Source of the DNA: Rhodobacter capsulatus SB 1003
GTDB taxonomy: Bacteria > Pseudomonadota > Alphaproteobacteria > Rhodobacterales > Rhodobacteraceae
Length of the DNA stretch: 32,000 bases
Assembly (NCBI RefSeq): GCF_000021865.1
Contig: NC_014035.1
Coordinates: 100,963 to 132,962 of the forward strand
Direction: 5' to 3'
Shown here: piece after piece, positions 1 to 32,000 of the stretch
How positions within the stretch are numbered: the first letter of the stretch is position 1
Layout: every line of letters begins with the position of its first letter
Notes under the pieces: model-generated
The model's input: the letters and a program-made list of their open reading frames with translations, nothing else
Database searches by the model: none
What the model was told of the DNA's origin: nothing
Program-made: the position numbers and the translations under genes

Positions 1-30
1 GCCGCCGAGGCGGATCCGCTTTCCTTTGCG

Positions 31-804
31 GTGGCCGGTCGCGACCGGGAAACGCTTGCGATGGTGCGCCGCGCGATCGACCGGGGCGATGTGCTGCTGG
101 CCTTCCAGCCGATCATGCAAACCGCCCGGCCGGAGTTTCCGGCGTTTTACGAAGGCCTCATCCGGGTGCTGGACGATACCGGCCGGGTGATTCCCTCGCA
201 TGATTTCTTCGCCGCCGCCGAAACCACCGACCTGGGCCGCAGGCTTGACTGTCTGGCGCTGGATCTGGGTTTGCAGACGCTGGCCGAAAACCCGAAGCTG
301 CGGCTCTCGGTGAACATGTCGGCGCGTTCGATCGGCTGGCCGGAATGGACCCGCATCCTGACCCGCGGCCTTGCCCGCGACCCGACCGCGGGCGAGCGGC
401 TGATTCTGGAAATCACCGAAGCCTCGGCCATGACGATGCCCGAACTGGTCTCGGTCTTCATGCATGAAATGCACATGAAGGGGATCTGCTTCGCGATCGA
501 CGATTTCGGCGCGGGCTATACCTCGCTGCGCTACCTGAGAGAGTTCTATTTCGACATCCTGAAGATTTCCGGCCAGTTCATTTCCGGCATCGCGGACAAT
601 CCCGACAGTCAGGTTCTCACCCGGGCGCTGATGTCGATCGCAGGGCATTTCGAGATGTTCACGGTGGCCGAAGGGGTGGAAACCGCCGAAGATGCCGCCT
701 GGCTGGCAGGGCAGGGGGTCGATTGCATGCAGGGCTATTACTTCGGCGCCCCCACCCTGACCCCGCCCTGGAGCCTGGCCGCGGCCCGGCAGGCAGAGCG
801 CTGA
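31..804 (+). CDS. EAL-domain c-di-GMP phosphodiesterase (stand-alone EAL, or the C-terminal part of a protein running off the left edge)
   Basis: Translation carries the EAL-domain motif series: QPI, YEGLIR (EAL signature as EGL), SVNMS, LILEITE, IDDFGAGYTSL, AEGVET, MQGYYF. The frame is open back to nt 1. There is an alternative ATG at 61 preceded by GGGAAA. Confidence 0.85.
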   Translation: MAGRDRETLAMVRRAIDRGDVLLAFQPIMQTARPEFPAFYEGLIRVLDDTGRVIPSHDFFAAAETTDLGRRLDCLALDLGLQTLAENPKLRLSVNMSARSIGWPEWTRILTRGLARDPTAGERLILEITEASAMTMPELVSVFMHEMHMKGICFAIDDFGAGYTSLRYLREFYFDILKISGQFISGIADNPDSQVLTRALMSIAGHFEMFTVAEGVETAEDAAWLAGQGVDCMQGYYFGAPTLTPPWSLAAARQAER

Positions 805-822
805 GCGGCCCGGATCGGGCCC

Positions 823-1779
823 CTAGCCGCGGCCTCTTTGCGCCAGGAACGCGCAGACCAGAAGCTGGCTCATGTGATAAAGCATCGCGGGCAGGACGAT
901 TGCGCCGACCTGATCGGCAGGAAACAGCGCTGCGGCAATCGGCAGGCCGGTGGCAATGCTTTTGGTGGCGCCGCAATAGAACAGCGCCGCGCGGTCGGCC
1001 GTCGGCAACCGGCAGGCCCGCCCGGCCATGACCATCGCCGCCATGCCAAGCGCCAGGAACAGCGCGATCACCCCGGCCAGCAGGATCAGCCGCAGCGCCG
1101 GGATCGCCTGCCACAGCCCCGCGATCGTGCCCGCGCTGAAGGCCGCATAGACGATCAGCAGGATCGAGCCGCGGTCCACCGCCATCGTCAGGCGCTTGTG
1201 CCGGGCCACCAGGCCGCCGATCCGCGGCCGCAGGATCTGCCCCAGCGCGAAGGGCAAAAGGATCTGCGTTCCGATGCCCGCCACCGCCCCGAGGCTGGTT
1301 CCGCCCCCGGCGCGATGCATCAGCAGCGTGACCAGAAGCGGCGTCAGCGCCACGCCGATCAGGTTCGACACCGAGGCCGCGCAGATCGCCCCCGGAACAT
1401 TGCCCCCCGCCAGCGCGGTGAAGGCGATCGAGGATTGCACGGTCGAAGGCAGCACCGACAGGAACAGCAGCCCCAGTGTCACATCCGGCCCCAGCACCGG
1501 GGCGAAGACCGCGGCAAAGCCGATCCCGAGCAGCGGAAACAGCAGATAGGTTGCGCCAAAGGTCAGCCCCTGCAGCCGCCAGTTCAGCAGCTCCGCCCGC
1601 ACCGTGCGCGGGTCCAGTTTCGCGCCGTACAGAAAGAACAGCAGCCACACCGCCCCCCAGGTGACCTGTTTCAGCCCCGCCGCCAGCGCGCCCCCGGCGG
1701 GCAGGAAAACCCCTGCCAGCACCATCGCCAGCAAAAGAAGCATGTAGGTGTCGATGCCGAAGCGTTTGAGCGGGTTCAT
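823..1779 (-). CDS. Bile acid:Na+ symporter (BASS/SBF-like, YfeH-type) family membrane transporter
   Basis: Polytopic hydrophobic protein whose N-terminus (NPLKRFGIDTYMLLLL...FLYGAKLD) is typical of the YfeH/SBF-like family. ATG at 1779 is preceded by AAAGGA; the ORF is open to a GTG at 1794. Confidence 0.8.
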   Translation of the reverse strand: MNPLKRFGIDTYMLLLLAMVLAGVFLPAGGALAAGLKQVTWGAVWLLFFLYGAKLDPRTVRAELLNWRLQGLTFGATYLLFPLLGIGFAAVFAPVLGPDVTLGLLFLSVLPSTVQSSIAFTALAGGNVPGAICAASVSNLIGVALTPLLVTLLMHRAGGGTSLGAVAGIGTQILLPFALGQILRPRIGGLVARHKRLTMAVDRGSILLIVYAAFSAGTIAGLWQAIPALRLILLAGVIALFLALGMAAMVMAGRACRLPTADRAALFYCGATKSIATGLPIAAALFPADQVGAIVLPAMLYHMSQLLVCAFLAQRGRG

Positions 1780-1801
1780 CTTTCGTCCTTTCACGCAAGA
1801 G

Positions 1802-1830
1802 CCGGGCCCCTCCTTGCGGCGGGCCCGGCG
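1802..1830 (-). terminator. GC-rich stem-loop downstream of bioY, possible intrinsic terminator
   Basis: GCCGGGCCC (1802-1810) and GGGCCCGGC (1822-1830) form a perfect 9-bp inverted repeat with an 11-nt loop. On the minus-strand RNA it is followed by UCUU. An alternative CCCCTCC/GGAGGGG pairing overlaps it. Confidence 0.4.
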
Positions 1831-1851
1831 GGGGAGGGGGCAGGGCGGTCC

Positions 1852-2421
1852 TCAGGCCGCGGTGGCGCCGCGGGCGCGGAGGATCGGCCAGGCCCGCTTG
1901 ACCGACAGCGCGACCGCGGCGGTGATCCCCGCCTTGACCAGATCGCCCGGGATGAAGGGGGCGGATCCCAGCGCGGCCGCCTTGAGCGACAGCCCCGCCT
2001 GTACCGCCAGCACCGGAACGCCGAGGCCATAGAGCACGACGATGCCGCCGATCGTGGCAAAGACGAACGAGCGGAGCGCGGTCAGGCGTTTCCAGCCCAG
2101 CTCGTGCAGCAGGCCGGTCACATAGGCGGCCGGGATCCAGCCCAGCAGGAAGCCGACCGTCGGCCCGGCAAAGACGCCCAGCCCGCCGCGCCCGCCCGAC
2201 AGGATCGGCAGCCCCAAAGCGACCAGCACGACGACAAGCCCCATCGCCAGCGCGCCGCGACGGGCACCGATGACCGCGCCCGCGAGCATCGGCCCCATCG
2301 ATTGCGCGGTGATCGGAACGCCGATCAGCGGCAGGGTGATCGGCGGAAACAGCGCCAAAGCGGCCGTCAGCGCCGCGAAAAGCGCGATCAGGACGATGTC
2401 GCGGGTGGAAAGGGAAGTCAT
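1852..2421 (-). CDS. bioY: Biotin ECF transporter S component BioY
   Basis: 189-aa hydrophobic protein with BioY-family sequence (ITAQSMGPMLAGAVIG..., GGRGGLGVFAGPTVGFLLGW). It is the last gene of a bioM-bioN-bioY arrangement. Confidence 0.9.
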   Translation of the reverse strand: MTSLSTRDIVLIALFAALTAALALFPPITLPLIGVPITAQSMGPMLAGAVIGARRGALAMGLVVVLVALGLPILSGGRGGLGVFAGPTVGFLLGWIPAAYVTGLLHELGWKRLTALRSFVFATIGGIVVLYGLGVPVLAVQAGLSLKAAALGSAPFIPGDLVKAGITAAVALSVKRAWPILRARGATAA

Positions 2422-2443
2422 CGCAGGGGTCCTTCGGAGGGGG

Positions 2444-3037
2444 TTATCGGGAAATGGCGGCGCCGTCGTGATGACCGGACCGGGCCTCGATCGCCTCGGC
2501 GACCTCGTCGGCGGTCTTGAGAACGCGCAGGATCAGCGGCAGGATCAGCGCCAGAGGATGGGTGCCAAGACCGCGCGCCGCCTGGGCTTCGCGCACCCGC
2601 AGCGCCTCGTCGCGGATCACCGGCAGGAAGCGCAGCGCCAGCGCCAGCGCCAGACCGACCTTGGCCGGGTTGACGCCGAGCGGCGCCAGCGGGGCCAGCA
2701 GCCGTTCCAGCGTCGCGATCAGATCTTCGGTGCGGGTGGTCAGGGTGACCAGCGCGGCGAGCAGGATCAGCGTCAGGATCCGCAGCACGACCAGCGCGGC
2801 CAGGCTCCAGCCCGCCAGCCAGCCCTGCACCGGAAAGAGGATCGCCAGCATCCACAGCAGCGGCGCGACCTGCGCCCGGATCTGCGCGCGGCCGAAGCCC
2901 GCCAGCCGGAAGCCCGCCAGCGTCAGCGCCAGCGCGGCCAGCATGATCGCGGGCGCTTCGACCAGCATCAGCCCGGTTCCGGCCAAGGCCAGCGCGGCCA
3001 GTTTCGGTCCCGGCGGGCAGCGGTGCAGGGGGCTCAT
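2444..3037 (-). CDS. bioN: ECF transporter transmembrane (T) component BioN (CbiQ/EcfT family)
   Basis: 197-aa membrane protein with a C-terminal ...ALRFLP...EA..ARG... EcfT-type signature. Its ATG overlaps the bioM stop (ATGA) and it lies between bioM and bioY. Confidence 0.85.
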   Translation of the reverse strand: MSPLHRCPPGPKLAALALAGTGLMLVEAPAIMLAALALTLAGFRLAGFGRAQIRAQVAPLLWMLAILFPVQGWLAGWSLAALVVLRILTLILLAALVTLTTRTEDLIATLERLLAPLAPLGVNPAKVGLALALALRFLPVIRDEALRVREAQAARGLGTHPLALILPLILRVLKTADEVAEAIEARSGHHDGAAISR

Positions 3038-3795
3038 GTCATCCGCTCCACATAGGACCGCAGCGCCGGGCCGGGTTCATCATCGGCGACGATCCGGCCC
3101 TGATCAAAGACCAGCACGCGGTCGAAACCGGCCAGCAGCGGCAGGTCATGGGTGACGACGATCGCCGTCTGTGCCAGATCGGCGATCACCTGCCCGATCC
3201 GGCGGGCATTGCGCAGATCCAGCAGCGTCGTCGGCTCGTCGAAGACGATGCAATCGGGCGCGGTGATCAGCACGCCCGCAATCGCCAGCAGCTGTTTTTG
3301 CCCGCCCGACAGCCGATGCGCCGGGGCCTGGCGCAGATCGGCCAGGCCGAAACGGTCAAGGATCGCGGTGACTTTCGCGGCGCGCTCCGCCGCGCCGGAC
3401 TTCTGGCCCTTGAGTCCGAAGGCGATGTCTTCCTCGACCGTGGGCAGGACGATCTGGGTATCGGGGTTCTGAAACACGAAGCCGACCTTGCGCCGTACCG
3501 CCCTGGCCTCGCGGGCGGTCTCCAGCCCGTCGATGCGCACCGTGCCGCGGTCGGGCAGCATCAGCCCGTTCAGCAATCGCGCAAACGTGCTTTTGCCCGA
3601 CCCGTTCGCGCCGACGATGCCAATGCGCCGCTCGGTCAGGGTCACGGAGATCCCGCGCAGCACGTCGCGCCCGTCAAAGCTTTGAAAAACATCGGAAATT
3701 TGTATGGTGGTGGGTGCCGCAGGCAGGGAAGGAAGGGCACTGCCTGCGGCGCCTTGCAACCGCAAGCTGCTGGCGACAATACTTGAAACCATCAT
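3034..3795 (-). CDS. bioM: ECF transporter ATPase BioM (ABC ATP-binding protein)
   Basis: Walker A GANGSGKST, signature LSGGQKQ, Walker B IVFDEPT. The start is uncertain: the ORF is open to GTG 3837, and ATG ATG at 3795/3792 is the last start upstream of the ABC core. The N-terminal ~35 codons are compositionally atypical and contain a 14-bp hairpin. Confidence 0.85.
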   Translation of the reverse strand: MMVSSIVASSLRLQGAAGSALPSLPAAPTTIQISDVFQSFDGRDVLRGISVTLTERRIGIVGANGSGKSTFARLLNGLMLPDRGTVRIDGLETAREARAVRRKVGFVFQNPDTQIVLPTVEEDIAFGLKGQKSGAAERAAKVTAILDRFGLADLRQAPAHRLSGGQKQLLAIAGVLITAPDCIVFDEPTTLLDLRNARRIGQVIADLAQTAIVVTHDLPLLAGFDRVLVFDQGRIVADDEPGPALRSYVERMT

Positions 3796-3862
3796 CGGTT
3801 TGCCCCATTTCACTTGTGGTTGCATGGTTCTGGTCACTCGGTTGGACGTTCCGCCAAGAAAA

Positions 3863-4624
3863 TCAACCGAAGAGAGCGGCGAGGGTCATGTAACCGACCG
3901 AGGGCACCATCAGGCAGCCGAAGCCGGTGTAGAAGGTCGCCGTCAGCGCGCCATAGGGCACCAGTTTCGGATCGGTCGCGGCAAGGCCCGCGCTGACACC
4001 GCTCGTCGTGCCCATCAGACCGCCGTAAACCGCCGCCGCCGCAGGCGTCGTCAGCCCCGCGGGTTTCGCCAGAAGCGGCGTCAGGATCATCACCGCGATG
4101 GATTTCACCACACCGGCCGCCACCGAAAGCGCGATCACCTCCGACGAGGCGCCAAGCGCAGCCCCGGTCACCGGACCGACGATGAAGGTCGTCGCCCCGC
4201 CGCCGATCGTCGCCATGTCGACCACGCTCGTATAGCCGAAGGCATAGGCCACCGCCGCGCCGATCGCGGTCGAGATGATGACCGAAATCACCAGCGCGAT
4301 GCCGCCCGCCAGACCGGCTTTCTTCACCTCTTCCAGTTTCACCCCGAAGGCGGTCGAGACGATGGCGAAATCGCGCAGCATCGCGCCGCCCATCAGCCCG
4401 AAGCCCGCGAACAGCGAGACATCCGAAATGCCCTTGCTGCCGCCGGTGACCTTGCCGCCGATATAGGCCAGCACCAGCCCCGCGACGATGGCGATGGCCG
4501 AACCGTGGATGCGGTTGTTGACCAGTTTGCCGATCGCATAGGAAATCCACATGATCACGCCGACGATGGCGAAGGCGGTGATCAGCGGCAGTTTTTCCAG
4601 CGTCCCAACAATGATGTCGAGCAT
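3863..4624 (-). CDS. madM: Malonate transporter subunit MadM
   Basis: 253-aa polytopic protein of the MadM family. ATG at 4624 is preceded by AAGGAG and sits 1 nt after the madL stop. It is paired with madL, as in the Malonomonas rubra mad cluster. Confidence 0.9.
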   Translation of the reverse strand: MLDIIVGTLEKLPLITAFAIVGVIMWISYAIGKLVNNRIHGSAIAIVAGLVLAYIGGKVTGGSKGISDVSLFAGFGLMGGAMLRDFAIVSTAFGVKLEEVKKAGLAGGIALVISVIISTAIGAAVAYAFGYTSVVDMATIGGGATTFIVGPVTGAALGASSEVIALSVAAGVVKSIAVMILTPLLAKPAGLTTPAAAAVYGGLMGTTSGVSAGLAATDPKLVPYGALTATFYTGFGCLMVPSVGYMTLAALFG

Positions 4625-4625
4625 G

Positions 4626-5027
4626 TCATTTTGCTCCTTGCGCAGCGCGTTTGGCCGCGTCTTCGGTTTCGGCGGTGCCACCAAGCGCCGCCAGCGGACG
4701 GATCAGCAGGAAGCCGGCAACAACCGGCAGGAAACCGGCGATGAAGGCCATGGTGCCCGCATCGAAGGCCGCAACGACGTTCTGGCTGGCCGCCATGGCG
4801 ACGACGATCGGAATATACATCGCCGACCAGAATTTGATGCCGTCCTGCGCCAGTTCCGACATCCGCTCGCGGTCGATGAACCAGCGCGAGATGACGACCA
4901 AAAGCAGCATCGCGATGCCGACGCCGCCCACGTCGGCATCGATGCCGACCATGTGCCCGATCAACTTGCCGATGATCACGCCTGCGATCAGGCAGCCGCT
5001 CATCAGCGAGACCCCGTAAATCAACAT
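4626..5027 (-). CDS. madL: Malonate transporter subunit MadL
   Basis: 133-aa hydrophobic protein of the MadL family. A strong RBS (AAGGAGGA) lies upstream of the ATG at 5027. Confidence 0.9.
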   Translation of the reverse strand: MLIYGVSLMSGCLIAGVIIGKLIGHMVGIDADVGGVGIAMLLLVVISRWFIDRERMSELAQDGIKFWSAMYIPIVVAMAASQNVVAAFDAGTMAFIAGFLPVVAGFLLIRPLAALGGTAETEDAAKRAAQGAK

Positions 5028-5058
5028 GTCTTCTGTCCTCCTTGATCGGCGGAGAAGA

Positions 5059-5079
5059 GCGCCTGCCCCGTGCAGGCGC
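5059..5079 (-). terminator. Stem-loop between madF and madL (possible attenuator or partial terminator)
   Basis: GCGCCTGC (5059-5066) and GCAGGCGC (5072-5079) form a perfect 8-bp stem with a 5-nt loop. The minus-strand RNA continues UCUUCUCC, followed by the madL RBS. Confidence 0.35.
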
Positions 5080-5093
5080 CCGTCCGCCTGTCC

Positions 5094-5303
5094 TTATTCG
5101 ATGATCATGATCACCGCACCGGGTTTCAGACGGTCGCCCGGGTTGACGGCGATCGACTTCACCGTGCCGTCGATCGGCGCGGGGGTGTCGTTCTTCATCT
5201 TCATCGCCTCGACGACGGCGACGCATTGCCCCTTGGTGACGGTGGCGCCCACCGCGACCTCGATCGAGACGATCACCGAGGGCATCTTCACTTTCACATC
5301 CAT
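5094..5303 (-). CDS. madF: Biotin carrier protein of malonate decarboxylase (minimal biotinyl domain), MadF-like
   Basis: 69-aa protein with the canonical biotinylation motif EAMKM (VAVVEAMKMKND). It overlaps the upstream gene's end by 10 nt. Confidence 0.85.
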   Translation of the reverse strand: MDVKVKMPSVIVSIEVAVGATVTKGQCVAVVEAMKMKNDTPAPIDGTVKSIAVNPGDRLKPGAVIMIIE

Positions 5304-6046
5304 TGCCTTTTCCTTTCTGGCTGTTTGATTGGGTGTTGCGGGTCGGGCCGCGCCGGGGGCGGGGCCTCGAAAAGGGAGATCAGGTGGGGGCGCTCGATCA
5401 GCTCGACGCCGGTGATGGTCTTGCCCAGCACCGAGCGCGCCCCCGACAGAAGTTCGGTCAGCTTGACGCCGATGCCGCCGGGCAGGGCGACTTCGGCATC
5501 GACCGCCAGGCCGCGCCGTTTCGCCAGCGTGGCCAGCATCGTTGCCAGTTGTTCCAGCGCGCGCAGGCTCTCGGCGCGGACCACCAGATCAAGATCGGAG
5601 TCCGGGCGCAGATAGGGCAGGCCGGTCACCGTCTGCAGCGCGGCCGAGCCGATCAGGCCGATCTCGACCCCGGAGAGGGCGCCTGCGCGGGCGATCTCGG
5701 GCAGGGCGGGATGCAGGTTCGGGCCGAGGATCAGGGCGCGGTCCATCACCTCCCAGGGGGTGAAAAAGGCCGAAACCTGGCCGCGCCGCACCGGCACCGC
5801 GGCGCGCACCCGTTCGGCGCCGTGGCGGAACGGGAAGGAGAACCCGAGCTGGCCGCCGCCATCGGGGCAGGGGCCGGTGGGACGGCAGACGATGCCGGGG
5901 ATATGCGCCTTGCTCATCGCGTCGCGCACCAGCTTGCGGGTGCCGGGGTCGCGCATCTGCTCGGGCAGCGCGTCAAGAACCGCGGCCAGGATGCCCGGGC
6001 GCGAGGCGGGCGAGACATGGGCAAGGCTGTGACGGATGCGGAACAT
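5294..6046 (-). CDS. madK: Malonate decarboxylase holo-ACP synthase (phosphoribosyl-dephospho-CoA transferase), MdcG/MadK family
   Basis: Contains the MdcG-family core ...GS.AL...G..YL...SDLDLVVRA.... Its ATG lies 1 nt after the upstream stop (TGAGATG). Confidence 0.8.
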   Translation of the reverse strand: MFRIRHSLAHVSPASRPGILAAVLDALPEQMRDPGTRKLVRDAMSKAHIPGIVCRPTGPCPDGGGQLGFSFPFRHGAERVRAAVPVRRGQVSAFFTPWEVMDRALILGPNLHPALPEIARAGALSGVEIGLIGSAALQTVTGLPYLRPDSDLDLVVRAESLRALEQLATMLATLAKRRGLAVDAEVALPGGIGVKLTELLSGARSVLGKTITGVELIERPHLISLFEAPPPARPDPQHPIKQPERKRQWM

Positions 6047-6047
6047 C

Positions 6048-7133
6048 TCAGCGCCTCTTGATCCAGGCGGGGTCGGTCTTGGCGCTTTGCGCCATGTCGC
6101 GCTGCGCGGTGACCAGCGTGTCGAAAAGCACCGTCGCCTCCGGGCCTTCGATCACGATCGGCGCGGCCCGGCCAAGCGCGGGCACCAGTTCCAGCCGCGT
6201 CGCCCCGGCCCCCACCGTCAGACCCTGCGCCACCTTCACCACCCGGCTCTTGATGCGCAGGATGGTGCGGGCGGTCTTTTCGATCACCTCGGCGGCGGTG
6301 GCGGGGGTATGGGTGACGATCACCTCGTATTCCGGATAGGTGCGGGCGCGGCGATAGGTGATGATCCGCCCCGCGCGGTCGCAGACATGCCCGGCGTCGG
6401 ACACGACGAAACTGTCGCCCATCGGCAGACCGCCCACGACCAGTTCCCGCCAGGGATCGCCCAGAGGCGAGGGGACCAGCGAAATATCGGCGCGCAGCGG
6501 GCGGCCATCCAGCACCAGCCAGCCGAATTCCTGACAGCCGTAAAGATCGTGCACGGCATAGCCAAAGGCCTCGGCCACCGGCAAAAGCTCGGCATCCAGC
6601 GGCGTTCCGGCACACAGAAGCACGCAGCCCTGCGGCATCCGCGGCTTCAGATCCAGCCGCAGGGCCTGTTCCAGCGTCGCGCGCAGGAACGAGGATTCGC
6701 CAAGGATCAGCCGCGGCTGCTCGCGGCAGGCGGCCAGCAACAGCGCATCGCGGCTGGAGCGTTCCAGATGCGACCAGACCAGGCCGCAGCCCTCAAGCGC
6801 CTGTTTTGAAAACACATTCACCAGCGGCGGATAGGTGACAAGCATCCGTTCGCCCGCCGGGATCTGCAGCCGCCCGAAAATCTCCCGGGCGACTGCATTG
6901 CGGTTTTCCAGCTCGGCATGGGTCACGCCGACGATGGTCTGAAAGGCCGACGATCCGGTGGTGAAGGTCAGATAGGCCAGATTGAAGGGGGTGTGGACCT
7001 CCTCGATCACATGCGCCGCGGTGGGGCCCGCGATGCCCTTGTGCGCCAGCGTGCGGCGGGGCATTTCCGCCAAAGTCGGCACCGCGCCTTGCAGGCTCAG
7101 CGCGTCTTCGAGGGCTTTGAGATCGTCTGACAT
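6048..7133 (-). CDS. madH: Adenylate-forming (PaaK/F390-synthetase-like) enzyme at the madH position; putative ACP-SH:acetate ligase
   Basis: FTTGSS nucleotide-binding-type motif and overall ANL/PaaK-like layout. No CitC-type HxGH motif was seen. Function is inferred from its position between madD and madK. Confidence 0.55.
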   Translation of the reverse strand: MSDDLKALEDALSLQGAVPTLAEMPRRTLAHKGIAGPTAAHVIEEVHTPFNLAYLTFTTGSSAFQTIVGVTHAELENRNAVAREIFGRLQIPAGERMLVTYPPLVNVFSKQALEGCGLVWSHLERSSRDALLLAACREQPRLILGESSFLRATLEQALRLDLKPRMPQGCVLLCAGTPLDAELLPVAEAFGYAVHDLYGCQEFGWLVLDGRPLRADISLVPSPLGDPWRELVVGGLPMGDSFVVSDAGHVCDRAGRIITYRRARTYPEYEVIVTHTPATAAEVIEKTARTILRIKSRVVKVAQGLTVGAGATRLELVPALGRAAPIVIEGPEATVLFDTLVTAQRDMAQSAKTDPAWIKRR

Positions 7134-7167
7134 CTTCGTCTTCCTTTGGCCGTCGGTCTTTCGGGGC

Positions 7168-8061
7168 TCAGCGGCTGGGCGCGTAGCGATCCGCCACGGC
7201 GGCGAAATCGCGGCTCATCATCTCGATGACGCGGGGACGCTCGATCCGGCCGCCGCGGGCTTCGCCCAGCTTGCCGCGGCCCCAGGGGCCAAGATCGTCC
7301 TGCCGTCCCTCCAGCTTCGCGGCCCGGACCTCGGCGATCCGCGCGACGATGGCGGGGCGCATGCCATCGAGCGTCTCGACCAGCGCCTCGACGCCGCCAA
7401 GCGAGTGGAAGAAGCGCGGACCGGCGGCAAAGACGGCGCTTTGCTTCGACAGGACTTCCAGCGTTTCCAGATCCTTGCGGATGATCCGCGAGACCGAGGT
7501 CAAGGGCATCACATGGATCATCGTGCCGAATTGCGCATCGAGCGACAGGATCGCATCGGCCTGCAGCCCGTGGCACAGGAACGCCCCCGAGATCGCCCGG
7601 CCGATCACCATGGCGATGATCGGATGGCCCTTCAGCCGCGCCTCGGCCAGCGCCAGCTGATAGGCGGCGGTCGATTTGTTCATGCCGAAGATTTCCTCGA
7701 CCTTGCCCGGGCCGTTGCCGGGGGTGTCGACGATCAGCACCAGCGGCCGTTTTTCCGCCAGCGGCTTTTCGGCATCCTCGATGATCGAGGCATAGACCGC
7801 CTCGGCCATCTTGTAGCCTTCCTCCAGCCCGATGATCCCGGCGTAGACCACCGGGAATTTCTCGTTCATCGCGCCGCCATCCGAGGCGATGATCGTGCAG
7901 ACCGTGCCTTGCAGCGTCGCGGTGCCGACGACCGCGCCCGGCCCGAATTCGGGATCGTCGAAGCTTTTCGCCCCCACGGTGCCCTCGGCGAAGCTGCCCG
8001 CATCGACGATCATCTCGATCGCGTCGCGGCCCCGCCCCATCATGCTTTCCTGCATGTCCAT
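7168..8061 (-). CDS. madD: Malonate decarboxylase carboxyltransferase subunit (MadD; MdcE/gamma-like, AccA-type half)
   Basis: AccA-like carboxyltransferase sequence (LVLIVDTPGNGPG...IIAMVIGRAISGAFL). It lies directly downstream of the MdcD-like subunit. Confidence 0.85.
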   Translation of the reverse strand: MDMQESMMGRGRDAIEMIVDAGSFAEGTVGAKSFDDPEFGPGAVVGTATLQGTVCTIIASDGGAMNEKFPVVYAGIIGLEEGYKMAEAVYASIIEDAEKPLAEKRPLVLIVDTPGNGPGKVEEIFGMNKSTAAYQLALAEARLKGHPIIAMVIGRAISGAFLCHGLQADAILSLDAQFGTMIHVMPLTSVSRIIRKDLETLEVLSKQSAVFAAGPRFFHSLGGVEALVETLDGMRPAIVARIAEVRAAKLEGRQDDLGPWGRGKLGEARGGRIERPRVIEMMSRDFAAVADRYAPSR

Positions 8062-8080
8062 GATTTTTCTCCTTTTCGGG

Positions 8081-9037
8081 TCAGACGGCGAGACGGCGCA
8101 CAGTGGCCAGAAACTCGGACAGGGGCAGGTCGATCAGCCCGTGGGCGTCAGTGTTGCCCGCCCGCGTCCAGACATCGGTCGCATCAGAGGGTTGCATCTC
8201 GGCCGCCAGCGCCACGGCGCGCAGCTGCGCCTTGACCTTGGCGGGCGAACCGATGCGGCGCATCTCCTCGAAGGCCTCGATCGAAAGCCCGGCCAGCGCC
8301 GAGACCTGCTCGCGGAAGGCCGCGACGGTGTTTTCGACCAGGAAATTCGCATCGCCCATGATGAACTTGTGCCGCCCGCCGGTGGTGCGGTAGACAAGCG
8401 CGCGGTCAGAGGCGTCGAATTCCTCCTTGCCCATTTCCTGCTCGATCACCTCGGGGCCGGTCAGGCCAAGGCGGCCGAATTCCGACATGATGATCACGTC
8501 GGTGGCGGCGGCGACGAAGCCCATCCCGCCAAAGGCGCCGACCTTGGAGCCGATCAGCGCGATCACCGGCACCTTGCCGCGGGCCTTTTGCAGCTGGTCC
8601 ATCACCTCGGCATGGGCCAGAAGCCCGGCGTTGGCCTCGTGCAGCCGCACGCCGCCGGTCTCGAAGGAAATCACCACGAGGGGCTTTTCCTCTTCGTCGA
8701 GGTCGTCGAATTGCGCCACAAGATCGTCATGGAAGTCGATCGCCAGCTTGATCGTGTTGACCATTTTCGCGCCGCCGATCTCGCCGACCGAGCCGCCGAT
8801 GAAGCGGCCTTCCTGCGAGATCACGAAAACGGGGGTGCGGCCGATCTTGCCGACGCCGGTGACGATGCCGTCGTCAAAGGCCACGGCATCGCCGAGCAGG
8901 GCCAGGTGCGGGCTGGTCACCCGGTCGAAGGGGCCGGCCAGTTCGGTGAAGCTGCCCTCGTCCACCAGACCGATGGCACGGTCGCGGGCCGAGGCTTCAA
9001 GGAAGCTGCGGGGTTGCAGGTCTGTCCAGTTGGTCAT
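8081..9037 (-). CDS. madC: Malonate decarboxylase carboxyltransferase subunit (MadC; MdcD/beta-like, AccD-type half)
   Basis: N-terminus RSFLEASARDRAIGLVDEGSFTEL is typical of MdcD. ATG at 9037 is preceded by GGAGAG. The 34-codon upstream extension in the ORF track is Arg-rich and unlikely to be translated. Confidence 0.9.
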   Translation of the reverse strand: MTNWTDLQPRSFLEASARDRAIGLVDEGSFTELAGPFDRVTSPHLALLGDAVAFDDGIVTGVGKIGRTPVFVISQEGRFIGGSVGEIGGAKMVNTIKLAIDFHDDLVAQFDDLDEEEKPLVVISFETGGVRLHEANAGLLAHAEVMDQLQKARGKVPVIALIGSKVGAFGGMGFVAAATDVIIMSEFGRLGLTGPEVIEQEMGKEEFDASDRALVYRTTGGRHKFIMGDANFLVENTVAAFREQVSALAGLSIEAFEEMRRIGSPAKVKAQLRAVALAAEMQPSDATDVWTRAGNTDAHGLIDLPLSEFLATVRRLAV

Positions 9038-9051
9038 CTCGTCTCTCCGCC

Positions 9052-9360
9052 TCAGGCCGCGGCCAGCGCCTGTTGCAGGCGCAACAGCACGACGGCGGGG
9101 GTGGCGTTGTTGTCGTTGATCTCGATGCGGGCGTCGCAAAGCCCGGACTCGTCGAGGAATTTCTGCAAGACGCGGGTCCAGAGCGCGTCAAAGCCGGTGA
9201 CGGGGGTGACCACGGTCACCGCGACGCGGCCCGAAAGGTCTTCGGGATGCATCATGATTTCCAGATCGCTGGATCCGGTGACGCCCACATGCAGGCGGGC
9301 TTGGATCTTCGTCTTCGGCGCGGCGGCGGCCAGATCCAGGGTGAGAGTGTGCAAGGCCAT
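9052..9360 (-). CDS. madE: Malonate decarboxylase acyl carrier protein (MadE/MdcC, delta subunit)
   Basis: 102-aa CitD/MdcC-like protein with the prosthetic-group serine region GVTGSSDLEIMM. Confidence 0.85.
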   Translation of the reverse strand: MALHTLTLDLAAAAPKTKIQARLHVGVTGSSDLEIMMHPEDLSGRVAVTVVTPVTGFDALWTRVLQKFLDESGLCDARIEINDNNATPAVVLLRLQQALAAA

Positions 9361-9374
9361 GATTTTGCCTGTCT

Positions 9375-11048
9375 TTACCAGTTGCGGAAGCGGGCGGGCG
9401 GGTTGTAAAGGCCGCCGGACCAGGTCACGAGATCGCGCATGCTTTTCGCGGCCAGCAGGTCGCGGTTGGCACGGGCGGGGTTGATGCCCAGATCGGAGAC
9501 GGTCTTGACGATGCCCGCCTCGCGCAGGGCGCGGGTTTCTTCGGGTTTCGCGGCAAGGCCGATGTCGGTGAAGCCCGCGACGGCGCGGATGGCGGCCATG
9601 CGGGCCTCCATGTCCTTGCAGCGGTTCAGGTAGGCGATGCCTTCCTCGGTGACGATATGGGTCAGGTCGTCGCCGTAGATCATCACCGGCGGGATCGGCA
9701 GATCGGCATCCCGCGCCAGTTTCCAGGCGTCAAGTTCGTCGACAAAGACCGGGGCACGGCCCTCGCCGAAGGTTTCAACCCCTTGCACCACAAGGCGTTT
9801 GCCGCGCGGCAGATTGCCGATGTCACGCTCGAGCGAGGGCAGTTCCTGGCCGCATTTCAGCCAGGCGTCGGTCGGGTGGCGCCGCCCCTTGGCATCGCAG
9901 CCCATGTTCGGCGCGCCGCCGAAGCCGGCCACCCGGCCCGCCGTCGCGGTCGAGGAGTTGCCGTATTTGTCGATCTGCAGCGTGCCGCCGATGAACATGT
10001 CGATGGCGTAATGCCCCGCCGTCTGGGCAAAGGCCCGGTTCGAGCGCAGCGAGCCGTCCGGCCCCACGAAGAACACGTCCGGCCGCGAGGCGACGTAATC
10101 TTCCATGCCCAACTCACCGCCGAAGCAATGGATCGTGTCGACCCAGCCTTCCTCGATCGCCGGGATCATGGTCGGATGCGGGTTCAAGATCATATGCGTG
10201 CAGCATTTGCCCTTGAGCCCCAGTTCCAGACCATAGGTCGGCAGGATCAGTTCAATGGCCGAGGTCAAAAAGCCGATGCCGTGGTTCATCGAGCTGACGC
10301 CATATTCGGCATAGATCCCCTTCAGGCACATCATCGCCAAAAGGATCTGGCTGTCGGTCACCAGCGCCGGATCGCGGGTGAAAAGCGGCTCGATGAAGAA
10401 CGGCTTCGGCGATTGGATCACCGCATCCACCCAGTCGCCCGGAATATCGACGCGCGGCAGTTCGTCAACGATTTCATTGACCTGCGCGATGACGATGCCT
10501 TCGCGGAACTTTGTCGCCTCGACGATGGCGGGGGTGTCTTCGGTGTTGAAGCCGGTGTAAAGGTTGCCCTTGCGGTCAGCCTTGTAGGCGCAGACGAGCG
10601 AGACCCGCGGCGTCAGGTCCAGGAAGTAGCGGCCGAAAAGTTCCAGATAGGTGTGGATCGCGCCCAGCTCGATCTTGCCATTGGCGATGAATTTCGCCAC
10701 CCGCCCGGCTTGCGGCCCGCCAAAGGCGAAGTCGAGTTTCTTGGCGATGCCGTTTTCAAAGAGATCCAGATGCGCGGGCAGCGGCACCGCCGATTGCACC
10801 ATGTGCAGGTCATGGATCTTGCCGCGGTCAACCTTGTTCAGGCATTCGGCCAGGAAGTCGGCCTGTTTCTGGTTGTTGCCTTCGATGTTGATGATGTCGA
10901 AGGGGCGGATCACCGCTTCCAGAAGCGCCACCGTATCCTTGGCGAGCACTTCCTTGCCCTTGACATAGAGGGGCGCTGCCGCCTCCTTGCGCGCGGCGGT
11001 ATCTTCCGCCCGCTTGCGCCAGCTGTTGCGCTTGTCTTGCTGCGTCAT
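9375..11048 (-). CDS. madA: Malonate decarboxylase alpha subunit (acetyl-S-ACP:malonate ACP transferase, MadA/MdcA)
   Basis: 557-aa protein with the length and sequence of the MdcA family, flanked by the other mad genes. Confidence 0.93.
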   Translation of the reverse strand: MTQQDKRNSWRKRAEDTAARKEAAAPLYVKGKEVLAKDTVALLEAVIRPFDIINIEGNNQKQADFLAECLNKVDRGKIHDLHMVQSAVPLPAHLDLFENGIAKKLDFAFGGPQAGRVAKFIANGKIELGAIHTYLELFGRYFLDLTPRVSLVCAYKADRKGNLYTGFNTEDTPAIVEATKFREGIVIAQVNEIVDELPRVDIPGDWVDAVIQSPKPFFIEPLFTRDPALVTDSQILLAMMCLKGIYAEYGVSSMNHGIGFLTSAIELILPTYGLELGLKGKCCTHMILNPHPTMIPAIEEGWVDTIHCFGGELGMEDYVASRPDVFFVGPDGSLRSNRAFAQTAGHYAIDMFIGGTLQIDKYGNSSTATAGRVAGFGGAPNMGCDAKGRRHPTDAWLKCGQELPSLERDIGNLPRGKRLVVQGVETFGEGRAPVFVDELDAWKLARDADLPIPPVMIYGDDLTHIVTEEGIAYLNRCKDMEARMAAIRAVAGFTDIGLAAKPEETRALREAGIVKTVSDLGINPARANRDLLAAKSMRDLVTWSGGLYNPPARFRNW

Positions 11049-11078
11049 TTGCTTTCGTCTTCCTCCTTCAGAGGGTTT

Positions 11079-11909
11079 TCAAAGGGTTGCCTGCGTCGCG
11101 GCGAGGGGGATCTCGCCGAAGATGACGCTGTGAAGGGTGCCGTCGGCGGTGCGCAGACAGAGCGCGCCATCCGGGCCAAGCGCCTCGGCGATGCCCTGAC
11201 GGGGGGCTTGCGGGGCGGAAAGGGTGACGGGCTGGCCCAGCGTGCAGGAGCGCACCGACCAGGCATGCCGGGCGGGCTCGAAGCCGAGGCGTTCCCATTC
11301 GGTCAGCCGGTGGTCGAGCCGTTCGACCAGCGCCGCGAAAAGATCGAAGCGGTCGACCTTGCGGCCGGTTTCGGCGCTGATCGAGGTGGCGATGGCTTGC
11401 AGCTCCGGCGGGAAATCCGTGCGGTTCTGGGCGATGTTGATGCCGATGCCCGCGATGATGTGATCCAGATCGCCTTCGGGGGTCAGCACCAGTTCGCACA
11501 GGATGCCCGAAAGCTTGCGGCCCGCGACCATCAGGTCGTTCGGCCATTTGATTTGCGGCGCAAGGCCCGTGCTGCGGGTGATGGCCTCGGCCGCGGCGAC
11601 GGCGATGACAAGCGTCACCTGCGCCAGATCGGCCAGAGGGCGGGAGGGACGCAGAAGCACCGAGGCGAGCAGGCTTTCCCCGGGACGCGAAACCCAGGGT
11701 CGGTCGTATTTGCCCCGTCCGGCCGTCTGATGATCGGCCAGAACGATGGTGCCCGTGGGCGCGCCCCTCCGCGCCAGACCGGCCAGGAAGCTGTTTGTGG
11801 AGGACAGAACGGGCCGGTGGTGGACCGCGCAGCCGATCCCGGTCCGACGCCGGACGGGAAGGGCAAGCGTCGGGAGGTTCGGGAGAAGATCGGGATGGTG
11901 CGCGGTCAT
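11079..11909 (-). CDS. birA: Biotin--protein ligase (class I BPL, no N-terminal HTH)
   Basis: Motifs HQTAGRGKYDRPW (GRGRxGRxW type) and IKWPNDL. 276 aa with no DNA-binding domain. It is embedded between madB and madA. Confidence 0.85.
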   Translation of the reverse strand: MTAHHPDLLPNLPTLALPVRRRTGIGCAVHHRPVLSSTNSFLAGLARRGAPTGTIVLADHQTAGRGKYDRPWVSRPGESLLASVLLRPSRPLADLAQVTLVIAVAAAEAITRSTGLAPQIKWPNDLMVAGRKLSGILCELVLTPEGDLDHIIAGIGINIAQNRTDFPPELQAIATSISAETGRKVDRFDLFAALVERLDHRLTEWERLGFEPARHAWSVRSCTLGQPVTLSAPQAPRQGIAEALGPDGALCLRTADGTLHSVIFGEIPLAATQATL

Positions 11910-11944
11910 GGGTTTGCTCCTGTGAGCGGGTCAGGGACGGTCGG

Positions 11945-13153
11945 TCAGTTGACCAGACCGATGGTCGAGGCGAAGACACCGACGGCGATGGCCGAGACGA
12001 TGACCCCGCAGATCGAGGCGCCCATGGCGAGCGGCATGATCATGGCGTGGGGGTTGGCTTCGAAGGCTTCCTTCTGGGCGATCTTCGCGGTCGAGGGCAT
12101 GCAGGAGACGCCGGCGATACCGATGACGGGGTTGTAATTGCCCTTCGACAGTTTCCAGACCAGATAGCCGCCGCCGATGCCGCCAAGCGCCGAGACGGCC
12201 AGCGCGGTGATGCCAAGGATCAGCAGCAGCGCGACTTGCGGATCAAGCAGGGTTCCGGCTTCGCACAGCGTCCCCAGCACCAGGCCCAGAAGCAGGGTCG
12301 AGGCGTAAGTGACGGTGTTTTCAAGGAACTTCTGGTAGGGCTCGATTTCCGCTTCCTTGATCGCGACGCCGAGGAAGAACGACAGGATCAGCGGCGTGGC
12401 GACGGGCAGCAGCAGGCACAGCAGACCGGCGGCAACCACGGTGAAGATGAATTTCGCCTGCGGCGTGACATCGGGGAAGTCGTAATCGACTTCGATGGCG
12501 CGGTGCTCTTCCTTGATCAGCCAGCGCACCAGATAGGGGTAGCCCGCATAGGTCAGCGACAGATAAAGATAGGCGATGATCGAGATCGGCACGAAGAGGT
12601 TCTTCGCCATCATCAGCGAGCCAAAGAGCACCATCGGACCATCGGCGCCGCCGATCGTGCCCACGGCCGCGGCTTCACCGGGCGTCAGGCCGCAATAGTA
12701 ACCGATCACCAGCGTCACGAAGGTGCCCAGTTCCGCGCAGACCGCGACCGCGATCGAGGCCCAGGGCCGGGCGAGGATGAAGGAAATGTCCGCCATCGTG
12801 CCGATGCCCATGAAGAGCATGCAGGCCACCAGCGAGTTGACGAAGGTGAAGTTGTAGATCGGCTGCAGGAAGTTGATCTGCATGATGTCCATGAGCGCAT
12901 TCGTCTCGGATACCAGGGGCGAGATCACCAGCGTGCCGACCTGGCCGCCTTCCAGGATCATCACGCCGGCGTTGACCGCCATCATGCCAAGGCCCATCGG
13001 CACCATGATCAGCGGTTCCAGCGTGCGCTTGAAGCCCAGATAGGCCAGCAGGAAACCAAGCCCGATGAACGCCAGACGGGCGAAGGAAATCAGCGGGTCC
13101 TGGATGAAGAGTGTCCCGATACCGGGAAAGATGTTGAACAGGGTCTCAAGCAT
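11945..13153 (-). CDS. madB: Na+-translocating decarboxylase beta subunit (OadB/MmdB family), MadB
   Basis: 402-aa polytopic membrane protein with OadB-family sequence throughout (MLETLF...LEPLIMVPMGLGMM...). Confidence 0.9.
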   Translation of the reverse strand: MLETLFNIFPGIGTLFIQDPLISFARLAFIGLGFLLAYLGFKRTLEPLIMVPMGLGMMAVNAGVMILEGGQVGTLVISPLVSETNALMDIMQINFLQPIYNFTFVNSLVACMLFMGIGTMADISFILARPWASIAVAVCAELGTFVTLVIGYYCGLTPGEAAAVGTIGGADGPMVLFGSLMMAKNLFVPISIIAYLYLSLTYAGYPYLVRWLIKEEHRAIEVDYDFPDVTPQAKFIFTVVAAGLLCLLLPVATPLILSFFLGVAIKEAEIEPYQKFLENTVTYASTLLLGLVLGTLCEAGTLLDPQVALLLILGITALAVSALGGIGGGYLVWKLSKGNYNPVIGIAGVSCMPSTAKIAQKEAFEANPHAMIMPLAMGASICGVIVSAIAVGVFASTIGLVN

Positions 13154-13162
13154 TTGAGCGCC

Positions 13163-13279
13163 TCAGGATGCGTTGGGAGAGGAGAGGAGTTTCGAGATGC
13201 CGACGATCACGCCGATCACCGCAAAGGAGATCGCGGCGGTGATCAGGTAGCTGAAGGCGGCATAGGTGATGATGTTCAT
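13163..13279 (-). CDS. 38-aa single-TM hydrophobic peptide (possible OadG-like accessory subunit)
   Basis: MNIITYAAFSYLITAAISFAVIGVIVGISKLLSSPNAS. Its ATG at 13279 is preceded by GAGG and starts 7 nt after the madG stop; its own stop lies 9 nt before the madB start. Its position immediately upstream of the beta subunit mirrors oadG-oadA-oadB logic. Confidence 0.45.
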   Translation of the reverse strand: MNIITYAAFSYLITAAISFAVIGVIVGISKLLSSPNAS

Positions 13280-13286
13280 GGATGCC

Positions 13287-14243
13287 TCAGGGGTTGCAGG
13301 GGGCGAAGGGCAGGGCCTCCGCGGGGAAGATCGGGGGCAGCTCGCCCCCGGAAAGCGCATCGACGCCAAGGGTCACGGCCAGAAGATCGGCCGCGCCGCC
13401 GGGGCTGATGTGTCGTTCGATGAACCGCGCATCGAGCGCGTGGATCGCCGCCAGCCCGTCGCCGGTCAGCGCGCCGCCAAGGGCGAGGATCTTGCGGGCC
13501 TCGGTCCGCATGAAGCTCAGCGCCGCGGGACCGCCGCGCCACAGCACGGTGGTGTCCTCGGTCTCGGCCATCAGCGCGATCAGCGTGTGGCACAGGCTGG
13601 TGGCCAGCGTCGCGCCGCTGGCGCGGGCGGCGCGCAGGGCGGGCAGGCCGTGGTTGCGCACGGTCGGATAGCCCGCCTCGGCCTCGCCGCGGATGCCAAG
13701 GACACCGTATTGACGAAACAGTTTCTCGCCCGCGGTTTCGGCCTCGCGGTGCAATCCGGCGCGCAATTCGCGGTCGCAGATCCCGGCGACCATCGCCGCG
13801 GCGGTGTCGAACAGCGCCGCCTCGGTCAGGTCGTCCCTGCGGGCGGCCAGCCCCGCCGCCGCCGCCAGCACGCCCGCCGAAAACAGCAGCCCGCGCTGGG
13901 TGTTGACGCCGCGCGTCGCGGCCAGAAGCCGGGCCTCGTAGATCTCGCCGATGGCGCGCACCCGGGGCAGCAGCGTCAGGGCCGGGCCGGCATGGTCAAG
14001 CCCGGCCTCCGCGCATTGGTAAAGACAGGGCGCAATCACCGCCGAAGAGACCATGAAGGTCTGCAGGTTCATGTCCCGATGCGCGCCGTTCGAGCGCGGC
14101 GTCACCAGACCGGGTTTGGGATGGGTGGAGATTTCCAGCAGCGCCCCGGTCAGGAAAGCCGATCCGATCGACCAGGCGCTGGTTTGCGGTGACAAGGCAA
14201 TGTCGCTGAACCAGTCCAGCGGCCTGCGCAACGCGTATTTCAT
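13287..14243 (-). CDS. madG: Triphosphoribosyl-dephospho-CoA synthase (MadG/MdcB, CitG family)
   Basis: CitG/MdcB core motif THPKPGLVTPRSNGAHRDM. ATG at 14243; the ORF is open to a TTG at 14261. Confidence 0.9.
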   Translation of the reverse strand: MKYALRRPLDWFSDIALSPQTSAWSIGSAFLTGALLEISTHPKPGLVTPRSNGAHRDMNLQTFMVSSAVIAPCLYQCAEAGLDHAGPALTLLPRVRAIGEIYEARLLAATRGVNTQRGLLFSAGVLAAAAGLAARRDDLTEAALFDTAAAMVAGICDRELRAGLHREAETAGEKLFRQYGVLGIRGEAEAGYPTVRNHGLPALRAARASGATLATSLCHTLIALMAETEDTTVLWRGGPAALSFMRTEARKILALGGALTGDGLAAIHALDARFIERHISPGGAADLLAVTLGVDALSGGELPPIFPAEALPFAPCNP

Positions 14244-14284
14244 GGGTTTCGTCCCGCGCAACTGACGGCAGCGCGGCGCTTCGT

Positions 14285-14299
14285 GAACGCCAGGCGTTC
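14285..14299. promoter_or_regulatory. 15-nt perfect palindrome GAACGCC-A-GGCGTTC about 40 nt upstream of the madG start
   Basis: Read directly from the sequence. It could be a protein-binding dyad or a small RNA hairpin next to the RBS. Confidence 0.3.
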
Positions 14300-14422
14300 C
14301 ACGGCCAATGCAGGGATTACCTCTGGTCGGGGAAACCGTCAGACATGCGCCACACCGATGTCACTTGCTCACGCGGCGCTTTGGGTTCGTCAGCCGTCGC
14401 AGCCCCACGCGGGCAGACGGCT

Positions 14423-14486
14423 CATCACGGGATCACGGCCCTGTCGGGCAGCTTCGCCTCACGTCCTTGTGATCGTTCGTGATCCG
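14423..14486. repeat. Four GATCAC-type hexamers arranged as two tandem pairs in inverted orientation
   Basis: CATCACGGGATCACGG (14423-14438) and GTGATCGTTCGTGATCCG (14469-14486). They can form two 6-bp helices (GATCAC:GTGATC and ATCACG:CGTGAT) around a ~32-nt loop. Confidence 0.7.
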
Positions 14487-14563
14487 AAGCATGGCAGCAT
14501 CGTTACGCCTGTCGCCCGGGCTTGTCCAGAAATCGTTTTCAGGGCGCAAGAGGCTGCGTCAAA

Positions 14564-14640
14564 GCGCCGCAGTTTTGCAGCTATTCATGGCAAAATCAAT
14601 GACTTGGCAAAAATGGAGCCAGCTTTGCAACAGCGGCGCG
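14564..14640 (-). promoter_or_regulatory. AT-rich core of the mad leader with nested dyads; candidate promoter/operator
   Basis: This is the only AT-rich stretch in the ~500-nt intergenic region. It is bracketed by GCGCCGC (14564-70) and GCGGCGC (14633-39). Inside are TTTTGC-N11-GCAAAA (14573-14595), GCAAA-N12-TTTGC (14607-14628) and two direct TGGCAAAA copies. Confidence 0.35.
14606..14621 (-). promoter_or_regulatory. Sigma-54-like -24/-12 element TGGCTC-N5-TTGCC facing the mad operon
   Basis: The minus strand reads TGGCTCCATTTTTGCC. The GG and GC dinucleotides are at the consensus spacing of TGGCAC-N5-TTGC. No enhancer-binding protein gene is present in the window. Confidence 0.2.
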
Positions 14641-14743
14641 CGGGAATTGGCCCGCGGCTTGCGGCTCGCGTTTTCGTCAACGGCGACAGGCGATTGCGGC
14701 GCGGCGGCAGGCCGGGCGGCAATCGCCATGCAGCCATGGAAGT

Positions 14744-15160
14744 CTAGATATGCATCACCCCGAAGCCGATGCGTTCGTGGTTCGTCGTGGGATGAAAGGC
14801 CGATTCGCCATGCGCGGCGACGGCGACCCAGTGCCCGTCCGAGACCAGCGCCACCTTGAGCTTGAGGTTCGATTCCGCCACCACCGTCGCCGAGACCCCC
14901 TGCAGGCATTCCAGCCCGGCGTGAATCACCCCGTGCACGGCGCCCGGGCGGTTGTGGATCACCCCGCCGTTCAGCGCACAGGCGACGATCGACTTGACGA
15001 AGCCCTTTTCGATTTCGGACCGCCGCCCGGTGACATAGGTGATCCCCACCTTCCAGGTCGGATGGGCCAGGATCTGCTCCTTGATCAGGTCTTCCTCTTC
15101 GCGGCTGCTGATGGCGGCCATGATGGCGGCCTTGCCGATTCTGTCTGCTGTGACTTGCAT
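14744..15160 (-). CDS. HutP-family protein
   Basis: The 138-aa protein aligns end to end with Bacillus subtilis HutP as I recall it: RIG near the N-terminus, WKV, GVI, HGVIHAGLECLQGV versus HALYHATMEALHGV, WVAV versus WIAV, and the C-terminal HERIGFGVMHI versus HETFGVGINHI. Confidence 0.8.
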   Translation of the reverse strand: MQVTADRIGKAAIMAAISSREEEDLIKEQILAHPTWKVGITYVTGRRSEIEKGFVKSIVACALNGGVIHNRPGAVHGVIHAGLECLQGVSATVVAESNLKLKVALVSDGHWVAVAAHGESAFHPTTNHERIGFGVMHI

Positions 15161-15180
15161 GTTCGTTCCGATCCGACCCG

Positions 15181-15264
15181 TTTCACCGCGTTCATAGCGG
15201 CGCGACAGGGGCGGCTCAATCGCGATGATCGCGGCCCGCGCGGCGGCGCGGTGAAAGCCGCCCC
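15181..15264. repeat. Two perfect, mutually crossing inverted repeats in the PAS-hutP-like intergenic region
   Basis: TTTCACCGCG (15181-90) pairs with CGCGGTGAAA (15247-56). GGGGCGGCT (15208-16) pairs with AGCCGCCCC (15256-64). The order A,B,A',B' means a pseudoknot or alternative structures. The region begins 1 nt after the PAS gene stop. Confidence 0.65.
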
Positions 15265-15265
15265 G

Positions 15266-16504
15266 TCAGCCGTCGGGATCCGCCTTCACGAAGCGGCTCA
15301 TGGCGCTGCCGATGTCTTCGGACAGCCGCAGGATGGTCTCCAGCCGGGCCTTGATCTCGGCGTGAAACAGATCGAGCTGATCGATCGTCGAGACCAGACC
15401 GGCGCCGTTTTCGCGCAACCGGCCGCATTCGACGCGCCCCATCACCCGGATCGTGTCCAGACCCAGCATCAGCCGCCGGATCTCCGCGCTGGATCGGGCC
15501 AGCTCCTCGGCATGGCCGACCGCAGTCGTCAGCGCGGCATGGCTGTCGCGCCGGGTGGCGCCGCGTGCCTCGGCCAGTTTCGCGGCCTCGGTCTGCCAGT
15601 CCAGCCCGGGAACCGGCTCGGCCTGCCGGAAGGTCGCGATCATTTCCGCCATCACCCGATTGGCCCCCAGCAGGAAAAGCGCCCGCGCCACCTCGCGCGA
15701 GACGCGGTCGCACAGATTCTCCCGGCCGCTGACGAAACTGCGCAGCCGGTCCGAGATCACCAGGCTCGAGGCGCGGTAATTCTCGGAGATCGCCGAAACC
15801 GGCCCGCCCGAGGGTTCCAGCCGCGAGGCGACAAGGCGCATGTTGTTCGGGATCGACTGCAGCGATTCGAAACTGCGCAACAGCTTCTTCTGTTCCTGCG
15901 TCACCCGTTCGAGGGCCTCGTTCATCTCGATCAGCCGCCGGGTGCGCGGGTCTTCCGGGCGGCCAAGCCGATGGTCGCGCGCGGCCAGTTCCTGCCCCAA
16001 AGCGCTGGCCATGAAGGTGGTGTAGCTGGTGAATCCCGCCTCGGTGATGATCGTCCAGAGCCTGCGCGCGCTGTCGCCGGGATCCAGTCGCTCGGCGCGT
16101 TCGCGGGCCGCAAGCTCGGCATAGACCTTGCGGATCTGCGCGAAAAGCGGCGTCGAGGGCTTGAGACGGACCGACAGGAACCCGCCCTCGGTGGGCAGGA
16201 TCACCGCGAAGACCCAGTAGAAATCGCCATTGCGGGCGCGGTTCTTGACATAGCCGCCCATCGGAAAGCCGTTGCCAAGCGCATCCCACAGGATGCGAAA
16301 CACCGCACGGGGGGTGTCGGGGTGGCGGATGATCTTGTGCGGCGCGCCCAGAAGCTCTGACCAGGCGAAGCCGGAGACATTCTGGAAGACATCGTTGCCT
16401 GCCAGAATGACCCCGCGCGGATCGGTCCGCGAAAAGAAAAGATCGTCGAGTCGAAAATTGACCTCGCCCTCGGGCTGGCCGGAGAGATCGCGCTGATGAG
16501 TCAT
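15266..16504 (-). CDS. Soluble Aer-type PAS sensor protein with a degenerate MCP-signalling-like helical C-terminal region
   Basis: The N-terminus matches the Aer PAS domain (FFSRTDPRGVILAGNDVFQNVSGF...LLGAPHKIIRHPDTPRAVF..LW..L..G.P..GYVKNRARNGDFYWV). No TM segment is present. The C-terminus has two segments that only faintly resemble the MCP hairpin tip: IPNNMRLVASRLEPSGGPVSAISEN and IRVMGRVECGRLRENGAGLVSTIDQ. Confidence 0.75.
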   Translation of the reverse strand: MTHQRDLSGQPEGEVNFRLDDLFFSRTDPRGVILAGNDVFQNVSGFAWSELLGAPHKIIRHPDTPRAVFRILWDALGNGFPMGGYVKNRARNGDFYWVFAVILPTEGGFLSVRLKPSTPLFAQIRKVYAELAARERAERLDPGDSARRLWTIITEAGFTSYTTFMASALGQELAARDHRLGRPEDPRTRRLIEMNEALERVTQEQKKLLRSFESLQSIPNNMRLVASRLEPSGGPVSAISENYRASSLVISDRLRSFVSGRENLCDRVSREVARALFLLGANRVMAEMIATFRQAEPVPGLDWQTEAAKLAEARGATRRDSHAALTTAVGHAEELARSSAEIRRLMLGLDTIRVMGRVECGRLRENGAGLVSTIDQLDLFHAEIKARLETILRLSEDIGSAMSRFVKADPDG

Positions 16505-16602
16505 GAGCTTTCTCGCTGAAATTTTCGCAAGCTTATCGTCAGCGGTCTTAACGGCTGATTTACGGCGGCTGAAAAAATCGCTTTGCCGGGGTAGGGGGGC
16601 GA

Positions 16603-17967
16603 TCAGGCGATCCCGGCCAGATGCGCCAGAACGCCAAGACCGGCCGACCCGGCCAGCACCGCCGCCATGCCCCAGCCGCGCCGGAACAGCGCCCAGACCG
16701 CGACGGCGGCAATTCCGGTTGCGGGCAGATCAAGCGTGGCCATCTGCGGCAGATCAAGGCTGACCGGCCCAAGGCTGATCCGCGTGACCCCGCGCCAGAG
16801 CAGATGCAGCGCAAACCACAGCGCCAGATTGGCGATCACCCCCACCACCGCCGCGGTGACCGCCGAAAGCGCCGCGCCAAGGGCACGGTTGGCGCGCAGC
16901 CGCTCGATGAAAGGCGCCCCAAGGAAAATCCAGGCAAAACAGGGGGCAAAGGTGACCCAGCTGGCCAGAAGCCCGCCCAGACTGCCCGCCAGCAGCGGCG
17001 CCTCCCAGCCCGCGGCGCGAAAGGCCGCCATGAAGCCGACGAATTGCAGCACCATGATCAGCGGCCCGGGCGTCGTTTCCGCCATGCCCAGCCCGTCCAG
17101 CATCTCGGTCGGCCGCAGCCAGCCGAAATCGGTCACCGCCGCCTGCGCCACCCAGGCCAGCACCGCATAGGCGCCGCCAAAGGTCAGCACGGCAAGTTTC
17201 GAAAAGAAAAGCGCGATCGCGGTGAAGACACTCTCGGGTGCAAGCAGCCAAAGCGCCGCCACCGGCAGCAGCCACAGCATCAGCGCCACGGCGCCCGCCC
17301 TCAGCGCGGCGCGGCGCTCGGCTCCGGTCGGGTCGCCGTGCTCCTCGCCCAGAAGCGTTTCGGCATCGGGGGTCGCAGGGCCGCCCGCCGCGCCATGCCC
17401 GCCGGGCGCAAAGGCCGCGGGCGCGATCAGGCCGCCAAGCACGCCGATCAGCGCCGCCGCCGCCACGATCAGCGGGAACGGCAGGGCCAATGCGAAAAGC
17501 CCGACAAAGGCCGCCACCGCCAGCGCCCGTTGCGCCCGGGTTTTCAGCGCGCGTTTCGCCAGCCGCAGCACCGCCTGCGCGACGATCGCCAGCACCCCGG
17601 CCTTGAGCCCGAAGAAAAGGCCCGCGACCAGCCCGCCCCCGCCCCAAAGCGCATAGATCCAGCTGAGCGTCATCAGCGCGGCCACACCGGGCGCGAGGAA
17701 CAAAAGCCCCGCCAGAACCGCGCCGCGCACCCCATGCAGCAGCCAGCCGACATAGGTGGCCAGCTGCATCGCCTCGGGACCGGGCAAGAGCATGCAGAAG
17801 TTCAGCGCATGCAGGAAACGGGCGTCGCCGAGCCAGCGTTTTTCCTCGACAAGGATGCGGTGCATCACCGCGATCTGCCCCGCCGGTCCGCCAAAGGACA
17901 GGCCCGCGATCCGCGCCCAGACGCGCGCGGCTTCGCCCAGACCGGGCCTTTCGATGCTGCCGCTCAT
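16603..17967 (-). CDS. chrA: Chromate ion transporter ChrA (CHR family, duplicated domain)
   Basis: 454-aa polytopic protein with the characteristic ChrA N-terminus ...GLSFGGPAGQIAVMH..LVE.KRWL....F..ALNFCMLLPGPEA.QLA. Confidence 0.9.
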   Translation of the reverse strand: MSGSIERPGLGEAARVWARIAGLSFGGPAGQIAVMHRILVEEKRWLGDARFLHALNFCMLLPGPEAMQLATYVGWLLHGVRGAVLAGLLFLAPGVAALMTLSWIYALWGGGGLVAGLFFGLKAGVLAIVAQAVLRLAKRALKTRAQRALAVAAFVGLFALALPFPLIVAAAALIGVLGGLIAPAAFAPGGHGAAGGPATPDAETLLGEEHGDPTGAERRAALRAGAVALMLWLLPVAALWLLAPESVFTAIALFFSKLAVLTFGGAYAVLAWVAQAAVTDFGWLRPTEMLDGLGMAETTPGPLIMVLQFVGFMAAFRAAGWEAPLLAGSLGGLLASWVTFAPCFAWIFLGAPFIERLRANRALGAALSAVTAAVVGVIANLALWFALHLLWRGVTRISLGPVSLDLPQMATLDLPATGIAAVAVWALFRRGWGMAAVLAGSAGLGVLAHLAGIA

Positions 17968-18185
17968 GGTGTCGCCCCGCCTGGCCGGTCCCGGTTGCCC
18001 CGTCGCGGGGCTTTCGGCGCACCATGCCCCGGCCCCTCCGGCCTGTCAAACCCGGCCCCGCCCGAGAGACAGCCGCCACGGGGGCGCTTTCGTCGGGCGG
18101 TCTGTCGTGGCAGGATGCCGCAAGGACCGCGGCTTTGCCGGACCAGCGGGGCAGGGGCCCTGCGTCTTTGAAAGGGCAGAAGAAA

Positions 18186-18995
18186 ATGGCTGACATGGCC
18201 CGAAAGGACTTCACCGCGGCGAACCGGGCGGCCTGGAACGCCTCGGCCCCCTTGCATGCACAGGGCGACCCCTGGGCGCAGCTTCTGGCCCGCGCGGGGG
18301 AGCCGGGCTTTTCCGTACTCGACCCCTGTCTGACCGCCGTTCTGCACCGGCTCGGGCTGGCGGGGAAATCCGCCGCGCAGATCGGCTGCAACAATGCCCG
18401 GGAGCTGCTGTCGCTGGCCTCGCTGGGCATCCGCCCGGCCTTGGGGATCGATCAGGCGGGGGCGTTCCTGGCCCAGGCCCGGCAGCTTGCCGAGGCCGCC
18501 GGTCTGGCGCCGCGGCTGGTCGAGGCGGATATCTACGACCTGCCGCCGGATCTTGGCCAGGTCGATCTTGCGCTGATCACCATCGGCGTTCTCAACTGGA
18601 TGCCCGACCTGCCCGCGTTCTTCCGCGTCACCTCCGGGTTGCTGGCGCCCGGGGGCGTTCTGGTGATCTATGAAACGCATCCGTTTCTCGAGCAGTTCGA
18701 CCCGGCCGCCGCCACCCCCTTTGAACCGGCGTTCAGCTATTTCGAGCGCCGCCCGCAGCTGGTGACCGAGGCGATCAGCTATGACGGCAAGGACCACGGC
18801 AAGGGCGAAACCGGCTATTGGTTCCTGCATCCGCTGGGCGAGATCGTGACCGCCTGCGTGCGATCGGGGCTTGCGATCGAGGAGCTGACGGAATTCGGGC
18901 ACAGCATCCGGGAACCGGAATATGACCTTTACGAAGGCCGGGCCGCGCAGATCCCGATGAGCTACTGCCTGATCGCCCGCAAGCCGCCCGCGTGA
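18186..18995 (+). CDS. Class I SAM-dependent methyltransferase
   Basis: Rossmann-fold methyltransferase layout: AAQIGCNNARELLSLA (motif I variant), LVEADIYDLP, DLALITIGVLNWMPD, LAPGGVLVIYE. ATG at 18186 is preceded by AAGGG. The Arg/Pro-rich upstream extension of the ORF is rejected. Confidence 0.8.
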   Translation: MADMARKDFTAANRAAWNASAPLHAQGDPWAQLLARAGEPGFSVLDPCLTAVLHRLGLAGKSAAQIGCNNARELLSLASLGIRPALGIDQAGAFLAQARQLAEAAGLAPRLVEADIYDLPPDLGQVDLALITIGVLNWMPDLPAFFRVTSGLLAPGGVLVIYETHPFLEQFDPAAATPFEPAFSYFERRPQLVTEAISYDGKDHGKGETGYWFLHPLGEIVTACVRSGLAIEELTEFGHSIREPEYDLYEGRAAQIPMSYCLIARKPPA

Positions 18996-18998
18996 CTT

Positions 18999-19613
18999 TC
19001 AGCGCGCGGCCCGCAGCTTCACCCGCACGACCTTGCCCAGCCGCACGCAGACGAAATCAAGCCGAATGTGGGGGGCACCGCGTTCGAATTCGTGAACGAC
19101 GATGCTTGGCGCGTCCTGAAAGTCCGCAAGACGAATGTTGCCTTGCGCAAGCCGTCTTTTGCCGACCAGAACCCGCACCCGGGAGCCGGTCATCTGGTTG
19201 CGCAGCACGAGCAGGTGGTTGCGCCCCCGGTCCTCGATGTCGTCGAGGTCATAGATCTTGAGCAGCGCCCCGGATCGGTCGCGAAACACGCGCGCGCGGC
19301 CGGACGGGACACGCTTGACCCGGACCGACTGCTGATAATCGTCCGTGCACGCGTGCTTCGGCCAGGGCCAGCCGACATCGTCGAACAAGACCCGCCCCCC
19401 GTGTCGGCTTTGGTAAAAATACACCCGCGCGCCGCAGACCGGGCAGGAGGCGTTCGGATCAAGGTAACAGTCCTGCGTCCAGCCCTCACGGGGGACCGGC
19501 TCGGTGACACGTTCCAAGCCGTCACAAAGCCCGCCGCCGATGTGAAGCGGCCTGAGCACGCCATCGACATAGCGAAACGCGATCTCGCCGCCGCATTTGT
19601 CACAGATTGCCAC
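18999..19613 (-). CDS. Hypothetical protein with two tandem CxxC...H..C zinc-ribbon-like units and an unassigned C-terminal domain
   Basis: CDKCGGEIAFRY...PLHIGGGLC and CPVCGARVYFYQ...GWPWPKHAC. GTG at 19613 is preceded by GAGGAAGG with an 8-nt spacer. The longer 328-aa ORF runs antisense through the antitoxin gene and is Arg/Ser/Cys-rich. Confidence 0.55.
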   Translation of the reverse strand: MAICDKCGGEIAFRYVDGVLRPLHIGGGLCDGLERVTEPVPREGWTQDCYLDPNASCPVCGARVYFYQSRHGGRVLFDDVGWPWPKHACTDDYQQSVRVKRVPSGRARVFRDRSGALLKIYDLDDIEDRGRNHLLVLRNQMTGSRVRVLVGKRRLAQGNIRLADFQDAPSIVVHEFERGAPHIRLDFVCVRLGKVVRVKLRAAR

Positions 19614-19795
19614 CTCGGGCGCCTTCCTCTGCTCGCAGCATCCCCTCACAGATCCGAGACATAACCCTCCCCGGCCGCGTTGACGACATAGGTGCTGCGG
19701 ACAGGAAAGACGACCCGCAAGGAACATCCGCCCGGCAAGGCACCGACCGCTTCGGGTGAATGCGCCGCTTTCGAAGGACTTTCCCGACCGAACTC

Positions 19796-19824
19796 TTGAT
19801 TTGTACGTCCATTTGGCGTACATG
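19796..19824 (+). promoter_or_regulatory. Candidate toxin-antitoxin promoter with an embedded dyad operator
   Basis: TTGATT (19796-19801), a 17-nt spacer, then TACATG. The spacer carries TGTACG-N9-CGTACA (19802-19822). This is the usual layout for antitoxin autoregulation. The -10 element is weak. Confidence 0.35.
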
Positions 19825-19848
19825 ATGGCTGCGACACAGGAGGCGGCC

Positions 19849-20157
19849 ATGCTTGGTTTCCACGACAGCACGCGCGCGATCGATGAGCGGAACGAGGCCC
19901 GGATGAATTTCCGGACGAAGCCGCGCATCAAGGCCGCGATCCAGCAGGCGGCGGCGCTTTCTGGCGTCGACGATTCCGTCTTCACGATGAATGCCGCCTA
20001 TCAGGCCGCGCTGGCAACGATTGCCGCGCATGAACGCACAATGCTGCAGCCGGTCGATCATGACGCGTTTTTCGCGGCACTCGATGCTCCGGCCGCGCCG
20101 ACAGACACCCTGCGCGCGGCCTTCCGTCGGCATGGCAAAACGGTCGTGTCGCAGTAG
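19849..20157 (+). CDS. DUF1778 (TacA/RHH-type) antitoxin of a GNAT toxin-antitoxin pair
   Basis: RMNFRTKPRIKAAIQQAAALSGVDDSVFTMNAAYQAA...DHDAFFAALDAPAAP fits the DUF1778 pattern. ATG at 19849 is preceded by AGGAGG with a 5-nt spacer. Its stop abuts the toxin ATG. Confidence 0.85.
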   Translation: MLGFHDSTRAIDERNEARMNFRTKPRIKAAIQQAAALSGVDDSVFTMNAAYQAALATIAAHERTMLQPVDHDAFFAALDAPAAPTDTLRAAFRRHGKTVVSQ

Positions 20158-20718
20158 ATGGCGGCATCGCAACCGGCCTTCTGCCGCATTGAGCCGTTCG
20201 ATCCGGAAAGACATGATCGGGCGGCTTTTTCTTGCGGCGTCAAACAGGTCGACACCTACTTTCAGAAGACGGCCAACAAGCTTGCCAAGGCGGACAATGT
20301 TCGTCTCTATGTGATGGTCGATCCGGGCGGCACGGTCATCGGCTTTTATGCTCTCAATGCGCATGCCGTTCACTTTGCGGATTTACCTGCAAAATTCGCG
20401 CGGACACGTCCGTCGCACGGCAACATCCCGGCGGCATATATCTCGATGATCGGGCGCGATCAGAGGGTCCGCGGGGGCGGCTATGGCGGCGATTTGCTTG
20501 TCGATGCGCTGCGCCGGATTGCGGTTGCCGCAGAGGCCATCGGCGTCGCGGTCGTCATGCTTGATGTGCTCGATTGTGGCGATCCCGCCCGCGTGGCCCG
20601 CCGCAAGGCGCTCTATGAAAGCTACGGCTTTCTGCCGCTCGCCTCGAACCCGCTGAGGATGTTCCTGCCCGTCAGCGTCGTTCGAACCCTTGTCGCGGAA
20701 GAGCCATCCGGCCGATGA
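20158..20718 (+). CDS. GNAT-family acetyltransferase toxin (TacT/AtaT/KacT type)
   Basis: N-terminal F.CG...VD.YF motif, GFYAL core and a GNAT acetyl-CoA region (RVRGGGYGGDLLVDAL). It starts immediately after the antitoxin stop (TAGATG). Confidence 0.85.
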   Translation: MAASQPAFCRIEPFDPERHDRAAFSCGVKQVDTYFQKTANKLAKADNVRLYVMVDPGGTVIGFYALNAHAVHFADLPAKFARTRPSHGNIPAAYISMIGRDQRVRGGGYGGDLLVDALRRIAVAAEAIGVAVVMLDVLDCGDPARVARRKALYESYGFLPLASNPLRMFLPVSVVRTLVAEEPSGR

Positions 20719-20800
20719 AGAACGCGGCCGGGCAGCGGTTGTTCTTTCGCGCGGATCGACGGTGCCCGATGTCGATCTGAAGGCGTGGGGCCGCTTTTGA

Positions 20801-21115
20801 CGGCGGTCGGGCCGGGATCGACGCTTTCGTCGCGAGCTCTACAAGATCGGGGTCAATGTGAACCAGATTGCGTCGGCGGCGAACCGGGGCAGGGTGTCGA
20901 TGGTCAAGGAGCAGTGGGCCGGACTCGACGCGTTGCGCCAGAGGTTGCCGGTGCTGCGCGCGACCCTGTCGCAGGTGATCAACGAGCGGCGTCGGAGGGG
21001 CGTGACGCTTTACCGGAAGTTTGTGGCAGAGCATCAGGGGCGCCAAATTGGCTACCCATGCTCTTCATCTGAGCTCCTCCCCGAAAATGGGACCGTGACG
21101 GAAGCTACGATCTGA
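20801..21115 (+). pseudogene. Remnant of a MobC-type mobilisation (relaxosome accessory) gene
   Basis: The frame reads ...FRRELYKIGVNVNQIASAANRG..., which is the MobC-family GxNxNQIAxxxN motif. It has no intact N-terminus: an in-frame stop lies at 20798, and possible frameshifted upstream pieces start at about 20722. The C-terminal tail runs into the IS junction. Confidence 0.45.
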
Positions 21116-21570
21116 AGTCAGCTGGTCTCCAAGCCCGGATCTCCCGTGTTTTCGCGTCGATGCCGATGTGGATCTTGCGCCAAACCCGGCGTTTGGTGCC
21201 CCCGTGCTTGCGGGCGTTCCATTCCCCTTCGCCCTCGACCTTGATCCCGGTGCTGTCCACCAGCAGGGGCCGCGGACCCTCCGAGCCGCGGTTTTGGATG
21301 TTGACCTTCAGGGTCTTCTGCCGAAGCGTCATCCCGAACCGGGGCTCCGCCCGATCAGGGCTGAAAACGGTCCACAGGACCGTTTTCCGGGCGCCCTTCA
21401 CCCTTCATCGTCAGGCAGGTCCGGCTGGCGGCGTCGCTGTCGTCGGGTTGCCGCCCGCGCTTGCCGGTCGGCACGGCGTCCCTGGTCAGGATTTGTGCAA
21501 CCGAGCCGCGCCACCCGACACGACAGCAGGGCATCCCTTTGCGCGCGAATGGCTGGTTCAATGGCGCGAA
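21105..21570 (-). mobile_element. Decayed, 3'-truncated IS5-family (IS903-like group) transposase gene
   Basis: Two frames carry N-terminal-half transposase sequence: VPTGKRGRQPDDSDAA..CLTMK and RQKTLKVNIQNRGSEGP..LLVDSTGIKVEGEGEWNARKHGGTKRRVWRKIHIGID. There is a frameshift and internal loss between them. The catalytic C-terminal half is absent and no inverted repeats were identified. Confidence 0.6.
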
Positions 21571-21602
21571 GACGTCTAAAAGCGGGCTCTGGCTGGATCT
21601 GA

Positions 21603-22766
21603 TTGCTGCGAGGCTGCTTGACCCGAACTCCCTTGACCCTGACCGGCAGCGCGCTTGCCGTCCTGCGAGCCCTTGTCGAACGGGGGCCATCGACCCGGCC
21701 ACAGCTGGGGCAGGATCTTGGCCTGTCGCGCCCCACCATGTCGGCTGCCATCGCCGAGTTGATCCAGGCGGGCCTGGTCGAGCCGATCGGCGCGGTTCAG
21801 GGCGGCATGGGCCGTCGGGCGGTGGAATATCGCGTCGCCACCCATGCCGGGCATGTGATCGCGGTCGATGCGGGATCGACGCATATCCGGCTGCGGCTCT
21901 CGACTCTGGACCGGCGGCTTCTGCATTCCAGCCTGCACCCGTTGCCGCAAAGCCAATATGCGCTGACGCCGCAGATCAGCGCCGTCGTGGCCGCCGCCGT
22001 GGCCGAGGCTTTGGCGCGGACCGAGGCCGACTGGGGCCCCTTGCAGGCGATGGTCATCGCCGTTCCGACCCGCGTCGTCGGGCCCGAGGGCGATACCGCC
22101 GCGACCGATCAGGAGGTGATCTACAGCAATTTCACCCCGCCGCCGCAGGTGGAATGCACACTGGTGAACAACGTCAACTGCGCGGCCGTGGCAGAATATC
22201 ACTATGGCGCGGCGCAGGGACGGCAGACCTTCGCCTTTCTGCAGGTCGGGGTGAAGATCGGTCTGGGGCTGATGCTGAACGGGCAGATCCTGCGCGGCGT
22301 CAATGGCGCGGCGGGGGAAATCGGTCATATCTCCTTTCCTTTCGCGCCGGGCCTGACACCGCAACGCGGCGAGGCAGAGCGCTATCTGGGCACCGAGGCT
22401 TTCATGGCCCGGGTCCGCGCCGGCTGGCCCGCCGATGCCGGCCCGCCGCCCCGGGACACCTATGAGCTTCTGGCCCGGGCGGGGACGGGCGATGCCACCG
22501 CGCTGGCCCATGTCGAGGAACATGCCGCCCAGATCGGCGCGGTGATCGCGATCTGCGTCAGCGTGATCGACCCCGGGCTGGTGGTGCTGGGGGGCGGCTA
22601 TGGCGCCTCGCCGCTGCTGCGCCCCAAGGTCGAAGAGGTGGTCCGCCGCCTCGCCTTCCCGGCCGAAATCACCACGAGCACGCTCGCCGCCGAGGCGACG
22701 GTTCTGGGCGCCGAACGTCTGGCCGTCGAGCGCGCCGTCTCGGCCCTGCTCGGCCTGCCCTGCTGA
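21603..22766 (+). CDS. ROK-family transcriptional regulator (NagC/Mlc-like repressor)
   Basis: N-terminal winged HTH (RPQLGQDLGLSRPTMSAAIAELIQAGLV) followed by a ROK sugar-kinase-like fold (VIAVDAGSTHIRL, VNNVNCAAVAE, GAAGEIGH). The start is uncertain, with TTG candidates at 21603, 21618 and 21633. Confidence 0.85.
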   Translation: MLRGCLTRTPLTLTGSALAVLRALVERGPSTRPQLGQDLGLSRPTMSAAIAELIQAGLVEPIGAVQGGMGRRAVEYRVATHAGHVIAVDAGSTHIRLRLSTLDRRLLHSSLHPLPQSQYALTPQISAVVAAAVAEALARTEADWGPLQAMVIAVPTRVVGPEGDTAATDQEVIYSNFTPPPQVECTLVNNVNCAAVAEYHYGAAQGRQTFAFLQVGVKIGLGLMLNGQILRGVNGAAGEIGHISFPFAPGLTPQRGEAERYLGTEAFMARVRAGWPADAGPPPRDTYELLARAGTGDATALAHVEEHAAQIGAVIAICVSVIDPGLVVLGGGYGASPLLRPKVEEVVRRLAFPAEITTSTLAAEATVLGAERLAVERAVSALLGLPC

Positions 22767-22792
22767 AACTTTCATCCCGCGCGCACAATAAA

Positions 22793-22861
22793 AAGCTTGC
22801 TCGGTCGACTTTGTTTGTTAAGCTGCCTAACTATGTAGTCGACCACCCGAAGGAGTCGACA
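22793..22861 (+). promoter_or_regulatory. AT-rich promoter region with three GTCGAC-centred boxes (candidate ROK operator)
   Basis: GGTCGACT (22803-10) and AGTCGACC (22837-44) are a perfect 8-bp inverted repeat 26 nt apart. A third copy, AGTCGACA, lies at 22854-61. The surrounding sequence (ACAATAAAAAGCTTGC...TTTGTTTGTTAAGC) is unusually AT-rich for this DNA. Confidence 0.4.
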
Positions 22862-22882
22862 CGGTCACGACGGGAGAGAAAG

Positions 22883-24139
22883 ATGAAGAACCGACACACC
22901 GCAGCCAGCCTGCTGGTTCTGGCGCTGGCCGCCGCGGGCACCGCTGCTGGCGCGCAGAGCCTTGAATACTGGGTTTATTCCGATTTCGCGCAGGGCGAGG
23001 CTCTGGCGCTGCAACAGGAATTCATCAAGGAATTCCAGCAAAGCCATCCCGGCGTGTCGGTGAACATCGTCGGCAAGGGCGATGACGATCTGACCGCGGG
23101 CCAGATCGCGGGCGCGGCCAGCGGCAACCTGCCCGACATCTTCATGAACGGCATCGGCGTCGGCGCTCAGCTGGCCGATGTGGGCGCGCTGGCCAATATC
23201 CATGACAAATGGATGGCCCTGCCCGAGGAGGTCCGGGCGCAGTACAACGCCGCCGCCGTCGCCAATTGCGCCCCCCGCCCCGGCGAGATGTATTGCCTCC
23301 CCTATACCGGCTACGGCTCGTTGCTGTTTCGCAACCTGACCGTGCTGCAAGAGGCCGGGATCGACACCGCCACCCCGCCGAAGGACTGGGCCGAGTGGCT
23401 GGCGCAGATGGAAAAGGTCAAGGCCGCGGGCAAGTTCGCCATTCCCGATCAGGCGCTGGTGTTCAACTCGATCGCGGAAATCTATGCCGTGACCGGGGAT
23501 GTCTCGACCTGGGGCATCGACTGGGACAAGAAGACCACCCGGATCGACCCTGCCGTGATGACCGCAGTGATGCAGAAATTCGTCGCCATGAAGCCGCTGA
23601 CCTCGGGCACCAGCCGCAACGATCAGGCCACCAAGGACCTGTTCGTGACCAACCAACTCGCCTTCCACACCGTCGGCCCCTGGGTGAACCCGACCTATCA
23701 GGAGGCCAGCGCCAATTCCGGGCTGAAGTATGATTTCGTGCTGATGCCGGGCGAGACCGCGGGCAAGCAGGGCGGCATCAAGAACTTCGAGATCATCGGC
23801 GTGGCCCCGGGCAAGAATGCCGATCTGGCCTTCGAATTCGTCGCCTACATCACCGCCAAGGAGCAGATGGCGCGCTGGGCCAAGCTGCTGTCGCGCTACA
23901 ATTCCAACGATGCCGCGATGGCCGATCCCGAGGTGGCGGCGCTGCCGCTGATCGCGCAATCGGCCGCCGCTGTGGCCGGGGCGATGGACGTGAACCCGCC
24001 CTATCTGATCCATCCGGTGCCGGCCTGCTATCAATCGACGGTGGTCGATTACGTCTCGGCCACCGCCGATGGCGAGTTCACGCCCGAAGAAGGCGCGACC
24101 GAGATGATCGCCGAGCTGAACGCATGCCTCGCTGACTGA
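22883..24139 (+). CDS. ABC transporter extracellular solute-binding protein (family 1, sugar type)
   Basis: Signal peptide MKNRHTAASLLVLALAAAGTAAGAQS followed by family-1 SBP sequence. ATG at 22883 is preceded by GGGAGAG. Confidence 0.9.
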   Translation: MKNRHTAASLLVLALAAAGTAAGAQSLEYWVYSDFAQGEALALQQEFIKEFQQSHPGVSVNIVGKGDDDLTAGQIAGAASGNLPDIFMNGIGVGAQLADVGALANIHDKWMALPEEVRAQYNAAAVANCAPRPGEMYCLPYTGYGSLLFRNLTVLQEAGIDTATPPKDWAEWLAQMEKVKAAGKFAIPDQALVFNSIAEIYAVTGDVSTWGIDWDKKTTRIDPAVMTAVMQKFVAMKPLTSGTSRNDQATKDLFVTNQLAFHTVGPWVNPTYQEASANSGLKYDFVLMPGETAGKQGGIKNFEIIGVAPGKNADLAFEFVAYITAKEQMARWAKLLSRYNSNDAAMADPEVAALPLIAQSAAAVAGAMDVNPPYLIHPVPACYQSTVVDYVSATADGEFTPEEGATEMIAELNACLAD

Positions 24140-24154
24140 CCTTCGACACGACCC

Positions 24155-24180
24155 TCTCCCGCCGCGCCCGCGGCGGGAGA
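24155..24180 (+). terminator. Strong stem-loop after the SBP gene (intra-operon attenuator or mRNA stabiliser)
   Basis: TCTCCCGCCGCG-CC-CGCGGCGGGAGA is a perfect 12-nt inverted repeat, giving effectively an 11-bp stem with a 4-nt loop. No clear U-tract follows. Confidence 0.45.
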
Positions 24181-24233
24181 CCCGGCCTTCTCGACCGCCC
24201 CTTGCCGGGCGCCTTCACCCTCATGGGGGAACG

Positions 24234-25124
24234 ATGCGACACACGCGCCACCACCTGCCCCACTTCCTGATGATCCTGCCGTTTCTGCTGCTGTTCGGCG
24301 CGTTCTTCCTCTATCCGATCCTCAGCGGCTTTTATTACAGTTTCCATGACTGGAACGGCGTCCGCGAGCCCGTCTACGTCGGTCTTGAGAACTACACCAA
24401 GCTTCTGGGATCGCGCGACTTTTCCCGCGCGATGTGGAACCTCTTCCAATACATCGCGATCACCGTGCCGCTTGGCCTGAGCGTCGCCTTCGGTCTGGCG
24501 CTGCTCGTGGACAGCTTCACGGGACGCTGGGCGAACTTCTTTCGCAACGCCTATTTCCTGCCGGTGGTGCTGCCTGCCTTTCTGGCCGCCACGATCTGGC
24601 GCTGGATCTATGCGTCCAATTTCGGCCTGCTCAACATGATGCTGGGCTGGATCGGCGCCGAACCCGTCAGCTTTCTCAATGACACGGGCACCATGCTTTA
24701 TGCGCTGATCGCGGTGGATGTCTGGGTCTCGGCCGGGTTCAACATGGTCATCATCCTGGCCGGACTGAAGAACATCCCCGCAGACCTTTACGAGGCGGCG
24801 CGGCTCGATGGCGCCAGCAAGCTGCAGCAGGTGATCCACATCACCCTGCCGATGCTCGCGCCGGTGATGTTCTTCGTGCTGACCTATTCCGTCATCTCGG
24901 CGATGCAGGTCTTTGACAAGCCCTGGCTGCTGACGGGCTCTTCCTTCTCGGAATATGGCGGGCGCCGCGGCGCGCTGCTGTTCCCGGTGATGGACATGAT
25001 GGGCCGGGCCTTCGGCGGCGTGCAGTTCGGCCTCGCCTCGGCTTACGGCTTCCTGCTCACGCTGGCCATCATCCTTGTCACCGCCCTCCTCTACGCGCTT
25101 CGCAGCTGGAGCAACCGCCGATGA
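24234..25124 (+). CDS. Sugar ABC transporter permease (MalF/UgpA-like)
   Basis: Six-TM BPD-transporter fold with the EAA loop LYEAARLDGASKLQQVIHITLP. Confidence 0.9.
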   Translation: MRHTRHHLPHFLMILPFLLLFGAFFLYPILSGFYYSFHDWNGVREPVYVGLENYTKLLGSRDFSRAMWNLFQYIAITVPLGLSVAFGLALLVDSFTGRWANFFRNAYFLPVVLPAFLAATIWRWIYASNFGLLNMMLGWIGAEPVSFLNDTGTMLYALIAVDVWVSAGFNMVIILAGLKNIPADLYEAARLDGASKLQQVIHITLPMLAPVMFFVLTYSVISAMQVFDKPWLLTGSSFSEYGGRRGALLFPVMDMMGRAFGGVQFGLASAYGFLLTLAIILVTALLYALRSWSNRR

Positions 25125-25975
25125 TCTCTCCTCTTTCCCTCGCCCCGCGGCTGTCGGTCTGGACCGTCCTGAAATGGGTCATCGCCCTGCTGATCGCGGT
25201 CATCACGATCTTTCCGATCTGGTGGATGGTCAATGTCGTCTTCTCGCTGCCCGGCGAGCCGGTCTCGATCAACCCCCGGCTCTGGCCGACCTCGCTGTCG
25301 GCCGGGTTCGACAAGATCGGGATGATCTTCACCCAGACCGGCTATCTGCGCGCCTATGGCATTTCGCTCGCCTATGCGCTGCTGACGATCCTGGGCGTGC
25401 TGTTCATCGGCTCGCTCGCGGCCTTTGAATTCGCGCTGTTCGACTTTCCGGCCAAGCGGCTGATCTTCGGCATCGTGATGCTGTCGCTGATGGTGCCCAC
25501 CGCCGTGACCATCATCCCCACCTATCTGCTGACTTCGCAGCTGGGCTGGCTGAACTCGATGCAGGGGCTGGTCGTGCCCGGTCTCGCCTCGGCCTTCGGG
25601 CTGTTCATGCTGGTGCAGTTCATGCGCGCCATTCCGCAAGACATGATCGAGGCCGCGCGGCTCGATGGCGCGGGGCATTTCCAGATCTACTGGCATGTCG
25701 CCCTGCCGCTGTGCCGCAACGCGCTGATCACGCTGGCGATCCTGACCTTCATGCAGACCTGGGGCAACTACATGTGGCCGCTGATCATCACCACCTCGCC
25801 CGAGATGTACACCGTCGGGCAAGTCGTGGGCCTGTTCAACGCGCCCCTCTCGCATCAGACGGTCGATGTCGTCATGACCGCCAACCTTCTCGCCGCCGTG
25901 CCGCCGCTGCTGTTCTTCCTGATCTTCCAACGCAAGATCGTCGAAGGCATCGCGATGTCGGGCACCAAGGGCTGA
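25121..25975 (+). CDS. Sugar ABC transporter permease (MalG/UgpE-like)
   Basis: EAA loop MIEAARLDGAGHFQIYWHVALP. Its start overlaps the preceding stop (ATGA). Confidence 0.9.
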   Translation: MISPLSLAPRLSVWTVLKWVIALLIAVITIFPIWWMVNVVFSLPGEPVSINPRLWPTSLSAGFDKIGMIFTQTGYLRAYGISLAYALLTILGVLFIGSLAAFEFALFDFPAKRLIFGIVMLSLMVPTAVTIIPTYLLTSQLGWLNSMQGLVVPGLASAFGLFMLVQFMRAIPQDMIEAARLDGAGHFQIYWHVALPLCRNALITLAILTFMQTWGNYMWPLIITTSPEMYTVGQVVGLFNAPLSHQTVDVVMTANLLAAVPPLLFFLIFQRKIVEGIAMSGTKG

Positions 25976-25993
25976 ACCGGAGCACACGAAACC

Positions 25994-27097
25994 ATGGCCT
26001 TTCTTGAAATCAAATCCCTGTGCAAAAGCTTCGAGGCCTATCCGGTCTTGCAAGATATCGACCTGTCGATCGAAAAAGGCGAATTCGTCGTCTTTGTCGG
26101 CCCCTCGGGCTGCGGGAAATCCACGCTCTTGCGGATGATCACCGGGCTTGAGACGCCCACTTCGGGCACGATCGCGATCGAGGATACGGTGATCAACGAC
26201 GTCGATCCGGCCAAACGCGGCACGGCGATGGTGTTTCAATCCTACGCGCTTTACCCGCACATGACGGTGTTCGAGAACATCTCCTTCGGGCTGCGCATGG
26301 CGCATCAGCCCAAGGCGCTGATCCGTGAACGGGTCGAAAAGGCCGCCGCCATCCTGCGGCTGGAAAAGCTTCTGGACCGCAAGCCGGGGCAGCTTTCGGG
26401 CGGGCAGAAGCAGCGCGTCGCCATCGGCCGCGCCATCGTGCGCGAACCGCGGGTGTTCCTGTTCGACGAGCCGCTGTCGAACCTTGACGCGGAGCTGCGC
26501 GTGCAGATGCGCGCCGAGCTGCTGGAGCTGCACGAGCGGCTCGGCACCACGATGATCTATGTCACCCATGATCAGGTCGAGGCGATGACGCTGGCCGACA
26601 AGATGGTGGTGATGATGGGCGGCAAGGTCCAGCAATATGGCCGCCCGCTCGATCTTTATGACGATCCCGACAACAAGTTCGTCGCGGGCTTTGTCGGTTC
26701 GCCGAAGATGAACTTCCTGTCGGCCAGGGTCGTCACCGCCGGGCCCGCGGGCCTGCGGGTCGATCTGGCGGCGGGTGGCGCGGCCTTGGTGCCGCTGGCG
26801 GTGACGCTGGCGCCGGGCGCGCGGGTCGCTCTTGGCCTGCGCCCCGAGCAGATTTCCGTCGTCGCCGCGGGGCAGTCGCTTCCCGCCGATGCGGTGATGG
26901 TGACCGGCCGTGTCGCGCTGATCGAGGATCTGGGCGCCGAATCCTATCTGCATCTGCACCTTGCCGACGACAGCCGCATCGGGGTGCGGACGGTCCGCCA
27001 TGCCGCGCATCTGGGCGACGAGGTCCGCGTTGCCGCGCCCGCCTCTGCCGTGCTGGTCTTTGACGATGCCGGAACGCGTCTGCGGGGCCGGGCATGA
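25994..27097 (+). CDS. Sugar ABC transporter ATP-binding protein (MalK/UgpC family)
   Basis: Walker A GPSGCGKST, signature LSGGQKQRVAIGRA, Walker B FLFDEPLSNLD, plus a C-terminal MalK-type regulatory (TOBE) domain. Confidence 0.95.
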   Translation: MAFLEIKSLCKSFEAYPVLQDIDLSIEKGEFVVFVGPSGCGKSTLLRMITGLETPTSGTIAIEDTVINDVDPAKRGTAMVFQSYALYPHMTVFENISFGLRMAHQPKALIRERVEKAAAILRLEKLLDRKPGQLSGGQKQRVAIGRAIVREPRVFLFDEPLSNLDAELRVQMRAELLELHERLGTTMIYVTHDQVEAMTLADKMVVMMGGKVQQYGRPLDLYDDPDNKFVAGFVGSPKMNFLSARVVTAGPAGLRVDLAAGGAALVPLAVTLAPGARVALGLRPEQISVVAAGQSLPADAVMVTGRVALIEDLGAESYLHLHLADDSRIGVRTVRHAAHLGDEVRVAAPASAVLVFDDAGTRLRGRA

Positions 27098-28035
27098 TCT
27101 TGCAGACCGCGTCCGGGGCCGCTGCCCCGGTGGTGGGCGTCGACATCGGCGGCACCAAGACCGAGATCTGCCTGGCACGCCTGGACGGAGCCCGGCTGAT
27201 CAAGCTGCGCGAGACGGTCCTGCCCAGCCGCAGCTGGCGCGGCGCCGATGCGGCCGCCGATGCCGCCAGTCTTCTGGCGCAGGTGCGGCTTCTGGTCGGC
27301 GACAGCCCCGTCGCGGCGCTGGGCGTGGGCGCGCATGGCTGCGACGATGACGCCGAATGCGAGACGCTGGCCGCGGCCTTGCGGGCCCGCAGCGCCCTGC
27401 CCCTGCGGGTGGTGAACGATGCCGAGCTGATGCCGCTCGCCATGGGCCGGGTGGGGCAGATCGGGCTGGTTGCGGGCACGGGCTCGATTGCCGTGTGCCG
27501 CACCGCCGAGGGGCGGATGATCTCGGCCGGGGGCTGGGGCTGGCTGATCGGCGACGATGGCAGCGCCGCCGGTCTGGTGCGCGAGGCGGCGCGGGCGGTG
27601 TCGCTTGCGCTCGATGGCGGCGCCACGACCGAAGACCCGCTGATCGGGCTTCTCTATCATTCGCTGGGCCAGCCGGAACTGCCGCGGCTGGGCAGCACGC
27701 TGGCAGGCCTTGGCACGGCGGCGGCGATCGGCGCCCATGCGCCCGCGGTGTTTGCCGCCTGCGACGCGGGCTCGCCGCTCGCCGCTTCGGTCATCCGCGC
27801 CGGGGCCGAGGCGCTGGCGGGGCTTGTGGTGAACCTGCGCGCCCGCGGCAGCACCGCCTCGCATGTGGTGGCCGGCGGCAGCGTGATCGTGGCGCAGCCG
27901 CCGCTGTGGCAGGCCTTCGCCACCGCCGTCGCGCGGCGCAGCGGCGGCGCCGTCACCGCGCATCTTTTCCAGGGTCATCCGGTCGAGGGCGCCTGCCGCC
28001 TTGCCGCCGATCTGGTGACGCCCGCCCTTTCCTGA
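27094..28035 (+). CDS. BadF/BadG/BcrA/BcrD-type ATPase; N-acetylglucosamine/glucosamine-kinase-like sugar kinase
   Basis: VVGVDIGGTKTEICL phosphate-1 motif, VVNDAEL, LVAGTGSIAV, GGWGWLIGDDGSA. Translationally coupled (ATGA) to the ABC ATPase gene. Confidence 0.8.
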   Translation: MILQTASGAAAPVVGVDIGGTKTEICLARLDGARLIKLRETVLPSRSWRGADAAADAASLLAQVRLLVGDSPVAALGVGAHGCDDDAECETLAAALRARSALPLRVVNDAELMPLAMGRVGQIGLVAGTGSIAVCRTAEGRMISAGGWGWLIGDDGSAAGLVREAARAVSLALDGGATTEDPLIGLLYHSLGQPELPRLGSTLAGLGTAAAIGAHAPAVFAACDAGSPLAASVIRAGAEALAGLVVNLRARGSTASHVVAGGSVIVAQPPLWQAFATAVARRSGGAVTAHLFQGHPVEGACRLAADLVTPALS

Positions 28036-28062
28036 CCTATCGACAGCAGAAGGACCTCGACC

Positions 28063-29067
28063 ATGAGTTACAGATCCACCATCGCCCGCCAGCCCGAGGC
28101 GCTGGCCGATACGCACGCGGCGCTGCGCAGCCAGCTTGACGCCGCCGATCTTTCGGACCTGTTCGGGCCGGTGATCGGCGTCACCGGCATCGGCGCCAGC
28201 TTTGCCGCCGCCGTCGTCGGCGCGGCCGAGCTGCAGGCCCGGGGACGGCGCGGCATCGCGCTGCGCGCTTGCGATCTGGCCGCGGGCCATGATCTGGCCG
28301 ACACGCTGGTCGGCCTTTCGGCGGGCGGGCGCAGCATCGAAACCGTTCTGGGCTTCGAAAAGCTGCCCTCGGCGCGGCGCATCGGCATCAGCAAGGACGG
28401 CGCCGGTCCGCTGGCCGCGGTTTCCGACCTGCATCTTGAAATCCGGCAGGGCGCGGATGCGACGCCGTCAAGCGTCGGCTACACGGCCACGCTTCTGGGC
28501 ATGGGGATGCTGTTCGAGCGGCTTTCGGGCGCGCAGGACGACAGCTTTGCCGATCTGCCCGGCGTGGTGACCGGGGTGCTGGCACAGGCGGCGGCAAAGA
28601 TGGAGCGCATCGGCACGCTCTTTGCCGCGCGCCGGGCGATCGACTGCGTCGGCGCCGGGGCGGCGCTGGGCACGGCCGATGGCGCCTCGCTGCTTCTGCG
28701 CGAGGCCGCCCGTCTGCCCGCCGCGGCGCATGACACCCGGCATTACCTGCACGGGCCGCTCGAGGCGATGGATGCCACGACCGGCGTTCTGATCATCGGC
28801 GACGGGCGCGAGGTGGAGCTGGCGCATCAGGTCGAGCGGATCGGCTGCCCGGTGGTTCTGATCACCACCGATGCGACGGTGACGGATGGCGAGCGGCTGA
28901 CCGTGATCACGGTGCCGCGCCGCGACAACCTGATCGCGCAGGGCATCCTTGACATTCTGGCGCCGCAGCTGATCGCCGCCACGCTCTCCGATGCGGCGGG
29001 CCTGACCGATGTGAAGTTCCGCTACCGGATGCAGGACACCAAGATCGCCGCGCCGACGGCGGCCTGA
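28063..29067 (+). CDS. Double-SIS-domain sugar-phosphate isomerase/deaminase (GlmS C-terminal-like; NagB-II/AgaS type)
   Basis: SIS motifs GVTGIGASF and GLSAGGRSIET, followed by a second SIS-like half. 334 aa, last gene of the plus-strand operon. Confidence 0.75.
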   Translation: MSYRSTIARQPEALADTHAALRSQLDAADLSDLFGPVIGVTGIGASFAAAVVGAAELQARGRRGIALRACDLAAGHDLADTLVGLSAGGRSIETVLGFEKLPSARRIGISKDGAGPLAAVSDLHLEIRQGADATPSSVGYTATLLGMGMLFERLSGAQDDSFADLPGVVTGVLAQAAAKMERIGTLFAARRAIDCVGAGAALGTADGASLLLREAARLPAAAHDTRHYLHGPLEAMDATTGVLIIGDGREVELAHQVERIGCPVVLITTDATVTDGERLTVITVPRRDNLIAQGILDILAPQLIAATLSDAAGLTDVKFRYRMQDTKIAAPTAA

Positions 29068-29073
29068 CCCGCT

Positions 29074-29101
29074 CCGGTGGCGGCCGGACCGCCGCCGCCG
29101 G
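29074..29101 (+). terminator. GC stem-loop after the plus-strand sugar operon
   Basis: CCGGTGGCGG (29074-83) pairs with CCGCCGCCGG (29092-101) over 10 bp including one G-U, with an 8-nt loop. No U-tract follows. Confidence 0.35.
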
Positions 29102-29310
29102 ACCCACCCGCATGGCCCCCCGCGCCTTGTGTGATCGCTGCGGACGAGGGCGTTCACAGCGATCAGCAGGCCGCGGATGGGGCGCAAAACTCTCGGGCCG
29201 ACCCGCGGCAATGCGGCGTCGGCCCTTTCTTCACGCGGCTTCGATCAAGATCCCGCCCCCGTCGCCGGGCAGGCTGCGCGCCCCGTCTTGCGGCGGGACA
29301 CGCGATGCAA

Positions 29311-29338
29311 GAAAGGCCCGGGCCGGATGCGACCGGCC
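29311..29338 (-). terminator. Stem-loop plus U/C-rich tail after the FrlB-like gene
   Basis: GGCCGG (29321-26) and CCGGCC (29333-38) form a stem with a 6-nt loop. The minus-strand RNA continues ...GGGCCUUUCUU. Confidence 0.4.
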
Positions 29339-29346
29339 GGCGTGCC

Positions 29347-30360
29347 TCAATAGGCGACGCGCTTGTAATAGCGCCGGGTCACCAGCGGATGGTTTCGCAT
29401 CACCTCCAGATGGGCGCTCAGCCGCTCCATCAACGTCGCCATCACCGCAGGCGAGAGCAGCGCGCGCAGCTCGGGCGAGAGCTCGCGCGGCAGGTAATCC
29501 GCCGTCGAGATCACCGTCAGCTTGTCGGTATATTGCCGGGCGAATTGCGCGACGCGCTCGGCCAGCGGGTCGCAGTCATCCTCGCCGCGGAACAGGATCA
29601 GGCTGACACCCGGTTCGATCAGTTCAAGCGGGCCATGGAAGAAATCCGAGGCATGCGTCGGGCGGGTGCGGATCCACTGCATTTCCTCAAGGATGCAGGT
29701 CGCGTAGTAAAGCGCCTCGGGCCACATGTTCCCGGCGCCGGTGAACATGTGATAATCCGACCCGGCGATGATCGCGGCGAAATCCTTGGCCTTGGGTTCA
29801 AAGGCCTTTTTCGCCGCAACCAGCGCGGCGGGCACGCTGGCCAGTTCGCGCAGCAGCGCGTCGTAATTGGCGATCTCGCCGCGCGCCTTCATCACCGAAA
29901 GCGCCACCAGCAGCGACTGGATGTAGAAGGATTCCGAGGAGGTGTCATCCTCGGCAAAGTTGACCAGAGCCGGGTTGCCGCCCTGACCCAGCGGGGTTTC
30001 GGCATGGCCCACCAGCGTGATCACCGTCGCGCCGATCTCTTGCAGCTTCGCCATCATCGCGACGCTTTCCTTGGTCGTGCCCGAAAGCGAGGGCATGACC
30101 ACGATCGAACGCGCCGTCAGATTGGCCGAGCCCGTGATCACCAGCTCGGCCGGATAGTCCTTGAACACCGGAAAGCCCGAGCGACGTTGCAGCAGCTGGA
30201 CCGCCGGTTCCATCAGATAGGCGACGCCGCCGGTGCCGAGGAAATACAGGTTGGTCGCACCGGCACCGATCGCCGCGCCGATCGCCGCGTCGATGCGCGG
30301 GGCCAGATCGACCGCGCCTTGCTGGATGCGCAAGAAGCGGGTTTCGTCAAAATTGAACAT
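29347..30360 (-). CDS. FrlB-like double-SIS protein (fructosamine-6-phosphate deglycase family)
   Basis: SIS motifs FLGTGGVAY and VVMPSLSGTTKES. 337 aa from the ATG at 30360, which is preceded by GAAGGA. The overall layout is that of FrlB/GlmS-isomerase-domain proteins. Confidence 0.75.
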   Translation of the reverse strand: MFNFDETRFLRIQQGAVDLAPRIDAAIGAAIGAGATNLYFLGTGGVAYLMEPAVQLLQRRSGFPVFKDYPAELVITGSANLTARSIVVMPSLSGTTKESVAMMAKLQEIGATVITLVGHAETPLGQGGNPALVNFAEDDTSSESFYIQSLLVALSVMKARGEIANYDALLRELASVPAALVAAKKAFEPKAKDFAAIIAGSDYHMFTGAGNMWPEALYYATCILEEMQWIRTRPTHASDFFHGPLELIEPGVSLILFRGEDDCDPLAERVAQFARQYTDKLTVISTADYLPRELSPELRALLSPAVMATLMERLSAHLEVMRNHPLVTRRYYKRVAY

Positions 30361-30408
30361 GGCATGTCCTTCGCAGTTGTGCCCGTTTGCGGGCATGAGG
30401 GGATTGGG

Positions 30409-30429
30409 GCCGCACGCGGAACGTGCGGC
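30409..30429 (-). other. Intercistronic stem-loop between the ArgH-like and FrlB-like genes
   Basis: GCCGCACG-CGGAA-CGTGCGGC is a perfect 8-bp stem. A second small hairpin, GCCCG-TTTG-CGGGC on the plus strand (loop CAAA on the minus-strand RNA), lies at about 30381-30394. Confidence 0.5.
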
Positions 30430-30467
30430 AGAGGGTTTGCGGGGAGGAAACGGGAAAGGGCGGCGGA

Positions 30468-31967
30468 TCAGTCGATCAGGGCGGCCACCCGGGTGGAAAG
30501 GGCTCTGGCGGCACCGCCCAGATGCCCGATGCGGGCCGCGCGCGCAGTCTCGTCGGCATCAAGCCGGCCCTGCATCTCCTGCAGCATCGCCTCGACCGCT
30601 TCGGGGGCGGTGCCGCCCGGAACCTTGCGGGCCGAAACCGCCTGCACCGGGTCCATCCAGCGGCGCAGCTTGTCCTCGGCCAGATCGAAGCTGCGCCCGA
30701 TCTCTTCCTCGGCGGCGGCATTGAGCACCTGCACCGTGAGCTGGCGCGCATCGCCACCCGCGGCGATCACCATCTGCACCGCCCGCCCGACGACATGATG
30801 GGCATCGCGGAACGAGACGCCGAAGTCGCGCACCAGACCATCGGCAAGGTCGGTCGCGGTCGAGAAATTCGCGGAACACCGCGCCAGCAGGCGTTCGGCA
30901 TCGGGGGTTGCGGTCTCGAAGATCAGCCGCAAAAGCGGCAGCGTGGCGCGGAACCGCTCGAAAGTCGGCCAGGCGTCGGTGACGCCCTCGCGCACGCTGT
31001 CGAGGCCGATCGAATAGTTCGACCCTTTCACCGCCGAAAGCGCCCCCGCCAGCGCCCCGATGCTGCGCCCGGCCTCGGCACGGAAATATTCAAGCGGCAG
31101 CATGTTCTTCTTTTGCGGCATGATCGAGGAAGTGCCCGCCACCCGGTCGGGAAAGCCGAGCGCGCCGAATTCCCAGGTGGTGAAGACGTAGAAATCCTGT
31201 GCCACGCGCGAAAACAGCACCTGCGCGCTGGTCACCGCCCAAAGCATCTCGGTGACGAAATCGCGCGAGGCCACGGCATCGAGCCCCGGCGTCGCCAGCC
31301 CCGAAAAGCCGAGCATCTGCGCCACCCGCGGCCGATCGATCGCAAACGAGGTCCCCGCCAGCGCCGCCATGCCCAACGCGCAGGCATCGGCCCGGTCATA
31401 GACCGCAGCCAGCCGGTCGTAGTCCCGTTCCATGCCGCGCGCGACATTGGCCAGATAATAGCCGAAGGTGATCGGCTGCGCCGGTTGCAGATGGGTGTAG
31501 CCCGGCATCACCGTCATCTTGTGGCGCGCCGCCGCCGCAAGACAGGCGCGGCGGGTTGCGGCCATTTCCGCCAGCAGCCCAAGACAGACCTCGCGCGCGG
31601 CCATCCGGTCAAGCGTCGCGCCGATGTCGTTGCGGCTGCGCCCGATATGCAGCCAGCCCGCCGTCGCCTTGCCGATCACCTGCCCCAGCCGGTTTTCGAA
31701 GGCGAAATAGCTGTCTTCGAACTGCGGATCGAGGTCGATCGCCCCCGGTCCCTCGGCGCGGATCGTGGCGATGCCGCGCAACAACGTGCGCGCGATCTCG
31801 GCCGGGATCAGGCCGCATTCGGCCAGCATCACGGCATGCGCCTCGTTGAGCGCGCACATCCGTTCCAGCGCGGCGGCGTCGAAGCCCTGCATCGGCGGCG
31901 CATAGATCGTGCGCGCCACCTCGGCCGCGGTGCGTTCCGTCAGGCGGGAGCTTACGGAGTTCTTCAT
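30468..31967 (-). CDS. Argininosuccinate-lyase-family (fumarate-lyase superfamily) paralogue
   Basis: WLHIGRSRNDIGAT, GYTHLQPAQPITFGYYLA and the catalytic-loop signature GTSSIMPQKKN. ATG at 31967 is preceded by AGGACAG; the ORF is open to a TTG at 31988. Confidence 0.85.
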   Translation of the reverse strand: MKNSVSSRLTERTAAEVARTIYAPPMQGFDAAALERMCALNEAHAVMLAECGLIPAEIARTLLRGIATIRAEGPGAIDLDPQFEDSYFAFENRLGQVIGKATAGWLHIGRSRNDIGATLDRMAAREVCLGLLAEMAATRRACLAAAARHKMTVMPGYTHLQPAQPITFGYYLANVARGMERDYDRLAAVYDRADACALGMAALAGTSFAIDRPRVAQMLGFSGLATPGLDAVASRDFVTEMLWAVTSAQVLFSRVAQDFYVFTTWEFGALGFPDRVAGTSSIMPQKKNMLPLEYFRAEAGRSIGALAGALSAVKGSNYSIGLDSVREGVTDAWPTFERFRATLPLLRLIFETATPDAERLLARCSANFSTATDLADGLVRDFGVSFRDAHHVVGRAVQMVIAAGGDARQLTVQVLNAAAEEEIGRSFDLAEDKLRRWMDPVQAVSARKVPGGTAPEAVEAMLQEMQGRLDADETARAARIGHLGGAARALSTRVAALID

Positions 31968-32000
31968 GTCATCTGTCCTGTTGCGCAAGGGGCCGGGAAA

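Follow-up and report, generated by a model that had tools for sequence, protein, structure and literature searches.

We examined the malonate decarboxylase genes on the small, 133-kb second contig of the Rhodobacter capsulatus SB 1003 genome, a locus that raises the question of what purpose a Na+ pump would have in a cell whose ATP synthase appears to use protons. The window is the whole stretch of 32,000 nucleotides that was analysed; coordinates refer to it, and all the features given with coordinates lie on its minus strand.

An intact mad operon

The mad operon runs from 14243 to 3863 in the order madG, a 38-aa membrane ORF, madB, a biotin-protein ligase gene and madA-E-C-D-H-K-F-L-M, and is flanked by a HutP-like gene upstream of madG and by bioMNY 3' of madM. 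Neighbouring mad genes overlap by as much as 16 nt or stand up to 66 nt apart, every reading frame is unbroken, and all 16 genes of the cluster are intact. Domain calls were made with Pfam and NCBIfam profiles, bit scores being judged against the cut-offs of the models; 11 of the 13 ORFs matched a family, most of them above the curated cut-off. Both madB and mdcA are present in a single copy in the genome, and no mdcH scores above its cut-off. The profile searches for each subunit and the intact ORFs bear out the original prediction of a complete Malonomonas-type cluster, and we consider it very probable that the operon encodes the biotin-dependent, membrane-bound type of malonate decarboxylase described in Malonomonas rubra. 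Gene content, order, intactness, key residues, family membership and purifying selection are observed directly; the activities and the physiological role we infer.

The mad locus of M. rubra, examined directly on genome contig L089, served as the reference. Its enzyme, EC 7.2.4.4, is a biotin-dependent malonate decarboxylase that translocates Na+ (Berg, Hilbi & Dimroth 1997, cited through PMC8085960). The two loci share the order HutP-like gene, madG, small transmembrane (TM) ORF, madB-A-E-C-D-H-K-F-L-M, and the predicted match is indeed collinear with two exceptions: R. capsulatus has a ligase gene inserted between madB and madA, where M. rubra has none, and the 3' end carries bioMNY in R. 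capsulatus but the EamA-type madN in M. rubra. The Na+-site residues of MadB and the biotin motif of MadF are the same in both species. Identity to the M. rubra proteins is highest for MadA (71%), MadD (69%), MadB (66%), MadC (65%), MadM (61%) and MadH (56%), and lower for MadL (50%), MadG (46%), MadE (44%), MadF (40%) and MadK (28%). The hosts differ, M. rubra being an anaerobe whereas R. capsulatus is a facultative phototroph with the cluster on a small second replicon. The HutP-like protein (14744..15160; Pfam HutP, E 1e-34) is a probable regulator, and a homologue adjoins nearly all the mad loci examined, including that of M. rubra (46% identity).

Proposed route from malonate to carboxybiotin

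By analogy with M. rubra, malonate and Na+ would be taken up together by MadL and MadM. The malonate transporter subunit gene madL (4626..5027) matches PF03817 and TIGR00807, exceeding the cut-off, and madM (3863..4624), for the malonate/Na+ symporter subunit, matches PF03818 and scores 346 bits against TIGR00808 (cut-off 236). The acyl carrier protein (ACP) MadE (9052..9360; TIGR03130, 120 bits, cut-off 84) would then be fitted with a phosphoribosyl-dephospho-CoA arm by MadG and MadK. The first of these (13287..14261; PF01874, E 3e-77; TIGR03132, the MdcB model, 334 bits, cut-off 282) is a triphosphoribosyl-dephospho-CoA synthase, an enzyme that makes the precursor of the ACP prosthetic group; its ORF opens at 14261 and the likely start is the ATG at 14243. 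The second (5294..6046; MdcG_N and MdcG domains; TIGR03135, 161 bits, cut-off 100) is a holo-ACP synthase, or phosphoribosyl-dephospho-CoA transferase. On the primed arm, MadA (9375..11048), an acetyl-S-ACP:malonate ACP transferase that like MadE, MadG and MadK exceeds the cut-off of its model (TIGR01110, 936 bits, cut-off 789), would exchange acetyl for malonyl and free acetate.

Priming of the arm would fall to MadH (6048..7133), for which there was no sequence match in Pfam, NCBIfam or the PDB; the M. rubra MadH weakly matches AMP-binding (E 1e-6). The AlphaFold model of the R. capsulatus protein (pLDDT 82.5, pTM 0.82) resembles PaaK1, PaaK2 and other ANL adenylating enzymes (Foldseek probability 1.00, E 1e-9). 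From this model we propose that MadH is a small PaaK-like adenylating ligase which, as in M. rubra, would prime the carrier by attaching acetate to its thiol, in place of the MdcH transacylase. The lack of MdcH, already noted in the original prediction, extends to the whole genome: the sole MdcH-like match, on the other contig, reaches 201 bits where the model requires 298, and is taken to be a putatively FabD-like protein.

The free carboxyl group would pass from malonyl-S-ACP to biotin through the two carboxyltransferase subunits, MadC (8081..9037; Carboxyl_trans domain, NF005530 and TIGR03133) and MadD (7168..8061; PF06833 and TIGR03134), again as in M. rubra. The acceptor would be MadF (5094..5303; Biotin_lipoyl, E 9e-17), a biotin carrier protein of 69 aa with the biotinyl-lysine motif EAMKM at Lys35. 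Genes for biotin attachment and import are built into the locus. The ligase encoded between madB and madA (11079..11909; TIGR00121, 167 bits, cut-off 83; BPL_LplA_LipB and BPL_C) carries no repressor domain, and genes like it, absent at the corresponding position in M. rubra, are found in many other mad loci; the second biotin-protein ligase of the genome is chromosomal. The biotin ECF importer genes bioM-bioN-bioY (1852..3837; ABC_tran, CbiQ and BioY matches) follow madM on the same strand after a gap of 25 nt, although the top NCBIfam ECF-ATPase match of BioM falls short of its cut-off. A second bioY is on the chromosome, and bioMNY is present in other alphaproteobacterial mad loci and absent from that of M. 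rubra. MadF would be biotinylated by the ligase of the operon, using biotin brought in by BioMNY.

The pump and a candidate small subunit

The membrane carboxybiotin decarboxylase and Na+ pump MadB (11945..13153) belongs to the OadB family and scores 793 bits (cut-off 597) against TIGR03136, the malonate-specific equivalog named 'Na+-transporting malonate decarboxylase, carboxybiotin decarboxylase subunit'. The OadB-like decarboxylase and the AMKM biotin carrier that had been read from the sequence both stand. MadB is homologous (E 6e-38) to the OadB of the oxaloacetate decarboxylase Na+ pump OadABG (Salmonella OadB-OadG structure 6iva/6iww; PMC7274780). The two systems differ in delivery: OadABG uses an OadA subunit, and in mad the substrate arrives by way of an ACP and a separate biotin protein. 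MadB residues E46, D171, Y197, N341, G345, S350 and S387 correspond to OadB Glu40, Asp203, Tyr229, Asn373, Gly377, Ser382 and Ser419, and all seven are invariant or nearly so among 12 MadB proteins. At the first Na+ site, MadB retains D171 and S350, the equivalents of the Asp203 and Ser382 that are essential for Na+ binding in OadB (PMC7274780), and the structurally essential residues are retained as well. Equivalents of OadB Arg304, Asn311 and Asn412 are absent from the MadB of R. capsulatus and likewise from that of M. rubra, and Asn412, a second-site residue, is unconserved in MadB proteins.

A 38-aa single-TM ORF (13163..13279) lies 7 nt 3' of madG and 9 nt 5' of madB, and its position and conservation make it a candidate small subunit of the pump. 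A similar ORF is found immediately 5' of madB in most loci examined, including those of M. rubra (52% identity) and Klebsiella, with the shared pattern Y..xTAxIS..V.G.IV..xNK, and dN/dS is 0.08 against strain SP108. Such an ORF preceding madB is comparable to the OadG that accompanies OadB; the 38-aa ORF has no Pfam match, and similarity to the OAD_gamma family is undetectable by sequence. It is missing from madYZGBAECDHKFLMN, which we take to be the M. rubra gene list. By analogy with M. rubra, MadB would decarboxylate carboxybiotin and export Na+, probably together with this conserved peptide.

The probable fate of the exported sodium

The host has a single F-type c subunit. In c rings, as described in work on Ilyobacter and Propionigenium, the Na+-binding signature consists of a Gln in helix 1 and Glu-Ser/Thr...Tyr in helix 2. 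M. rubra has the Gln and the Glu-Ser...Tyr (GIGQGL...MIESLAIY), whereas the R. capsulatus subunit lacks the signature and has His and Glu-Ala...Phe instead (GVGHVV...FAEALGIF). Judged by these residues, the host ATP synthase looks H+-specific. Therefore Na+ exported by MadB would most likely either close a circuit with uptake through MadLM or be exchanged for protons via NhaA, for which the genome has one gene, along with one gene of the RnfD/NqrB family. With such a circuit, we infer, malonate could serve the cell as a carbon source, in the form of acetate, under anoxic phototrophic conditions. More tentatively, and at somewhat less than even odds in our estimation, the 38-aa peptide may be a component of the pump and, where the host ATP synthase is of the H+ type, as in purple bacteria, a closed Na+ circuit between the pump and MadLM may pay for malonate uptake rather than yield ATP.

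The original prediction went further, to Na+-motive energy conservation outside the niche of M. rubra, with functional mad genes whose Na+ gradient would conserve energy for growth by decarboxylation phosphorylation. This we consider unlikely. The pump and the Na+ symporter are both complete, NhaA could exchange a Na+ gradient for one of protons, and malonate decarboxylation releases about -44 kJ/mol (PMC8085960). However, growth by Na+-driven ATP synthesis in the manner of M. rubra is hard to reconcile with a sole c subunit of the kind described above; moreover, the uptake of every malonate costs one Na+ and the enzyme is listed as pumping one (PMC8085960), so that the net gain would be small, and a phototroph or respirer has far larger energy sources.

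Distribution and maintenance of the cluster

The enzyme type is a known one, already named in databases, rather than a new kind: NCBI holds a curated MadB equivalog model, and the R. capsulatus protein already bears that name. Nor is the type exceptional outside the niche of M. rubra: complete mad sets occur in many phyla, and their carriers include several genera of purple non-sulfur Alphaproteobacteria, Negativicutes of the gut and a Raoultella. The searchable literature presents biotin-dependent malonate decarboxylase as something that M. rubra and other anaerobes specialise in; its biochemistry is confined to M. rubra, as the original prediction maintained, and we found no report there that R. 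capsulatus or any other purple bacterium uses malonate or expresses mad genes. R. capsulatus is easily grown and genetically tractable, and its full, selected copy makes it a practical system in which to study the pump and the small membrane peptide, HutP-type control, and the ligase and importer dedicated to biotin.

The cluster is found in none of 300 other genera of the family and in none of 400 sampled species of the class. This rarity, together with its place on a small replicon, means that it could be a recent and little-used arrival, that is, a horizontally acquired passenger which is silent or dispensable in R. capsulatus. Also in favour of a passenger, strain SP36 carries the cluster on its chromosome, and inter-strain divergence is mosaic, from 74% identity in the ligase and 80% in MadK to 99% in MadA. 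We nevertheless judge a passenger improbable. The genes, without exception intact, have been retained by three R. capsulatus genomes, and the cluster comes with a regulator-like gene, a ligase and an importer of its own. In comparisons with two R. capsulatus strains, dN/dS ranges from 0.03 to 0.46 and mostly from 0.03 to 0.3, MadF being excepted because it has almost no substitutions; the mad genes are under purifying selection.

Distinction from the soluble enzyme

Several parts of mad recur in the biotin-independent MdcABCDEGH of Pseudomonas, Klebsiella and Acinetobacter (PDB 5vip/5vit/5vj1; PMC5534430): the transferase (MdcA/MadA), an ACP served by the same enzymes for its prosthetic group (MdcB/MadG and MdcG/MadK), a carboxyltransferase of MdcD/E-like fold, and transporters of the MadLM type. 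MdcABCDEGH differs in using the MdcH transacylase and has no MadB, biotin carrier or MadH ligase. The idea that MadC and MadD act directly, as in this soluble enzyme, with MadB and MadF idle or serving another substrate, draws on the names of the NCBIfam models that they pass (biotin-independent beta for both MadC models, gamma for that of MadD), and is very improbable given that the two proteins share 65% and 69% identity with the carboxyltransferase of M. rubra while MadC is distant from Pseudomonas MdcD (5vip_B, only 150 bits), that MadB passes a malonate-specific equivalog and would find no other carboxyltransferase alpha subunit at the locus to serve, that MdcH is absent, and that the operon includes genes for biotin ligation and biotin import. 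The predicted distinctness from the soluble type is also visible in the phylogeny, in which MadB-linked MadA proteins, that of R. capsulatus among them, form their own clade (SH-aLRT 99), with the MdcA of the seven alphaproteobacterial mdc-type genomes used for comparison falling outside it.

The mad operon and its counterpart in Malonomonas rubra

ORF calling placed thirteen tightly packed reading frames on the minus strand, from 14261 to 3863, in which neighbours overlap by up to 16 nt or lie at most 66 nt apart. Pfam and NCBIfam profiles named 11 of them, namely MadG (CitG family, TIGR03132), the membrane carboxybiotin decarboxylase MadB (OAD_beta), a biotin-protein ligase without a DNA-binding domain (11079-11909, minus strand, TIGR00121), MadA (TIGR01110, 936 bits), the ACP MadE (TIGR03130), the two carboxyltransferase halves MadC (8081-9037) and MadD (7168-8061), MadK (5294-6046, TIGR03135), the 69-aa biotinyl domain MadF, and MadL and MadM. 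Neither collection had a family for the other two, MadH (361 aa) and a 38-aa single-helix ORF in the madG/madB interval. The original prediction had listed these same genes at 3863-14243; the ORFs and profile matches bear out the list, and the span is bounded by the stop codon of madM and the ATG of madG. The genes bioM, bioN and bioY follow immediately 3' of the mad genes on the same strand. Upstream of madG lies a HutP-family gene (14744-15160), separated from it by about 480 nt of non-coding leader (14262-14743). Scanning the locus for promoters and terminators yielded nothing useful.

We found the M. rubra contig because one of its proteins is identical (100%) to the MadB that NCBI assigns to M. 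rubra DSM 5091. Its order is HutP-like gene, madG, a small transmembrane ORF, madB, A, E, C, D, H, K, F, L, M and an EamA-type madN, and the cluster of the window is collinear with it. The Malonomonas-type assignment holds. MadB passes the malonate-specific equivalog TIGR03136 (793 bits; cut-off 597). Protein identity between the two loci is highest for MadA (71%), D (69%), B (66%), C (65%), M (61%) and H (56%), and falls through L (50%), G (46%), E (44%) and F (40%) to K (28%); it is 46% for the HutP-like protein and 52% for the small peptide. Unlike M. rubra, the window has the biotin-protein ligase inserted between madB and madA, and its 3' end carries bioMNY in place of madN.

Profile searches of the genome found one madB and one mdcA. 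The original prediction had noted that the cluster lacks the transacylase MdcH, and no mdcH scored above the cut-off anywhere in the genome. MadC and MadD also score as members of the NCBIfam equivalogs [quoted passage not shown], which makes the automatic annotation of this biotin-dependent locus self-contradictory and the pipeline names misleading in mad-type loci. In a MadA/MdcA tree of 49 sequences (41 of them MadB-linked), a single clade holds 40 of the 41 MadB-linked MadA proteins (SH-aLRT 99), set apart from MdcA as it occurs in seven alphaproteobacterial genomes without MadB. The MadA of the window falls in an alphaproteobacterial subclade (support 100) whose sister is a Raoultella/Klebsiella pair, and the next group includes M. 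rubra. The one MadB-linked sequence outside the clade comes from a Desulfuromonadales MAG. Its neighbours there are a MadB of 63% identity and the small peptide; it groups with the biotin-independent mdc type (58% identity), and the MadC of the locus reaches only 41%. This locus may be a hybrid arrangement.

State of the pump, the carrier and the ligase

We aligned MadB to the solved structure of OadB, the pump subunit of Salmonella oxaloacetate decarboxylase (6iva, E 6e-38). Replacement of either Asp203 or Ser382 of OadB abolished Na+ binding (PMC7274780), and both residues are retained in the MadB of the window, as D171 and S350, together with the equivalents of Glu40, Tyr229, Asn373, Gly377 and Ser419. 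None of the aligned MadB proteins, that of M. rubra included, conserves Arg304, Asn311 or the second-site Asn412. Their absence would fit the stoichiometry of one Na+ per malonate listed for the decarboxylase (PMC8085960). MadF carries the EAMKM motif, with Lys35. For MadH, a structure predicted from an alignment of 27 homologues (pLDDT 82.5, pTM 0.82) resembles PaaK1 and PaaK2, which are short adenylating ligases, and further enzymes of the ANL group (E ~1e-9 in Foldseek, probability 1.00), and the AMP-binding family gives a weak match to M. rubra MadH. The predicted fold and this match agree with the acetate:ACP ligase role proposed for MadH.

In comparison with two further genomes of R. capsulatus, every gene except MadF has a dN/dS between 0.03 and 0.46; MadF shows almost no changes. 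The low values across the cluster indicate that the gene set is being maintained. The nearest named loci are those of R. capsulatus SP108 (MadB 98%) and SP36 (MadB 92%), the SP36 cluster being chromosomal. Here the cluster lies on the second contig (132,962 bp) of a 3.87-Mb genome in two contigs, and the window forms the final 32 kb of that contig. Divergence from SP36 is uneven, with identities of 74% for the ligase and 80% for MadK, and 99-100% for the neighbouring MadA and MadD. This mosaic suggests recombination within the operon.

A small membrane peptide and a biotin supply

In most of the loci that we examined, a single-helix ORF of about 38-45 aa (pattern Y..xTAxIS..V.G.IV..xNK) lies directly upstream of MadB; it occupies 13163-13279 on the minus strand of the window and 3341-3439 on the M. 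rubra contig. It also precedes MadB-like genes at loci without malonate genes. The 38-aa ORF is constrained in evolution, as judged by dN/dS against the R. capsulatus genomes, and sequence comparison detected no similarity to OadG. The peptide is nonetheless a promising candidate for a pump subunit that has not been listed before.

Elsewhere the genome holds a second biotin ligase, which is chromosomal, and a second bioY; the operon therefore carries a cofactor supply of its own. A ligase is embedded in many other mad loci, and bioMN homologues accompany mainly the alphaproteobacterial ones.

Distribution of the mad type

The mad type is rare among close relatives and not rare across bacteria. 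MadB was found in 0 of 300 other genera of the same family, and none of 400 species sampled from the class gave a MadB score above the cut-off; seven of the 400 have mdcA. A protein search with MadB returned thousands of relatives, many of them under the NCBI name [quoted passage not shown]. Named carriers include R. capsulatus, Cereibacter (on a plasmid), Rhodospirillum rubrum, Rhodobium, Afifella, Roseospira, Rhodovastum, Rhodoplanes and Breoghania. Among the alphaproteobacteria with a name, a large share of the carriers are phototrophs of the purple non-sulfur kind, a suggestive pattern that may reflect enrichment. MadA lay beside MadB in about 45 of 80 fetched loci, and in most of the 45 the set is complete; among them are Phascolarctobacterium faecium, Propionispira arboris, Megamonas, Adlercreutzia caecimuris, Desulfovibrionaceae, Spirochaetota and a Raoultella sp. 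MadB-like proteins below about 60% identity were rejected as malonate pumps, since their loci have no MadA nearby; they belong to other decarboxylases.

A megablast of the cluster against plasmids gave short, distant matches only. At the protein level, plasmids returned one record, a 5.4-Mb replicon of Klebsiella pneumoniae strain 176 that is mislabelled as a plasmid. Its cluster is of the mad type and has genes for a HutP and a LysR protein at the 3' end. In that assembly the alignments of MadE, MadC and MadH are each broken in two, a sign of frameshifts or sequencing errors, and we set the cluster aside as proof of a working set because of these splits. A literature search on malonate use by R. 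capsulatus, on madB and on this enzyme among purple bacteria gave no specific report.

What the Na+ gradient may serve

M. rubra lives on malonate decarboxylation, the Na+ gradient feeding its ATP synthase (PMC8085960). The c subunit of that synthase has the Na+ signature GIGQG...IESLAIY. The R. capsulatus genome encodes a single c subunit, with GVGHVV...FAEALGIF, which by the Na+ signature would be of the proton type. It also has a single gene for an NhaA antiporter and a single one of the RnfD/NqrB family. Read most economically, Na+ export by MadB would pay for Na+-coupled malonate uptake via MadLM, any surplus being exchanged for protons; the cell would then gain acetate as a carbon source when anoxic. 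The original prediction suggested Na+-motive energy conservation outside the niche of M. rubra. The case for novelty is weaker: this type of cluster was known before, it has curated models, NCBI names for the genes exist in R. capsulatus, and carriers span many phyla. It remains of interest that the host is tractable, that the operon brings cofactor genes of its own, that a small peptide accompanies MadB, and that a Na+ pump does not match an ATP synthase of the proton type.

Regulator-like and other genes of the window

No LysR- or GntR-type malonate regulator adjoins the mad cluster of the window. A HutP-like gene is found beside nearly all of the tabulated mad loci, including that of M. rubra. 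Upstream of it in the window, on the same strand, 15266-16504 encodes a protein of 412 aa that has a PAS domain at its N terminus and lacks any recognised output domain. A two-domain gene of the chromate-transporter (ChrA) family lies at 16603-17967 on the minus strand. At 22811-29067, on the plus strand, genes for a sugar-type ABC transporter (binding protein, two permeases and a MalK-like ATPase) are followed by a BadF/BadG-type kinase-like gene and then a SIS-domain gene; this set, unrelated to the mad operon, probably serves amino-sugar utilisation.

Follow-up and report, generated by a model that had tools for sequence, protein, structure and literature searches.

The subject here is the control of the malonate decarboxylase (mad) operon of Rhodobacter capsulatus SB 1003. 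Malonate decarboxylase and malonate utilization operons are elsewhere governed by MdcR (LysR) and MdcY (GntR), which are DNA-binding, malonate-responsive transcription factors. The window (the whole stretch of 32,000 nucleotides analyzed here) holds a malonate decarboxylase operon and encodes neither a LysR nor a GntR domain in Pfam scans of 31 likely genes, as the initial annotation had observed; its sole transcription-factor-like gene encodes a ROK/MarR protein (21603-22766) and lies beside a sugar ABC transporter. We know of no described regulator for the biotin-dependent, sodium-pumping malonate decarboxylases, and none was found in the searchable open-access literature. What, then, regulates this operon?

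A HutP-family gene ahead of the mad operon

The genes of interest run along the minus strand in the order PAS_3, HutP-family, a 500-nt gap (14244-14743) and madG-madB-birA-madA-E-C-D-H-mdcG-F-L-M-bioMNY, birA encoding a biotin ligase, and Pfam bears out the one-strand succession of PAS gene, HutP-family gene, long gap and mad genes that had been read from the sequence. The Na+-translocating, biotin-type mad set is complete (MadA, MadB of the OAD-beta type, the MadC/MadD carboxyltransferase, the ACP MadE, MadF, MadG, MadH, MdcG and MadL/MadM), and Pfam matches support all of its components except MadH and MadF; MadH, without a Pfam match in our scan, is homologous to R. rubrum genes bearing PF27502 MadH_C. 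The window has no hut genes, and it is the mad genes that stand downstream of the HutP-family gene. The gap is indeed unusually long, as had been remarked, since junctions elsewhere in the operon span 1-35 nt, with the exception of madG-madB (133 nt), inside which lies a 38-aa OadG-like ORF. The genes referred to below are:

15266-16504, minus strand: PAS_3-domain protein, 412 aa (Pfam PAS_3, residues 37-104, E 1.2e-8)
14744-15160, minus strand: HutP-family protein, 138 aa, candidate RNA-binding regulator (Pfam PF09021, full length)
13287-14243, minus strand: CitG/MadG, triphosphoribosyl-dephospho-CoA synthase, encoded first in the mad operon; presumed regulated target (Pfam CitG, 260 bits)
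9052-9360, minus strand: MadE (Pfam)
5094-5303, minus strand: MadF biotin carrier (assigned only by its position and 69-aa sequence)

The 138-aa protein matches PF09021 HutP at 119.8 bits (cut-off 25; E 1e-34), with residues 8-136 covering positions 1-128 of the 128-position profile. Its AlphaFold monomer model (pLDDT 92) finds HutP crystal structures as all of its top 11 PDB matches (TM 0.72-0.81), and the predicted structure is the HutP fold (alpha/beta, with a four-stranded antiparallel sheet). Three histidines, H76, H80 and H128, align with His73, His77 and His138 of Bacillus subtilis HutP, which are said, in work from 2005 attributed to Kumarevel et al., to coordinate divalent metal; they are invariant in 76 of 76 aligned relatives.

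Identity to B. subtilis HutP is only 23-26%, and in a neighbor-joining (NJ) tree rooted on that protein a long internal branch leads to all 76 relatives. Of the residues that we take to line its L-histidine pocket (Arg88, Arg98 and Tyr69), Arg88 is matched by Ala91, at a site whose residue differs between contexts, no residue stands opposite Tyr69, and Arg98 is paired with Lys100 or with Ser97 depending on the alignment, the gaps of the two alignments differing in the region near Arg98-Gly101. Glu137, presumably an RNA-contacting residue, aligns with an invariant Asn in the window-type relatives, and two loops of the B. subtilis protein (MLLG and RGNPYESE) are deleted. The protein does not class as an orthologue of the histidine-utilization antiterminator: it scores 31.2 bits against the hut-specific NCBIfam equivalog NF002838 (below the cut-off of 155), there are no hut genes and the pocket residues are not kept. 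The 138-aa protein forms part of a separate and widespread branch within the HutP family, and we propose that it regulates the mad operon by binding RNA.

The initial annotation raised the question of whether HutP-family and PAS genes recur at mad clusters; for the HutP-family gene they do. Of 73 genomic loci that have a HutP relative, approximately 40 also have mad genes, arranged in four ways (R. rubrum too), none of the 73 being a Malonomonas locus; conversely, a HutP relative is found at 22 of 26 well-covered metagenomic loci picked by MadH, and at the locus of the single MadH match in PLSDB. The HutP-family gene is thus a conserved companion of biotin-type mad clusters in both directions. 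It had also been suggested that it stands in place of MdcR/MdcY, which holds for the window and fails as a universal rule: an enterobacterial mad cluster has hutP at its end and a LysR gene as neighbor, so that one kind of regulator does not preclude the other.

Repeats and structure in the gap

The gap, and the region upstream of hutP, contain the following elements:

15161-15230, minus strand: promoter-like block upstream of hutP (TTGAGC 15219-15214, 16-nt spacer, CTATGA 15197-15192), conserved in six R. capsulatus-group sequences
14677-14740, minus strand: strong, terminator-like hairpin directly after the hutP stop, without a U-tract (-38.5 kcal/mol, z -5.25)
14500-14528, minus strand: promoter-like element (TGGACA 14528-14523, 17-nt spacer, TAACGA 14505-14500), conserved in 8 Rhodobacter sequences
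14438-14490, minus strand: helices P1 (14490-14451; two-sided changes in 5 of 9 pairs, 93% of cells paired) and P1b (14449-14438)
14421-14436, minus strand: site A, GUGAUCCCGUGAUGAG, a GUGA doublet of 8-nt period in the single strand that joins P1b to P2 (GTGA invariant in Rhodobacter)
14392-14422, minus strand: helix P2 between sites A and B (95.6% of cells paired, two-sided changes in 2 pairs)
14347-14379, minus strand: site B hairpin, stem GCGCC 14379-14375 / GGCGC 14351-14347 (covariance model R1 and stem covariation)
14262-14342, minus strand: long-range helix CUGACGG 14342-14336 / CCGUCAG 14268-14262, enclosing the hairpin GAACGCC..GGCGUUC (98% paired in 8 sequences, one compensatory pair)

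The block at 15161-15230 would serve as the hutP promoter, judging by its likeness to what we take to be the alphaproteobacterial sigma-70 consensus. Hairpins followed by T runs occupy the same spot after hutP in other loci (L006-L009, L021, L036; sequences read by eye). Within the second promoter-like element, CTGGACAAGC and GGCGTA-CG are invariant in 8 of 8 Rhodobacter sequences, and (C/A)TGGAC with an A-rich hexamer 17-18 nt further on also occurs in L010, L011, L013, L015-18, L074 and L080. A consensus promoter scanner made no call at 14500-14528, and promoter function there is accordingly something that we infer; a start at this element would give a leader of ~250 nt. The ~500-nt structured leader of the initial annotation is therefore to be halved: ~250 nt (roughly 14493-14244) is leader-like, and the rest consists of the post-hutP hairpin and the promoter-like element.

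Two other readings of the gap were discarded. A candidate sigma-54 promoter (TGGCTCC-N4-TTGCC, 14620-14605) has GG and GC elements that vary even from one R. capsulatus strain to another. Each listed ORF is either short or placed where Rhodobacter relatives show poor conservation (judged at the nucleotide level), and the 8-nt period of the repeats differs from the codon period, which counts against a conserved small ORF. Searches against Rfam returned no known RNA family at gathering thresholds across the window and none at E up to 10 in 14150-14800, and the scan for intrinsic terminators came up empty for the minus strand of the gap, where its sole call is on the plus strand.

At site A, GTGA and GTGATGAGCC are invariant in Rhodobacter, and a doublet of the same type (e.g., GUGUGAUCUCGUGAUC) follows a GC hairpin in L010-L018, L074 and L080 as well. 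The loop of site B, GUGAGCAAGUGACAUCGGUG (14372-14353), holds three GUG repeats at spacings of 8 and 9 nt. Covariance model R1 matches the window at 14336-14382(-) (46.5 bits, E 4e-10), and in a search of 1.26 Mb all 24 of its 24 matches are sense-strand and in leaders, including loci outside its training set (L012, L033) and a second leader in L040. Pairing in the site B stem stands at 82%, and A-U pairs there covary to G-C (covariation score 0.33 vs 0.14 in shuffles). Triple-GTG clusters number 16 on the sense strand and 0 on the antisense strand, with 0.2 expected (10.5 kb, 16 leaders; kinship not corrected), and 8-nt GTG-to-GTG spacing accounts for 18.5% of distances against a background of 1.2% (kinship likewise not corrected). 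At L070 the repeats are present in both of the divergent mad leaders; for alphaproteobacterial clusters that end in hutP, the madG leader falls narrowly outside the 10-kb flank and hence outside the leaders compared. These sense-strand GUGA repeats with an 8-nt period are newly found here.

The long-range helix ends 6 nt before a Shine-Dalgarno-like GGGA (14255-14252), and in an alternative fold, given by both RNAalifold and the minimum-free-energy prediction, site B pairs with 14279-14262. The five-helix leader model is 96% paired, compared with at most 45% when slid, and 10 of its pairs are changed on both sides, among few independent lineages and in a structure derived from the same sequences. 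Folded from a single sequence, the leader is no more stable than shuffles (z -1.06), so that the argument for structure is a comparative one, drawn across species. The proposal of RNA-level control by the HutP homologue thus gains two sense-strand triplet-repeat sites set in a covarying structure. Its antitermination component does not extend with equal force to Rhodobacter: no canonical intrinsic terminator was found in that leader, and antitermination is therefore only a candidate there.

The proposed regulatory model and its rivals

Our best reading, which we consider probable, is a HutP-type RNA-binding regulator with a new RNA motif and a non-histidine ligand, possibly malonate, of which the ligand, sign and controlled step are what we infer. 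We suggest that hutP would be transcribed from its own promoter, ending at the post-hutP hairpin, and that the mad operon would start at a promoter within the gap to give the ~250-nt leader. The protein, presumably a hexamer loaded with divalent metal and a small ligand, could bind sites A and B on two faces, as HutP does its pair of UAG-rich sites; binding would open the site B hairpin and re-pair the downstream leader, allowing expression of madG and the operon. Malonate is the most economical ligand and might take on the metal-chelating role that histidine has in HutP. In Rhodobacter, control might act on termination, through read-through at a terminator that is non-canonical or Rho-dependent, or on the accessibility of the ribosome-binding site.

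Relatives in other phyla extend this picture. GUG repeats with an 8-nt period occur in leaders beside HutP relatives in Alphaproteobacteria, Spirochaetes, Bacteroidales and Thermoanaerobacter, and in Firmicutes GAG repeats of equal period overlap the 5' arms of canonical terminators; overlap of repeat and 5' arm is seen at L047, L054, L056, L067 (-26.5 kcal/mol, z -7.1), L060, L059, L063 and L046, and at L029 a terminator lies downstream of the repeats. The Firmicutes and Bacteroidales relatives almost certainly act by antitermination, given that canonical terminators there have the repeats as their 5' arm. The likeness to the topology of the Bacillus hut operon that had been proposed is exact in these relatives (hutP, repeats over a terminator, structural genes), whereas the Rhodobacter leader departs from it in having no canonical terminator. 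Additionally, protein residue and RNA motif change together between clades: K100 accompanies GUG repeats (Gram-negative clade), and A or M at this position accompanies GAG repeats (Firmicutes). The recurrence of the gene-plus-repeat pairing across several bacterial phyla suggests a branch of protein-mediated RNA control that has yet to be described.

The same relatives bear on the identity of the signal. Genes for proteins with 43-50% identity to the HutP-family protein of the window immediately precede V-type ATPase operons, where GUG repeats and a terminator are also present, and other relatives lie ahead of OAD-beta genes or CoA-transferase/decarboxylase sets; the TNHER motif and the three metal-site-aligned histidines are invariant across all of these gene contexts. 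With a sister clade at V-type ATPase operons, the ligand need not be malonate, and the same protein-RNA system might instead answer to a common factor of the sodium cycle (Na+, a divalent cation, pH or energy state), any malonate specificity coming from elsewhere. We regard this as unlikely, although it is the strongest of the alternatives: the V-ATPase-linked proteins form one derived clade in the NJ tree, whereas mad-linked proteins occur in both deep branches; positions 91-92, which align with B. subtilis Arg88-Gly89, vary by context (N/D then H in the V-ATPase clade), a pattern fitting ligand switching; and the substrate is the simplest inducer for a catabolic operon with no other regulator nearby.

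It is very unlikely that the GTGA repeats are instead a DNA operator of an unlinked transcription factor, with the HutP-like protein serving, for example, in decarboxylase assembly or cofactor handling. Operators are typically direct repeats near promoters, RNA binding by the protein is a prediction, and the enterobacterial cluster combines a terminal hutP and a LysR gene with a citG upstream region in which GUG or GAG triple repeats were not found. However, the strict sense-strand bias of the repeats, their location downstream of the promoter-like element, a period that differs from the helical repeat and their placement in a stem-loop with a covarying stem all argue against an operator, as do the terminator arms that they form in Firmicutes, the variation of their sequence with HutP clade and the presence of repeats plus hutP beside operons unrelated to mad. 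A protein-independent riboswitch or attenuator, to which hutP would be only incidentally linked, could account for the five leader helices with covariation support; we consider it highly improbable given that the leader matches no Rfam family, that the elements shared across phyla are triplet repeats only, with no core resembling a ligand pocket, and that the repeats always co-occur with a HutP-family gene.

Known triplet-reading systems and the PAS gene

A HutP-type regulator that reads triplet repeats invites comparison with two Bacillus systems. TRAP is a ligand-activated oligomer that recognizes many (G/U)AG triplets with short spacers in a 5' leader, affecting both termination and translation. 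Its fold and family are unrelated to those of the window protein, and it acts as a repressor through 11 repeats with 2-3-nt spacers, in contrast to 2+3 repeats with 4-5-nt spacers in the window. HutP and TRAP have been compared directly (PMC2425495).

HutP itself binds two RNA sites of tandem triplet repeats with non-conserved spacers (PMC2425495), and the window resembles the B. subtilis hut system in Pfam family, predicted fold, three aligned histidines, a regulator gene upstream of a catabolic operon and a cis element of two sense-strand sites of tandem triplet repeats. The layout is alike and the motif different: hut has UAG/NAG triplets with a 7-nt period, two sites of three triplets and 4-nt spacers, whereas the window has GUG(A) with an 8-9-nt period and 2+3 repeats. 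The target is malonate decarboxylase rather than hut genes, and the hosts include Gram-negative bacteria. Rhodobacter further differs from hut in that hutP apparently forms a separate transcription unit and the leader shows no canonical terminator; in the Firmicutes and Bacteroidales relatives, as in hut, repeats and terminator overlap directly behind hutP. A review from 2025 that covers RNA-binding antiterminators gives HutP for the Bacillus hut operon only (PMC12591593).

We tentatively put forward a broader reading, which we would not quite call probable, in which HutP, rather than being a Bacillus-specific oddity, is the first known representative of a broad family of RNA regulators that are gated by ligands and read triplet repeats. 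One large branch would read GNG with an 8-nt period and control sodium-cycle operons (biotin-type malonate decarboxylase, CoA-transferase/decarboxylase sets, OAD-type pumps and V-type ATPases) in Pseudomonadota, Bacillota, Bacteroidota and Spirochaetota, and the Rhodobacter member would be the first Gram-negative HutP-type riboregulator and a direct sensor of malonate (as a metal chelate). Should the regulatory model be right, triplet-repeat RNA control by proteins reaches Gram-negative bacteria and gut Bacteroidales, a solved fold acquires a new RNA recognition code (GUG/GAG, 8-nt period), and a compact, possibly malonate-responsive RNA switch becomes available for engineering. The model is testable, with predicted binding sites set to nucleotide precision.

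The PAS gene lies between a chromate transporter and hutP, and the C-terminal 290 aa of its product (residues 120-412) match no family. Besides the window itself, a PAS homologue stands beside a HutP relative at 1 of the 73 loci (L001, a close relative), and it is absent from the HutP loci of other R. capsulatus strains, so that the PAS half of the suggested linkage did not survive the neighborhood comparison. Similarity between strains ends ~90 nt upstream of hutP, a synteny break between the two genes, and in the six R. capsulatus-group sequences everything beyond the block 15161-15230 differs. The initial suggestion that the PAS sensor gates the HutP homologue, both genes and the 500-nt leader forming one regulatory module, we find hardly credible: the two genes are adjacent on the same strand, 105 nt apart, but 72 of the 73 HutP loci have no PAS homologue, the neighbors upstream of hutP vary among loci, the synteny break separates the PAS gene from the conserved promoter-like block that hutP has as its own, and a chromate transporter flanks the PAS gene on its other side. 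The PAS gene is a neighbor, outside the conserved module.

Gene order of the module and its recurrence at mad clusters

The genes of the biotin-dependent, Na+-translocating malonate decarboxylase (mad) lie on the minus strand of the window (G+C ~66%), in the following 5' to 3' order:

16603-17967 (-): chromate transporter, first in order, before the PAS_3 gene
15266-16504 (-): PAS_3 protein
14744-15160 (-): HutP-family protein
14743-14244 (-): gap from hutP to madG, 500 nt
14243-13287 (-): madG
13279-13163 (-): apparently unannotated 38-aa membrane ORF, possibly OadG-like, MNIITYAAFSYLITAAISFAVIGVIVGISKLLSSPNAS, between madG and madB
(-): madB, biotin ligase, madA, madE, madC, madD, madH, mdcG, madF, madL and madM, in this order, after the 38-aa ORF
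(-): bioMNY biotin transporter genes, then an SBF-type transporter, 3' of madM

The gap ahead of madG is conspicuous because the remaining operon junctions span 1-35 nt, and Pfam scans of the 31 likely window genes returned no LysR or GntR domains; the initial annotation was therefore right on both counts, the long gap upstream of the mad genes and the lack of a LysR or GntR gene in the window. Since BioMNY biotin ECF transporter (1852-3837, -) and biotin-protein ligase (11079-11909, -) genes are embedded in the mad cluster, the biotin-dependent decarboxylase has its own cofactor supply. The 38-aa ORF may encode an OadG-like subunit; small ORFs resembling it lie ahead of madB in R. rubrum and in Firmicutes loci. 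Elsewhere in the window (19756-20718, +), a 186-aa ORF without Pfam matches directly follows a gene for a TacA-like antitoxin (Pfam TacA1, E 1e-19); the two may constitute a toxin-antitoxin pair.

A pattern scan, run on a single genome of each species, identified 73 loci encoding HutP relatives, and tblastn searches with the window mad proteins as queries placed mad genes at ~40 of these, in four arrangements:

Arrangement 1: hutP, a 425-1200-nt gap, madG (Rhodobacter, Rhodobium, Breoghania, Roseospira, Afifella, Pseudovibrio, R. rubrum)
Arrangement 2: hutP last in the cluster, preceded by madLM and in some cases also by bioMNY (Rhodopseudomonas, Bradyrhizobium, Rhodospirillaceae)
Arrangement 3: hutP and madG divergent (Prosthecomicrobium, Phyllobacteriaceae, Hohaiivirga)
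Arrangement 4: madB-(birA)-hutP-madA (Negativicutes, Clostridia)

The reverse test began from 80 metagenomic loci gathered by MadH alone: 26 of them extend at least 8 kb upstream and at least 6 kb downstream of madH, and 22 of these 26 encode a HutP relative, a count that overstates the number of independent cases because many are near-identical gut contigs. Searches in both directions thus find hutP recurring at mad clusters elsewhere.

The PAS gene, previously proposed as a sensor component of the module, does not recur in this way. Among the 73 loci, a homologue was found only in L001, a close relative of the window locus; other R. capsulatus strains are without one, and the genes upstream of hutP change between genomes. 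Among six close relatives, similarity extends from hutP to ~90 nt upstream, a stretch containing a promoter-like TTGAGC-N16-CTATGA, and then ends abruptly. By these sequence comparisons, the PAS gene falls outside the conserved module. The PAS protein ends in 290 residues (15266-16147, -) that have no Pfam or NCBIfam match, an uncharacterised output domain attached to an Aer/NifL-like sensor.

The plasmid collection PLSDB contained one MadH match (L079, CP125156.1 4587423-4616522), in a 5.37-Mb record that is evidently an enterobacterial chromosome despite its label, 'Klebsiella pneumoniae plasmid unnamed2'. This biotin-type cluster is annotated citG-madB-mdcA...madL-madM-'HutP family protein'; a convergent LysR gene adjoins it, and there are no GUG repeats upstream of citG. 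One metagenomic mad cluster (L132) has two hutP-like genes (at 2461, before madB, and 5477, before madA) and GAG triple repeats at 3062 and 5928.

The HutP-family protein

The 138-aa window protein matches Pfam HutP along its entire length (119.8 bits), and the structural matches of its AlphaFold model (pLDDT 92) are HutP crystal structures only (TM 0.72-0.81, 23-26% identity); its nearest HutP relative is from Rhodobacter capsulatus DSM 1710 (98% identity). The protein is no orthologue of the HutP that regulates histidine utilisation: it scores 31 bits against a cut-off of 155 for the histidine-utilisation NCBIfam equivalog, and a long internal branch joins B. subtilis HutP to all 76 relatives in a neighbour-joining tree rooted on the B. 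subtilis protein. Annotation pipelines already name such genes 'HutP family protein', with no function given.

Residues were compared using an alignment to PDB HutP sequences and a subfamily-wide alignment. H76, H80 and H128 are invariant and align with His73, His77 and His138 of B. subtilis HutP, which are reportedly its metal ligands (Kumarevel et al. 2005). Whereas the fold and these aligned histidines are retained, Arg88, Glu137 and two loops are not: Arg88 is replaced, its equivalent position varying with genomic context; an invariant Asn stands in place of Glu137, inside a TNHER motif common to the whole family; and the loops MLLG and RGNPYESE are missing. Around Arg98-Gly101 the two alignments place their gaps differently. 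The residue pattern is consistent with a kept metal site, a changed ligand and a changed RNA code.

The mad leader, its GUGA repeats and a proposed mechanism

In an alignment of eight Rhodobacter sequences, the 230 nt directly 3' of hutP are weakly conserved, with the exception of a hairpin (window 14740-14677, -38.5 kcal/mol, z -5.25); the equivalent hairpin is followed by a T run in L006-L009, L021 and L036, where the combination reads as an intrinsic terminator. Beyond the hairpin zone lies an invariant CTGGACAAGC...GGCGTA-CG, and we infer a promoter at 14528-14500 (TGGACA as the -35; A-rich -10 region, 17 nt further on); this promoter-like element recurs in distant relatives, and a consensus promoter scanner made no call at it. 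Conservation is good over the final ~250 nt of the gap. For 14490-14262, a model with five helices reaches 96.3% pairing across the alignment versus at most 45.5% with partners slid and has 10 pairs changed on both sides, which 0 of 500 shuffles matched; it rests on eight sequences from two subclades and was derived from those same sequences. No Rfam family matches the leader region.

Tandem GUGA repeats with a ~8-nt period occur on the sense strand of this leader, at two sites:

14436-14421 (-): site A, GUGAUCCCGUGAUGAG, single-stranded, flanked by two hairpins
14372-14353 (-): site B, GUGAGCAAGUGACAUCGGUG, hairpin loop with closing stem GCGCC/GGCGC

Counts of the shorter pattern show no enrichment inside the window by itself (5 matches vs 2.5 expected); the case for the repeats is comparative. 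Across 16 less-redundant leaders (10.5 kb), the sense strand has 16 occurrences of GTG-N4-6-GTG-N4-6-GTG, against 0.2 expected from the rate in the rest of the loci (nominal Poisson P 2e-25, relatedness ignored), and the antisense strand has none; the 8-nt GTG-to-GTG spacing accounts for 18.5% of neighbour distances in leaders and 1.2% in the background. A covariance model of site B found 24 matches (E <=0.003) in 1.26 Mb, all in sense-strand leaders, including L012 and L033 from outside the training set and, in L040, an additional leader that precedes madLM; L070 has repeats in both divergent mad leaders. The closing stem is 82% paired, with exchanges of A-U to G-C and of G-C to C-G/U-A (covariation 0.33 vs 0.14 in shuffles). 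In an alternative given by both RNAalifold and the minimum-free-energy fold, site B is instead paired to 14279-14262, and comparison cannot choose between the folds because the positions concerned never vary.

The core of the initial annotation, in which a HutP homologue controls a malonate operon at the RNA level, is thus supported and now has a concrete cis element; its PAS sensor and its single 500-nt leader are not, the well-conserved structured part being the last ~250 nt. From the HutP fold, mad linkage, repeats and leader structure demonstrated here, we infer the following steps. The HutP-family protein, loaded with metal and ligand, would bind sites A and B as RNA and open the site B hairpin, and the downstream leader would then re-pair. 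Candidate re-pairing elements are AGCGCCGCG, duplicated at 14380 and 14280, the long-range CUGACGG/CCGUCAG helix and a possible hairpin, CCGCGC/GCGCGG, that touches a Shine-Dalgarno-like GGGA. The window leader has no canonical terminator; the controlled step could therefore be Rho-dependent or atypical termination, translation or RNA stability. Malonate is the most economical candidate ligand, since the operon is catabolic and no other regulator lies nearby. Malonate is a bidentate metal chelator, and we take its chelation to be analogous to that of histidine in the HutP structure.

Additional elements were seen in other leaders. A TGGCA-N15-TGCCA inverted repeat, followed by TTTGCCGCAA, lies ~60 nt upstream of the CTGGAC element in L012, L017 and L018; kept in Breoghania but not in Rhodobacter, it may serve a further transcription factor as a DNA operator. 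The motif GAGUACGAG(C/A)UUAUGC has two copies ~75 nt apart in L012 (~10690-10790), L017 (~7970-8060) and L018 (~11115-11215) and one in L015 (~11530-11560), and the likely madG start codon falls inside the last copy. The sequence between copies keeps the reading frame in three species, where it would give a Cys-rich N-terminal extension (MRAC...CCS).

Related arrangements in other phyla

In Bacillus, two triplet-repeat sites wrap the two faces of the HutP hexamer and destabilise a terminator (PMC2425495), a two-site layout that these relatives have in common with the hut system. Spirochaetes loci L036 and L039 have 2+3 GUGA repeats between hutP and a CoA-transferase gene, and in the order Bacteroidales hutP is followed by GUG repeats, a terminator and a V-type ATPase operon. 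In Negativicutes and Clostridia the repeat is GAG, likewise with an 8-nt period, and the 5' arm of canonical terminators is made up of its final copies before madB, madA or a CoA-transferase gene (L067 terminator, -26.5 kcal/mol, z -7.1). At position 100, proteins of the GUG clade have Lys and those of Firmicutes have Ala or Met; at the level of sequence, repeat type follows protein type.

Thermoanaerobacter has three GUGA repeats in the 5' UTR of hutP itself, and further repeats adjoin the 5' arm of the terminator ahead of its OAD genes; overlap of the former with the hutP Shine-Dalgarno suggests autoregulation. The triple repeats GUGAGAGAGUGAAAGAGUGAGAAAGG and GUGAGAUAGAGGGAAUGAGUG likewise lie in the hutP 5' UTR, overlapping the ribosome-binding site. 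Such 5'-UTR repeats, in L046, L049, L051 at 9941-9970 and just upstream of hutP in L052, L056 and L067, suggest autoregulation there too; none is visible upstream of hutP in the window.

In Bacteroidales, among them Segatella copri, and in Spirochaetes (L028, L029, L031, L037, L041 and L076-L078; e.g. L077 7001-14420), HutP relatives that share 43-50% identity with the window protein are directly followed by V-type ATPase operons, with GUG repeats and an intrinsic terminator in between. These relatives form one clade on the neighbour-joining tree, and the ligands of this sister clade may differ or relate to the sodium cycle. Searches of open-access papers found neither a HutP-malonate nor a HutP-V-ATPase link described.

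A family-III (CaiB/BaiF-like) CoA-transferase gene lies downstream of hutP relatives in Sporomusa, including S. malonica (L052, L054, L056, L067), and in Spirochaetia (L036, L039, L042), where MadM-like, carboxyltransferase and OAD-beta genes follow it. These sets may represent a dicarboxylate decarboxylation route of the CoA-transferase type under the same control.

Follow-up and report, generated by a model that had tools for sequence, protein, structure and literature searches.

A HutP-like protein upstream of the malonate decarboxylase operon of Rhodobacter capsulatus, a probable RNA-binding regulator of malonate catabolism

What does a HutP-like protein regulate in Rhodobacter capsulatus, and which small molecule would it sense? 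HutP has so far been treated as Bacillus-specific and as having one effector, histidine. A 2025 review of RNA-binding antiterminators gives HutP only for Bacillus and histidine, which is consistent with the statement of the original prediction that proteins of this family have been characterised only in Bacillus; our searches of the literature on HutP-like regulators of malonate genes, on regulators of the mad genes and on malonate in R. capsulatus found nothing relevant. The gene studied here (14744..15160) is located in the 32,000-nucleotide stretch of the strain SB 1003 (contig NC_014035.1) that was analysed as a whole, hereafter the window. It is encoded on the minus strand, which the original prediction had left unstated, and it specifies a protein of 138 aa from an ATG start.

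The gene is placed 500 nt upstream of the mad operon, on the same strand. The operon, which is presumed to be the one regulated (3863..14243, minus strand), contains, in this order, madG (CitG family; 13287-14243, ATG at 14243), a 38-aa membrane peptide (13163-13279), madB (OAD_beta), a biotin-protein ligase, madA, madE (ACP), madC, madD, madH, an MdcG-type transferase, madF (biotin carrier), madL and madM, and it is followed by an ECF biotin transporter (bioMNY). It is a complete mad operon of the Malonomonas type, for a malonate decarboxylase that depends on biotin and pumps Na+. The HutP-like gene is the sole regulator-like gene flanking the mad operon within the window, in which no LysR- or GntR-type regulator was found near the operon and no hut genes were found over the 32 kb. 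The remaining neighbours are a PAS protein, ChrA, a methyltransferase, a ROK regulator with a sugar ABC system, an SBF-like transporter and an EAL protein; the PAS-domain neighbour (15266-16504) was considered as a partner and discarded, since the two genes are adjacent elsewhere in just one other R. capsulatus strain. On balance, we regard it as likely that the protein is a ligand-gated, HutP-type RNA-binding regulator dedicated to the catabolism of malonate, and not of histidine.

Family, fold and metal site of the regulator

The product of 14744-15160 belongs with confidence to the HutP family, to which the original prediction had assigned it on an alignment made by eye. The Pfam profile PF09021 (HutP) matched the protein over its full length, residues 8-136 on profile positions 1-128, with E=1.1e-34 and 119.8 bits (cut-off 25), and the comparison by hhalign of a profile of 52 close homologues with one of 22 canonical HutPs gave a probability of 98.5% and E=2.4e-15. 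When the PDB sequences were searched with the regulator, HutP chains were the sole meaningful matches. The predicted structure led to the same result: the AlphaFold2 monomer model (pLDDT 91.3, pTM 0.87), with elements in the order H-H-E-H-H-E-E-E, agrees with the HutP fold, defined as a four-stranded antiparallel sheet with flanking helices, and in Foldseek the top 11 PDB matches were all HutP (TM 0.71-0.80), the best being the structures 4ok9, 1vea and 1wmq, with E down to 3.5e-9. In the NCBIfam HutP equivalog model NF002838, the regulator scored 31.2 bits, below the cut-off of 155.

Copies of the regulator at 98% identity are found in three R. capsulatus strains. Homologues were collected with a search pattern made on the motif TNHER, from which we name the clade; the superfamily is small, with 66 clusters at 50% identity in a set of 1.84 billion proteins, and the related clusters at 90% identity are 1014. 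The public names of the latter ('HutP family protein', 'Hut operon positive regulatory protein', 'transcriptional regulator' and 'hypothetical protein') are generic or misleading, and no source name among these 1014 clusters corresponded to MadY or MadZ of Malonomonas rubra.

In the crystal structures of B. subtilis HutP, H73, H77 and H138 are the histidines that bind the divalent metal, on which L-histidine is held as a chelate, and Arg88 and Arg98 have a role in the binding of the amino acid. We mapped these residues by phmmer and hhalign, after checking the B. subtilis numbering against the PDB chain. H73 and H77 correspond to H76 and H80 of the R. capsulatus regulator (HGVIH) and E81 to E84 (HAGLE), all conserved, exactly as they had been read by eye. 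The position of the third histidine had instead been misread: the C-terminal MHI, thought to contain the counterpart of H138, aligns to B. subtilis N146-H147-I148, with H137 as the conserved equivalent of H147, whereas H138 is conserved as H128, in the motif T126-N-H-E-R130, where the preceding E137 is changed to N127. The metal triad is complete (H76, H80 and H128) and E81 is kept, so that the divalent-metal site, as originally proposed, appears to be retained. H76 and H80 are invariant in 88/88 members of the clade; the same holds for H128, although partly by construction, as this residue lies inside the TNHER search pattern, and N127, E129 and R130 are clade-invariant with the same reservation. 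Further invariant residues include E23, K102, W111 and H137.

The arginines, both invariant in 22/22 canonical HutPs, had a different fate. The position of R88 is occupied by A91 (GVSA), the replacement that had been noticed at first, and the 88 clade members have V, S, P, A or L there, with Arg in none of them. The region of R98, previously read as LKLK, is confirmed by the alignment as a loop, N98-L-K100-L-K102, which is 3-4 residues shorter than in B. subtilis HutP and in which R98 itself is paired with K100 by phmmer and with a gap by hhalign; in addition, the 8-residue loop at 108-116 of the B. subtilis protein is deleted. K102 is invariant in the TNHER clade, but not so in canonical HutP, and we speculate that K102 and R130 are candidate contacts to a carboxylate. 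Because the protein falls below the equivalog cut-off and no hut genes are found nearby, an effector other than histidine, as the original prediction had suggested, is very likely, and the composition of the R88 position agrees with this.

The leader RNA and its repeated elements

The intergenic region between the regulator and madG, whose RNA went unremarked in the original prediction, is far better conserved among Rhodobacter species in its 3' 290 nt than in its 5' part. Directly 3' of the regulator stop codon, the sequence and the Rhodobacter alignment revealed a hairpin (GGCGAUUGC...GCAAUCGCC; 14689..14727, minus strand), and at this place other Rhodobacter species have a canonical hairpin followed by a U-run; this is probably the end of the regulator's own transcription unit. 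Further downstream, on the same strand, an imperfect palindrome TGCGGCGCTTTGACGCA (14555..14571), with the consensus TGCGAC-N-GTCGCA in Rhodobacter, is found ~30 nt upstream of a promoter-like box, and it is possible that it works as a DNA operator. The promoter-like sequence CTGGACA-N17-TAACGAT (14499..14529, minus strand) was inferred from the sequence; it would place the transcription start near 14490, its CTGGAC(A/T) box is kept across the mad leaders of Alphaproteobacteria, and the R. rubrum counterpart was flagged by a sigma-70 scan. A sigma-54-like TGGCTC-N5-TTGC at 14607-14621 was rejected for its lack of conservation in the other Rhodobacter leaders.

The strongest evidence for the mechanism comes from the leader RNA. 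Two clusters of GUG(A) units, which we call site A and site B, recur in the mad leaders of Alphaproteobacteria. In the window, site A (GUGAUCCC-GUGAU-GAGCC; 14419..14436, minus strand), whose pattern is unique there (0.16 expected), consists of two GUGA units 8 nt apart and of a GAG unit that opens the hairpin T1 (AGCCGUC...GACGGCU; 14392..14422, minus strand; -20.9 kcal/mol), so that the 5' arm of T1 overlaps the last unit of the site. T1 is not followed by a U-run in the window. Site B (14347..14379, minus strand; 42.3 bits and E=7e-7 in the covariance model) is a hairpin with the stem GCGCC/GGCGC, and its loop, gcGUGagcaaGUGacaucgGUGu, displays three GUG units 8-9 nt apart. No Rfam family was detected in the window leader at E<=10, and UAG-N4-UAG-N4-UAG had no match in the window, even at one mismatch.

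The comparison among species indicated that these elements are strand-specific. In 60 leaders, GTG pairs 8-9 nt apart were 89 in the sense and 4 in the antisense orientation, with 14.6 expected from shuffles; a strict criterion, at least 4 GTG in a chain, had missed most leaders and was replaced by the pair counts and by a structured pattern. Site A has the form GUGAY-N3-4-GUGAY-N1-4-GAGC and, in all the alphaproteobacterial leaders, it is found 63-89 nt 5' of site B, whose general form is a stem of 4-5 bp with a loop of 23-25 nt and three GUG units. The pattern used for the latter, C[AG]CC-N1-3-GTG-N4-7-GTG-N4-7-GTG-N1-4-GG[TC]G, gave 21 matches over the 2 x 1.09 Mb scanned, each of them in the sense orientation within a mad leader, and 0-2 matches in shuffles. 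The variable pair of the stem is A-U in 12 cases and G-C in 4, and it is broken in none, while the next outer pair, which is outside the search pattern, occurs as GC, UA, CG and UG; the covariation score, the fraction paired and the double-sided changes were reached by 0/500 shuffles. The covariance model recognised five further mad leaders outside the seed (loci L017, L022, L033, L039 and L043); both the pattern and the model were derived from the loci tested, a circularity that the shuffles, the strand bias and the new matches mitigate. One locus (L045) carries a copy of site B before madG and another before madLM. Counterparts of T1 are present in all the Rhodobacter leaders, with an inner sequence that differs between species, and the one of R. 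rubrum, followed by UCUUUGU, was flagged as terminator-like, an overlap of the repeat units with an intrinsic terminator being plausible in this species. Spirochaete loci have a comparable loop rich in GUG, with a stem (UUCUUCG/CGAAGAA) that is unrelated.

In the low-GC relatives, the repeats are found together with intrinsic terminators. A terminator of this kind follows the homologue in Sporomusaceae, Phascolarctobacterium, Thermoanaerobacter, Halothermothrix, two deltaproteobacterium-like contigs, Gilliamella and Saezia; in Firmicutes, three AG[U/G]G-type units with a period of ~8 nt occupy its 5' flank and 5' arm, for instance GAGUGAAU-GAGGGACA-GAGUGGAA in the locus L058 and UAGUGAUU-GAGUGAUA-GAGUCGUA in L052. 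A pattern of three units and a U-run gave 21 matches in 419 kb, all sense, against 0-6 in shuffles, and most of them were directly after the homologue, two being a cobalamin riboswitch. Rfam, run on six related loci, returned nothing beyond a tRNA and a cobalamin riboswitch. This arrangement is the layout of HutP, in which the word is modified and the period is longer by one nucleotide. Repeat units that extend over the start region of the regulator gene itself were also observed in several relatives.

On these grounds, we propose the following model. By analogy with HutP, the regulator would form a hexamer with three RNA-binding pockets per face and, when loaded with its effector, it would bind the two GUG(A)/GAG clusters in the ~250-nt mad leader RNA, one being site A (14419-14436) and the other the loop in the hairpin of site B (14347-14379). 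With site A occupied, the neighbouring hairpin T1 would be unable to form, the binding would lock site B into its local hairpin, and transcription and/or translation would then proceed into madG...madM. We infer all of these elements: the hexamer, the binding to RNA, activation as the direction of the control, the controlled step and the identity of the effector. It has been reported that, in a crystal of HutP with RNA, a 21-mer runs full circle on one face of the hexamer, with nucleotide 22 meeting nucleotide 1, and thus a closed loop of 23-25 nt with three units fits this geometry. By the same analogy, the loop of site B might be devoted to one face of the hexamer and site A to the other.

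In R. capsulatus itself, antitermination is only putative, as the leader in the window has no canonical hairpin with a U-run, and the controlled step could be T1, with or without Rho, the access of the ribosome or the stability of the RNA. A leader-binding protein could indeed act on the initiation of translation, on RNA stability or on Rho-dependent termination, and not on an intrinsic terminator, for example by opening a long-range helix formed by site B with the stretch just 5' of the madG ribosome-binding site. Both RNAfold and RNAalifold placed site B in a long-range helix of ~23 bp with GCGCCGCGCUGCCGUCAGUUGCGCGG (14254..14279, minus strand), a weakly predicted 3' partner of the whole site, with the likely madG Shine-Dalgarno, GGGA, at its end; moreover, a terminator scan of the window leader found no sense-strand hairpin with a U-run, and the overlap of the repeats with the start region of the regulator in several relatives goes in the same direction. 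On the other hand, this helix has almost no covariation and an energy z of ~ -1.3, the z-scores for the pairing of site B with the madG translation start region, over 18 leaders of other Alphaproteobacteria, are spread from -2.1 to +2.4, and the low-GC relatives clearly use intrinsic terminators. We consider a mode of action of this type less likely than the proposed model.

Gene context and the probable effector

To describe the gene context of the homologues, one genome per species was retained, and the resulting 80 loci were tested by tblastn with the Mad proteins of the window and with the proteins of a second type of locus. Mad-specific genes adjoin the homologue in 51/80 loci, whereas in 14/80, Sporomusa malonica included, only a family-III CoA-transferase is present, directly downstream; OAD_beta alone is found in 4/80 (Thermoanaerobacter) and none of the three in 11/80. 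Neighbours of malonate type, either Mad or family-III CoA-transferase, are therefore found in 65/80 loci, and 15/80 are without malonate genes. The loci span Alphaproteobacteria, Desulfovibrionaceae, Gilliamella, Saezia, Spirochaetes, Negativicutes and Clostridia. The Mad loci and the CoA-transferase loci encode different enzyme sets: in L003, the order is HutP-like gene, CoA-transferase, MadL, MadM, carboxyltransferase, OAD-gamma, biotin carrier and OAD-beta, which we read as a different enzymatic route that would share malonate as substrate with the Mad enzyme. Overall, malonate is strongly indicated by the context of the gene.

The most likely effector would be malonate, chelated on a divalent metal held by H76/H80/H128. 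Malonate is a bidentate metal chelator. This candidate is plausible on the gene context, because malonate is the substrate shared by both linked enzyme routes, because HutP senses the substrate of its own operon, and because the metal site is kept and malonate is able to chelate a metal. A different effector within the same RNA-binding architecture, such as another dicarboxylate, acetate/acetyl-CoA, a divalent metal by itself or a signal related to Na+, or else a ligand-free mode of action, is in our opinion unlikely, even if the minority of the clade gives reasons to consider it. Some of the exception loci have unrelated neighbour genes; in Bacteroidota the homologue precedes a V-type ATPase operon, and members placed beside V-type ATPase (L004, L034 and L036), OAD-beta-only (L051) and SSF symporter genes (L044 and L068) keep the conserved residues of the clade and bear the same AGUG-type repeats, so that the same pocket may not always mean malonate and, with 15/80 loci without malonate genes, the effector need not be malonate clade-wide. 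Na+-coupled functions are a common theme of these neighbourhoods (MadB/OAD-beta, V-ATPase, SSF and MadLM), and their recurrence makes another signal possible. Against this stand the 65/80 loci of malonate type, the fact that malonate is the substrate common to the two routes, and the usual behaviour of catabolic antiterminators, which sense the substrate, as HutP does with histidine.

The position of the homologue is variable: it may precede the operon at a long distance, diverge from madG, follow madM or lie inside the operon, which in many Firmicutes means between the biotin ligase and madA. This variability fits a regulator better than an enzyme subunit. The location inside the operon might otherwise suggest that the protein has no regulatory role and serves the Na+-pumping malonate decarboxylase as an accessory or assembly factor, but this is very improbable, since the gene goes with two distinct enzyme systems, often has a divergent or separate transcription unit, and is in all cases found with terminators and repeat RNA elements that are strand-specific, and since the only characterised members of the HutP fold are RNA-binding regulators. 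An ordinary HutP orthologue for histidine utilisation, as suggested by database names like 'Hut operon positive regulatory protein', can be practically dismissed on the failed equivalog score, the absence of hut genes in the 32 kb, the loss of R88 and the lack of UAG-N4 repeats in the window.

Known regulators and significance of the TNHER clade

The proposed malonate regulator shares with B. subtilis HutP (PDB 1wmq, 1vea and 4h4l) the Pfam family and the fold, the same three metal-binding His positions and E81, a gene placed 5' of catabolic genes with a leader in between, and an RNA target made of two clusters of short repeated units, which in the low-GC relatives overlap an intrinsic terminator. 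The differences are also several. The identity is only ~24% and the score is below the equivalog cut-off; R88 is absent, the loop of R98 is shorter, the loop 108-116 is deleted and E137 is changed to N. The regulon is presumably that of malonate rather than histidine; the RNA unit is GUG(A)/AGNG at 8-9 nt, whereas B. subtilis HutP has UAG at 7 nt, and a closed hairpin loop presents one of the clusters. Unlike the Bacillus protein, the clade is found in Gram-negative phyla, and the Rhodobacter regulator appears as a separate transcription unit, with a leader lacking a U-run terminator.

Other systems offer partial parallels. TRAP of Bacillus is a ligand-activated ring oligomer of 11 subunits, which has tryptophan as effector, binds multiple G/UAG-type triplets with short spacers in the leader, decides terminator formation and promotes termination. 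By analogy, the proposed regulator would be similar to TRAP in the ligand-activated ring and in the triplets of the leader, but it would differ in the unrelated fold, in the number of subunits, in the effector and in preventing, instead of promoting, termination. MdcR (LysR family) and MdcY and MatR (GntR family) are the DNA-binding malonate regulators of the biotin-independent mdc or mat systems; the regulator described here resembles them as a presumed malonate-responsive switch for malonate catabolic genes, whereas these proteins are DNA-binding transcription factors, none of which is encoded near the R. capsulatus mad operon. The scaffold and the principle are known from HutP, while the regulon, the probable effector, the RNA word with its presentation and the phyletic range are new.

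More tentatively, in a generalisation that could well hold but that we put forward with reserve, the TNHER clade would be a class of RNA-binding regulators that are gated by metabolites, extend across phyla and had not been recognised before. The founding function of the class would be the sensing of malonate as a metal chelate, and its RNA operator would be of a new kind, with three GUG units in a closed hairpin loop of 23-25 nt and a linear cluster overlapping a hairpin. In high-GC Alphaproteobacteria, these proteins may control Rho-dependent termination or the access of the ribosome, and not intrinsic termination, and sister members may gate Na+-bioenergetic modules such as V-ATPase and OAD-beta.

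If this is true, the HutP scaffold would be a reusable sensor, in which the metal site is kept and the chelating ligand and the RNA word are swapped, and the missing regulator would be supplied for the biotin-dependent, Na+-pumping mad systems, which occur in purple bacteria, in gut Negativicutes such as Phascolarctobacterium, in the bee-gut Gilliamella and in others. A new cis-regulatory RNA motif, absent from Rfam, would be added, the compact protein-RNA pair would be usable as a malonate biosensor, and a widespread misannotation, involving ~1000 protein clusters at 90% identity, would be corrected.

Genes and elements around the mad operon

The genes of an ECF-type biotin transporter (window 1852-3837, minus strand) lie immediately 3′ of madM on the same strand and encode, all in this orientation, an ABC ATPase (3034-3837), a CbiQ-like component (2444-3037) and BioY (1852-2421), an arrangement that would couple biotin uptake with the biotin-dependent decarboxylase. 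The operon itself includes a biotin-protein ligase gene (11079-11909, minus strand), with madB and madA on either side, which is kept in most of the Mad-type loci among the related ones compared. In Phascolarctobacterium, a cobalamin riboswitch was observed about 330 nt 5′ of madB (locus L074, 4490-4628, plus strand; also in L077), which is surprising ahead of the operon of a biotin enzyme.

Between madG and madB, a hydrophobic peptide of 38 aa, MNIITYAAFSYLITAAISFAVIGVIVGISKLLSSPNAS, is encoded (13163-13279, minus strand), and similar peptides were found 5′ of madB/OAD-beta in Gilliamella, in Saezia and in one Desulfovibrionaceae MAG; a small subunit resembling OadG is a possible identity for the peptide.

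Just 5′ of the promoter-like box of the mad operon lies the palindrome TGCGGCGCTTTGACGCA (14555-14571, minus strand), whose consensus, TGCGAC-N-GTCGCA, is common to Rhodobacter species in the leader alignment. Its conservation beside the box suggests that a further regulator, one that binds DNA, could act at this site. The gene at 15266-16504 (minus strand) encodes a 412-aa protein with an N-terminal PAS_3 domain, beyond which the Pfam search gave no match; among the related loci compared, just one more, from another R. capsulatus strain, has it next to the HutP-like gene.

Regulon size and possible autoregulation

Two copies of the site B leader hairpin occur in the genome of locus L045, one 5′ of madG and the other 5′ of a separate madLM transporter unit (6649-6687, minus strand, and 9875-9913, plus strand), which indicates a small regulon there. 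In three Sporomusaceae loci (L058, L062, L073), a second AGUG/GAG repeat cluster immediately precedes the start codon of the HutP-like gene and overlaps the ribosome-binding region of the regulator itself (AGAGUGAGAUAGAGGGAAUGAGCAUG), which suggests translational autoregulation.

HutP-like genes in other contexts

Two HutP-like paralogues share a single locus in L084 (4077-4475 and 7001-7420) and in L044 (7001-7417 and 7710-8111). In the wider HutP superfamily (proteins P0173-P0233), the motif around the metal-binding H138 reads TNHRR, AHHER, TNHCR, TEHSR or TNHNR, among others; these variant proteins are numerous and uncharacterised, the majority come from Firmicutes-like sequences, and some carry long N-terminal extensions.

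In Thermoanaerobacter (L051, L052, L056, L057), the HutP-like gene and a terminator are followed only by a small membrane peptide and OAD-beta, with no malonate-specific genes at these loci. In Bacteroidota, such as Segatella copri (L032, L034, L036, L004), a V-type ATPase operon lies 3′ of the HutP-like gene, with OAD-beta 5′ of it in L004, and AGUGUA repeats on the flanks of the gene overlap its own start codon. This layout hints at autoregulation and at a regulon other than malonate.
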